Source: Amoebophrya sp. A120 (lineage: Eukaryota > Protista > Dinoflagellata). Taken from it: 64,000 nt of DNA. The stretch is taken from assembly GCA_905178155.1 (NCBI GenBank), contig CAJINV010000012.1, positions 1,114,609-1,178,608 on the forward strand, read 5' to 3'. Below, piece by piece: positions 1 through 64,000 of this stretch (positions are counted from its first letter, which is position 1; each line of letters opens with the position of its first letter). Position numbers and translations under genes: made by a program. The notes under the pieces are model-generated. The model was not told the DNA's origin and ran no database searches. It was given only the letters and a program-made list of their open reading frames with translations.

Positions 1-63
1 GNATGCAAAATGTGCATGACAAACCTGGCAATCTTCCAGACCCAGACATTTTTACATTTGATA
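1..63. mobile_element. Introner family A, right end only
   Basis: TTCCAGACCCAGACATTTTTACATTTGATA matches the family A terminus. Confidence 0.8.
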
Positions 64-3000
64 ATTGAACCGCGGCCCCAATTTGGACAAAAGCTTCGCG
101 TGCAGGTTGCCAAATTCCGTGCGGTACGCGACCCCCTTTTCGTGGATTACTTCGTAAAACTATCCTGCGTAAAAACGTCCCCACCCCAGAGTTGTCATGC
201 AAATCTTCACGCCCAAAATGCTTGCCATGCGCAGCCCCACGAGGAGCATTTTATTAAGGTCGCGCCCGGAGGGCGATATTGGTAACCAAATGCGTGCGCG
301 AAAATCTAACCAGCGCGAAGGCCCACCAACCTTTTTCTAACATCGCCGCGGCCCGCGCCGCGAAAGCGCGGCCCTGCGGGCCGCGCTTTCGCCGCGCAGC
401 CGCCGCCAGAAACGAGAAAAAGCACCATTTATTTTTAGTTCCTAGATTCCCACTTCTTCTTCTTGGGTCGCGGGCCGCAGTTGTGCTCGCGGCCCTTGGG
501 CCGCGGGGAAGTGGTGGAGCCCGCGGCGGCCCGCAGGCTCCTGCGATAAGCATTGAAGGCGAAATCCGGTCTGCTATTGCGCAGCGGGGCATCCTTTCTA
601 GCCCCCTGCATGACAAACTGGCCACCTGGCCAGGAAGGTATGTGGGCCGCGCTCTCATCATCTAACCAGGAAGCAAGGGCGCGCAAAAGAATGCGTTTTT
701 TGGCGAGCAGAACACCATCGCGAGTAACATTATGCACGAGGGCACGCTGGCCAGGAAAAAAGCGCAAATTTCAAAAAGTTAATCAATTCGCGCCATTTCC
801 GGCAGCCCTTTTGGGCCACCCAGATCGAGCATTTCCAAGCGGGAGGAGGCTCACAATTTTGGACCTCATACAGGTCGAAAACCGTGAGGGGTGGACACAC
901 CTCCACAGGCTTGATAATTGTGTTCTTGTCGTCCAATCCCGGTGGTACGAGGCTGCGGAAAATTTCGCGAACCCCTTTTGACCGGCAATTTCCAAGCGGC
1001 TTTTACTTTTTCAGCAAAAATTGTCATTTTCAATTTCCAAGCGGTTTCCGGGGACTGGACAAAATCGGTAAATTTTGTCGGCCGCTTCTATGCTGCGAAA
1101 AACTGCATTTTTTCAACGCTTTTTTTCAATTTCCAAGCGGCTGGAGCTGCCCGGACGTGACGCATTTTTCGCTACAAAACCCATCACACCATCGGCCCTT
1201 TCCAAAAATGCCACTATCTTTTTTCAGCTTCAGACCGGGCGGAGCTGCAAAAATGATCTTTTTTACCCTTTTCGCACTTGATAACTGCTGTTTTGGCTGC
1301 TTTCGGTAAAATTCCCAGAAATTCTGCCCGATTCGCTTTCTGAAGGCAAAACACACTTGATAATGCCCGCTTTTTCCACCGATTGCATACCCCCGAGTTC
1401 CTCCCATATGGCAACGGCAAAGCCTTCGCGCTGCGTTTGCGATGGATGAGCATCTCGCAAAGAGCGCTCGCTTGCGCACGCTTTGGTTACCAGATGATGC
1501 TGTTTTGGGATTTGTCATGCTCGAATCAGCATAATGTAGTCGATTTGTGATGCGGTTGCTCCAGCTAAACAGGACTACCGTAAGAGCCCAAGTTTGTCAT
1601 GCGCGACAGTCAAAGGTTGTGGATCATTTGTGTAGCAGATTCCCCCATCTTGAATGCTGTGGGGTGGGGAAGTAGTTTTTCCTCAGGATAAAAACTGCAG
1701 CGACTCAATTTCGGACTTGACTTTCAGCTCCACCAGTTGCTGCATCAAAAGAAAAAACGCCCCCACCTCGGATGCTTCAAAAATTTGTGATGCAAAGTTT
1801 CCAAAATGAGATTTTTTTGTCTTGCATAAAAGGACTATGAATCTTTCTGATGCAGAATCTCGGCGAGTAAGGCGTCTTTTACACGACAGGCTCGGTTGCT
1901 GCTGGGCTCTAGCGCAACAGAAATTTTAGCTGTTCCGCATTGAAAATTTGTGATGCTGATATATGCAAGAAGACGGGGAATGTTTCGAGATGAAAGGTTT
2001 GCAAGACAAACTTGCCAAGCTCTGGGGTGAGGGCACTTTTCATTGTAATATGCTGTCGCTGCTGTTCCAAGAGGACGTGTTGTTGTACATCGAGGTCCAC
2101 CTGGTCCGACCCGTGGCTGATTCCGTCTGGCTGCTCTGTTCGTGTACTACTACCGTCCTTGTGGAGTTCCTGCTTCTTCAAAAACAAAAGCTTCGTTTCC
2201 AGCTCTACCTCCCTCTGCGCGACCTTGGCCGCCTTGTCCTCCAAATGGAGCTGAAGTGCAGTTAATGCGGTTTCCTCGGAAATGGGCTCGGCGGACTCGG
2301 TCCTATCACACAGAAAAAAGCTGGCAGGGCATATTTGTAATGCAAAAATAAATACACAAAAAAATCTGCATTGCATATCCGAAACAGCATGCTATGGGGC
2401 CACCCATGGCAAGCGTTTCTGTGTATCTATTTTTGCATCACAAATATGCCCTGCCAGCTTTTTTCTCTGGGATAGGTCCCATCCTCCGCAAAAGCCTTGA
2501 CGAACGCCGCGGCGTGGGCTGTATCAAATGCAAACATGTCTGGGTCTGGAAACTTGTGATGCCAAAATCTGGATGACTGAAACGCTTTCGAATGCAGCCA
2601 AGCATGACAAGTCCTTGCAAAGCTGTTTCATACGTAGCGCGCATGACAAACTGCGTTTTTGCATCACAACGAACGCCGTGCGTTTGCTAGTCATGCAATA
2701 CAGATTTTCTTGGAATGTAGGGCCAGCATCACAACGAACGCTGTGCGTTTGCTAGTCATGCAATACAGATTTTCTTGGAATGTAGGGCCAGCATCACAAT
2801 TCCAGACCCAGACATATTTGCAATCCATAGGCTAAGGTCAGTTCAAATAAGTACGTTGGAAACGATCCATGATGTCGTGGTGCTTCATATTATGAAGAAA
2901 AGCCAGCCTATCAATCTCCATGTGGCCACAGGAACGGCGTCGTCAAACTCAAAGCATGTGAGGTCATCGAATAAATCACGCAATGGCATTTACAGGGAAA

Positions 3001-5552
3001 AAAGGTCCGTCTTCAGTCGACGCACCTCGCAGTCAGTTGTGCTGGGAAAATCGTATTTCTACCCCCGAACTACTAGACCTCTTCAATTCTAGGGAAGACG
3101 TGCAGCCTACGTAAAAAATGACATCATAGCATACCTCTCTTCTCCTTATCTGTCTTAAACGCCTGCACCTGCTCCCGCAGCAGGCGCAACTCATTATCGC
3201 AAGGAAAAATCCCCCCTCCCCATATTGAAGAGGCAGGTTTTCGAAAATTTGCGTTGCTGATTTGAGGTCACAAATCACGTGTGTGTTGCAAGAAGACAAG
3301 GGCAGCAGCTTCCGTCCCATTATGGAGCCAGTTTGTCATGCTGTTGAGCCAACATCGCGGACGCTTTTCATGCTAAGCGCCTAAGTCAAAGCCTCTCTAT
3401 TCAGGCTTGATATGGGTCTGCAGTCCTCTCCAGCGATTTGCGTACTCAAATACTGCATCACAGATTTCGTTTTCGATATGGGGAGGGGGGATTTTTCTTT
3501 TTGATACTCATCCTCGTGTACCTTCCCCGCCTCCGCCCTCGCCTGCACTAGACCTTCGGCAAACGCAGCCCGCTATGGGGGTGTCAGGATTGAACTCGGC
3601 AAAATCGAAAAACTTGTAATGCATAAAATGTAGGGCGCGCAAGGTCTGTGTTGGGGCGCAGGCAAATGAGACCGATTTCAAGCCTGTTTCGGGGAAACAA
3701 AGGCGATGCGCTGCCAGAGTAGCATGACAGAAGCAGTCTTCCTTGCCCAAACAGCACGACAGAGTGGACTTTGGTGCTCCCGAAATTTGTCATGCGCCAC
3801 TTGGACACTGAGGCTCCAACTGGTATCGATTTTATGCATCACAAATCATTTCAACTTTGACGATTTCGATCTTGACACTTCCATACCCGCTCCTGCTCTA
3901 GTAATTGCTGTAAGTCCGTGTTTGCGGCCTTCAGCTTCGCGACATTATCAAATGCAAATATGTCTCGGTCTGGAAGGATCCGAACTTGTGATGCGTGTTT
4001 CGGATCCTTCAAAGATCTGTGATGCAGAACGTGCAGAAGATGTTGCCCCTTTCTGGCCATTCTCAGAGGGCATTTCTCATGCAGAATACGCATCACCTCC
4101 AAGGAGCTGCAGAACCTGTGATGCTAGGCCCTGCATTCCAGACGTGGGGGAGCTTGAAAAAACTGCATGACAAAGACAAATCTCGGAATCTCCCAGACCC
4201 AGACTACATTTTTGCACTTGATAGACATGTTTCGCATGCAACTCGTCCAGCTGCGTCTGCATGATTCGGTTCTGAATGGACGCGTAGCTGACAGTATGGA
4301 TTGCAAATATGTCTGGGTCTGGAAGGATGGAACTTGTGATGCTGTGTTTGGATTCTAAAAAAGATTCGCATTGCATGACAAGCAACAGGAGTCCAGTTTG
4401 TGCTACGCGGGGAGGGCATTTGTCATGCGGAAAGGGCATCAGGAAGCCTGCTAAAAATGAAAATCTGCGATGCTAGCTCATGCATTACAAGCATCATGGA
4501 TCATGGAAAAGCTGCATGACAAACCTTGCATCCTTCCAGACCCAGAAATTTTTGCATTTGATAGACAGCGCCGCCGGCGCCGCCACTGCTCCCCGAGCTC
4601 TGTGTATTGCCGCTGATCTCCCGACCCCAACTCGCTAAGGACAGTATCAAATGGAAAAATCCCCCCACCCCATATCGAAAACGAAATTTGTGATGCTGTG
4701 TTAGTACACAAGTCGGCTTGTAATGCTAGAAGGCCAAGAGCCGCAGTTGTGCCCTCGTTTGCAGGCAATTTGTCATGCTGTTTCCCACTCTCAGTTGCTT
4801 CCTGTCATGCTGAAGATGCAAGGCTTCCCCACGCCACCCGGCAAGACAGTCCGCATCTTTTCCCTTCTAGCATGACAAAGCTGATTTGTGACTGCAAATC
4901 TGCATCACAGATCTCCGTTTTGATATGGGGAGGGGGGATTTTTCTTCTTGATAGACAGCCCGGAATGCTTCCGGGGGGGCGGGGTTCGTGTGTTTGGCAG
5001 GGCCGGAGCAGGCGCCGGGCCCGGGGGATAATTCTTTGATAAAATCGTCCCGGAACAAGGGATATCATTATTTTGCTCGTTATTTCTCACTACCTGCTGA
5101 AGTTCATCGACATAGGGCCCCCGCCGCGTAGGAGTTGTTGTGACGTGCGGTCCTGAAGGAGATATTGACGCCGGAACGTTTGCTGGATAACGAAAATCGT
5201 CAGGAACAAAATGACCACCGGACTGCGACTGGGGCGGGAAATAAAAGGCTTGCTCTGGTGAAGACGGCTCTGCTGGTCGTGGTGCGACGCCGGGGAATTG
5301 CTTTATTTGTTCCCCGGTAGCTTGGCTCAAGGAATAAAACGTCTGTCCATCTGCTAGTCCTCGTCCTGGAGGTTGTACTAGTTGTTCTTGCTGACTTATT
5401 CTATTTCCATGATGTACTAGTTCTTGCCTCAGCTGAGATGAGTTTGCGCCGGCTGAGGTCGTTTCACTAGTTATTCTGCCCTGCTCGCAAGCACCTCCTA
5501 CCTGCTGCGTGGGAGGACCACTCTCAGAATCTGCGAAATCCGTCTGAGCCAT
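64..5552 (-). CDS. Multi-exon coiled-coil hypothetical protein; 3' end runs off the window; interrupted by about 10 introners
   Basis: ATG at 5552 (ORF 4905..5552). Removing each TIR element plus one TSD copy joins exons in frame: ...RKHSGLSLASWGRE...GGAVSYASIQNRIMQTQLDELHAKHVAKLKAANTDLQQLLEQERAAFAEGLVQARAEAGKVHEDELRLLREQVQ..., and later AHAAAFVKAFAEDGTESAEPISEE...QQLVELKVKSEIESLQFYEVIHEKG. The segment 2830-3100 is not resolved. Confidence 0.75.
161..1690. mobile_element. Introner family D (TATCCTG..AAAAACGTCCCC) with nested 1.2-kb insertion
   Basis: TIR ends, TSD AAAAC/AAAAC. The outer parts align with the copy at 32336-32630. Confidence 0.85.
254..1495. mobile_element. Non-autonomous insertion with terminal hairpin and subterminal IR (Helentron/HINE-like)
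   Basis: Hairpin CGCCC-GGA-GGGCG at 263-275. IR TGGTAACCAAA(T)GCGTGCGC at 280-299 pairs with 1474-1492. Absent from sibling family D copies. Confidence 0.55.
1743..2050. mobile_element. Introner family H
   Basis: Degenerate TIR, TSD TGCTG/TGCTG. Reverse-orientation relative of 53887-54198. Confidence 0.8.
2304..2474. mobile_element. Introner family E (near-complete palindrome)
   Basis: Long TIR AAAAAAGCTGGCAGGGCATATTTGT, TSD GGTCC/GGTCC, frame restored. Confidence 0.9.
2522..2829. mobile_element. Introner family A with internal ~65-bp tandem duplication
   Basis: TIR TATCAAATGCAAACATGTCTGGGTCTGGAA, TSD GGCTG/GGCTA. Duplication at 2661-2790. Confidence 0.85.
3195..3506. mobile_element. Introner family B
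   Basis: TIR GAAAAATCCCCCCTCCCCATAT, TSD CTCAT/CTCAT. Confidence 0.9.
3574..3885. mobile_element. Introner family F
   Basis: TIR TATGG..GTGTCA.GAT.GAA, TSD CCCGC/CCCGC. Similar to 31231-31537. Confidence 0.9.
3946..4223. mobile_element. Introner family A
   Basis: TIRs, TSD GACAT/GACAT. Confidence 0.9.
4295..4563. mobile_element. Introner family A
   Basis: TIRs, TSD GACAG/GACAG. Confidence 0.9.
4645..4953. mobile_element. Introner family B
   Basis: TIRs, TSD GACAG/GACAG. Confidence 0.9.
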
Positions 5553-6130
5553 TGATCTCCTTTGCTGGGTCCAGGTTCAGATCTTGTTCAGATATTTATA
5601 AGTAGGTGACACTTTCGATTCTCGCATCCAATTCGACAACTTGGCCTCAGAAATAAATTGTGTCAGAACGAAGCCAGCTACTCGCGGTTGTCGTCTTTCA
5701 AACAAGTGTCAATATCAACAAGAGCGTCCTCTGTTGTAATACGCCGAACGAAAGCACTTTGTTGATCTCCCGGGCCAGCTTGGACATGGCTTTCATCCGT
5801 TTGTGTACTTCTTAGTCGAAAGATCGGCAACGAAACACTTCACGAAAAAATGCAACATCGATCGTGGAGGCCGAGTGTGGCCATCGACTACGATTGATCC
5901 TCCAAGGGCGAAAAATAGTATAGAAAATGGTCTCTCGAAAATAAAACCACTGTCTTTCCAAGGCAAAACAAGAGGAGCGTCGACTCAAGTAGACGTAGTG
6001 GTCTCTTGAAATTTGTTGGAACTACGGGGAGCCACGAAATCAGTCGGCTTTTTTGTTCATGATTGGCCAACTTTGTTCACCACGACAGTGATTGCGACGT
6101 ATGAGAAACACACAACTACTGAACACCGGC
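5476..6130 (+). repeat. Locally repeated segment (gene 5' end plus upstream region), copy 1 of 3
   Basis: Similar to 9493-10060 plus 11045-11170, and to 16071-16470 (for example GATCTTGTTCAGAT...TGCAACATCGATCGT...GGCCATCGACTACGATTGATCC). Confidence 0.8.
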
Positions 6131-7044
6131 GCCAAAAGAGATCAAGTTTTACACTGAAGTTTTTCTGTAGCAAGACCGGACCCCTATTTTTCCACTGTCA
6201 CAAACTCTGTGCTGACCTATGACGAGATCGCACCATCGGGATGTTTATTTTAGAGTCCTTCAATCTTGGTGCCGTACTTCTCTCGCAGGATATGCCACGG
6301 GGCGAGATAAAATGTATGGAGCCGGCTAGGCTACGAAGCATGCAGGCTATGCTATACGGTCGGAAAGGCAAGATATCCGGGGAAAAAAAAAGTGTGAAGG
6401 AGGATTATACTTGTTGGGGTAGAGTTGATACTGCGAGAGATGTTCTTTGACTGGGAAACTTTACTGTGACTCGCAGATTTTTTTCTGAGATAAAGGTAAA
6501 GCTGCGCTTGAGGGCTGTGCTTCTATTGTTCTGGTGGCAACAAACACGAAGACTCTCATGATCGTGCGAGATCTGGCACCCGTCTACATGGATACTAGCG
6601 GTCGGTTGATGAAGTGCCACCAGGAAGATCGTAAAAAAAAACAATGCAGACCAGTGCCCTTGAGCAAGCATAAAAGTAAGTAATAGAATTCGGTGGAGAA
6701 GCGACCCGCCTGAAAGTCGGCGCAAAACTTCCCCGCACGGATCCTACATGCCTACTTCTCTTCCAACTCACGCCATCCGAAAGCAAAACAAATTAAGTAT
6801 AAGTAAGTAGTATCAATCCAGAGGTGACAACCCATATTCCAGAAAAGAGACTGAGCTAAACTTCGTACGTAGTCAGGAGAAAAAAACAATGTAAGCATTT
6901 TGCAACAAATGAGTATTTTTTTCAAACGGGCATCATCAAAACAGATTCAAAACAAAAATCACAAAAATAATTCGACCTTCTGTGAACACGCTTTGCCCAC
7001 TTCTAGGCCAGTGAGCAACGTCCATACTGCCAATAGCATGTCTG

Positions 7045-7467
7045 CTAAAGAGGCAAGAGTGCCGCCCCTACGCCTGCAGTAGCAGCAGCATTTGCACACA
7101 GTTCCGGATTGTCAGTGCAAGCCTTCGTACCCGCCGCCGCAGCCTGCCCCGCACCCGAGTTATCTACCGCCTGCTGCATCTGCGGGCTCATCGTCTGCTC
7201 CCCCGTCGGGACCCATCTCTGTTCACCCGTCAAAGCCCCAACCTTGTTCATCTTGATGCGCATCTTGGCCTTCGTCGCTTCATCCACTGTTTCACCTGCC
7301 AACGCCTTGTGTCCCTTCTTCTTCTTGTGCGCCTTGGACTTCACCGCGTCAACCGCTTCGCCGGTCAAGGTTTTACTTGCCTCCTTCTGCTTCTTGTCGA
7401 CATCCAGAAACGCTTGCTCGATTGCTGGATTGCTGGATTGCTGGATTGCTGGCGCTGTTTGGTACAA
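7045..7467 (-). CDS. Probable terminal exon of a small hypothetical protein
   Basis: 140-aa ORF with protein-like composition, repeated (L/P)(T/A)GE motifs and a hydrophobic C-terminus. Start uncertain. Confidence 0.4.
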   Translation of the reverse strand: MYQTAPAIQQSSNPAIEQAFLDVDKKQKEASKTLTGEAVDAVKSKAHKKKKGHKALAGETVDEATKAKMRIKMNKVGALTGEQRWVPTGEQTMSPQMQQAVDNSGAGQAAAAGTKACTDNPELCANAAATAGVGAALLPL

Positions 7468-7837
7468 TATTTAGAATTTCAGAAATCACCTCTATCGAAA
7501 AGGAAAATCAGACGTAGTCGACGGCCCCATCTCACCAGACCGATTACATTAAAATATGTCTGTGTCTGAAAAAGTGGAACTTGATCGAGTGTGTGCCTAC
7601 TTGCATTCGATTCCTGAGCAATCTACATTGCATGACAGGCAAGTGTGCTACTTTAATCGTCATGCAAAAGCGCAGACTGTGATGCGCGCTACGCATGAGA
7701 CGACGTCAGCAATCATGCTCGAGTGCGCTTCAAGGTGGCAGGCTCCTGCTCCATCGTAAAGCCTCACAAAATAAATTGAAATTCCAGACCCAGAACACAT
7801 ATTATTTGCAATCCACTCACTCGTAGCAAATCCAATT

Positions 7838-8074
7838 CTATACGGGTTTCCAGTTCGACGGGCTGATCGGCGGCGTGTCGGCCTGCTCCAGCAGCCCCTT
7901 GATTTCGTGGCCGCTCCAAACCATTTTTTTCGCACGGTCCTCCTCCATTTTCTTCTCCGCGGCCACCAGGGCGGCGGAGGAAATGAACAGCTTCTGCGCA
8001 GTCTTGGTCATCCTGGACAGCAATAAGATGAACCTGTTCGAAATTGTAATTGAATATTGGTCGTTCACCTGCAT
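7838..8074 (-). CDS. Probable exon of a hypothetical protein
   Basis: ORF with an AG acceptor near 8070 and coding-like composition. A decayed family A element lies next to it at about 7545-7817. Confidence 0.3.
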   Translation of the reverse strand: MQVNDQYSITISNRFILLLSRMTKTAQKLFISSAALVAAEKKMEEDRAKKMVWSGHEIKGLLEQADTPPISPSNWKPV

Positions 8075-9492
8075 TAGAAATTAAAATGATGACTTCGCAG
8101 AGTGCAGCCGTACTTTAAGTAATAAATTTCTGCAGCGCACAAAGTAAGCGGCACCGATCCCGCCACGCATCTTTGATGTTAATGTTGATGATGCTGATAC
8201 ATACTAAAGCATGCTACTTGCGCTTATGAATTAAAAGTCAATCGCTATATAACAATCAGAATACCGGACGCCTGACGGTTCTGCTAAGTGCTGTGGAAGG
8301 ATGGGACGAAAGATGTTGCTCTACTTGTGTCGAAACAACTCAAGACGGTGAGTGCCTGTTATTCGAGTTGTTCTTTGCGTTTTGGTTTCTTTCATCAAGT
8401 CAGCATCCGTTTCTAAAAAACGAGATGAAAATGAGAGATGATTAAAGCAAAGCGCTTGATTTATAATCGTATTCACTGTTACCTCGTCGGCTTCTACTGA
8501 AATCCGAAGGAATGCCATAAGAGAAGAGTTCCTGCGGAATCCAAAAAAAAAATCCGATACCTTTAGCTTCACGTGAGCGGTTGCGTTTCGAAGGTTGCGC
8601 TGCGTCTCCACCGGACGAGTGCGCTATTTTTGTTGTTTTCCTGTTGCTCCTGGGAACAAAAAAGAAAAAAATCCTGCTTGTAAGGTTGCTGTTTTGGGAC
8701 CATAATATAAAAGTACTTTGACGTCACAACTTGTCCACACTTCTACAGGGATGTGGATGACAATCTACTTGGTTCGGCTTTATTCGTATCTCTAACAGCC
8801 CGGCCTCTATCTTCCTACAGCAACGTACGCAACGAGTACGAGTCTTCGCACGAACCGCTTGCTCTTGATGATGTAGAACGATGCGCGATCGCGACGGGGA
8901 AGTCTAGGCTTTTCAACGAGGAGGACTTTTGGACGTCATCGTATTTGTACGCTCACGAGACCCTAAATTCGTCCTACTGGGCGACGACGTGACGAGTTAG
9001 TACGATCGGGCGATTATAGAACAAATCATCATCTATTCGGCTTTGCACTGGCACGATACTATTACTAGTATGACCGAAAGTGTCTACGAACGGCGCGTTC
9101 GCTTCTACGATGTTTTTATCTTATTAGAGTGGCGTTGCAATTGATGAATGTATTCTGTTCAGCGGTGTCGCCTTAGAATGTCCTTCGGGGAGTAGCGCTG
9201 CAATTATTTGCTTCAGCTTGAAAATTCACGTTTGCAGAACGAACAGCCAGCGTAACAATCATGACAGTGCCTGTGGTCTAACAGTGGCGCGTCTTTGGAT
9301 TGACAACCTGCCGGATGTACAACATTTGTCTTTTTGTAGAACAAGTCAAGAAGTACGCACTATACCCTCCTCGTGCTTATTGTATAATACGACACGAGCG
9401 AGAAGAAACGCACAGTTGCACACACCGTGGCGAAAAGAAAACAAATCCGCAGCAGGGTAGTTACATACTCGGCTGCAGCTGTGCCAAGATCT

Positions 9493-11170
9493 TCTGCCCT
9501 GCTCGCAAGCACCTCTTCCTTGCTGCGTGGGAGGACCAGGATCAGAATCTGCGAAATCCGTTTGACCCATTGATCTCCTTGGCTGGGTCCAGGTTCACGT
9601 TCCGATCTTCTTGTTCAGATATTTATAAGTAGGTGACACTTTCGATTCTCGCATCCACTTCGACAGCTTGGCCTCAGAAAAATGCCGTGTCGGAACGAGG
9701 CCAGCTACTCGAGCTCGTGGTCTTTCAAACAAGTGTCAATAAATATTAAGGGGGCTCTCTGTGATACGCCGACGAGCAAAAGCAGTTCATTGTTGATCTC
9801 CCTGGACGCGACAGTTTGGACGTAACATGGGTTCATCTGCTCATCCTTTTGTGTACTTAGCTGAAAGATGAAGATCGGGATCGGCAACGAAACACTTCAT
9901 GAAAAAATGCAACATCGATCGTGGAGGCCGAGTGTGGCCATGATCGACTACTACTACGATTGATCCAAGGGCCAGAAATAGTAGAGAAGGTGGTCTCTGT
10001 AAAATAAAATCGCTGTCTTTCCAAAGCAGAACATGAGGAGCGTCGACTCAAGTAGACGTAGATCGGCTGCAACAAGGCCATGTCACGATGAATCCAGAAT
10101 GTACCAAATATAGCCGCCGAGGCGGGGGTAGTGAGGTCCAGCGGGGTCTTTTTGCCAGACTGGACGACGCTGGGCCTTTTTGCTCTTTTCAGAGGAGAAA
10201 CGCTTTCCCGCACGCTATGGCCCCAGAAGGGCCTCCGCCAGGGTCGGCCCTGTGGGCCGCCAAAATCGGGACCATAGCATGCGGGTTGGCCTGCTGCTTT
10301 TGGCGAGGTTTGCGTCCTTTGGTTTTTTTTTGTTGAAAAGCCGCGCCCCTGCCGCCTCCTGAATCGAAACGCTTTCCCGCATGCTATAGCCACCCAAGGG
10401 CCCCCACCAAGCCCGCCGCCCTGGGCGCCCCACATCGGGCCCATAGCATGCGGATTGGCTGAGATTTTGGCGAGCTTTCCGCCTTTTGTTTTTTTTTGTT
10501 GAAAAGTCGCACTTTTTGGATTGTTCCCCGCATTACAAATGCCCGTTTTTGGTGGCCGTCTTTGCGACCTCCAAAAGTGGCCAAAAATGGTGGCCATAGC
10601 ATGCGGATTCGCAGCTTTTTTCGGCTTGGCATTTTTTCGGCGCCCCTTTTTGGGCGCCCCAAATCGGCGGAATTAGGTGCGCTGGGCGCCTCAGAAGGGC
10701 GCCCCTTTTGCCGGCTCCTCTGCGTCGTTTTTTAGATCGGCGACCGATAGAATCCGCCGGCGATTCGGTGCCGACACAGCCAGAGCCGACTGATAAATGG
10801 GAATTTTTTATGTCAAAAAACGCTTCCGGCCGATTGAAAACTGCCGGCCGTTTTGCTGTCTGGCTGTCAAAAAAACTCCCCGGTTAGAACCGTTCGGTGA
10901 CCTCACTACATAGATATGAAAACTAAACAGGTCACAAAAAAAAAATCTCTAGAACAACAAGCTCCTGGGAATTCAAACTGTCCTTCTCGGACGTCGAGCA
11001 GGAGGTGGTGCGAGGTGATCAGAGTCGGGCTCAAGATCAAGAACGTAGTGGTCTTTTGCAATTGTATTCTGTAACCGGGAACCACGAAACCAGTCGGCTT
11101 TTGTTCATGGTTGTCGGAGCTAATCCCGAACCAAAACACACGAATGCTGAACACTATCGATCGCCAGACC
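9493..11170 (+). repeat. Copy 2 of the repeated gene-start segment, split by ~1 kb of inserted sequence
   Basis: MGQTDFADSDPGPPTQQ (ORF 9346..9570) versus MAQTDFADSESGPPTQQ. Similarity stops at about 10060 and resumes at about 11045. Confidence 0.75.
10110..10912. mobile_element. GC-rich non-autonomous insertion with terminal hairpin and subterminal IR (Helentron/HINE-like)
   Basis: Hairpin CCGCC-GA-GGCGG at 10114-10125. IR GTAGTGAGGTC at 10128-10138 pairs with GACCTCACTAC at 10899-10909. Internal repeats of CCATAGCATGCGG. Confidence 0.55.
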
Positions 11171-12148
11171 GTAGTTGTAGTTCCACTGTCATTGTAACAA
11201 TGACAAAGTGTTTGCTGCATGAGCATTCCTTATGTGGTTGGAAATCTATAGCGCATCATGCGTAATTCGTATGACTCAAGGACTGCGGAGTACGACACGG
11301 GGGCTTTGAGGAATCGCATTCATCTTCACACATGTAGCACATCTGTAACATTCCATTTGCTTTGTACTGCTGATTGTCACATTTTTATATATATGCATTG
11401 TCTTCTCTCTTTGTTTTCTTGTTTTCTTGTTTCGTTGTTGTCTTGAGATCTGACAGTTTTTGGTGATTTACCACCATTCTGGGTCGAGTGTTGAGCACTT
11501 TCTCGCTGGACAATGTGCATACGCTGACAATGGTGTACGTGATCGTGAAAATCAAGAATTGATGCTTCACGGAGGAGTTCTCGTCTGTCCCAAGACTATA
11601 ATTTTCTTCGTATCTAGTACAATTATACAAAATACTTATCTCCCTCTTTCAATAAAACACCTGTCCGCCCTTAGTGTTCAAGAGATCAAAGACCAATCCC
11701 TATCCACCGATCAACCCATCGTAAGTTTTCAGCGAATGACAAAGATCCGCCAAAGCCGTCGCCACGTGACAGAGATGACAGACGGCGTTTTTACAATGAA
11801 GAGATACTTACTTTAAACTGGCGTTTCTACAAGCAGCTTCCGTCATTTCAAACGCTGTCGTGCAAACTCTTGCACCTCCTTCTAGAGCATGATTATACAT
11901 TTTTAGAGCTAACTCTTGCACCTACATTCAACAGCATGATTATACTTTTTTAAAGCTACAGGTTGGATCAGTAGGACAAGTGTAGTTTATTTCTCACGAC
12001 TCTTTTTGATTTTATTCCACCTCCCGACGAGACGCAAGAATTGCTTGTTCCCTCGTTCAAGTGCGTCGAAATTGTTCGTCTGCACGGACGGCATCTGCAC
12101 GAAGGTCTACTTCGCATCATGGCATGTTAGACGACCATCGCGGAATTT

Positions 12149-15100
12149 TTACAGGGCGGCTCTAACTTCGACCTCCCCCCAATTGATATTTGTCGGGACG
12201 AGATTTTCCCGGATTTTCAAGGTCCCCTTCAGCCGCGCCATAGCCTTGGCGAAGCCGAGTTGCAAAGCGCCACGTGTACGCACCTCGGTCGCCTCTTCTT
12301 CGAACACCTGTTGCAGCTATGCATTGCAAATATCGTCCTCGATCTGGGTTAGCTGGATTTGTGATGCAGGATTCGTATGACTATAAGACTGCAATCGGTC
12401 GTTGTGCTGCGTGAAAATACTTACTTTTTCTGAGTACCTTTTTGTCCTCGTGCTGAGCGGCAATTCTCCGGAATGCGACTTCTTTTCACGAGTGAGTCCG
12501 CAACTACAACCGGGCTTAGAAACTTGTTACGGTCATGCGTTATTTCATATTGCGGTTATTCCGTACCAAAAGGAGTTTTATTTAGACCTGTCATGCAAGA
12601 ATAGACTCCACATGACAAGAACTTCGTCGTGCTTTTAGTTTTATCCCGCTGAGGACCCCGACTTTTTATATTTGCAGTTGGTAGCAACACGCTCGGTGAA
12701 CTACGACTAGAAGCAGGCAACCCGCCCTCCTTGTCCGCCGCCCCTGTACACAAGCCCCTCACCCAGGTCGCTTTGCTATCCATCGCGAACTCAACGGCCC
12801 TGACTTCAAAGGCGGCGGGGTCGCGCGAAATTATCCCCGCACTCGGTCGTCGGACGGCTCCACGTAGTGCGGCCCGTCCTCGCTCCTTCTCCTGCTGCTG
12901 CACGACATGGACATACGTGAGGTACTCCCCCACTAAGTAAAACTCGAAGGCTTCTAGGAAGTCCGCGCGGGCTTTCTGCAATTCCATGTCCTTCTCACTC
13001 ATGTGGCTACTTTGCGGCTGCGCTCCCGCCCGCTCCTCGGGGTGGTCCCGGATCGCTGTAGCCGAATTGAGGATCTTTGTAGCCGCCTTCAGGAAAGTTT
13101 TCCTCGCGACCCCCTGCAGGTCACGGAAAGATCTATCAACTGCAACAATGTCTGAGTCTGGTGTCATGCACGTTTTGCATGAGCCATGATGTCTGCGGTG
13201 CATGCCGTAACATCACAGATTTTTTGAGGGATTCTTTTTCTTGATGCCTATTCTGCATGACAAATGCCCCTTCAGCATCCGCGTAGCAAAAGTCACATTC
13301 TCTTTGCTGCTCGTCATGCAATACAAATTTTTTTAGCATCCAAAAACAGCATCACAAGTTGCATTCCTCCAGACCAAGACATTTTTGCATGTGATAAGAT
13401 CTTCGTGGACCGTAGTTCCGCTTGAACCACGTCGAGTACTGATTGTCGAATTTCGTGTAGTACTATCCAATGCAAATATAATGTCTGGGTCCGGAAGATT
13501 CCGAGCTTTGTCATGCATTTTTTCCAAGCTCCGCCAGGTCTGGAATGCAGGGCCTAGCGTCACAGGTTCTGCAGCCCCTTGGTAATGTCTTTTCTGCACG
13601 AGAAATGCCCTATCAGCATGCCCAGAGAAAAGCGCCTTTTGCAAGCCATGCAATACAGATTTTTGTGTGATCCGCAAAACGCATCACAAGTTCGCAGCCT
13701 TGTTCCAGACCAAGACATCTTTGCGATGCATATGTACCGCCGAAAAGCAGTGTCGTACGTTCCAACAAGCTTATAGTTGCTCGTGCCCGCGATTTTGTTT
13801 CTCGAGAAAGAGACGCTTTCGGGACTAGAAAACGTCCTGTTCTCCTCCTCTCGTTTCGCCACCCGGGATAGCGCCTCGTTTTGCCCGATATGCTTTGCAA
13901 ATCATGTCTGGGCCTGGCAGATGAGTGCGATAAGGTTTGTCATGCTTGTCTGGTATGACTCTGAGGTATGTGAAGATCATGCAGCTGCCAGGTCGGTGTA
14001 CAAAAAGTAAAAGACAGAGAGCCGCCTCCCTGTCATTATGAAACCGCAGGAGTAGTCTCCCATAATGTGGCATTAAAGATACGGAAAAAAATAACGCGAC
14101 ACAAAAAGTTGTCATGCCATTGACTGCGTAGTGCAAAACTCCATCATCGTGAACAGTTGTGCAGCCTAGCAGGAGCGTCGTTACAACCACTTATTTCCAC
14201 CAGAGGACCACACCAGCACAGACCCAGGGTCTCCACCAGACCCAACATTTTTATTTATGTTTGCATTCGATACCCGATAGCATAGGCGTATTTGGCGAGC
14301 AGCCTTCGCAGCACGAGATATTCAAAGGCTTCCGCGTCATCCTCAAAGATTGTCGCGTCGGCTACCGTTCTTTCTAGTCGTAGCTCAAAAGCACTGCGAC
14401 GACGATGATCAAGCGGGGTGGGGGTCCCAGAAGCAGGACGAGCCAGAAAAGCAGTGTAAGGGGACGATAGGGTGGCAGCTCGATCTAGTTGTACTTGCCT
14501 TTCGTGATGTGCAGAAGTGATGTCCCAACTCGCCGGCCCGTGCGGATAATCACTTGCATCTTCTGAGCTTCTACTTCTATCAAGACAGGGCATTAAGCGT
14601 TGCCGCCACGACCGCCTTCCTCCGGTTGTACCACGACCACGGCCCTCCGTACTAGAGGTTGTAGTTCTGGGCGGCCTGTAGTTGACGACGTCAGAAGCGG
14701 TGGCGGTGCCTATCCATTGCAAATATCGTCCCTGGGGCGTGTCTGGAAGGATACGAACTTGTCATGCGTGTTCCGGATCATATAAACATCTAGTTGCATG
14801 GACGTATGACCACTTGCAAAAAATAACTAAAGGGGGCCACTTCTGGCCATGCTGCATTGGCTCATGCAGAATCATAGGAAGGCATCATCACCTAGAGGCT
14901 GCAAGCAGAGCTTGTGATGCTAGGCCCGGCATTCCAGATCCAGACGTGGTGGAGCAGGATCAGGAACTAGACCTTGGACGAAAATAAATCTGCATGACAA
15001 TAAAACTCGGAATCGACCCTCCAGACCGAGACCAGAACACGCTTGCATTTGATAGAGGTGCCGTGAATTGTTTGCAGAAATTCTTGTCCCGCAAATTCCA

Positions 15101-15476
15101 AACGCTCAACTTGACCAACAACAGGAGGTTGCTGCAGCCCTTCTCCTCGATGATGCTCTTCAATATGGTTATGAGGGAAGTGCTGCTTTCGGTCGGGTGT
15201 TTGAGCGGGATGCAGGAGGGACTGACGCAGGTACAGGTTGCTCCTCTCGTCCGACCGAAAGCCAAATCCGAGCCCGGCAGCTTCACGACGATCATCACGA
15301 CCAGGACGATCATCCGTGGAGCTACCAGGACGATGAGGTCCCAGTCCTCGTGAAGAACGAGCCACGACCCCGGACGTCTGTCCGAGTTCCAAAAGCTGCA
15401 GTAGAGCAGCGACCCTCAGCAACATGGCAATGCCGCGACGAGAGCTGCGAGAGGTCATGGTCATCGTGAAGAACAT
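12149..15476 (-). CDS. Multi-exon hypothetical protein, possible N-terminal signal peptide
   Basis: ORF segments 14967..15476, 14255..14722 and 12556..13203 are separated by family A elements. The last exon reads LQQVFEEEATEV...EVRAAL-stop (TAA at 12149). Confidence 0.6.
12318..12683. mobile_element. Decayed introner family A
   Basis: Degenerate TIRs, TSD GCAGC/GCAAC. Confidence 0.65.
13134..13396. mobile_element. Introner family A
   Basis: TIRs, TSD AGATC/AGATC. Confidence 0.85.
13464..13732. mobile_element. Introner family A
   Basis: TIRs, TSD AGTAC/TGTAC. Confidence 0.85.
13889..14272. mobile_element. Decayed introner family A
   Basis: Degenerate TIRs, TSD CCCGA/CCCGA. Confidence 0.75.
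14711..15054. mobile_element. Decayed introner family A
   Basis: Degenerate TIRs. The TSD is offset (GGTGCC present on both sides). Confidence 0.65.
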
Positions 15477-16070
15477 AATTAAAATTGTAAAGTTAATGTA
15501 AATGTTAAGTTAAACTCACAGTAATAAAGATCTACAGAAAAATAATTTTGTTTGGAAATAGATAGTACTATGTGTGGAAAAGCAGGTTGGGATAGGGAAG
15601 ATTAGTTGCTTGTCAATAATTCGTCTTCAAATACGTAAAAGGGAAAGTTCTTTTGGGCGACAGTTGGTAAACCGCCAGCAAGAGTTTTTTAGGTTTTTTT
15701 TCGTCGCTTTATGTACAAGCTATGGTGGTTTGTCTTTGTTCTAGTTGTAGTTCTACTTTTCGTTTTCCAGCAAATAATAAACTGTACCAGTAGAGGCGCT
15801 CTTTCGGTTGATTTGCGGTGTTTATTCCCATTCTTGGTGCATCAAACGATCGTCCTCGCACTTTTCATTCACATTCTAGATGGTACTTTTGGTCAACTAC
15901 ATTTTTGTCAGTGAAAAAATTCTACCGAATTATCCATCGGCCTAGACCGAGAGTGCACAGAGGCAGAAGAGTAGAGTAGATCCTGATCAATTATACCGAC
16001 ATCTCTATACTTTTGCGATTTTCGACGATCGAAGATATTCTGCGGAGCTGTTGAAGACCTCCTTGTGGGG

Positions 16071-16470
16071 GTTCAGATCTTGTTCAGATCATATCAGTAT
16101 CGGACGCTGATTCTCGCATCTACTTCTACAGCCTGGCTTCAGAAAAATGCTGTGTCACAACGATGAAACCAGCTGAGCTACTCTGGGTGGTCTTGTTTCA
16201 AGCCACTGTCAATAAGGGTCTGTATCATTGTCGACCAAAAGCACTTTGATTGTTGATCTCCAGGGACATTTGGACGTGGGCTTTCATCCTTTTGTGTCGT
16301 GCTGAAAAGATCGGCAAACAAACAGTTCACGAAATCAAATGCAACATCGATCGTCGAGGCGTGTGGCCATCGACTACGATTGATCCAAGGGCCAAAAATT
16401 ATTTACAGGTAGCCTCTGCTGGAAAAAATCACTTCTGTCTTTCCAAAGCAAAACATGAGGAACGTCAACG
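16071..16470 (+). repeat. Copy 3 (more diverged) of the repeated upstream segment
   Basis: Aligns by eye with 5573-5980. Confidence 0.7.
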
Positions 16471-17472
16471 TCGCCACCGAGAATTCGTTTGATCAAGACG
16501 TGGATCAGCATGGCATCGTGTCCTCACGAAGCCAGAAAAATAAAAAGATCAACAAACAAGAGACCGTAGCCGAGAGGACGTCGAGCGGCGTAACCCGGAA
16601 AAAAACAAAAGCACTCCTCAACACAGTAGCCGCCGTCGTCCCGCGGCCCACTGCATCGACAGTAGAAGCCACAGTCGCGCCAATTTTCCTCTCGCGGTCT
16701 TGCTCAAGTCTGCAGGTGATTATGTCATGTCTTGCTTTGATGTCAATGTGTGCATTTTCAATACATTCGTATTTTGGAGGGCATGAGAATGTTATCTGAA
16801 ATAGCATTTGATCATACCTGAGGACCACTGGGACAAAGACAGCTGCAGCTCATAAATTAGTTTCGCAACGCTCTTTTTTTTGTACATGACTACTGCTACA
16901 TGGAGCGAATGTTTGGTACATAGCGGCGGTAGCTGCGTGTAAAAACTACTCCGAGGGGGTGTAATACAAAGCCGGGGGAAATGAGCAATAGAATATAGAA
17001 ACAAGGAGCGACGTTAGTATAATTTCGTGTACTTCTACTAGCAGCTGTGCTGGAACTACACTGGGGCGCAAAGCAGATATATACTGCAATCATGTAGTAG
17101 CGTAAAAAGCCCGGCGCCGCGTATCCATAATAGTACCTAGCACAGCCGTTTCTACTCCGTGGTCCATTTTTTGCTAAATAATCATAAATGAGTGAAAGTT
17201 CAAATTGTCCATTAAGCTCCTCCTCGCTCGGAAATTTTTTGTGTTAAGGAAAGAGTAGCGGTGAGCTAAACCAGTAGAATTTTACCATTAAGCCCATTGG
17301 GTTGTTTGTTAAAATTTTGCATTTGCTGCTAAAGATCCTGGTAGTAGAAATAGCACGAGCACTCGCCACAGGTGGTGCTTCTTCATCAATTTTACGTATT
17401 GATGATAAGTTACAGCATTTGTGTGTAAGTACTTCTTTTCTTCCCACCACGAAAAAACTCAAAAAGTATCCC

Positions 17473-20217
17473 TCACACCGCCGCCCGTTTGATTTTCCGA
17501 ATCCAATCCGAGAGGGGCCGCATCTCCGACTTCTTATCGGGGTACTGCTGAAGAATCTGCTGCAGCAGCGGTTCGAGATCCTGCAGAAAGGATTGCATTT
17601 CCTCTTTCCCTCCGCTGAAAAAATCCTGCCATATGGGCAGAAAGTCCTCGTTTTATCCTATGCAAAAACGTCCCCGCCCCATAGTCAAGATGGGGACTCG
17701 GCTAGACAAGTCCACAAGTTTTGGCTGTTTTGCATGACAGATTTGGACTCGTAGTGCAGTGCTGTTTGAGCTAGCTCAGCAGCATCACAGACCTAGTATA
17801 TCATGCTGATTCGAGCATGACAAATTCCAAAACACAACTGGAAAATGCTTCTCATGGGGCTCCGTATGAGAAACATTTTCAGCATTCAGATTTGCATCAC
17901 AACTCTGGGGTGGGGACGTTTTTACACAGGATACGTTCTCCGCTAACTTTGCGAATCCCTCTACGGCAACACCTGGAATTATATATTTTTGTAGTGTTGC
18001 GTCGTGGTATCTATTTCACATTGTCCCTGAGTTTATTCTTCAAATTCTTCTACAACTAGTACGACCTTCACGTCGAACTACCTCAGCAAACAACAATAGA
18101 TGCTACCGAGGAAGTCTATCTGGTAGTCCCCCTTCCTGGCGACCACGTGGCGCAAGACGAGATAAAGTATTCTGTGTTCCTTCAGTATCCAAGAAATAAA
18201 AACGTTGCTATTGTAAATTTGTGATGCGCAACATGCAAAGTGATTGCGTCTGTCATGCTTGGCATGCATCGTAGGATCCATTAAAGGGCGTTTTCGCGTA
18301 CGATCTGCGCATGACAGGTTTTTGCTGTCATGCCAGACAAATTTGTAATGCTGTTCCTCCAAAAAAGTTACACCTACAATGTTTTTTTCTTGGATATTCA
18401 GCTTCGCCAGGAGCTCCCGGTTGTTCAGTTGCTCGGCGTGCTTCATGAGGGCCGTAAAGTAGTAGATGACCACATTTTCCTGGGATTTCAGACTCTCCTT
18501 GTACACGTTGTCACCCTTCCTATCGTGCGCGGTTGTGAGGACCTGACGAGAGGACATTTCGTTCATGATCTACTTCCGTATTCGTATTGATTCACTTTTG
18601 TCATGCCAGCATTGCAGTTGGAAGCGAGAAAAGCGTGCCAACGTCCATGCAAAGAAGAAAGTAAGTATACTATACCGTGGCGATATGCTCGATGAGCAGA
18701 ATGCAGTCGGTGAGCTGCAGCGTCTCCACGTGCATAAAGCCCCGAAGCAGTAGGAGCCCCAGCGATTCTTCAAACAGATTGCATTTCCGTATTGCAGCGG
18801 GCCTAAAAATGTTTATTGGACAATTTCGTTTCCAACTCATAGTAGATGCCACAACCAGTAGAAGCAAAGCGAACACAATGCTGCGCAAGGAACTACTTAC
18901 TTTCACGCCACAACACATTCACATTCCTGAAAGAAATCATAATGATATCAGAAAAAAGGAATCCAAAGTCCACACTAGAATCTGATTCTAGTGTGGGTTG
19001 ATTATCAACAGTACTCGTCCATGTTCAGCTGCGCGCATATCTCTCGGAGTCTCCTGTCCTGCGCTATCGTATCCCCCACGGCAAACTGCCACTCTTTGTA
19101 GTCTATCATCATCCGGAGGCAGACATTCACTTTCGCTTCCTCTACCAAAATCCTAATCGCGTCTTCGTGCGCCGCTTGGTCCCACAACGTGCCCTCGGAA
19201 GTAGAAACGCGACCTTGGAATTACAGTTGTAACAGAAGGTTTAGGGATAGAGAATTCTTCTTGTCACCATCTGCACCTGCATGGTCGCCCTATCTGTCAT
19301 CAACATGCAAATATATGCGAATGTGATTTCGTCACTCACGTTTGAGTAGCAACAATGCGCCACGATAACTACATGAACTTCTACAAGCAACGTGTCACTG
19401 GATCTACCTTTCTGCTCCGCGACGCTTTCTTCACTTGGTATCAGTGACTCCAGCTGTGCTAGCCGCGATAACTGCTCCAGCGAATCCACCAGAGTGAGCC
19501 AGTTCATGCACAGGACCTATCAAATGCAAATATCCCTGGATGTCTGCAAGAATGCAAGTCTGTCATGCTTGTCTGGCATGACTCTCAAACCTGTGATGCG
19601 TGAGCACGAGAAGGCTGTCGTCTTGCGTGTTCCGCATGACATGCGGAATACGCAACACCTAGCAGCCCAAAAATTTGTCATGCTTGGCTGCGTATTGCAG
19701 TGCGAATATCTTTCATTTTTAGCACTACCACTTTCCAGACCCAGACATATTTGCAACGCATAGGACCGGGTGTATCCTCAATTGTCGGACGCACTGCCGC
19801 GCGGCCTGTATCAAAAGGAAGAATCACCCCTCCGCATATCGAAAGCGAAATTTGTGATGCTGTATTTGAGTACACAAAGCGACTTGTATTGCTAGAAGGC
19901 CAAGAGCCGGAGTTGTGGCCTCATTTGCAGGCAATTTGTCATCGTGTTTCCCAGTTCCAGCTGCCTCCTGTCATGCTGAAGATGCAAGGCCTTCCCACGC
20001 CACCCTGCACTACAGTCCGCGTCTTTTCCCTTCTAACATGACAAAGCTGTTTTGTGTACACAAATCCAGCATCAGAAGTTCCGTTTTGATATGGGGAGGG
20101 GGGATTTTTCTTGTTGATAGCCTGGGCTCGGACTTCCGATGCATCCGACGTGCGGTCGTCGTCCGACTTGGTCTGCGATTCGTATTTCTGCGATTTTGTC
20201 TTGAACATCACCGTCAT
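17473..20217 (-). CDS. Multi-exon hypothetical protein with three introners and several GT-AG introns
   Basis: Exons join as MFKTKSQ...EVRAQAARQCVRQLRIHPVLCMNWLTLVDSLEQLSRLAQLE...; LWDQAAHEDAIRILVEEAKVNVCLRMM; ...NEDFLPIWQDFF...WIRKIKRAAV-stop. Confidence 0.7.
17654..17933. mobile_element. Introner family D, opposite orientation to 161-1690 and 32336-32630
   Basis: TIRs, TSD CGTTT/CGTTC. Confidence 0.9.
19518..19762. mobile_element. Introner family A
   Basis: TIRs, TSD GGACC/GGACC. Confidence 0.9.
19809..20119. mobile_element. Introner family B
   Basis: TIRs, TSD GCCTG/GCCTG. Confidence 0.9.
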
Positions 20218-20266
20218 TTGGGGGTGGATGACGAGGGAGATTGGTTTTTCTTTTTACAGGCGGTGT

Positions 20267-20797
20267 TTAAACAATAAACCTTGTTCCGAGATGAAGATAC
20301 CGCCGACTCATGCGTGGAGAGAAAAAATGCCGACCCCGGATGTCTGGAATGAGCTTGTTCTCCCAGGTGTCGGCGGGCGCTTCCGCGGCAGGCCGTTGGT
20401 TCAACCGGATGGGAGAAGGAAGTTTTCGTGGTTGCGATATTACGAAAGACGCTTCTACTAGCGGTGGCGACGCAGTCGCAGCATCGAAGACTTCATTATG
20501 TTTTACTACTTGTTTGATGTTCTTGTGTGGGTTTTTTGCAACGCTCTGCTGCATGCTCATCATACTTTTTTCCGTTTTAAGGAGCGTCCCTCGTGCGTCC
20601 CTCAGTTCCGTGAGGATGCGCTCATCCTTTCTTGGCGCCAGGGTCTTTGGAGGCACTGCTCCGGTGAAGAAGGCCTTAGTGCCACTCGCTCCCAGAAGCT
20701 GTGAAACAACTACACGCAGAGTCATTTGCTGATGTTGTTCCATATACACGACACTCCAGGCGGGCATAGCATTAACATCTTCTTCGCTCAACATCAC
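20267..20797 (-). CDS. Hypothetical protein (176 aa)
   Basis: Single ORF with a short coiled-coil-like stretch. No recognised motif. Confidence 0.35.
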   Translation of the reverse strand: MMLSEEDVNAMPAWSVVYMEQHQQMTLRVVVSQLLGASGTKAFFTGAVPPKTLAPRKDERILTELRDARGTLLKTEKSMMSMQQSVAKNPHKNIKQVVKHNEVFDAATASPPLVEASFVISQPRKLPSPIRLNQRPAAEAPADTWENKLIPDIRGRHFFSPRMSRRYLHLGTRFIV

Positions 20798-21208
20798 TCA
20801 AGTTAGTTTTAGACACTTCAAGAAGCCACCTGGTTAGAGGCGACCAAACCACGGGGAAAAAAACTTTCTACGAACGCAACTACACGGATGGACGGACAGC
20901 TAGTACTTCTCGGTACGGCAAGCAAGACGGCTAGCGGCAACCGGAAAAACGGCAAAGTTTGTCGCTCATGAAGCGTATGCCGCTCGATAAAATTTCTTGT
21001 GTACAAAACATTTGCCATGTTGGATGTCATGCAATATTCGATTTTCGAATGGTGTGCTTGTGAGGATCCGCTTGTTCCTGATGTGTTCTCGTCAACATCA
21101 TGAAGTCATGAATTTTCCTTGCAACAATCTACTACAACTGTGACATAATTCTCTGTACAAAAGACTTTTGTTTGTGTTGACCAGATCAACATGAAAACGA
21201 CGACATGC

Positions 21209-22705
21209 TTCTAGTTTCTCTAGTTCTAGCACCACCATTATTATCATGGGGTTACTACGGTCTCTGTATGCTTTCAGGGCCATTAGCAGCCCATTATTAT
21301 CTATGTAGAACTTATGCTTCTTGATTTTTCGGAGGGTGGTAGGATCGATCTTTTTGATCAGCTCGCGAATGTGATGGATAAGACCAAAACACTCGCCATC
21401 AAAAGAATCAGGATCCGCTTCTGGGATCTCTGACACAATGCCACAACAGCTCACCACCAGTGGTGCGGGGGTCTCCTCCTGGAACTTGCATCCCGACCAG
21501 GAGGCACCGCCCCCGCTGCCCGTGTCCCCTTTTGCTCCTCCGTCTGTGCATGAGACCATTATTGTTGGATCTGCGATGGCCCGCTGGATCTCGGCCTCTG
21601 TGATCTGGGAGATCAGCAACCTGCACTTGTCCTTCAGCTTGTGGTCGTCTCCGCATGCTGCTGGGTCCGGGACCCCGAAATCCGCCGCCACCGTGCTCAT
21701 GTCGCGCACACTAATCTTGTCCACGCCTCGCCAATACTTCCTACCGATGCTGAGCGCTACTGCTGCCTCCGCTAGTTCCCTAAAGTCGTCGCTCAGTGCT
21801 ATGCGGTTCATCCTGTCAGACCAGGCCTCTGTGCACGGGGCCCACAACGGGTTGACAAACTGCGCGGCTCCGACTACTTCTCCCGGATCTCCTTGTGCGT
21901 GGATGTTCGCTGACGAGGGAAACTCGTCGGCCTCAACATCTTCATCAACTTCTTCTGCATCCGGGGTGCCGGCGGTGGGTGGAGGAGAGGGAGGACGCGC
22001 GGCACTACTGCTACTGCTACTTTTACTGCCTACTGCTGCTGAGGTTGCTTCTCCCGGGGGCGCCGGAGGATGAGGACGGAGCGCCGACGCCCTGACACTA
22101 TCTGACTCATTACTGCCGGATCTATCTGCAGCTGGCGGTACGGAGAGGTGGTGGGAGCTGCTACTGCTGCTTGACATACCGGCCTGCGGCAGGGAGGACA
22201 GGAGAAGGGAACTACTACTGCTACTGCTGCTTACCTGTGGCGCAGGTGGACGTTTGCTACTGCTACTGCTGCTGGGGGCGCTTTCGCCAACTGCGACATC
22301 ATTCCGCGGCGGGGTGGGGAGGGATACAGCGTTACTACTGTTGCTGCTGCTACTGCTGCACAGCGGCGCCGGCGTGGGAGGAAGAGGGCCGGCGGCTGCA
22401 ACAAGTCCTACGGCCGGCCGGAAGCTCGGGATGTTGTCACTGCTGAGGTGGAGGCTCCATAGCTGCTGCGCCGCGCCCTTGAAGAACACCATCAACGCGT
22501 CCACCAGCATGTAGTCGATGGGAGGGGCGAGGCCGGTAGTGTGGAAGAGGACGGCATTGCTAGTATTCTTCGGGAGGTCGAGGCGTTGTTTGATTTTACT
22601 ACTGAAGGCCGCGCTGATCTCTTTCTTGGCCGCCAGCGTGAAGAAGGGAAAAGTCACCACCGAAATGGAGGTGACTGCAGGATAGGCGAAGGCGTTCATC
22701 AACAT
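21209..22705 (-). pseudogene. Truncated non-LTR retrotransposon pol fragment (RT thumb end plus RNase H)
   Basis: KIKQRLDLPKNTSNAVLFHTTGL resembles a LINE RT C-terminus. SCTDGGAK...SFDGECFGL...FYIDN shows the RNase H D-E-D pattern. Cut at both ends by the array motif. Confidence 0.6.
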
Positions 22706-23651
22706 TATAAGCTGCTTGACTCCCCACCCCGTACAAAAGACTTTTGTTTGTGTTCACCAGGAGCCTTCCTTCGATCAACATGAAAACGACGACATGCGAG
22801 GAAAGGGACAAGGGGAAGGGGCCGCTATGTGGCAGGCCATACAGCTACGTACAGGCGCACCGGCCGGGAAGGCCTCGCGGCCCGCCAGGAAGCCGCCGGT
22901 TTGTCCTCAGACACGGTGGGGCGCTCCATTTTCTCCGGTTGGGGGCCCCTCCCAACCGGAAAAAATCGAGCATCCCACCGTGTCTGAGGACGGGCCGGCG
23001 GCTTCCCGACGGGCCGTCGAGGCCTTCCCGTGGCGCCTGTTGCTGTTCTTTTTTCGCCCTTCCCTTCGCATTTTCTGTGGCCTTCAGGTCGGTTCATTCC
23101 CCCGCCCCTCTTCCGACCTGACTCAACATCTCGCGACCTTGGGGCAGACAAGGGCGGAGGAGTCCTCGTTTGGCCCTCTACTAGCTTTACCCCACACAGA
23201 GGGCCGCAATGCTTGGTCCGACATTCGCACGACTTCCCCTCGGCACCGCTACGGAGCCTGCGCGTCTGTCAAAAAGCGGCGCGTCTGCTTTGAGGGTGCT
23301 TGTCGCAAAATAGTCCTCGCGATAGTCGCTAAGCAGCACGCCGGTGGCCGGACAGCCCAGAAGGCATGCGCGCACAGCCGCGCATAGAAATTCGCGCTGC
23401 TCCCGCTGGTGCCACCGAAGGCCGCCAATTGGCACACGGAACGAGGGCGCGCGCGTCAGGGTAGAAGGGGCACAACCTGAAAAGGCCGGGGCGCTCTTGG
23501 GCCGCCCTTTCGTGCTTTTCTGCCCCGTTAGTTGCCGTTTTGTTTTCATTTGGTCGGCGTTTAGGAGCCTTTTTCTTTGCTAGGCCGATTTGTTCCTAAG
23601 CCTTCCTTCGATCAACATGAAAACGACGACATGCGAGGAAACTGAACCTTC
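21974..23651 (+). repeat. 1.68-kb near-identical direct duplication, copy 1
   Basis: Identical ORF set recurs at offset +3148. Confidence 0.95.
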
Positions 23652-24638
23652 CTCTTCCTCTTCCTCTTCCTCTTCCTCTTCCTCCGACAAATCCGAGCCA
23701 CGCCCGTTGCTGTCACTGTCGTCTTCGTCACCATGCTCATTTTTGAACTCTGCAAGCATATCGAAGAGCGACTTCCCGGTGAGCCAATCGAAAGCGAAAG
23801 TGTTGGTGGAGATGCTAAAATCTAGCGACGCATACCAAACCTCGCCCTCCCCGGCAAAAGCTTCGAAAATTTCGTCGAACGTGTGCCCGGGCGTGCGCGG
23901 GATCGCTGGAAGGGCGGCATGGAACTCGTAGCCGCTGCTGTGTGATGGCCGGTGGTCCAGCTCCTGAAAACTCACCGACCGGCTATGCCCCTCGCAGGGT
24001 GACAACATGTAGATCTTGTCCACCTGCGGTCTGTTGCCCGCCCCGGACCCCGAACTCGACATACCACCAAAAGCTAAACCGCTGTTCCCGGAGGCCGGGT
24101 CCTTACCGAACACAAGCGCACCAACACGGCCGGAATCCCTTGCGTCCTCTGCGTGCAGAATGGTCCGGACAATCTCGCGTGGCTGCATGTCTCGTTCAAA
24201 GTCGTGCTCTTCGTACGCCATCTGCAGCGAAGTTCCCGCCCAGGAGCGCGGCGCCTTGCACGCTCGCGTGCGGGCATTTGAAATCTCCTGCTGACTTTCG
24301 GTCCAGTACTTCTGCAGAACGGCCAGTGGTATTGGCAGCTCCGGTCGGCCCGAAGCCGTTCCTGCGGAGGTAGGCCCCGCCTGCGTAGCCGCCGTTGCCT
24401 CCCGGCTCAGTGTCTGTCCCAAAGCGCTGGCCTGGGCCGGGCGCTGCGCTGCTGCGGTAGTGCTGCTAGAGTTGTTCACCCACTGGACCTGGCCGCCCGC
24501 GTCGATTACTACCTGTCCGCCCCGTGAAGAAGAATTTGCCGTGGCGCCACCGCTTCCGAGAGCCGAAGTGGAGACTGACTGTGGTCCACCGCCCCGTTCC
24601 AAGTCGGCCTTCATCCGCTTCGGATATGGGGTGCGCAA
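23652..24638 (-). pseudogene. Captured coding fragment of unknown origin
   Basis: 352-aa ORF with a globular-looking core and poly-Glu, which runs directly into the array motif. Confidence 0.45.
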
Positions 24639-25121
24639 AATCCATCAAAGTCAGATAGTGTTTACAAAAAAGAGAAATGGTAAAGACAATTACTATCTGA
24701 ATCTACATCGCACTGCAAACTGGGTGACCAGATGAAATTTGCGCACCTCATATCCGGTCGGGCTCGTAAATTGCTTTTTCTTCCTCCGGCATTTCTTTCC
24801 ACCTTTCCGCAGCCTGATGGAAGGTCTCGCGCGCCTGCGCCTGCACGGCGCTGCCGAAGGCTGGGTCAAGGACATCAGGATCGCGAAGGGTAGGGAGGCC
24901 GCGAACATCATTGCGCCCATCGCGTATCCCTTGGCAGCATCCAGCACCGCCGTCGACAACATGAAACCGACCTTCCTTCGATCAACATGAAACCGACGAC
25001 ATGCGAGGAAACCACAACAAGAACGCTATTACGAAAGTATCCGTCAACACAAATTCCCAGTACGACATCAACGGGTCCACATATATTCCCGGTACGACAA
25101 TAACGGTGAGGAGAGGGAGGT

Positions 25122-26799
25122 GGTGGGTGGAGGAGAGGGAGGACGCGCGGCACTACTGCTACTGCTACTTTTACTGCCTACTGCTGCTGAGGTTGCTTCT
25201 CCCGGGGGCGCCGGAGGATGAGGACGGAGCGCCGACGCCCTGACACTATCTGACTCATTACTGCCGGATCTATCTGCAGCTGGCGGTACGGAGAGGTGGT
25301 GGGAGCTGCTACTGCTGCTTGACATACCGGCCTGCGGCAGGGAGGACAGGAGAAGGGAACTACTACTGCTACTGCTGCTTACCTGTGGCGCAGGTGGACG
25401 TTTGCTACTGCTACTGCTGCTGGGGGCGCTTTCGCCAACTGCGACATCATTCCGCGGCGGGGTGGGGAGGGATACAGCGTTACTACTGTTGCTGCTGCTA
25501 CTGCTGCACAGCGGCGCCGGCGTGGGAGGAAGAGGGCCGGCGGCTGCAACAAGTCCTACGGCCGGCCGGAAGCTCGGGATGTTGTCACTGCTGAGGTGGA
25601 GGCTCCATAGCTGCTGCGCCGCGCCCTTGAAGAACACCATCAACGCGTCCACCAGCATGTAGTCGATGGGAGGGGCGAGGCCGGTAGTGTGGAAGAGGAC
25701 GGCATTGCTAGTATTCTTCGGGAGGTCGAGGCGTTGTTTGATTTTACTACTGAAGGCCGCGCTGATCTCTTTCTTGGCCGCCAGCGTGAAGAAGGGAAAA
25801 GTCACCACCGAAATGGAGGTGACTGCAGGATAGGCGAAGGCGTTCATCAACATTATAAGCTGCTTGACTCCCCACCCCGTACAAAAGACTTTTGTTTGTG
25901 TTCACCAGGAGCCTTCCTTCGATCAACATGAAAACGACGACATGCGAGGAAAGGGACAAGGGGAAGGGGCCGCTATGTGGCAGGCCATACAGCTACGTAC
26001 AGGCGCACCGGCCGGGAAGGCCTCGCGGCCCGCCAGGAAGCCGCCGGTTTGTCCTCAGACACGGTGGGGCGCTCCATTTTCTCCGGTTGGGGGCCCCTCC
26101 CAACCGGAAAAAATCGAGCATCCCACCGTGTCTGAGGACGGGCCGGCGGCTTCCCGACGGGCCGTCGAGGCCTTCCCGTGGCGCCTGTTGCTGTTCTTTT
26201 TTCGCCCTTCCCTTCGCATTTTCTGTGGCCTTCAGGTCGGTTCATTCCCCCGCCCCTCTTCCGACCTGACTCAACATCTCGCGACCTTGGGGCAGACAAG
26301 GGCGGAGGAGTCCTCGTTTGGCCCTCTACTAGCTTTACCCCACACAGAGGGCCGCAATGCTTGGTCCGACATTCGCACGACTTCCCCTCGGCACCGCTAC
26401 GGAGCCTGCGCGTCTGTCAAAAAGCGGCGCGTCTGCTTTGAGGGTGCTTGTCGCAAAATAGTCCTCGCGATAGTCGCTAAGCAGCACGCCGGTGGCCGGA
26501 CAGCCCAGAAGGCATGCGCGCACAGCCGCGCATAGAAATTCGCGCTGCTCCCGCTGGTGCCACCGAAGGCCGCCAATTGGCACACGGAACGAGGGCGCGC
26601 GCGTCAGGGTAGAAGGGGCACAACCTGAAAAGGCCGGGGCGCTCTTGGGCCGCCCTTTCGTGCTTTTCTGCCCCGTTAGTTGCCGTTTTGTTTTCATTTG
26701 GTCGGCGTTTAGGAGCCTTTTTCTTTGCTAGGCCGATTTGTTCCTAAGCCTTCCTTCGATCAACATGAAACCGACGACATGCGAGGAAACTGAACCTTC
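25122..26799 (+). repeat. 1.68-kb near-identical direct duplication, copy 2
   Basis: Matches 21974-23651. Confidence 0.95.
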
Positions 26800-27159
26800 G
26801 TGCCGCTCTTGCGGCAGGCAGGGGTCTCGAAAGATAAAATATTAAGTTTTCTCTGTTGATATCAATTGATATCAAATGATATCAAAAGATATCACAGAGA
26901 AAGTTGAAAGCAAAACAGAGAAAAGTGTAAACAAGAAACAGAAACATAAACAGAATGAGAAGAAACAAAAACAAACATAAGCAAAAACATAAAGGATACA
27001 CATATAAAAACAAACAGAAATGGCTGCTTGCGCATCACAAACTGCCACTTCTGCACAGAAATACCTGTCGCGGCCTCTGAGTTTTCTCTGTGGCGAGAGG
27101 AGTTTTCTCTGTGATACAGAGAAAACTTCCCTCCCACAGAGAAAAGTCGACCTTTGCCG

Positions 27160-27650
27160 AGGGCCGGCATTTCTACTGGAAATCAGAGTAGAAACGCCAG
27201 GAGGTCTGGAATTCCTACCGAAAATCCAAGAAGAAGTGCCAGCCTGGCGGAAATCCAGGTAGAAAAAATGCCAGGAGGCCCCCCCCTGGCATTCCTACCG
27301 AAAGTCCAGGTAGGTAGAAACGCCAGGAGGGCTGGCAATTCTACTGGAAATCAAGCTAGAAGCGCAAGCGCCATGGCATTCGTGCCAGAGATCGAAGATC
27401 CCTACAGGAAATTTAAGTAGAAATGCCAGCAGGCCTGGCATTCCTACAGGAAATCGAAGCAGAAATACCAGGAGGTCTGGCATTCCTACAGGGAATCCAG
27501 GCAGAAATACCACCTCAGCCGGCATTTCTACTGGGAATCAAGGCAGAAATGCAAGGCCCAGCATTTCTACTGAGAGAGAATCAAGGTAGGCAGAAAGGCC
27601 CGAGCCGGCATCCTCGCCCGGAATCCAGGTAGAAATGCCTCGGCCGGCAT
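27160..27650. repeat. Degenerate ~30-40-bp minisatellite, followed by a GC hairpin
   Basis: Repeated AGAAATGCCAGGAGGTCTGGCATTCCTACAGGAAATC-like units. Hairpin TCGCGCGCGC-A-GCGCGCGCGA at 27664-27684. Confidence 0.8.
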
Positions 27651-29686
27651 TAGGGTACCCGCATCGCGCGCGCAGCGCGCGCGAAGAATTATTTCGCATG
27701 GCCTTCCTTCGATCAACATGAAAACGACGCTCTTTTCACCGCTTCGATTTTCTTCGGGGACTACGCGGCCGACATGTCCTCAGGGGATGGGCAGTCGATG
27801 ACGCTGTCTTGGCACGAGCTGGACAAGGGGGGCATGCGGGAATTCCTGAATTTTGATTGGGGAAACCAGCCGTGGAGCGATGCCGTCCTTGTATGGAACG
27901 ATGTTCCAAGTGTTTTGGTTTATTGCAATCAGGCACACTAGCCCAGTAGTGCTTGTCGCAATGACGATTTCAATTTTGTAGCAGAAGCCCTGCTATAAGC
28001 AAACGCGGAGAGAGCTGGTACTGGTAATGAGTCTCATCCAAACATGTTTTCATTCACACAAGAACTCGTAATTTTTGTGCCAGCCGTCTGTTGTGCACGC
28101 GACTGTTGATGACGGTCACTGACACTGTTCCCAAATTGAAGGGTAGTTGCCTTGTTTGCCGCATGCGTTTTGCCAAAACTCCCTTTGCCCTGGTTGATAA
28201 AGGGAAAAGGGCTTGATGTCGCCTGGCACGCCCGCCGTCGGACACACGGGTGTCGTCCAACTCCTGAGCAAAATCGGCAGCGGGCGAATCATCTTCTCGC
28301 ATTTCTTTTTTTGTGTCACGTACTTATACTCATGATCCTATTCCTAATCCTTCCTCTCTAATTTCGCTTTTGTTGTACCAGTTCGAATTTTGCACACGCA
28401 CGCGCGGGTCTGCATGCAGTAATTACTTGCTGACCCGACCGCCGAGCAATTTCTATTTCTACAAGTTGCAGACTCGGTCACAGCTTACTTTGTAAACTGA
28501 CACTCACTCACAGTAACCGACGCTATTATATATGGGATCGTTTCAACGCTTAAAATAAAAAAAATTAATTTTTTGCAATTCAAGGGGTTATATAAAATGA
28601 AAATCATCAGAAGGTGATGCGGGAACTGCCGCCGTCGCGGGCCTCCCAGGTGAACATCTCCGGCTTGTGTTTTGTTCATGGTAATGAAATTTCTAGACAC
28701 GTCCCAACTTAAGCTAGTTGAAATGATATGGAAGCTGGAGTCTGTCATCGCGGCAGTAGCAGTTCTAATACCAAGCGCCTTGGTATGGAGAACGTCGCCA
28801 GGGCGATCCGGGCCAGCGGGGAAACTGAACCTTCGTCGTCATGGTGACCTTCGATCAACATGAAAGCGACGACATGCGAGGAAACTGAACCTTCGTGCCG
28901 CTCTTGCGGCGATACATCACCATGACATAAAAAACAACCGTGAAAAATCACGAATCCATTCGAGCAAACAAAAGGAGCCCCTTGCTTTTTCAAGCAAAGG
29001 TGGAACCATGCTGCTACAAGTGCAATAGATTCATGAATTTCTAGATTGAATTATATTGAAACTGAAACCATATTGAAGTAACGAAAAATCATGTTGATGT
29101 AAATGAGCATACTGTGAAGTGAAGCAGCTTGAAACATTCCTCTGTGAATTTTCTGTATCTGTTCGCACAATCAAGCTGCAACATTCTTGAAGCCATCATG
29201 TGCCCAAAAAAAATTGTAAATAGTATATTGACTTGTTTAAGAAACAACTATGCTGGAAATGGACCAGATTTTGATTTTGTGGCTCGTCTGACTGTGCATT
29301 TTTTCTTACCTTGTGCATGTAAAAACTCGGAGGATGGCACATTCCATATCCAATTCGAGTTGAATTGGAGATAATTGAGGTACTCGTTGCCGTACAACTT
29401 TATTTGCCTAGAATTGGACTTTTTTTGCGAGTAAGGAGGTGAGTCAGCATTATTTTCATTTTTCCTTCTGCAAGGTAGTTGACTTTCTTTCTAGCCCGGG
29501 GTCGTCGTGACAGACGTGTTGGAGATTTTTCATAGTTTAGGTTTACATGTGAAGAAGAAGTACTAAACGCGGAAAATTTTTAGATGGAAAGTAGACCTGA
29601 AAATCGTATTCATGGTGTACAACAACTCGTCGTGGTTGTGCTAACGAACAAGCGAGGAAAGAAATCCAGTGTACAATAGCTGTTTT

Positions 29687-32600
29687 TTACGCACTCGACG
29701 CCTGCAGGTACTTGTTCTCCTGTTCGGCAAAAGCTTCGCTGAGCTGCTGACTCCCCCCGAACAACCGCTTGAAGGCTCGGCGATCCAGCATGAGCAGTGT
29801 GGAGTCCTTGACCGCGGTCACCGTTGCAGCCCGCACCTGGTCCTTAAGCAGCGTCAGCTCGCCAAAGAAATCCCCCGCATGGTAGTCCAGCGCTTTGTCT
29901 GATTTTATTTTATATCGGGTGTTCATTTTATTTCTCATGCGAGCGATTCTGCATGAGGAACAACCAACATCCTGATCCTTGTCATGCATATCGCGCAAAT
30001 AATAAAACTTATACCTTCCATCCCCTCCTTCACGGCTTTGCACTGCCCGTCTTCCACGATGTAAAACTTGTCCCCGGTGTCCCCCTCCTGGATGATAACT
30101 TCCCCCTCCTTAAACGCCTCGGCCACCAGACCCTTATGCATTGCAAACATGTCTGAGTCTGGAAACTTGTCATGCTGGGTGGCGTAATATCATGAGGAGA
30201 CCACAAGTGCTGGCTCAACATGCCAAGTTTCTGAGCTGCTAGGTCGCGTTGCCTATTCTGCATGACAAAGACAAACTGCGTTTCTGCATGACAGAAAAGC
30301 GAGGCTCTACTTGGGTAACGTGCACGACAGATTCAAGAGTCATGCCAGACAAGCATGACAAACGTGCATTCTTCCAGAGCCAGACACTTTTGCATTTGAT
30401 AACCCTCGCAGATGTGCGATCGCTCGTAGGAGTCGACGGTCTTCAACAGCGGCACTTTGGCGAGGAACCCCTCGTATATGAATGTGCACCAATCCCCCTC
30501 CCTCTCGTTTGTCATGCAAGATGCCCAAAAATCCAGGCTGTGGTGTGCCTCTTGGCACTGTTTGCATGACAAGTTCTGGCAGCCCAAGTTAATAGCACTG
30601 CAAACCTCCTCTGCAAATCTGTCATGCAAAACCTGCATTCTCGCTGGCGCTTGTATTGCCGTTCATCATGCTACACAAATGAGGAGGAGGGGAAGTTGTG
30701 CACTGTCATATCGTAGCGCTCCCGCTTTTTCTGTGCGGACTCCTTCACGATGGCGTTGAACGATTTTCGGTCCAGCTTCCAGAGCACGCAGTCGGTCTTG
30801 GCGTCCACGTTTGCAGCCCGGACGGTGTTATACAAAACCGCCAACTCACCGAAAACGTCGCCTGAGAGGTGATAGATGAGGAAGCCGCGTTGGACAAAAA
30901 ATTCAAAATCTTAATCTCTATTGCGGTAATTCCATCAGAATTTGTCGTGCAAGAACAGCATGATAGATCTTCTTGATCACATGAAGTTTTGTACCTTCCT
31001 CCACCGTTTTCAGCAAAGTGTCCTTTCCGTTGATTTCCTTTCGGCACTCCAGTGCCCCAGATTCGATCACAAGTATGGATGTGGGAACGGTTCTTGCTGT
31101 GCTTCATGCGATTTTTGCTTTTTCTGCATCACAAACTTTCCTTCGGCGTGACAAATTTTGACTTTTGAAATTTAAATTTCATGTGCTATGCAGAAAATAA
31201 CGCATGAGAAAACCAGCATGTCCCTTGATGTATGGGAGTGTCAGGATCGAAATCGACAAAATCGAAATAATCTGTAATGCATAAAATGCTACGCAGAGAG
31301 CGACTCTATTGCAGAGGATGCAAGGAAGGCGGATTGTAGTCCTGGTAAGGGTTAAGTATTGGGCTGCTGACTAGCATGACAGAAGGCAGCTCTTTTGCCC
31401 TAAACCGCATGACAGATTCGCTTCCAGGACGAGGAGAATTTGTCATGCGCCGACTACAAACTGTGGGTCTAACTGGCATCGATTTTGTGCATCACAAGTT
31501 TTGCGATTTTGACAATTTCGATTCTGACACTTCCATATGATGTGCCGGAAACATAACGAACAGAAACTCGCCGATATCGCCTATGTTGATCATGTATGAA
31601 CTGCAAAAGTATCGTAGTCGTATAAATGCATGACAAATTTCCTAAGCATGAGAAATAGAATTTGTAATGCAGAACTGCCTTAAGGACAAGATTTGTAATG
31701 CATGATTACTTAGTACGATACGATACTTTTGCATTTCATATCATGCGCTCGCCCTCCTTTGCGTGCACCTCCTCCATAGCGCCAATAACCTAATTATAGG
31801 TTTTTACTGTTTTTCGCATGACAAATTTGCTGTGTCATGCCAGAAAGGATGAGGGAAAAACGATTTATATCTATACATCGACTTGTAATGCGGATCATGC
31901 AGCTGAAGTGGGATCTGTATTGCTGCTTTGCATCACAAAAAACGAGTTATAGCAATACCTGCTTCATCTCTTTGGCGTCCAGTGCTCGGAACATAAAGGA
32001 TTTTGACAAGGTCTCCTTTAGTCGGCTCTCCTGGTCCTCCGATTTGGGATAGACTGGTACTTCAAACGCTTCTTTCTTGTTCCACTCACCGTAGGCCTCC
32101 GCCGACACGGAACCACCTGATAGATCAAATTTTTCGAAAGTGTTGTTCTTGCAGTGGTTTGCACATGACAAATTACAGCATTCATGGTGGTTCCTGCATC
32201 ACAACGTCATGTGCTCCTGCGCATATCAATTTGTGATGCAGAAACTAGCTACATCAAAAAGCAAAGCACTTCTATACGCATCTTTGTGCTGGCTTTGTGG
32301 TTGAAGGCGGAATCGGACATGACGTCATCGTCGTTTATCCTGTGTAAAAACGTCCCCAGCCCGGAGTTGTATGTAATGCGAATCTGCATGCTTAAAAGGT
32401 TTCTCATGCTCGCGGAGCCCCACGACGAGAAGCATTTTCTAGCTGTGTTGTGGACTTTGTCATGCTCCGATCAGCATGATATACGAGGTCTGTGATGCTG
32501 CTGAGCTAGCTCAAGCAGCACTACAGTAGGCACGAGTCCAAATTTGTCATGCAAAACAGCCAAAACTTGTGCATTTGTCTAGCAGATTCCCCATTTTGAC

Positions 32601-32984
32601 TATGGGATGGGGACGTTTTTGCACAGGATATCGTTATCCTCCTCTTCTTCTTCGAGATCTGGATCCACAACCTTCTCAAACTCCTGTTTGCTGGCGGAGG
32701 GTATGGCAGGGGAAAACACAACTACTTGAGTTCCACAGACAAAGGAATTCCTGACTCGATGCTTCCACAGGCAACAACGGCTGCTGCAGCAGATTGGTAT
32801 AATTACCGCTACACTTCCTTGGCTCACTCTGATCCGAAATTCAAAATTGTCATGCGTTAGTGCATCAAGCACGATCATCACATCCTTTCTTTCTAGTAGA
32901 GTCATGCTGTTTTCCCCACACCATACCCTTCTGATCCGTGTCGCCAACCTGGTTGGCCATCTTGGATCCCGTGCACCCGCCCAT
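29687..32984 (-). CDS. PKAr: cAMP-dependent protein kinase regulatory subunit with predicted N-terminal dual acylation
   Basis: Start MGGCTGSK. Inhibitor site KMRGSVSAEAYGEWNKK. cNMP-binding domain A GDVFGELAVLYNTVRAANV and domain B GDFFGELTLLKDQVRAATV. Contains both GT-AG introns and introners. Confidence 0.92.
30135..30401. mobile_element. Introner family A
   Basis: TIRs, TSD ACCCT/ACCCT. Splits ICEG/LVAEAF. Confidence 0.92.
30477..30710. mobile_element. Introner family G
   Basis: TIR TATGA..GTGCAC, TSD TCGTA/TCGTA. Splits RERYE/GFL. Confidence 0.92.
31074..31555. mobile_element. Older TAT..ATA introner carrying a nested family F element
   Basis: Weak TIR, degenerate TSD ACAAG/ACGAA. Removal gives GEFLFVIESGAL. 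Confidence 0.7.
31231..31537. mobile_element. Introner family F nested in another introner
   Basis: TIRs, TSD TGATG/TGATG. Confidence 0.9.
31595..31740. mobile_element. Introner family C
   Basis: TIR TATGAA.TGCAAAAGTATCGTA, TSD TCATG/TCATG. Confidence 0.92.
32336..32630. mobile_element. Introner family D
   Basis: TIRs, TSD TCGTT/TCGTT. Confidence 0.92.
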
Positions 32985-34963
32985 GATGGTTGTAGAAGAG
33001 TACTTTTGAATGAAGATAAGAGATTCGAAGATGACAGGATTTTATCAAGAAAAATCTTGGCGCACTGCTATAATTCTCCAGCTTGAAGAAAATGTAGAGA
33101 GACAAGTTTTCACCCTAAGCCTTCTAGTATTCTTTAGTGTTCTTCCAACTTCTTCTTGTTGCTCCTCATTAAGTTGTAATAATATCCGCCTCGTCTTCTT
33201 GTCATTCTCTCGCCCTCCAAGGTGATAGGTAGGTTTTACTTTTATTTGTCCTCGCTTTTTCAAATATACACAGCATGTCGCTTCGCAGCTTTGATTCACA
33301 GGGAGTGTAATTACGGGCTGTCCAGACTAACTGTTATGCCACAGGTTTTGTGCCACATGGGTGTACTTATTGTGCCACATGAGTGATTTGGGTTTCCATC
33401 TGCACTTCAGGTAGACGAGAATGCTCATACTACAGTGGGCTACGTACTGGATTCAGAAGACAAGAAGCAAACAACAAAAGCAAATTTGCACGTAACAAAA
33501 AAACATCCGAAAAAAACAAAACCGAGACAAGACCGAGTGGGGACGTAGAGGACGCAGAAGTAGAATGTTGTAGACGTAAAGCGAAAACTTAGACACCCTT
33601 TGCAACATCGACGTGCTAATTTGTATGACTTGCACATGGACGGCCTTTTTTGTATGTACGGTGGCGAAAAAACATGGTTGTGTCTGTGTCTCGCTCCAGC
33701 CAGTCAATTTCAAAAAAAACGTCAAGCAGAAGATACAGGGACTCTCTCACATGGAACAAGTTTTTGGAGCCACAGTCAGATACGCATTGTGAAGTACCCA
33801 TCTCCTCGACTGTCGCGCGGAGAGCCACTCAGACAGCCATGTAGGTAGAGGCGCAAGAAGTGCAAGCACACGCGTGAAAGCGTCGCAAAAGCCAGACTGC
33901 TGCGTATCCATGTCGACACGCAACAAAAGATAGCACGCATGAATGCGACCCGGCCTGCTCCCGTGCCAGGAACAATCAAGTGCGCTCCACAAAGGCCATC
34001 GTACCAACACGCCTGCGCCACTGGGGCGGGCTCGTCGCGGGGCCGCGTCCATTCATAATTAAAAATGGTAGAGGCCGGCTGCCTCCGGCCCGGTGGCCGG
34101 CCGGGGGGCAACCAAAGGCGTGCGGCGCGGGCGGCTTCTGGGGCGCGGCGGGCAGACCTCGGGCTGTGGCGGGCCCGCCGCGCCGGCCAGGCGGGCGGCC
34201 CACCTCCCGCCCTCTTTCCGCTTGATAGAGCCGGGGTGGGCTGGGCGCCAAAGCAGGGGAATGAGGCGCGCGCCCCCGGCCTCGCTACGCATGTGCGCCG
34301 GGTAGTCCTGGAAGCGATCGGCCACGTTCGCGGCAAGGGAAAGAACTGTCGCTCCATGTCCTTTCTGGCGCGTCGGCCGGGCGCACTGCGCCGACGGCGG
34401 CTGGCCGCCCAAATATTGCGCGAAAACTTCCGCAGCGAAGCCCGCCTCTGCCGGTGCCAACGCACAGACTCGCCGGGCACTTCAGGCGGGTGCGTTGCGT
34501 CCCCCGCCGCGTTCTTTCAGCAGGAAACCAGCGGCGCCCTTCCTTCGCGCGGCCCAATGCGCCTGGGGACGAGACGCGGGGCAGAGGTCCCCAAAGCCGC
34601 GCAGCACAGGCGGGGCAGAAGCCCGCCGCCGTAACTGCCCCGCTGCGCCCAGAATAGCGGGGCCCTGCAGTGAAACTGTGACGGCGATAACGACATCAAT
34701 CACAGAGGATGGAAGGCAAATTTGGAAAGCGCTATTAAGTAGGTGTCCCTCAGGTAGAGCTCTCGCAAAAACGGCTCGCTCGCGAAAGTTACGCCTGGAT
34801 CTCTCTAAAAAGAGCAGGAATGGAGGCACTCAGACCGCCCGCATAGAACAACAGCTCGGCGCACTTCTTTGCAGGTGCAAGCCCACCACAAAAGCGACCA
34901 CATGACCATGCGCAATCGCTCTGTCCAAACTTCGCCGCCGACATCAATTATACACGAGCCTCG

Positions 34964-35257
34964 TCATAAACTCGCTCTCCTCCGTATCTGGTCTTTCCGT
35001 AGCACGTAAAGCTGCAGGACCAAATTCACAGCAGAGTCGACCAGCATGGCTAATGAGAGCCATTTCAGAAATGTGTCGTCCTCTATGTGTAGTGCTAGCA
35101 AGACAGCCCAGAAGACAAATAGCAGCGCTATCACTGTCCACTTGACAATGTGGATTTTTCTCTTCTGCTCACTTGTGAGATCCTCCCATTCGCCAGCCCC
35201 GACCCGTCCGGCGTAACACGCTTCGCAAGCGAAGAAGAGAAAAGCGGTGAGAACCAT
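34964..35257 (-). CDS. Possible small two-transmembrane protein or exon within a GC-rich island
   Basis: Two hydrophobic segments, IVKWTVIALLFVFWAVLLAL and WLSLAMLVDSAVNLVLQLYVL. Confidence 0.3.
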   Translation of the reverse strand: MVLTAFLFFACEACYAGRVGAGEWEDLTSEQKRKIHIVKWTVIALLFVFWAVLLALHIEDDTFLKWLSLAMLVDSAVNLVLQLYVLRKDQIRRRASL

Positions 35258-36079
35258 GATTCATGTTTCACCACTTCATGGTGGAGATGATGACGATCAC
35301 TCTTCTGCCTGGCACAGAGGTTAATGATCGCATCCGCGCACGGGTGTTGCAAAGTTGGGTGCGCTCATAGCTTCTTTGCTTTCTCAACCCGCACATGTGA
35401 ACACATGAACATTTGTTCTGTACCTTTAGCGCCTCGGCCGATATCCATGGATCCGTGCCTTCTCACGTAACTTGATGGAAACAACAAAGGGCGGGGCGGC
35501 AATCCGCATACACAATGCTTCGCAGCCGGCAGAAAAGAGGCGTCAATGAATGATCTATCAGTCACTCTAGGTGGTCCGGCCGGCGCGCACGTCGATGAGG
35601 CTGGGCGGGCCCGAAGTCCCTCGCCCGGATGCAAGACCCCGGCCCCCGCGGAGCCTTGTGCCCTGATGCCTAGGCTCAGCCAGAACACTCGGCCCGGGCG
35701 GCCGCGGCGGCGGGCCCGGCCGACCAAGAGGGCCAGCGGCGGCAACCGAAAGTAAGAGCCCGGCGAGCCCGCCCGCCGGGCAACATTACCGCGGGGGAAT
35801 CCGTGGCGCACAGAGTCCGGGGGCGCTCGGGGGCGCCCGGCGAAGGGCCCACAGGAAGCCCACGGGGCCCAAGACGGGCGGCACCTTGCAGCCGCGCGCG
35901 CGCGCACCGCCTTGCCGCGGCGCTCTCTCTTCGCGCTTCTTTTTTTTACCATTCTGCCGGGCGTCCGGCGAGGTAAAAACCCAGCCACACGCCGTCCACA
36001 GGAGCAGCGTAGCCAAAGGGCCCACGCCGTCCCTTGGGGCCCCGAGCCTGGGCTTGTCGCTACTTCCTTCACCGCGTCG

Positions 36080-37422
36080 CCGCCGAGCTTGCCGGGACGC
36101 AACCCAAGCAGCGCGGAGCCGGAGGCACGGCGTTCGCGGCTCCAACACATTCTAACCGCCACGCTCGTGTAAGTAAAGCTGCTTGCCCCCTCATCTTGCA
36201 TTACCAAGCGGTCGCTCATACACTACTCAAAACGTGCTCGTCGCGCTTGTTCACACACACAGACTCGCTCTCACTACTCACCTCGCGCTCAACAAAGTTT
36301 CAAAACACAAAAAGTAGCACCACGCCTCGCTATCTCTCATGGACAATAATGTAACACCTTCCTACTTTCCGAAACATAAGAGCCGGCGCCAATGTTCGTC
36401 TTGGCTTTTTCCTCCCTCTTTGTGTTGTTCCTCAAGGAACTTCGCTTTCTGCATGGCAGATTGAATCCCGTCGCTCTGCCTGGGCGCCCCGGGCGGCGTG
36501 CGCGTCGATGACACTGGGCTCGGCGCCCCCGGCTGCACGGCCCGGGCGGGCTGGCGCGCGACTGATATCTATAGCCAGGCCGCCCGACGAGGGGGCCTGG
36601 CCAACACGACCAGCGGAGCCTTTTACCATGACAGACTCGGCCCAGGCGGCGGTGGGCTCGCTGACAAGGCCGGCAGCGGCAAGCCAAAAAGCCACACAGA
36701 CCCGCCCACGGGGCCACACTGCAACGCAAAACACGCAACACACCGCAGGCCCGGGGCCAGCCAATGCAGGGCATCCGGTTGGCCCCGCAAGCGCAGTGGG
36801 CGCGCTGGCTTGGCAGGCGAGGCGGAAAAGAGGACAGGCACGCGCGCCACGGCAACCAAGACGCTGCGCGCGCGACTGCTCGGCCGAGCCGGCCGATGTG
36901 TCGGGGCGCGCGCGCCGGCGCCGCGCGCGTCTTCGTTCCTGGGCTGCTTGTTGGCCGACGGTCGCCGCACGGGCTGCCCTCGCCGCGATATTCTTCATTG
37001 CCTTCTTCGCAATATTCTTCATCGCCGTTTTCGCCACGCCCCCGCCGGGCTTGCCGGGAAGCAGCCCACAAGACAGGCAGCGCGCAGTTGGAGGCGCGGC
37101 GTTTGCGGCTCCGTAACATTCTAGCCTTCCTGTTCGTTTGTTTTTGAGCGAAGCTTGCCCTTGCGTTACTCAGTGCCGGTCGCTCATCAACTACTTACTC
37201 AAAAAATGCGCGCGTTCTTTCACACGCACAGACTCGGAAATCTCTGTCTCTCACCTCCTGCTCAACAGTGTTTCACAAGACTAAAGGCCTACGTCTCCTG
37301 TCTTTCATGGACTATACCTTAACACATTGCTACTTGCATTCCAAAACAGCAGAGCTGCCGCCAATTTTCGTTCGAGGCTGTTCCTTCCTCTTTGTGTTGT
37401 TTCTCAAGGAATTTCGCTTTCT
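36080..37422 (+). repeat. Diverged ~370-bp direct repeat pair (36080-36450 and 37040-37422)
   Basis: Shared GCGGCTCC..ACATTCTA, GGTCGCTCAT, CACAGACTCG and CTCTTTGTGTTGTT.CTCAAGGAA.TTCGCTTTCT. Confidence 0.75.
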
Positions 37423-38033
37423 TCGAAAAGTTGTTCCTTGGTGAGGAAATCTTGAATGAGAGAGATGAGAGACGTTTCACTTTGCGAGCTTCTTGAGAGA
37501 TGATGAGACACAGTAGACAGTAAACCTAAAGAGAGATGATGAGATGAGACGCAGATGGTCTTCATCTGTGCGAAATCCCTATCGTTATCACCCGTTGGTT
37601 GGAAACAAGGATAGAGAGTTCTGCCTGTAGTTGAAAATGATAAAAGAGAGAGATGAGAGATGATGAGTACAACAGAAACAACGTGGCTGCAGAAACGCAG
37701 TTCTTCGACATGGTGGTTGATGTATCACGTATTGTACAGTACAAAAGCATTATTGTACAGAAGAGTAGTCTCCACCGGGGCTATTGGTACATTTTTTTGG
37801 GAGGATCATTACAGGAAGTAGTAGAAACAAGCATTTACAGTTCCATTTAGCAGCGCATTACTTTTAGGTGCAAAAACACATACACAGGTGTGCAACACGT
37901 AGACGTAGCAGGAGGAGCCTGACCAGCAATTACAGCTGCAAAGTCATGGCTCTATTATTTGAAATGCAACGCGTTCCACCCTCCACTTCCCTTCCAGACC
38001 CTGCAGCAAAACGACCTTCTATCCGCCAATCTT

Positions 38034-39949
38034 CTACACGATCAGCTGATATGCGGTTTTTTTCTCCGCGAGCTCGTGCAAGGCGCCCGGGCCACCGGTC
38101 AAGCGGTTAAATGCGTCCCGGTTCAACACCAGCAATTTGCAGTCCGTCACCGCTTTGATCGTGCACTGCCGCTTCTGGTCTTCCAGTAAAGCTAATTCTC
38201 CAAAGAAATCACCCGGTTTCGTGTACTCCAACACCTGTTTTTCCTCCCCCTCTTCCCCTTCCTTTTTCAACGCCACGCAACTCCCCTTTTCCAGAATGAA
38301 AAACTCCGAGCCGACCGCGTCTTGTTTGATGATAATTTGTATCAAATGCAAATAGGTCATCTGGGTCTGGAAAGATGCAGGAACTTGTGATGCTACCTTT
38401 GGATTCTACATAAAATCTGTACTGCATGAACAGCAAAAGAGGTGCAATTTGTGCTACGTGGAAGGGCATTTCTCATGCGAAATGAGCATCAGAAAGCCCT
38501 CGCAGAATCTCTGATGCTAGGGCATGCATCACAGACCTCATGGGTGATGCAAAATCTGCATGACAAACTCCTGCATTCTTCCAGACCCAGACATTTTTGC
38601 AGTTGATAATCTGGTTTGCCTTCACCTCCCGTTCCACGATCCCGTCTACGATTTGCGACTTCTTCGTCTGCTCGATCCTCTGGAAGAGTGGGACTTTGTT
38701 CAGAAACTCCAAAATCATGTCGCGTTTGCTTTTATTCGTGGTTTGCAACACGGCGTTGTAATTTTTCCGGGTCAAGTTCCAAATAATCGTCGATTCTTTC
38801 GTGCAAACGACGGTGAAATCCCGGTTTTTCTGGTGCAAGACCGCCATCTCGTCGATGATGTTGTTGTCGTTTTTGTTCAAAGGTTTTGGCGTCACAATTT
38901 TCACCAACTGCTCATTTGGATCCGCGAGATCATCGTCTCGTAAGTGAACTTCGCCGTGATCGAGAATGGAAAGGTAGTCTGCGTTGGCGGACTTTTTGTA
39001 CAAGACATCCCCGGGTTCTAGTGGAACTTCCTCCATCGCGTCGATGAGTTTCTGCAAAGATTCCTCCGAAAGCTTCTCGAACAGGACGGACCTTACCTGA
39101 TAGAACAAGATGAAGATATTTATCCACGACCGGATCCCGAAGATGATCATCACAGGGAAAAAGCAAAAACTTCGATTCCTGTATATTAAGTTATTGCTAA
39201 TCTAGCAGCTGTAAAGCGTGGTCGGATACTAGTACCATGTTGACTACATCAAGCTCAAAAAGAAACCAGAAATCAGCCTACAATCTATCAATTATCCGTA
39301 GTAGTTCTAAGTATATTTGTACCAGCGTATTCCGCAACCTCTTCCTTTGGCTATCGCTTTTCGCGAATACGGGCACAACTTCCTCACCCTCCATGACCGG
39401 CCCGGGCGACAGTCCCCTACTTCTGGGCGACGACGCCACCGCTCGTCGTTTTTCCGCATTTCTATTCGGTGCGACCAAATCCGCGTCGTCTAGAAGCAAC
39501 TCGTCGTCCGTTTCCAGTCCCGTCATCTCGCCAGATTCGGGATTTATCCCATCTTGTCCCGCCGCTTCCCCCTCCCCCTCGACCGGCTTCGCCAACGCCG
39601 CGGCTTCTTCCTGTTCCTGTTTCGCTAACGCTTCCTCCTCCATCTGAATCCTTTTCTCGACCGCGGCCTTTTCCAAAGACCCTAACGCCCGCCCGCATTG
39701 GTTGATCTTCTCGTTTAGCTGCTTGTTTTCATCCAGCAACAAGTCGTACTGTGTGGAGACCGTGTTCTTTCGCAAATTGCACCAGGCCAGGAGGTAATTT
39801 GTCGGATCTTGGTCGAGTTTGGCGCAGAACAAAGCGTCCATCACCATGTCTTCGAGAAGGGGGTTCAGCGTATCGCGGACGTATTTCTTCTTGGCGTCGC
39901 TGATGTTCAGCTTCTCCAAATCGTCGGAATTCACGTTGCCGGGCGGCAT
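38034..39949 (-). CDS. Divergent PKA regulatory-subunit-like protein with two cNMP-binding domains
   Basis: N-terminal dimerisation/docking-like segment (KKYVRDTLNPLLEDMV...DPTNYLLAW), pseudosubstrate-like KRRAV, degenerate domain A (IIDEMAVLHQKNRDFTV), domain B (FFGELALLEDQKRQCTI). GT-AG intron at about 39097-39322 and one introner. Confidence 0.85.
38340..38608. mobile_element. Introner family A
   Basis: TIRs, TSD ATTTG/ATCTG. Confidence 0.9.
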
Positions 39950-40646
39950 GGTCAGACTGTGGATGTGGTGGAGTTTTTTTACGAATCAAAATTATGGGGC
40001 TACTGTACAACTGTGAGAACCAAGTGCTTCTTGGGGAAATAATGTACTGATAGCGCAGAACAATGGGAATGAAACCAAGTTGAGGTCCTGATGTTCAAGG
40101 AAAAGTAGAGAAAGCGACATGTTGCACTACTGTTCGACTGACAGTTTGATGAGGCATAGGCGCCGCGGAAAAAGAATCCGTTTTCGTACGAGGATCCGCA
40201 AATAAATGCTGTACGAGGGACGATGTGGTCTGAACGAGACTTCTTGTCAGAAGGTTTTATTTCAGTCCTTAACACAGGCTTAGTCAAGCAGGAGCTATCG
40301 ATGGACGAAATGAACCGAAATAATGGACGAAATCTTCACACCGATAGTAAAATCCAAATCCTGTCTTCATGCGTTTCCACAAACCGAGAGGATCTGAGGA
40401 GGAGGCACTTACAACTCAAGGACAGACCGATTATTGCTGTGTTGTCTCAAATTCAATTTCATCTTCTAGGGCGGGCTTTTCATCCTGACACTCTACCTTG
40501 CGGATACGGAAACAAGGAGCTTGTTCCGTGCAATTGCAGACAGAAACAAATGAAATCGACTTCGACAGCAGATACTGACTGGTAGTTACAAAAAAGAAAT
40601 TATCAAACTTGTGTCGCAAAAGAAACAAGTAGTTAGAAAACAGAAG

Positions 40647-43600
40647 TCAATACGCATCTCCCCCCGCCGTTTCCGCGTCTGTGATTCCGTTATGCATTGC
40701 AAAAGTATCGTACTAGTAGTATCGTACTAGTAGAAATAGCATTACAGATTTATTCAGAAGGAAAAATGGAATTTGTAATGCTGAATGAGCTAAGGGACCA
40801 GATTTGTCATGCATGACTGCAATTACTACGAGTACGATAAATATCCCCTCGTACAAAGCACCAACGACGCTCATGAGCAAAAGTCTCTAACTGGTACGAA
40901 AGGAGAAATGATGTAGGTAGGTGCGTGGAAACCAACTAAACCGACATCAAATGGGAGACACAGTCTGCACAACCGAGAAACACTTTTTGGAAGTCAACGT
41001 GCGTAGAGCGGGCTCCGAGACGGGGATAACACCGATCGAAGTCCGGGGAAGATCGCAAGGTCTGAGTATAACACGCACGAGGACGGTCTACAACGGCATG
41101 CAGAGCTACTAGGTGTCGTAAATGTCGTAGCGTCAGCAACATGGGTGAGGAGAAGCTACGACACAAGTCGGAGTAGCTTAGCGGTGGGAGTACAAAATAC
41201 AAAGTCACAAGAGTCTAAAGCCGGTGGTAGAAACAAAGAGAACAGGTAGAGACGAAATGAACGACGTTGGAGCAGTTTCCGCATGTGTATATTTATCTTA
41301 GCAAATATCCCCTCGTACAAAGCACCAACGACGCTCATGAGCAAAAATCTCTAACTGGTACGAAAGGAGAAATGATGGAGGTAGGTGCGTGGAAACCAAC
41401 TAAACCGACATCAAATGGGAGACACAGTCTGCACAACCGAGAAACACTTTTTGGAAGTCAACGTGCGTAGAGCGGGCTCCGAGACGGGGATAACACCGAT
41501 CGAAGTCCGGGGAAGATCGCAAGGTCTGAGTATAACACGCACGAGGACGGTCTACAACGGCATGCAGAGCTACTAGGTGTCTCATAGTCGCTGGCTAACG
41601 CAGCACAAATGGTTTGATCACGCCAACTGTGACCGGGATCTACGTTGCATATGTGGAACGGGATCAAGATCAAAGAGGAACGACGGAGGGCAGGCATATT
41701 TCTAGTATCGCCTGCAGTACTCGTGGCCATTTGTGTGACGGTGTTGTGTCATTATGAAAAGTGCAGAAATGTTCACAAAATGATGTACATTCAGCTCGAA
41801 GAGCACAGCACGCTGAAACATGATTTCATTTGTGCAATGCGAGAAGTTTGAAACAAAGCGCGAAACAGGTGAAATGGTGATAGCTCTTTAGTGTGAAACT
41901 TCGCTACCGCTAGCATTGTACAAACTGAAGAAGGACACAACATCCGTGCCGGAAGCAGCATGCGTCTGCGAGACCATGCGGGCTTCCGACTCGTTCTGGA
42001 GGGGACGATGGATCGGCTTGTAGTGTCTCTGGTGGATGTCGTGATCTTCTACTGTAAAATGCGCTTGGGTAGCTGGGTGAAGGTCGAAGCGGTGGCGGAG
42101 ATAGAGCTCCGCGTCCACGGAATAGTCGCGCTCCCACTCGGTGGAGTTGGGCGACCAGAGAAACCAACTATTGACCTTTTCCTTGTATGCTGCGTACTGG
42201 GCGCGCTGCTGGGGTGTGCCGCCCGGTAAATAGCCCAGCATCATGGAGCGCAGGCGTAATGCGATCGCTAGGCCGCGGCGGATTCCATACGGATTGGTTT
42301 TCAGTGTGGCTGCTATGTGCTCCAGGTCACTCCTGGATGCTGGTAGTACGTCGGGAAAGAAGATGCCCGCCGGTAGGTGCACCTGCAGTGTGCATCATGA
42401 TGGTAGTGAAATAAAAGAATGATCTACGTTGCGAATCCGGCCAGAAAGCCAGTTCATCGCTGAGGCTGAATCAAAAAAGGTTGAAGAAGCGTAGGAGTAC
42501 CATATTGAGTTCGCCCGGAGACTCGTCAACTTTAACATCCCGCGCATGCGCCATCACATGGCCTGGGATCTTGCTGCTCGGCAGGGCTTTTTGGCCGGAG
42601 ATGCTCTCGAAGCTGATGGGCCTCAGGCCGCTCGTCCACCACATGACGAAGATCTTCTGGTGTCTCACGGATAGTTTTGCAGTTTCGGGAAAGGAGGGCG
42701 GGCAGGCTCGGGTGCGTGTGTACTGCCGCTGCATCCTCTTAAGCGTTTCGTACGTTTGCGATTGGCACTGCTGCCTCCACGGCTGTATGAAAGGGTGAAA
42801 AACCGGAGGTGAAGGCAAAGGGAGAGGTGACATTGACAACTTTTGCACTACTACACCTGAGCCTGGGCACAGGATGGAAACGAAAGAGGAAATATACAAA
42901 CTCATGCAGGTTCATGCGAAGATGGCTCAGCGGGGGTGGGACATAAAACAGAGGCGCACCACCTGGATGCAAGATGAAGATCGCAGCCTACCTCTCCCTC
43001 TGTATTCATATAGATTTTCACTCTGGATAGGCTGCTTGCGCTCCAAACCGTGCAGGCTGCGGAGCCTCTGGCACACGAGGGAGACGCATGCCTTCACGTC
43101 CTTGTACCCATGCTGGACAAGGTAGTCGGCGAAGTCCAGCACGTCGCTGAACTTGATGTCGGGGTGTGCGTTTTGAATATCCTGCACCTGCTTGGTGGTC
43201 GTCACCGTACGAATGTCAAGGAGCCAATCCTTGTGGTTTTGCGTGAGGCAGTAGTGCGACCAGAGTCGCCAAAAAGCGTTCCGCTGCGCCAAGGTCTTCG
43301 GCGGGTACCACTTCTCTTCTGGCCACACCAGGAAGACAGTGGCGTCGTCTAGTGGGTACTGATCCCGGAAGGACGCCGGCACCAGTGCTGCAGCACGGGT
43401 GTTGTCGCTCTCGCTGGACCACTTTGGGAAATCAACTCGCACTCCATTGTAGAAGTTGCACTGTCTCCCAGCTGCCTCGCCTATAGGATCCTTAGGCAAC
43501 TGCTTTGGCAATTTTGCTGCTGCTCGCTCGTGGTCAAGGAGGGCTAGGCCGTCGGTGAACATTTTTCCTTCAAACAAGCTCTGCCCTGTGCAGAGCTAAG

Positions 43601-46600
43601 ATGGTGCAACGCGTGCGCCGCTCAATCCTATCGCGCGGCCTGCTCAGGTCTGCGTGGATCACTTGATTCTACATAAATTATACAACGCGCAACGTGTCGC
43701 GTTTTTTGGAAAAGTTTGTTACAAAACGCGATGGGAAAACAGGTGTCGTGCCAAGTTTAATTTTTACAAGATAAGAACTACTCCAGAAGTAAGTCGACCA
43801 TGTTCTCCTCCATTTCTTTCGCAAAAGCTCGGATCTCACTCCAAATCTGCTCATCTGAAAACTGAAAATCTACATTGTAAGTCTTTTGTAAAAGCTCGAG
43901 CAGATCAGTGCGGGTCGTGGCGTCCGCAGGGTTGACAGTAGTGTTGATGTAGCAGTAGTGCCACAGAGTTTGCGGGTTCTTGTGGGCCCAGGCACAAAGT
44001 GCACTAATTGCACTAGTGCTAACAGCGTTCTTCAATGACCCCGAGCAGATGCCAGCTACTGCGCCTGCATTATCGCAATGCAGCAGCGAGTTTTTGCCCT
44101 CGAGGTGTGTGGCAAAGAGCCGCTGCGCGATCGCAGCAGCCAGAATCTCGTACGTAAGTATGGACCCTCTGCGGAGGATCGGGGGCAGTTGTGACTGCTT
44201 CGTGTGAAGCGAGAAGCCAACTGTCCGCTGCTTGTGCTGGAAGAGAGTGGCGCCAATGGCCACCTCGTCCCGCTTGAAGCTGGCGTCGCTCATAACATGG
44301 GCACGCTCCCGGATCATTCCCAGCCTGACGATGTCTGTGGTGTCTCGTAGCTGGATGATTTTCTTGACCTTGTTCAGAATGATGCACAAGCTCTGCCGTG
44401 TGGTGGGCTGCGCTACTAGGCGGAAAAAATCTTTCTCCGAGGCGGTAAGCCGGTACAAGTGCTGCAGGATCGGGATGCCACGCCGGAACTTCCGGCTGTG
44501 CATCACATGGATCAAAAGCCCCTGCATGCGCTGGAGGTTTTTGAATGTGCAAAAATTCCGGCACTTGTCGGCGGCGAAGGTGGCCACTAGCTTGTCACAC
44601 TCCTCCGAGATCCGCGCGACCTTCTTTTCCGGGACGTAAAGCGAGATCTTCGCGGCGGTTTTGTGGCAGGCGATGCCCAGCAGCTCGCAGGTCTCACCCG
44701 TGCGGCAAGTTTCGTGCTTTTCCGGTGCTATGGCCACGCCGATGGTGGCGAGGAAGCGCCGGAATGCTGCCTCGTCCACTGGGATCAATTCGTCTGAACC
44801 GACGTACATGATATCATCCACATACACAAAGCAAGGAATCCGCAAAACTTTGTTGACGTAGTGGGACACCAATTCCGACACTGTTCCACAGAATCCGTAG
44901 ATACTGTGAACATTGCCGAAGTTCAGGGCGAAAAGCTTGCCGAAGACCATCTTCTTCTTGAAGGGGTCGAATATCTGAAACTTGTTCAGCTCCGGACGCT
45001 TCACGGCGCATTGGAAATACGCTTGAAACAAGTCGTCTTTTGCAATCGCGGGGAGAAAGCTGTGACCTTTAAAGTCCGGCTTCGGCTTTGGCAACGCCTT
45101 CACATGCTTCCAGGTGTACTTCTCGTTGTACTTCCGCGCGATCTGCCTACCCTTCGCGATGGACTGGCTGACATCGGCGCGGTCCTGCCAGAAGGCGTCG
45201 GAGTACTCGGGGTTGGCGCAGTATGCGACTCCCTCGATAATTTCCGGCAACCCCGGCAAACTCATCTTCTCGCTTTGCGGTGACAGGTGGTCATTGACCG
45301 GGCCGTCGTTGGAGATCGGCCGGACCTTCGCGAACGCTCCGGTCTCGTCGTTGAGACGCTGGCCAAGGCCGAAGATACTGGAAAACCAGTCGCCTCGGCT
45401 CTTGGCTTCCGCCAACTCCTCCGGCGTTAGCTCGACGGCCAGACCGGCGTCAATGAGCTTTGAGTACGCTGTGAAGCTGCGCTGCTGCACATCTTCGGTC
45501 TCGAAGGACCTGGATGTGCAGTGGGCCAATATGACATGTAGTCGCGCTAGAAGAAAACCTCGCAAGAAGGCTAGAAAATGGAACTTGCTCAGGCGTAAAA
45601 CAGAAAAGGAGAAAAGTATAAGAATACCACGGCCCCGACCGTATCTTGGCAAAAGACTGCAGACCTGCATGTCGCTCGGGGTCGTAGAAGTCGAACTGGG
45701 TGAGGGTTTTCATGTACTCAGGCGAGAGGGGCTTGGCGTTTTCCCATGCTTTGAACACAGGGACGCGCCCCCGCGTCAGGAAGCCCGTGTTGATGAAACC
45801 CGAGGCCCCGAAGGCTCGCCTCCTCGACCACTTGTCCCCGAAATTGGCGTCGCGCGCGGCGAGTAGCATCGCCATCGCGTCGCACTCTCGAGTTGGAAAC
45901 AGTGGGTCCTTCCCGATGTACATCGCGTTCACCCTGCGCACGTGGTCGGGCTTTGCCTTCGTGTACAAATCTCGCAGCTCTGTGCTCAGCTGCACCCTGC
46001 GATCGAAATCGGACAGGACGCGATCTAGCCGCGCGGTTTCGTCGCTCACCGCCGTGCTGGCGGGCAAAGCGTCGACGCCCCGGAGGTGGTCGATCGCATC
46101 TTTTTTGAACTGGGGCAATTTTGGCATTTTCGAGGGGGGGGCGAAAGCAAAAAAGGAGAAGGGCTTGCTGCTACACTAACACTACTGTCGCTGCTATGCC
46201 ACGATGGAAATTCTCGAAAATACTAGTTCTTTACTGAGAGCGGAATGTCGAGTACAAAAGTCAAGCCGTGCTAGTTACGAAAACGAAGCGTGCTCCTTAC
46301 GAGTAGAACTTCCCCATGTTCATGCACTGTGACTGCTGTGCGCGACTTAGCCAACCCCCACGACAGGCTACTCTGCTGTGCTCTGACCCGTCTACTGACA
46401 CAGAAAAATCTCCCGTATGTGTAAATAGTAGGACGAGAACTTCGTAGAGCGAGCCCCACCGAGAACGCTTGTAGCGCAGCGAGAGTCGAGAATGCGAGAT
46501 GCTTCAAGGCGTTGCACCGCTATCACAATCAGAGAGGAGACTAGAGCAAGCCCGGGCATTTAGCTCGAGCCTGGGCACCTGAATCGCTTTCAATTCCCTG

Positions 46601-49600
46601 CGTTGCATCTTGCTTATCGCTACTGTGATCAGCACAAGGCGATCCGGTAGGGTCGTTGCCAATTCGCTTGCTCCGTCGAGGTCGTACAAACAAGCGCTCC
46701 GGTGCGTTCGCTAAAAACTGTCTTCCGATCGCGATCGGAAAAAATAGAGTCGGTGTGATTTCTGGTCCGAAAAATAATACAAATCGATAGCCATTCGGCA
46801 GCGTCTTAATGCAGAGAAAACTCGAAGAATCGTAGTCGAACGTGAGCGATTCATGCTGGCTGCTACAACATCGGTCTTTGCCGCAAAGGTAGTGTGGGTG
46901 GTAGTCAAATTTTAAAGATTAATTCTCATCGACAAGAGCGAATGCGTGTCACAAACTAGGGAGCGAAAGATCTATAAGCGAGCTACGGCGGGTGCTGTTC
47001 ATGCTTTCCGCCTTTCTTCCCTTTCTCGCCCTTCGTCTTCCCGTCGCCCTTGCTGGCCTTTTTTCCCGCGCCTTTCTTCCCGGCGGGGGCGGGCGGGTTG
47101 GTCCACTGGGAGATGTCGACCGTGGCGTTGAAATTTTCCGTGTGGTACTTGGTGCTTGCGGGGTGGCCGCCATTATCACGCTCGCACTTGTCGCCCCATT
47201 TGCAGTACATCACGTCGTCGCTCCCGGGCAGGCGGAAGCCGCACAATCCGCCGCAGAACAGGGTGCAGATGGTGGCGTTCTTCCGGATCGTTTCCACTTC
47301 CGTGCAGTACGCTGCCGCGAGGCCCGGCCGGGTGAAGGAGAGGGCGGCTGCGAAGCCGGTCTCCGTGCCCCTCCCCGCTCCCGGGGTATAACCTGTGGCT
47401 ATTTTGTGAATACAGAAAGAGATGCGTGATTTTTAAGCGTAAACGGCCGTCAGTAGAAAATCTGCAAAAACATGTGCAAAAACTAGGAAAACGCCCCCGC
47501 GTATGTGATCGGGATCGATGGTTTCTAGGCGTAAACGGCTACCGAAATTGAACAGCAAACTACAAGGGAATAGCTAAAAAGCTGCACCAGTCGGCGCACC
47601 CGCCGCGGCGGCTGTGTGCGTGGCTGTCGGTGCTGCTGTGGCCGAAGCGCCACCAGTGGTAGCGGAGGTAGTGCTAGTGTTGGTCGATCCAGTCCAACCG
47701 CCACCACCCCCCGCACCTTTCGTCGTCGCCGCCTGCTTTGGGGCCGGTTTGCTGATCTGGTAACCAAAAGTCCCGTCCTTCTCCTGTACCTTGCGCAGCT
47801 CCGCATGTGCGGTTCTGTCGAACGGCCGGACATCATCAGCAAGGCCCGCAATGGCCTTGACAAACTCCTTGGTGGAAATTTGCGGACTATTCGCCTCCGT
47901 GGCTATGCAGAGTTCGGCGTAGAGCAGGATCAGGTGCGGGAGAGAGCAGTCGGATTTCTCCCCGGTGAACTTCTTCAGCGTCTTCTGGTCGCTGAGCCGC
48001 TGTCGCAGGCTCGTGTACTTGTCCAGTGCGCTGCTTTTCCAAAGAGACGTCCCGGCGAACGGGATAAGCAGGAACAGTTCCGGGAGGTTGTGCTTGCACA
48101 GGAGTTTGTTCACATTTGTCAAGTCGCCGTGCTGCACATCGGATCCATGCATGGTGCTGAAGGATCGGCATTCTTCGAAGATCTTCTTCACCAGCACCTT
48201 GATCTCCAGAAATTTCACACCGGGGAAAAGTCGCTGCGTTTGCGCGTTCAGTGCGCCCCGGCCGATAAGGACCACCTGGTGGAATTCATCGATTGTTTTT
48301 GCGGTGCGCGGCCATCCGAAAGGAACGAGCAGGTCGGACTTGGAAACTTTCTTGCTGACGTTCGCGCAAAAGTCGTCGAAACTGGGCTCGTCGAAGAGGT
48401 TGCTCATCAGGCAGAGGACCATGTCCTGCACAAAGTTCGTCTTTTCCAGGGTGGAAACTTTGCTACTGTATCTGCCAAGCACACCCTGCGACAGGATGGC
48501 GCCGCAGATTGGGTTCCCGAGGTCCTTGCCGACGTACGTAGTGCCCTTCCGGGCGCACTCCGCGGCTGCTTCGAACTCCGGCTGTACCTCTTCGCAGAGG
48601 AAGCAGAAAAACCTGCGTGCGTAAAACAAGAGATATTGTTGGGTGGAAGAACCGGAAATGCAAACGAGCTCATAAGTGGGTGGCCTGACAAATGTGTAGC
48701 ATAGAGGAGACGGAGCAAAAGAAATATACGACGGGTTCGGGCGTCCCTTGTTGTTCACCAGCAGGCTGCCCCAATGCTTCAGCGGTGGGTTGTATCCGGC
48801 TGGTGCCCTGGAGAAGTACTTGGTGAGGTAATCGTCGTCGTCTATCCACTGCTGTAGCCCTTCTTTCGAGCGCGGCTGGAAGTTCGAGCGCATGACCTGG
48901 CCGGTACTCAGGTTGACCAGTGCGAAGGTCCCGGCGGATGCTGGTAGCTGCTGCTGCTGCTGCTGGGCCCCCGCCTGCTGCAGCATGCCGATGCCCTGGT
49001 ATGACGCGTCCGCCAGGAGTCCCATGGGGTTTGCCTGGGCTGGCTCGGCGGCTGCTGTCACATCGGGTTTGACCGCGTTGGCTCGGCGGAGCTTCCGCAG
49101 CGCTAGACGGTCTGCTTGCGATTGGAGGCCACCTGGAGGACAAAAATTGCATCAATGAATTATATATCCAGGGAAGCTTACGCATACGCTGTGCTGTGAA
49201 ATGCTAGCGCAGAAAAGACGAAATAGGAAGCACGTGTAACTGTGTACAGTTCTGCAACCCAAAGTGCTTCCCGCGCACCGCTCCTGAGGAGTCGGAAGAT
49301 GCTCCGCCGCTGCTAGGCGGGGAGGCCACGCGCGCCCTTTTGTTTACGTTCTGCTGTGGTGAGGCGGGCATCGGTGGGTGTCCCATGATCGGCTGCGCGG
49401 CGCTGGTGTCCGTGTCGCCTCGCGCTTTCAAGTCTTCCTTCTTCTTCTTTACAAAGTCGTCCATGTGCTCGCGAGCTGCTTGCACTTCGTTCGCCGAACA
49501 GCTTTTGAACGGCCAGTCACGCGGAGCGGCGACTGGTTGCTGCTGCTGTGCTGCTTGCTGCAGGTTCTCGGGCTGCTGGGGCGGCGCCGAGGAGGAGGAC

Positions 49601-52600
49601 GCGGCCGGAGCCGCTACTGTGGCATTAGCTTTCGCCTGTGCCACCTGGCGCTTCGCTTCCAGATCCGCGATGGGGTTGGAATCCAGTAACTGCTTGGCGA
49701 AGGCGGCGGTGAACGGGTGCAAATTTTCGAGGTTAAGCCTCCGGTCGTGGTGCAGCATCTTCAGCGCGATGTTGCAGCGCATGAACGTGAGCACGAGTCC
49801 GTAGGTTCCGACATCGGAGTAGTTGCCGCCGCAGAACTGGAAGGCCTGGCGGACCGGCGTTGGCCACTGTGCCAGGGCCCGCTCGAGTGGCGACCGGAAC
49901 CACTTGTACATGATGATCACGGTGCGAACATGGTGGAAGATGTTCCCCAGCCCGCCTGGAAAGAGGGTGAGAAACTCGAAGACGTCGTCCTTGGTGTCGT
50001 TGGCAATCGAGCTGAGGCCGTCCGCGTGCGCCACAGTCGACAAAGCGAAAACGCCGTGCAGAATCTTGGCCAGGATGCTGCCAACTCCGTCCGGCTTCTT
50101 GGGGTCCATGCAGGACCGGTCGGCCCGCAGTTTCTGGGTGATTTCCGCGAAGATGGACTGTGGTCGTGTTTTCTAATCATCAATGCCAAATTAATTCACG
50201 AGCACCCTGTTAGTGACCAAGTACTGCAGTTCTTCCGTTTACCATGCTGATCTTGCAGCAGCATCGTGCAAAGCTAATTTTCATGCATATCTTCCGCATG
50301 ATCACACGGGTACAAAAATGTATAAGATGCGTAGGAATAAAACTGCAGTCGGGTAATCATCAAAGCCACGTACCTTGCTCTGCGCGCGCTTTGTCCACTT
50401 CGTGCTCGTGGGGTCCATCAGCTGCTGCTGCACTTCTTTGTACATTTCCTGCACCCGGGCCAGGTCGAAGGACTCGCCGGGCGGCACGATGTCAAAAGGG
50501 GCGAAGAGCTTGTTCTCCAGCACTGACTTAAGCGCGGCGAGTTGCTGCGCGTTTTCCTGTGCGGATTTTTGCAGCGCCAGCTGGCTCACGTCGCCGGGAA
50601 ACAGTTTGCTGGGCGAGGGGTCGCCAATTCCGGGCAGGTTGGACCCGCCCCCGTGTGGGGAACCCGGCTGCGACGGCATCGTCTACGTAGTGCGTGTAAA
50701 ACTGGTAGTACGCCTGGTGGAGGTCAGGCCGCGGAGCCAAAAACATTGGCGCGGCTGAGAACCATCGGTGATAAGATGGATCGAAATGGCTAGAAGTAGT
50801 AAAGGTAAGTATTCGAACTGCAACATGGGCACAGGTGTGCGCGGTATCTCTCGAGGCTGGGCGACGAGAGTACAACTACGCTCACGGGTGTCGCTCGCGG
50901 TGGACGAGAGTGAAGACGTGCGACCCGGTCGAAAAAACTCTCTCGATGACGGCAGAGGAACTGAAAAGTGATCTAACGACCCTGACCAAACCGAAGTAGA
51001 ACAACAACTGGCGCAGTTCTAGCAGGTGCCAAAAGTGCTGCTGGTGCGGAGGGCGCGCGTCGTGAGCGCGCGGCGAGTACACGGAAAACCTACTGAGACA
51101 GTCTATGGAGTCGAACAACCGGACAAAACACAGTTCTAGCACGTGTAAAAAGTGCTGGAAAAGGGGAGGGAGGGGGGACAGGGTGCCAGGGGTGAACACA
51201 CGTGTGGCGGGAACACAAGGTAGGAGAACACACGGTGCTATGACTATGGGGGTGCGGAAGCACTGCCAAAGCCAGTAGCACTGGAGGGGAAAAAGAGATC
51301 ATATGTCGCAAGGAATAAGGGAGAAAACCACGTGGCAAGAAGCTCAGCCTTCTGTGGGCTGGCTTAGTGGGTACAGCGCCCTAGCTGTCCCGAATGAAAC
51401 TTGCAGTGGGAGAATAGGTGCATGTGAGTAGTGCAGTGGAATAAAGTGCACGAGGTGTGTGGCACCAAGCGCAGACGGCCCCTGAGGTTTTTCATCCATT
51501 AGACAGACAAGTGACAGCTACCACGAAGTGGTAACCCAACCGGTCAATGAGTCCTCGACTCTAAAGACACAGGCAGGTATCCATCGTCCCCTCCAGAACG
51601 AATGTCATAGCATGCACCAGATCACATCGGCAGTCCGCAGGGAGCGGACCGCAGAATCTAGACCCGGTGCGTGCTAAAGGATGCGACAAAATACAAAGTC
51701 ACAAGAGTCTAAAGCCGGTGGTAGAAACAAAGAGAACAGGTAGAGACGAAATGAACGACGTTGGAGCAGTTTCCGCATGTGTATATTTATCTTAGCACTT
51801 TTGCATTGCATATCCGTATTTTTCCAACAACTTTTTCCGTTCCTGCTCCAACACGTACTGGCAGTTCGCCTCCACGATGTTCTGCGTATCAAATGCAAAT
51901 ATGTCTGGGTCCTCCAGAAGATTGCGAGATTTGTGATGCAGTTTTTCCAAGCTCCACCAAGTCTGGAATGCAGGGTCTAGCATCACAGGTACTGCAGCCC
52001 CTTGCCCTTGGCCGTGAACGTGATTCCTCCGTTGCATGAGAAATAACACCCTCCGAGCAGGCCCAGGAGACGTGGGCATCTCTTGTTCTTGCGAGTTATG
52101 AAATACAAGATTTTTGTATGCTCCGCAACACGCATCACAAGTTCGTATCCTTCCAGACCCAGACATAGTTGCAGTTGATACTGCACCTTCTTCCGCAATT
52201 TCACGGATCTGAAGTCCTTCAACGCAAACAGCCTTTTGTTCTCGTCCTTCACTCTTCTCAGCCTTTCCGCTATTCTCTTCTGCTTTTGCTTCTCCTCTAG
52301 AAGCTTCTCGTCCATGGTCAGCATCGATTGCCGGTTCTGCTCTTCGATGCGCAGCTTCAGTTGCGAAATTACTGCTTCCAAGTCCTTGTTCAGCTGCACG
52401 ATTTTGTCGTGCTCTTCCAGCAGAACCGCGGTCTTCCGCGCGTCCGCCTTGTAGGAGTCTAGAACCACTACAACGTTGTCCATTTCTTCCTGCCAGGCGG
52501 TTCGCTGTTCGGTGTGCTTCACCCGCAACTTCCCCATCTGGGTCTCAATTTTTAGTTTCTCTTCGTTCAAAAATTCCATTTGCCGCCCCTTGTTCTGGAT

Positions 52601-55600
52601 CTTTATCGTGAAGTCTTTCTCAATCTGGACGATCTTCTGCTTCTCTAGATCCACTTCAGATTATCAATTGCAAAAATGTCTGGGTCTGGAAGGATGCAAG
52701 GTCTGTCATGCTTGTCTGACATGACTGAAGAGTTTGCGATGCGTGTCCAAGAAGAGACCCTCTTGCTTGTCATGCAAAACGCAGCTTGTCATGCGGAAAG
52801 CGCAACACGAAGCCGCGCAAAAATCTCTCATGTTGGCTGCGCATTACAGAAAATTCACCATTCAAAAATCAGCATTACAAGTTTCCAGACCCAGACATAT
52901 TTGCATTTCATACAGTTTCCTTCTGCTTCAAATCCGCGCTCCACTTCATGTGCTCCTTTTTGTATGACAGTGCACCGCTCCTCCTCCCCCTCATTTGTAT
53001 AGCATGAACGGCAATACAAGCATCAGCAAGAATGCCGGTTTTGCATGACAAGTTTGCACTGGATTGTAGTTCTATTTGGACTACCAGAACTTGTCATGCA
53101 AACAGTGCCAAGAAGCAAAGGGTGGATTCTGTATTTTGCATGACAAATGAGGGGGACACGGGGAGTTGTGCGCTGTCATATCTTGTACTCAAGCTTGAAA
53201 AACTCGTACTCGCTTTCGATTTGCTCCTTCTGTTCCTGCATGACTTGCTCGTTGTTTAGCGCTTTCCGGACTTTTAAGTTCAAACCGGTGACCAAATCCT
53301 CGTGCTTTTGTCGGATTTCGTTCAAGATTAATTGGTGTTTGTTCTTCTCCTCCACCATGTCATGTTCGTATTTCTCATCTTTCTCCTTCACAACCTGCTG
53401 CAAATCTTCCACCTTTTCGTCCCGTTTTTCGGCCAGGTAGTCCTGCGACTCGATAAACTCTTGCAGCTCCTTCTTCAGGTCGTCCCTCTCGGTTGTCAAA
53501 GTTTTGATGATGCGGTCCAGCTCTTCCTTGTGCAGGTAGAGTTTCACGTAGTTCGCGTCTAAATCCTCGTACAAGAGATGTTCCCTCTCCCGGGTGAGAA
53601 TCTTCTCGTTCGTCATCGTATCCACAGTATCCACATGATTTCTGTAGTCCTCCCAGATTTGCGAGTACAAGTCCTCCTTCCAGTGCGAGTCCCTCTCAAA
53701 CTGCAACAGCTTCGCATCTTCGTAATTCTCTACTAACCTACGCCGCTGCGAGAGGATGTCCTCGATCTGGTAATTTTTCCTTTCCAGTTCGAGGAGCTTC
53801 TCCTCCTCGTTCGTTTGGATTAACCGATGTCGATGCGACAAGTAATCCTCGTAGCCCATGTTGAAGTTTTCGCGCGCGAGAACCAGTATTACAATGAAAA
53901 ATGCCCGCAGCACCCCCGAACTTGGCAGCGTTAGAACATGCAAACCTTTCCAATAGAAACACTCCCGTCTTGCATATATCAGCATCACAAATTTTCCATG
54001 CTGAATATCTCAAATCTGTGTTGCAAAGGAGCCCAGCAGTAGCCGGATCTGTCATGCAAAAGATACGTTCCGCAGCCAGATTCTGCATCAGCAAGGCTCG
54101 TAGTCCTTTCATGCATAGATAAAAAGTTCTTCGTTTGAAAACCTTATGCATGAGAAACTTTTGCAAAATCCGGGTTGAGGGCATTTTTCATTTTAATAAC
54201 CCGTCTTTCTTCTTTATCCATTTCAAAATTCTCCACCATCCGCACCTCCTATCCAACGGAAAAATCCCCCCTCCCCATATCGAAGTGGAAATCTGTGATG
54301 CAGGATTTGAGGTACCAAATCGAGTTGTCATGCTAGAAGGCCAAGAGCCGCAGTCGTGGTCTCGTTTGCAGGCAATTTGTCATGCTGTTTCCCACTCTCA
54401 GCTGCCTCCTATCATGCTGAAGATGCAAGGCTCCCCCACGCCACCCAGCACTACAGTCCGCATCTTTTCCCGTGTAGCATGACAAAGCTGATTTGTGACA
54501 ACAAATCTGCATCACAGATTTCCGTTTTGATATGGAGGGGGGGATTTTTCCTCTCAATACCTCCTGCGCGATCCCCTCTTCGATCAGCATGTTTTGTCGT
54601 TCGCGGTTCCATATCCAGTGCAAAAGCGTCCTGTCGTACTAGTATGAATTGCATCACAAATCTCCTCAGCATGAGTAATGCTGATTGTGATTTGCCATTA
54701 GATCGAGAATTGTAAAAATGCTTGACTGCGATTAGTACGAGTACGCTGCTTTTGCAGTGCATATTCCAGGCGACCTCCGTTGTCCAGCGGAGCTCCCATT
54801 TGACTTGCTGGTTTCGCTATTGAACAAAAAAGTTCATTTGGTAGCGGTAGCGATCTTACTACTCGCACTCGCGTTCTTGCAAGACAAACAGTCGCCGACA
54901 TGCACGGTATGCAATACAAATTCCGGTCGTAGTTTTTGCCTTGCCGGACAGCAAGAGAAATTTCGCTAAAGCTAGAAAAACTTTATGTTGGTGTGATATT
55001 CGCCAATCTTCCTTCATCATCTCTTGCTGTTCCCGGTTTCTTTCCAATTCCAGCATCGCTTTCTGCAACTCCTGGTCCAGAAACTCCGCTTCTTTCGTTT
55101 TCTGCTCGATCATCAACTGCAAATCTTGCTCCAAATCCACCGTTATCCAATGCAAAAGTATCGTACTCGTAGTTAGTAATTGCAAGCATGCAATACAAAT
55201 TAATATATTTATATAAGGCAAACTTTGGGGCCGGAGAGGGTCCGATAGAGGTTGGGGAGAGGTTTCGTAGAGGTTAGACAGAGGGTCGGAGAGGTAAAGT
55301 AGAGGGTCGACCAAAACAAGAGGGTCGGGGAGAGGTAAAGTGAGAGGGTACGGAGAGGGTCGGGAGAGGGTGCGCAGTATAGGGGACCGTATAGCGGCGC
55401 TATACGCCCGAAGAGGGTGCGTAGAGGTTGAGTAGAGGTCAAGTAGAGGGTAGGGGGAGAGGGTCGAGAGGGTCAGAGAGGTTCCACAGTATAGGGCGAC
55501 CCTCTAAGCGACCCTCTATGTCGACCCTCTCCGGGAACCTCTTTTTTACCTCTCGGCGGACCCTCTCGGGACCTCTTGGACCCTCTCCCGGACCCTCTTC

Positions 55601-58600
55601 GCGACCCTCTCCGAACCTTTCCCGGACCCTCTCCGAACCTCTCCCGGACCCTCTCCGGGACCCTCTCCCGGACCCTCTACCAGAACCGCCCGCACAGTGA
55701 AGCTCGCCCGTCTGCGCGCAGTGCCTGTGTCCTAGAGTAAGAATAAACAAAGCTAGGGCCTAAAAGTTCAGGCCTCCCCTGCAAGTTTTTCTTTTTTGAC
55801 TCCAGGGCAGACCAGGGCGGCTGTTCAAAGTGCATGCGCCGCTCTGCGTCCCCCGGGGGGGGCGCGGCGCCACGCCTTAACGTAGGCGGCCACCTAGGGT
55901 GGCCGCAACTTCACACAGTGCCCGCGCGCGGGCAGCAGGTGTTGCGTCTTTGTAGCGGCGCGAAAGTGGTTGCGACTAAAGTAGCGACAGCTTTTCTCTG
56001 CCCGTTGTCTCTCGGCGCAAGCATAGCGCATTAGCCTTCGCAAGCACATGCAGGCCCCGCCGCGTGCTCGCTGCCTAACAGGATTCCAGCTCGCCACCTT
56101 GTAGAAGCGGCACTCCCCCTGTTCAGGGTGCACCCCTGCAACCAACTCCCCTTCCAAGAAAGGCCAACAACCCCCGGCCCCGGGCGCTGCTTTTTTCGCC
56201 AACAAAGAACGCAGGCCGCGGAGGTATCGCTGCCTGCGTGTGTGCGCTGCGCTTTCTGGGCCAACCCCGTCAGACCGGCGCGGCCCCGCCTGCTTTTTTG
56301 GCTGTGCAGCGGCGCGCCACCCTTGGCATCGCCTTCCCCGTTGGAACACCTCCTCCGAACAGCCTCCCTCCCCGGCGGCCTCCGCCGGGGGGTGGCTGGT
56401 CTCTCTCTTAAGGCAAATCAGCATTACAAATTTCATTTCTCATGCTGAGCAAATTTGTAATGCATTTATACGAGTACGATACTTTTGCAATGCATAACCG
56501 TGTTCGCCCGAAAACTCGTCATGGTGGCGTCCAAGGTTGTGTGCTGGTCGGTTAGCGTGGACAGTTGCTGATTCAACTCTTCGATCTCCTTCTGCTTCGC
56601 CTCTCGCAGATCCACCAGCTCCTGCTGCAGTTTTCCCTGTTCGTCTATTAATTGATTTTTCTCCGCTACAAGCGATTCCACTTCCGAGGTAAGCTTCTCC
56701 ACCTGAAGAACCCCCTCGTCGTGCCGGGTCTGCATATGAACTGCAAAAGTATCGCACTCGTAGTAATTGCGGTCATGCATTACAAATTTTCTTTTTAAGG
56801 TAAATCCGCATCACAAATTCCATTTCGCATGCTGAGGAAATTCAAATAATTTGTAATGCATTTATACGAGTACGATGCTTTTGCATTTCATACTGCAGAT
56901 CGGCGTGCAATTGCTGGAGATTTTCCAATTCCGCTTTGACGTTCTTGTTTTCGTTCTGAACGACGAGGGTGGTCGCGGACAAGAGTTCTTTTTCTTGGTT
57001 TAAATTTTCGATTTTTTCCTCCAAGTCGTTTTTTGTCTTCTCCAACTCCTCTTCAACTTTCTTTTTCTCTTCGATTAAGTTGTCCCTTTCCTTGGTGTAT
57101 GAACTGCAAAAGCATCGCACTCGTATAAAAAATGCATTACCAATTTCCTCAGCATGAGAAATGCAATTTGTAATGCGGATTTACCTTAGCAAAAGGATTT
57201 GTAATGCATGATTGCAATACGAGTACGATACTTTTGCACAGGATATGGTGACGGCCTGTTCGCGCTTTTCCGCCTCTTCCTTCTCGCTTTTCGCCCTCTT
57301 CATTTCTGGCTCGAACTCCTCCCATTTTTTCTGCAGTTCCTCGTTCTTCTCCTTCAATTTCTCCACTTCCCCCTGCAGTTTTTCCGTCTGCTTCTCCGCC
57401 GCTTCCTTTTCCCGTATAAAAACCCGCTCAGGTGTCACTAATATCTCAAGCGTTACAATAGAATCTGGAAATCTGTGATACAAGAAGTGCATGAGCTAAC
57501 CCGCTCACGCAGGATTGCGCATGACAAGTTTCGGAGCCCCAAACCGCACTGGAATCATCTGCCGGAATTTGTGTTGCAGAAAGTGGAACGCGCTGCCGCG
57601 ATTCTGTCATGTACAGCATGCAAGACAAACTCCAGATTCTATTGTAACGTTTGAAAAAATTGTAACATCGGAGCAAGCCATATCCCGGACGGCGGTCTTT
57701 TTCTCGTCCTCGAGGGTTTTCAGTTCTTTATCCTTCTCTTTTATTTTCTCCTCCAGTTCGTCATTGGTTTTTTCCAACTTTTCTCGTTTCTCCACGTGCT
57801 TTTGCACGTCTTCCTCCAATATCAAGTGCCAATATGTCTGGGTCTGGAAGAGTCATGCTGCTTTTGCATGACAGCGAAGGTCTGGCATGGAAGCTCTAGC
57901 ATCACAGATTTCGAGAAGCTTCCGCAATGCCGACTCCGCATGACAAATGCCCCATTTTGGTGACAAGAAGCGGGCAGCTTTTGCTGCCTATGCATGAGAG
58001 ATTTTTTTATGTGTTGTGAAATGCGCATCACAAGTTTGCATTTTTCCAGACCCAGACATATTTGCGATGCATATCCAAATCCGTGATTTTTCGCTCTAAA
58101 TCCTTTTGCACCTTCTCCGCCTCCTTTGCAACTTTCTCTGCAGCGTCTTTTTCCTTTTTCATTTCGGCCATTTCTTCCTTGTTTTTCTTCTTCTCCTCCT
58201 TCATCTCCTCGACCTCCTTTTCTTGCTTTATGCAGAGCAAAAGAGTGCTGTGCTGTGTAAGCGTACTTAACATGCAGAAGCAGATGGTGCAGGTGCACAT
58301 CAACAGCGCAGTAAATAATTTTGTCTGAATGTTGAAAGGTGCTATGCTCAGCGACAGAGAGATGTCTGTTCAGACTGACACGCAGTATTCGGCACAAGAA
58401 CATCATTCAATACGCGATTATTTTTAAGCACTTCTCTTTCACTCTGGATACTTTTTTCCATTTTGTCATTTGCCTTTTTCAAATCGTCCTCCGCATTTTC
58501 CTTTTCCGTCTGCAGATTGTCCTTGTCTTTCTTGAGCTGCTTTATCAAATGCAAATATGTCTGGGTCTGGAAACTTGTGATGCTAAAATGTGGATGATGG

Positions 58601-61600
58601 AAACAGTTGCGAATGCAACCCACCATGACAATTTTCCAGAACGCTTGTTTCTCATAGGCAATCCGCATGAGAAACTGCGTTTCTGCATGTACAAAAGAGG
58701 TTACGCAATACAGATTTTCTAGGTATGGAAAGCTAGCATTACAAGTTCCAACCTTCCAGACCCAGACATATTTGCAATCCATATGCTTGATCTCTTTTTC
58801 ATTTTCCTCGTTCTCCTCTTTCAGCTCGTCTTTTTTCTTCGTCACCTCCTCCAGCTGCCCGCTCAGCTTCTCCGCCCGGGCCGCCTCGCGCTCCTTGTCG
58901 TCTTTGTTGTTGTCGTTTTCCTCGGTGAGCTTGTCGTGGTCTTTTTTCAAAGCGTTCAAATCTTTCTCTAATTGGTCGCGCTCGTCGTCCAACTTGTCGC
59001 TTTTCTCGCTCAGCTCCTTCACCTCGTTTTCCAATTTCTCGACCTTCTTATCCCCGTCTTCCTTCGCGTCCTTCAATTTGTCCCTTTCCTCCGACAAATC
59101 CGAAACTTGCTTCTTCAAACTCTCTGCCTCCTTTTCAAACCCATCCTTTTCGTCATCGAGCTTGTCCGCTTTTTGCGTCAGTTCGGTGACTTCCTTGGTC
59201 AGCTTTTCCACCTGTTTGTCCGCATCTTCTTTCTCGTCCGTGAGTTTTTCCTTGTCGGTTTTCAGCGTATCAACCTCCTTCTCCAGCTGCTCGGTTTTCT
59301 TTTCAAATTCTTCCTTTGCGTTGTCCAATTTGTCGGATTTTTCCGTCAACTCAGCGACCTCCTTCTCCAATTTTTCTGCTTTCTTTTCCGCGTCTTCCTT
59401 TTCATCTGTGAGCTTTTCCTTATCGGTCTGCAGCGAATCTTTGTCCTTTTCCAGGGTTTCGACCTGCTTCTCGAACTGCTCCTTTTCGTTTTGGAGTTGA
59501 TCCTTCGTCTTTGTTAGCTCTTCGATCTCCTTTTCCTGCTTTTCTCCCTTCTCGACCGCGTCCTTCTTTTCATCGGTGAGTTTTTCCTTCTCCGTGTTGG
59601 CGGTATCCAGGGTTTTCTCCAGTTCCTCTATTCTCTTCTCGCCCTGTTCTATCCCACAAAAAAAGTGTTACAGTTACACATTTGATGTAACTTCAGCATC
59701 ACAAGTTTTCTCCGCATGACAGAGAAAACTTGCAATGCAAAGATCATAAGGGAAAACAGGAACGAAACGAGGCTCCAAAGCGTTTCCTGCTCTCGCATGA
59801 GAAAGGTTGTCTGTGTTGCCAGTTTTGCAACACAATGTGTAACTGTAACACTTTCTTCCTCCCATATGTTCCTTCTCCGCCTTTAGCCCGTCTTTCTCGG
59901 AGTTGGCTTCCTCGAGCTCCTTCTCCAATTTACTGACTTTCTCCTCCCCGTCTTGCTGCAGGGCGGAAAGCTTTTCTTTTTCGTTCTCCAGCTCCTCCTT
60001 CGCTTTCCCCAGCTCTTCCACCTTTCCCTCGGCGGCCTGCTTCTCCCCTTGCAGCCCATCCCGCTCGGACTCCAGCTCTTCTTTCGACTTTTCTAATTCC
60101 GTATCAAATGCAAATATGTCTGGGTCTTGAAGAGTCGGAGTTTGTCATGCACATGTTGCATGACGCGTGAGGTCTGTGATGCAGGTCCTAGCATCACAGA
60201 TTCTTTGACGGCTTCTTGATGCTTATCACGCATGAGAAATGGCTTCTCCGCGTGCCAAGAACTGGACCCCTCTTGCTGCTCATGTTGCAACACAGATACT
60301 TTTAGAATCCGTAGACAGCATTACAAGTTCCACCCTTCCAGACCCAGACATATTTGCATTTCATATTCCGCCAGTTTTTCCTCCGCGGTGGTCTTCTCAG
60401 CGAGCAAGGCTTCTTTCTCTGCTTCCAATGCCTGCTTCGCAGTTTCGGTTATAACCCGCTCAGGTGTTACAATCTCAAACGTTACAAGCAAGTCCGGAAT
60501 TTGTGTTGCAAAATGCGCAACATCTGGCCTACTCCCACAGGAGCGCGCATGACAAGTTTCGGAGAGCCAACCCCGATGAGAATCTGGCGAAATTTGTATT
60601 GCGAAAAGCCCAAGTCTCTGTATGGCACTCATGCTGTTTATGCAAGACAAATTGCAGACTCTATTGTAACGTTTGAGATTGTAACATCTGAGACAGACAT
60701 ATCGGTTTCCTCCGCTTTCTGGTCCGCGGCGGTTTTTTATGAGACTGCCCAACTCCTCCTCCCCCTCATTTGTATGGGATGAACGGCAATGCAAGCGTCA
60801 GCAAGAATGGCGGTTTTGCATCACAAATCTGCACAGCCACAGGAAACTTGTCCTATTTGGACTGCGAGATGAACTTGTCATGCAAACATTGCCAAGAGGC
60901 ACAGTGTGGATATGGGATTTTGCACGACAAATGAGGGGGAGAACGAGGGGGGTTGTGCTCTCTCATACTTTTTCCCCCTGCAACCCATCCCTTTCCGATT
61001 CGAGTTCTTCCTTATCAAATGCAAAAATGTCTGGGTCTGCAAACTTGTCATGCTAAAGCTGCATGATAGACGCACTGCAGTACACAGCTATGCATGACAA
61101 ATATTTTGGCTGTCATGTCTTACGTATTCCGCATGGCAAACTGCGTTTTTGCATGACAGGTAAAAGGGCTTTCTCGTGCCTATGCAACACACAGATTCTC
61201 GAATCATGCCAGACAAGCATGACAAACTTGCATTCTTCCAGACCCAGACACTTTTACAGTTGATATTCCTTCTGCTTCTCCAATTCCGCGACCTTCTCTT
61301 CCGCGGCCGTTTTCTCTGCGGTCAGACCCTCTTTCTCGGATTCCACCGCTTCCAATTTCTTCTCCGCCGCTTCCTTTTCGCCCTTCAGACTATGTATTGC
61401 AAAAGTGTCTGGGTCTGGAAAGTTGGAACTTGAGATGCTACCTTTGAACTCTACGTAAAATCTGCATTGCATGAACAGCATAAGAGGTGCAATTTGTGCT
61501 ACGCGGAGAGGGCATTTCTCATGCGCTATGAGCATCAGAAAGCCCTCGCAGTAGAGACTCTGATGCTAGGGCATGCAACACAAAATGCACAAGTTTGCCA

Positions 61601-61762
61601 TGCAGATTTTCCATGACCCAGGGTCATGGAAAATCTGCATGGCAAACTTGTGCATTTTTCCAGACCCGGACATTTTTGCATTTGATACAGACCGTCCCGT
61701 TCCGACTCTAGCTCTTCGATCTGCTTCTTCAGCGCCGCCGGGTCGTCGTCGTCGGACGGCAT
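40647..61762 (-). CDS. Very large E/K-rich coiled-coil protein; 17 introners; last exon 40647-40690
   Basis: Starts MPSDDDDPAALKKQIEELESER. Successive heptad-rich exons lie between TIR elements, with internal repeats at 58784-59649. Final junction ERKKLLEKYG/ITDAETAGGDAY-stop across 40691-51812. Confidence 0.8.
41888..43577 (-). CDS. Tyrosine recombinase (spliced)
   Basis: WWTSGLRP (first Arg), DVKVD (Lys), NPYGIRRG (H-x-x-R variant), FLWSPNSTEWERDY (Trp and Tyr). GT-AG intron 42500..42383 joins GELNM/VHLPAG in frame. The 5' exons are less certain. Confidence 0.75.
43778..46127 (-). CDS. Reverse transcriptase - RNase H (spliced)
   Basis: KVRPI, KDDLFQAYFQ, LNFG, VYVDDI, then MSDAS, TYEILAA, HCDNAG, NPADATTR. 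GT-AG intron 45627..45510 joins RSGPW/SFETED. Confidence 0.92.
46983..49061 (-). CDS. Gag-like protein with C-terminal Cys/His knuckle and basic tail (spliced)
   Basis: Introns 48729..48613 and 47587..47393 give in-frame joins to ICTLFCGGLC...YCKWGDKCERDNGGH and a KG-rich tail. Confidence 0.7.
49204..50679 (-). CDS. Retrotransposon ORF1 (spliced, unknown function)
   Basis: ORFs 50302..50679 and 49204..50109 can be joined through the phase-0 donor AAG/GTACGT at 50373. Confidence 0.55.
51887..52180. mobile_element. Introner family A
   Basis: TIRs, TSD CTGCG/CTGCA. Confidence 0.9.
52662..52912. mobile_element. Introner family A
   Basis: TIRs, TSD CAGAT/CAGTT. Confidence 0.9.
52963..53180. mobile_element. 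Introner family G
   Basis: TIRs, TSD TTTTG/TCTTG. Confidence 0.88.
53887..54198. mobile_element. Introner family H
   Basis: TIR TATTA.AATGAAAAATGCCC, TSD ACCAG/ACCCG. Removal gives KEERRVLARENF. Confidence 0.88.
54250..54559. mobile_element. Introner family B
   Basis: TIRs, TSD CCTCC/CCTCC. Confidence 0.9.
54612..54763. mobile_element. Introner family C (diverged)
   Basis: TIRs, TSD TTCCA/TTCCA. Confidence 0.8.
55144..56496. mobile_element. Introner family C with nested 1.2-kb insertion
   Basis: TIRs, TSD ACCGT/ACCGT. The insert at about 55224-56408 is flanked by TAAGGCAAA on both sides. Confidence 0.88.
56735..56892. mobile_element. Introner family C
   Basis: TIRs, TSD CTGCA/CTGCA. Confidence 0.92.
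57098..57245. mobile_element. Introner family C (opposite orientation to 56735-56892)
   Basis: TIRs, TSD TGGTG/TGGTG. Confidence 0.92.
57415..57682. mobile_element. Introner family I
   Basis: TATAAAAACCCGCTCAGGTGT..., TSD TCCCG/TCCCG. Similar to 60450-60701. Confidence 0.88.
57820..58073. mobile_element. Introner family A
   Basis: TIRs, TSD TCCAA/TCCAA. Confidence 0.9.
58543..58783. mobile_element. Introner family A
   Basis: TIRs, TSD TGCTT/TGCTT. Confidence 0.92.
59650..59866. mobile_element. Introner family J
   Basis: IR AAAGTGTTACAGTTACACATT, TSD TGTTC/TGTTC. Confidence 0.88.
60102..60365. mobile_element. Introner family A
   Basis: TIRs, TSD TTCCG/TTCCG. Confidence 0.92.
60450..60701. 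mobile_element. Introner family I
   Basis: TIRs, TSD TCGGT/TCGGT. Confidence 0.9.
60738..60967. mobile_element. Introner family G
   Basis: TIRs, TSD TTTTT/CTTTT. Confidence 0.85.
61013..61265. mobile_element. Introner family A
   Basis: TIRs, TSD TTCCT/TTCCT. Confidence 0.9.
61391..61687. mobile_element. Introner family A with internal perfect palindrome
   Basis: TIRs, TSD CAGAC/CAGAC. Confidence 0.92.
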
Positions 61763-62977
61763 TTTGCCTGCTCCTCACGGGTCGTCGTCCTGTCCTTCAG
61801 CACAGCATTTTTGGTACAACTAGACGGAGCATGACATCGATTGTTGCTGCCGGTGCTGAGCTCCGGGGTCCCCGATTTTTATCTTATTGATGTCAGCAGA
61901 ATTTTGCTATATTTAAGTTTTTCCTTCCCAGCTTGGAAATAAGCTCCTGCAAAGTGTGGTACTTATTATCGCACATGATAATGTATGCGGAAGCTCATAA
62001 TTTTTCTATACGTAAAGCAGTGTCGGATTCAGTTGTTACTTATTGCAACGACGGCGCGAAAGAACACAACTATAAAAGCTAGAACCATGCGAAAAATGAA
62101 GGAAAGGCAATTGACACGATCAGACGACAAGTCAGCGAAACAAGAACCAGGTATTCACTATGAAAGACGGCGAACGATGATTTGTTCAGACGACGAAAAT
62201 TCTGTGAAAAAGGCTACTTACGAGTTGTACTACCTGACGTCGAAACAGGTGCGACAAACGAACGTTGCGAAAACGATCTGGTCAACATCTCTTGGCACAG
62301 CTAAGCGAAGCAACGACAATTTGTGATCGTTTTCGGCCGGCTTTGGAGGAAGTAGGAGGTCATTCGATATTTATGGACACGAATCGTGGTCAACAAAACT
62401 CTCTCTTCTTCAGCACGGAACGGGAACAGAAACTGTCAGTGTGTAAACCAACGCCGCTAGAGACCGTCGATGTTCGTCCTTCTGCAGTCTCAGGAACACT
62501 GCTATCCCAACATCGAACAGCGCCAGACAATCGGGTACAGAGAGAGAAACTGAAAGCGAAGCTGGAGGTGGAGAAGGAGATCGTGATCGAAGAGTTGCAC
62601 TATTTTTACAGTATCTTGCTGTTTTGACCAGTTGGGAAACATGTAGTGCAACTGTGTGTCCTTTTCCACTCACACACCACGTCGTACAAATCCAAGCAAA
62701 ATGCTTTTACATCATGTTGTCTGGAACTCCTTACTTACTTTCTAAAACCTACTTTCACTAATTTTCCGATACTTAGTCGCTCTTGTTTTTCACATGCTAA
62801 TAAATTTTGTTTCGAATTTGACTGATTAACGTGACAGTGAAACACATATCATACATCAAAATCATGCCAACATCGCTAAAGTTATCAGAATCTCTCATTT
62901 TTTCTTTTTCGCAGCTCGTCCTCCCTGATCCTCATGATAATGATATGTAGAAGCCCTATGGCTTCATCGTCTTTCCA

Positions 62978-63415
62978 CTAGAATTGCGGCACCACAGCCC
63001 CCGCGCCAGACAGCGCCAAAGACGCGTTTTTGGGCGTTGTGTCAAAAAGACTCAGTTGTCCGGTCAGCGACAAAGGATTTCTATTCCTACTCGATGATGA
63101 TGAATTCGCTGGCACGTTGCCCGTAAGGGGCTTAGCAGCTGTGCCAGTGGTGCCTAAGTTCAGGCTCAGACCGAAACCGGCTGGTTTCTCTACCACTTTA
63201 TTGCCGTTCTTCCCGTCGACCAACAAGGTTGGCGAATTCGCCAGAATCTTCTGTCGCTGCACCTCTCGCCTTTCCTCCTCGTAAATCCGCCGCGCGGTCT
63301 CGCGAAATGGGTTCTCTTTCAGGTTAGAGATGGAAGAGGGTGTGTGCTGGCTGTTTAACTTCCGCATGGAATATGGAATGCAATATTTTTTTCCTTCTAC
63401 AGTATGATCAAAATG
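62978..63415 (-). CDS. Terminal exon of a hypothetical protein extending off the window
   Basis: ORF FDHTVEGKKYCIPY...GAVVPQF-stop is bounded by a family A-like terminus at 63416. Confidence 0.55.
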   Translation of the reverse strand, partial: HFDHTVEGKKYCIPYSMRKLNSQHTPSSISNLKENPFRETARRIYEEERREVQRQKILANSPTLLVDGKNGNKVVEKPAGFGLSLNLGTTGTAAKPLTGNVPANSSSSSRNRNPLSLTGQLSLFDTTPKNASLALSGAGAVVPQF

Positions 63416-64000
63416 TATCAAATGCAATCAAATTTTTTGTTCCATGATAATACGACTTTAATCTGGTACAAGCAAGTCGTCGTGATTCAGATTTGCATTG
63501 CTGAATCCACGCCTTGATACGCGTCTTCGCTGATGCACAGACAACATCACGTCGATCACGGGAAAAAATAATTTGCGAAGAGTATCTATCACGAGAAAAA
63601 AGTCTTACAGTTACACACTTGTTGGAGTTTCTGCATGACAAACAAGGTCCGAGCGTGGGGACAGGGTCCCCACGCGGGCCCTTGGCTTCGGTTTCGGCTT
63701 GAGGATTCGGCCTGGGGGTTCGGCCTGGGGTTTCGGCTTCAGGCGACGGCGACAGACAGGCGACGGCGTTGGACTGTGGTGCGCCCCGTTCAGAAATGCC
63801 ACCGCCCCAGAGGCGTAGGCCGAGCGCTGCGAAGTTCGCCGAACAAATCTGGACGCTGGGCGCCGCTCTCTCGCATGAGAGCAAGGGCCGAGGCACGAGG
63901 CCAGGGCGATAGTCGGGGAGGCAAGGAACAGAGCGGGGCAAGGTTGGCCCGCTGCACTGCTTTGCTTGCGGCCTTGGGTTTTCGGCAGAGGGGCCCAAAC
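63416..64000. mobile_element. Decayed introner left end plus nested GC-rich insertion (truncated by window)
   Basis: TATCAAATGCAA start, then from about 63650 GC-rich sequence with GGGGTTTCGGC-like repeats. Confidence 0.45.

Follow-up and report, generated by a model that had tools for sequence, protein, structure and literature searches.

Most known templated insertions in which host sequence is copied again come from tumours, from mutants or from breaks made by engineering. According to the accessible parts of the reports cited here, distant DNA is brought to one locus with the donor kept, and a host segment is duplicated by backward return, both in templated-insertion cycles of cancer genomes (10.1101/181339) and in templated insertions of yeast (PMC11724301). 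Target duplications are also known from other settings. Breaks with complementary 3′ overhangs (49-bp), introduced in mouse cells by means of engineered nickases, lead to tandem duplications of similar size without kilobase cargo (PMC8355091). In prokaryotes, restriction-modification genes are inserted, usually in single events, at genome-unique targets, with variable duplications of >30 bp and no element ends, and empty sites confirm the insertions (PMC2853133). In double transposon insertions, e.g. R1 tandems with 33-nt duplications, the target is preserved and reusable, with its copies lying between units of the same element (PMC5932611). The lineage of Amoebophrya, already noted for odd intron gain, carries introners with inverted ends of 8–20 nt and direct repeats of 3–5 nt (PMC7789003).

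We analysed a stretch of 64 000 nucleotides of Amoebophrya sp. A120 (the window), in which an array at 21155–28910 consists of eight trimmed copies of one ~100-base motif with unrelated pieces of 0.8–1.5 kb between them (Table 1). The array most likely represents templated insertion in a new form, with a long duplication of the target. With the cancer and yeast systems it shares distant DNA at one locus, a kept donor (piece E), junctions with 0–6-nt microhomology, short local inverted and other mini-copies, and a return behind the departure point that duplicates host sequence; it is unlike them in that the site is re-copied after each piece, the duplication is only 24–68 bp, one piece is a self-copy of the array and the product occurs in an independent lineage, not a tumour or mutant. 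Duplication size and the proposed fill-in geometry are as in the nickase experiments. As in the bacterial insertions, duplications are variable and four of five exceed 30 bp, the target was not seen elsewhere and element ends are missing, whereas here the cargo is gene and repeat fragments, there appear to have been about six rounds and no empty site was seen. In contrast to the transposon tandems, with their fixed duplication, unrelated internal fragments lie between the copies and duplication lengths differ. An insert inside piece C has the inverted-repeat build of introners; the array cassettes have neither the terminal inverted repeats nor the short direct repeats, their duplications being far longer than 3–5 nt.

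Table 1. Features of the array (window coordinates; X1–X6 are sequencing runs; A′ and B′ are the second copies of parts of A and B)
Feature	Position	Strand	Description
c1	21155–21208	+	motif 1–30, 13-nt deletion across ~31–43, then 44–67; continues into single-depth left flank
A	21209–22730	−	internal fragment of APE-RT-RNase H non-LTR retrotransposon ORF
c2	22731–22804	+	motif 1–74
B	22805–23598		internal piece of GC-rich multi-copy element; donors continue at both ends
c3	23599–23651	+	motif 32–84
C	23652–24956	−	HMG-box gene-like ORF fragment; acidic run at end; introner-type hairpin insert
Mini-duplication	24957–24971	+	motif 46–60, A>C at 56; present in X1, X3, X4, X5, X6
c4	24971–25012	+	motif 34–75; directly preceded by mini-duplication (unit 24957–25012)
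x	25013–25121		109-nt filler, imperfect internal repeat; adjoins self-copy on its left
Self-copy	25122–26799		A′ 25122–25878, c5, B′ 25953–26746, start of c6
c5	25879–25952	+	motif 1–74
c6	26747–26815	+	motif 32–100; A>C at 56, as in c4
D	26816–27700		multi-copy element piece (likely one end); hairpins and 42-bp repeats; right side cut internally
c7	27701–27729	+	motif 33–61
E	27730–28814	+	exact copy of part of low-copy host locus
Junction patch, E to c8	28815–28847		present in X3, X4, X5, X6
c8	28848–28910	+	motif 38–100, A>G at 56; continues into single-depth right flank

The motif is numbered 1–100 on copy 2, with the missing end supplied by copy 8. Its 19-nt core had eight matches in the window with at most three mismatches, all at 21184–28871 (shuffled sequence: mean 0.03, maximum 1), which bears out the eight variably trimmed copies of the original prediction. 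Motif positions 44–61 are common to all copies, and overlapping motif intervals lie on both sides of every piece. The copies are nearly identical, with three independent substitutions in 458 bases; position 56 was altered twice (P about 0.04). Since the same A>C at 56 occurs in c4 and c6 (and in the mini-duplication at 24957–24971), these two likely derive from one ancestral copy; the copied c3 has A56. The target duplications measure 67, 43, 51 and 68 bp, and 24 bp for E. Four of five independent starts of right-hand copies fall inside motif 32–38, a borderline clustering (P about 0.05, uniform-start model) to which piece A, with a start at motif 1, is the exception; the deletion in c1 coincides with the start region of most other copies. 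The motif matched neither Rfam nor tRNA, and the repeat showed no significant fold (z −1.8 and −0.07). We infer that flanks and motif together represent the original empty site, across which no long frame runs in the model (none exceeds 98 aa, and Met does not occur ahead of the core); neither an empty allele nor an intermediate state was seen in the read contigs examined.

The seven spacers comprise five distinct pieces (A–E) and one repeat; unrelated pieces had been predicted correctly, but a 1.68-kb self-copy of the array had been missed. Piece A carries the C-terminal part of the RT, a linker and the first part of RNase H, truncated at both ends. It aligns with residues 1016–1399 of a 1654-aa homologue (P0004), stopping ~255 aa short of the homologue's end, i.e. 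without a LINE 3′ end, and has 96% identity to P0008 over 70 aa. Contigs of its relatives continue beyond 21207, with 2 nt of microhomology at the junction; among the matches listed, the nearest relatives of A′ have 5 differences in 105 nt and 18 in 154 nt. Piece B contains a hairpin with 66-bp arms (22878–23016) and shows microhomology of 6 nt on the left and 1 nt on the right, while the donor of D continues past 27704 with 4 nt of microhomology; contig depths were 347–409 for B and 264 for D versus 43 in the flank.

The HMG_box match of C (E = 0.0025) is under the curated cut-off. A hairpin at 24625–24752 lies in a likely intron (24621–24753); taking out these 133 nt leaves a single open frame of 389 aa, and likely-RNA contigs end at 24621 and 24753, the predicted intron boundaries, with one further likely-RNA contig (X5, 24703–24910) entering the predicted intron unspliced. 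No second copy of C was found in the DNA run, where it is represented by one X1 contig at flank depth with no loose ends (85% likeness). Piece E runs from an exon through a probable GT-AG intron (27891–28202) into a second exon, a stop codon, 3′ flank and multi-copy DNA. Splicing of this intron gives 105 open codons, and in the likely-RNA run X3 the joint of 27890 to 28204 had a depth of 62.9 versus 4.5 unspliced. The donor of E lies elsewhere, in a 2158-nt contig identical over 594 nt and continuing 1564 nt further; depth was 54.1, with 54.8 expected for a 1x+2x contig. Thus, both gene-like pieces, C and E, probably retain introns, although for C the support is indirect.

With respect to donors, E has an identical one, B and D are multi-copy, A has near relatives only, and none was found for C and x; the donors of A, B, D and E continue past the junctions. 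We saw no homopolymer or poly(A) tail at the ends of any piece, and none of the 25 longest of the window's 73 inverted pairs lies at the ends of a cassette. Orientation is mixed among A, C and E; no sense can be assigned to B and D. Three pieces have T-rich left ends, with 11 (A), 10 (C) and 9 (E) T among 20 nt. In likely-RNA runs there was cover of B, D and some other stretches of the array, at a low level for the array. On balance, the pieces look like genomic DNA rather than retrocopies.

Positions 21971–23651 and 25119–26799 are the same except for 2 differences in 1681 nt, and the self-copy equals 21974–23651 apart from motif 56; the exact A′ interior had a depth of 83, about twice that of the flank. 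The final ~13 nt of filler x match the beginning of A′. No significant likeness of x to the motif was detected (p 0.15–0.45), and there were no loose ends inside it.

Microhomology summed to 14 nt over the seven junctions with a known donor side, where 4.7–5.4 nt were expected (P 0.002–0.008). Local mini-copies were located at the junctions of C to c4, x to A′ and E to c8. Both mini-duplications of the original prediction are present, the second of them (28820–28836) being a direct copy of motif 70–86; it follows a 5-nt filler in the junction patch and precedes inverted copies of motif 56–62 and of the right flank. A short inverted piece had been placed near 28834–28848; it exists, with its best match at 28838–28847, which repeats the right flank at 28917–28926 exactly in reverse orientation (0.5% of control 10-mers have an inverted copy within 150 nt). 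This inverted 10-nt copy matches the foldback and template-switch products described for yeast in the accessible text of PMC11724301. The intervals are compatible with successive events in 60 of 120 orders; 2700 of 14 400 shuffled arrangements nest too, which makes this a weak test, and the nesting orders give no support for polar growth of the array.

Reads came from two runs of one sample, perhaps that of the assembly (X1, X2), and from a second study (X3–X6). Five of the 12 distinct junctions (c1–A, A–c2, C–c4, c4–x and E–c8) were fully bridged, with at least 31 letters on each side. Another four were supported with fewer letters on one side, namely 8 nt at c2–B, 24 nt at B–c3 (X1 contig 23557–23622) and 30 nt at x–A′ (X1 contig 24983–25151), with c3–C read from a mixed loose end of two contigs. 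The remaining three (c6–D, D–c7 and c7–E) were absent from the matches listed. Two X3 contigs agree with the window without differences, one joining left flank, c1 and A (20500–21363), the other covering c8 and the right flank (28501–29500). A third (22257–22776) bridges A and the motif but reads G instead of the window's C at motif 25; as X1 has C and X2 has G there, at least one of c2 and c5 is probably printed incorrectly. Each of the 10 loose ends found at the motif continues into sequence that neighbours it in the array, so the motif is not the dispersed element that had been named as a possible refutation. The depths of C, x and exact A′ are consistent with 1, 1 and 2 copies. Misassembly, the other possible refutation, is unlikely locally; no record across the whole array was found, and the full order is not proven.

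We lean towards an origin by staggered breaks that recurred and were each filled in and mended with ectopic DNA, the target being regenerated every time; the predicted iterative insertion at one site, and templated break repair as one of the two routes named for it, both fit the data. The two strands would be cut at points 24–68 nt from each other, mostly with the left one at motif 32–38, leaving long complementary 3′ overhangs, or a single break could be extended on the sister chromatid with equal outcome. An overhang may then pair by 1–6 nt with ectopic DNA and copy 0.8–1.7 kb, or a free DNA fragment may be joined in. The other end would be joined after brief local template switches, producing the mini-copies, and overhang fill-in would double the site and leave it breakable again. 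A 65-bp tandem duplication without cargo at 2661–2799 of the window is in line with the fill-in step. In the latest round the array itself was likely the template, with return by homology to a copy carrying C at motif 56, and the 13-nt deletion in c1 could mark a round that ended with no insertion of cargo. The succession of rounds is inferred, as no empty or intermediate allele was seen. Among candidate cutters, the most likely is the endonuclease encoded by the LINE family that is resident here and supplied A, with a transposase or replication nicks as alternatives. DNA templates are suggested by the missing 3′ end of A, by its relatives continuing past the junction and by the probable introns of C and E; E appears DNA-derived also because the copy extends beyond the stop codon as far as multi-copy DNA and a donor identical to it exists elsewhere. 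Against this, T-rich left ends are expected from priming on purine-rich RNA, and unspliced nuclear RNA is a possible template. Copying of C and A from this genome would need donor loss or a foreign source, given the absence of a donor for C (85% likeness) and the divergence of the relatives of A.

It is also conceivable, though rather unlikely, that LINE machinery alone made the array: the ORF2 endonuclease would nick the site, and the RT would start, through microhomology, inside nuclear RNAs (unspliced pre-mRNA, transcripts of elements, array read-through RNA), yielding long variable duplications. An APE-RT-RNase H family is present in the lineage, the likely-RNA cover and T-rich left ends fit, and ORF2p is described in the accessible text of PMC11702581 as making staggered nicks with 3′ overhangs, microhomology-primed second strands and templated genomic inserts. 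Yet the five pieces include no ordinary 3′-anchored LINE copy, none of them has a LINE 3′ end or tail, orientations are mixed, both gene-like pieces have probable introns although E RNA is mostly spliced, and duplications of 24–68 bp compare with 12–18 bp for L1 in the same text. The same missing RNA 3′ ends and tails, introns and orientations set the locus apart from products of target-primed reverse transcription and disfavour the first of the two predicted routes, a site-specific retroelement mobilizing RNAs in trans; five unrelated pieces, variable duplication length and a motif without Rfam or tRNA match distinguish it from an R1-type tandem. A single catastrophe, in which a broken fork switched templates many times (microhomology-mediated break-induced replication) and revisited the site after each excursion, is less probable still. 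It would explain the near-identity of motif copies and of E with its donor, and the two changes at position 56 as coming from a damaged template base; templated-insertion cycles re-replicate a host segment and chain up to 7 templates. But in the accessible part of that report (10.1101/181339) cancer cycles return once, not per template, and direct self-copying of A–c2–B requires a pre-existing array. The shared C56 is more simply explained by descent, and A and C lack identical donors.

Ligation of free DNA fragments into a recurrent hotspot break, with two-chromatid breaks making the duplication, is improbable. Fragments released by double cutting at hotspots of meiosis or left over from transposon excision, or DNA that came from a mating partner or from a co-infecting strain, would account for C without a second copy and for A unlike its listed relatives. 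The lack of a long frame across the modelled empty site also speaks for this, and SPO11 double cuts are reported to give ectopic inserts and hotspot tandem duplications (10.1101/2020.06.23.168138, PMC13532658). However, as far as these texts are accessible, SPO11 inserts are mostly short (medians 67–95 bp, maximum 967), with deletions and 0–2-nt microhomology, against pieces of 0.8–1.5 kb with a duplication every time, and the accessible text of PMC7789003 contains no mention of meiosis or sexual processes. We consider it very improbable that an assembly artefact, or a dispersed short element, chained the pieces: the unseen junctions, the lack of a spanning record and the conflict at motif 25 are outweighed by read support for nine of 12 junctions, several in the second study, by the loose ends and depths, and by differently trimmed copies with linked variants, unlike a chaining product. 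Hardly credible is a dedicated integron- or CRISPR-like system storing foreign DNA. The predicted integron-like archive holds as to its look of repeats and spacers, with low-level likely-RNA cover and three of five pieces being repeats or mobile-element parts, but the copies vary in length (29–74 nt) and ends and have no fold, junctions are error-prone with fillers and a deletion, two of five pieces are gene-like, not mobile-element fragments, and E is a host locus. No integrase was found in a Pfam scan of 15 of the 45 window ORFs (whole or part).

About six rounds seem to be recorded at this natural locus, internally marked by the C56 variant, the self-copy and the c1 deletion, and the array is likely a scar of break repair. 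If the pattern is genome-wide, it would offer a countable natural system for the origin of long staggered breaks and the re-cutting of a site, in which one could ask for the cargo source, DNA versus RNA and self versus non-self. One could speculate, with considerable doubt, that the lineage practises an integrase-free, enzyme-driven, recurrent capture of DNA, with staggered nuclease cuts, kilobase inserts and a target restored twice. Single sites would then accumulate gene and transposon fragments as transcribed archives, which could feed new exons or act as transposon traps, and the captured DNA may include DNA lost from the genome (C), perhaps another strain's. A likely DIRS/Ngaro-type element lies 12 kb from the array.

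All eight matches to the 19-nt core of the motif found in the 64-kb window fall within 21184-28871, versus 0.03 expected. Motif positions 44-61 are common to all eight trimmed copies (c1 to c8), which follow the order c1-A-c2-B-c3-C-c4-x-A'-c5-B'-c6-D-c7-E-c8; besides them we observed five unrelated pieces (A to E), a 109-nt filler (x) and a copy of the array's own left part (A'-c5-B'). The original prediction was right about the eight copies and the unrelated pieces between them; it had overlooked the self-copy, in which 25119-26799 repeats 21971-23651 with 2 differences.

A minus-strand cNMP-binding gene ends at an apparent stop (29687), and the array lies ~780 nt beyond it. The modelled empty site (both flanks joined through the motif) is likely non-coding, as the frames across it reach 98 aa at most. 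It matches nothing else in the window (best E 0.075), which speaks against a target belonging to a window repeat or introner. The motif as a structured RNA or tRNA found no support in family, tRNA or fold tests; the Rfam matches were sub-threshold hairpins.

Features of the array and of the rest of the window (motif positions 1-100 refer to copy 2 as lengthened with copy 8)
Feature	Window position	Strand	Motif positions or description
c1			motif 1-30 + 44-67
c2 and c5			motif 1-74 each
c3			motif 32-84
c4			motif 34-75
c6			motif 32-100
c7			motif 33-61
c8			motif 38-100
A		minus	internal LINE fragment without 3' end; aligns to residues 1016-1399 of 1654-aa protein P0004
B			internal piece of multi-copy element; donor sequences extend past both ends
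C	23652-24956	minus	weak HMG-box match (E 0.0025); 128-nt hairpin insert
D			piece of multi-copy element; right end cut internally
E		plus	identical over 594 nt to a contig extending another 1564 nt
Two cNMP-binding, kinase-regulatory-subunit-like genes	29687-30189, 38473-39985	minus	inverted-repeat inserts interrupt both
RT/RNase H-like ORF of 40839-51797 element	43778-45709	minus	weak RVT_1 match
525-aa ORF of the same element	47574-49151	minus
Split direct repeats of the same element	40839-41117 = 41303-41581; 41192-41303 = 51686-51797		99% and 100% identity

To assess the printed sequence, contigs of seven runs (11 on record, X1 to X11) were compared with the window; X1 and X2, from one sample, may represent the source of the window assembly. 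Five of 12 distinct junctions were spanned in these contigs with at least 31 letters on each side, and four more with one shorter side (8, 24 and 30 nt, plus one from a mixed two-contig loose end); for the three around D we saw none among the matches listed. Contigs of the seven runs contained no record spanning the whole array and no empty allele, i.e. no joint skipping the array, although contigs can indicate presence, not absence. All ten loose ends at the motif run into the array's own neighbours, so at 85% likeness the motif is no dispersed short element, one of the outcomes that would have undone the original prediction. A metagenome scan with the 19-nt core returned 16 loci, none matching the array beyond 25 nt, and we take these matches as chance.

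Contig depth in X1, a rough guide only, was 43 for the flank, 43 for C, 35 for x and 83 for exact A', rising to 90 for E, 264 for D and 347-409 for B. The depth of the junction between B and the motif (170.8) may reflect mixed depth, which would give 174, rather than four junction copies. At motif position 25 (window 22755 and 25903) the window prints C twice; X1 has C, while X2, X3 and X5 have G. Given this disagreement between X1 and X2, runs of one sample, c2 and c5 probably differ here and the window sequence may have been smoothed.

Protein P0004 has weak endonuclease and RT matches, and three other homologues of A have weak RNase H matches; among 17 matches nine were examined, eight of them bearing Amoebophrya names. 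Among the matches listed, relatives of A' show 5 differences in 105 nt and 18 in 154 nt. Excising 133 nt from C (the hairpin with one base before and four after) or 130 nt gives an open frame of 389-390 aa; the frame stays closed when the bare hairpin alone is excised. Likely-RNA contigs stop at the predicted boundaries of this insert, at 24621 (X6) and 24753 (X3), and one (X5) continues into it. No second copy of C was seen at 85% likeness in DNA run X1; sequence searches with longer and near lengths gave no protein homologue, nor was there an Atlas match, and a single-sequence structure model (pLDDT 32) was unusable. In E, a probable GT-AG intron at 27891-28202 leaves 105 open codons, and a likely-RNA contig omits 27891-28203 (depth 62.9 vs 4.5), the skipped gap being marked 'not known'. 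Past its stop codon E continues into multi-copy DNA.

Target duplications, including microhomology, measure 67 (A), 43 (B), 51 (C), 68 (D) and 24 bp (E), with right-hand copies beginning at motif 1, 32, 34, 33 and 38. Four of the five starts lie within 7 nt (P about 0.05 if starts were uniform), and the c1 deletion spans the same spot. At the seven of 12 junctions with a known donor side, microhomology is 2, 6, 1, 4, 1, 0 and 0 nt; the total of 14 nt compares with 4.7-5.4 expected (P 0.002-0.008). The C|c4 junction carries a 15-nt direct mini-copy, and E|c8 a direct copy of motif 70-86 together with a 10-mer that repeats part of the right flank exactly, in inverted orientation (0.5% in controls). 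A build of filler x from pieces of the motif was rejected (p 0.15-0.45).

Motif position 56 (window 23623, 24993, 26771 and 28866), at the end of an A4 run, has changed independently to C (c4, c6 and the mini-copy) and to G (c8), with A elsewhere; each change sits in the right-hand copy at a junction also bearing mini-copies, and two changes at one motif position (P about 0.04) are no more than a hint. C56 is common to c4 and c6, whereas c3, which was copied, has A; hence the self-copy likely entered an existing C-marked motif copy and returned by homology.

From the observed anatomy we infer a break geometry, a succession of insertions and a cutter, and give somewhat better than even credence to the following origin. 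Repeated breaks would leave long complementary overhangs at the site; ectopic DNA would be copied by microhomology priming, or captured; brief local template switches would then leave the mini-copies, and fill-in would duplicate the site, thereby renewing the target. A hybrid, with a LINE endonuclease as the cutter and DNA as the template, is counted within this reading. PMC8355091 shows that filling in complementary 3' overhangs can yield duplications of similar size, PMC11724301 documents distant and foldback templated insertions with comparable microhomologies in yeast, and cycles of templated insertions are defined by return behind the departure point (10.1101/181339). Three observations count against the repeated-break origin: no intermediate allele was seen, C has no donor, and no donor identical to A was seen. 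Priming on nuclear RNA by LINE machinery, as outlined in PMC11702581, is unlikely; no piece carries a homopolymer tail, although the left ends of A, C and E have 9-11 T in 20 nt, and the array did not show the tested features of TPRT products or R1-type tandems.

A single event with multiple switches, rather than many events, we consider more unlikely still. Nested successive insertion fits the five intervals in 60 of 120 orders, and also 2700 of 14400 shuffled arrangements, so nesting neither proves succession nor shows polarity; polar, CRISPR-like growth is unsupported, many insertion orders being compatible. That free fragments were ligated into a hotspot (10.1101/2020.06.23.168138 and PMC13532658) appears improbable. 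An artefact is highly improbable, with a second study supporting junctions c1|A, A|c2, C|c4, c4|x and E|c8. A dedicated capture system is scarcely credible; the tested features of integrons and CRISPR arrays were not seen, and the likeness to an integron in the original prediction is one of appearance only. That a recurring, integrase-free process captures non-self DNA too is doubtful.

The array is real and unusual, and is best placed among repair products of known type. It resembles a templated insertion with long target duplication, the latter occurring also in bacteria (PMC2853133), and is iterated like the double transposon insertions reusing a duplicated target in PMC5932611; the tested features of introners, as sketched in PMC7789003, were not seen. 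In the literature covered, with subscription journals mostly outside it, arrays of this type were not reported for Amoebophrya; the supplements of PMC7789003 may bear on novelty.

For the neighbouring cyclic-nucleotide-binding gene the only homologue found is from Amoebophrya (51% identity); from this and from the names on the homologues of A we take the genome to be probably that of an Amoebophrya. The minus-strand element at 40839-51797 is a likely DIRS/Ngaro-type retrotransposon. In the window, dozens of inverted-repeat elements, 200-320 bp long and related to one another, break up genes, as PMC7789003 describes for introners. At 61582-61658 there is a 77-bp near-perfect palindrome (98.7%), possibly a foldback product. 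A 65-bp tandem duplication at 2661-2799 (1 mismatch in 74 nt), without insert, is in the size class of the array's duplications.
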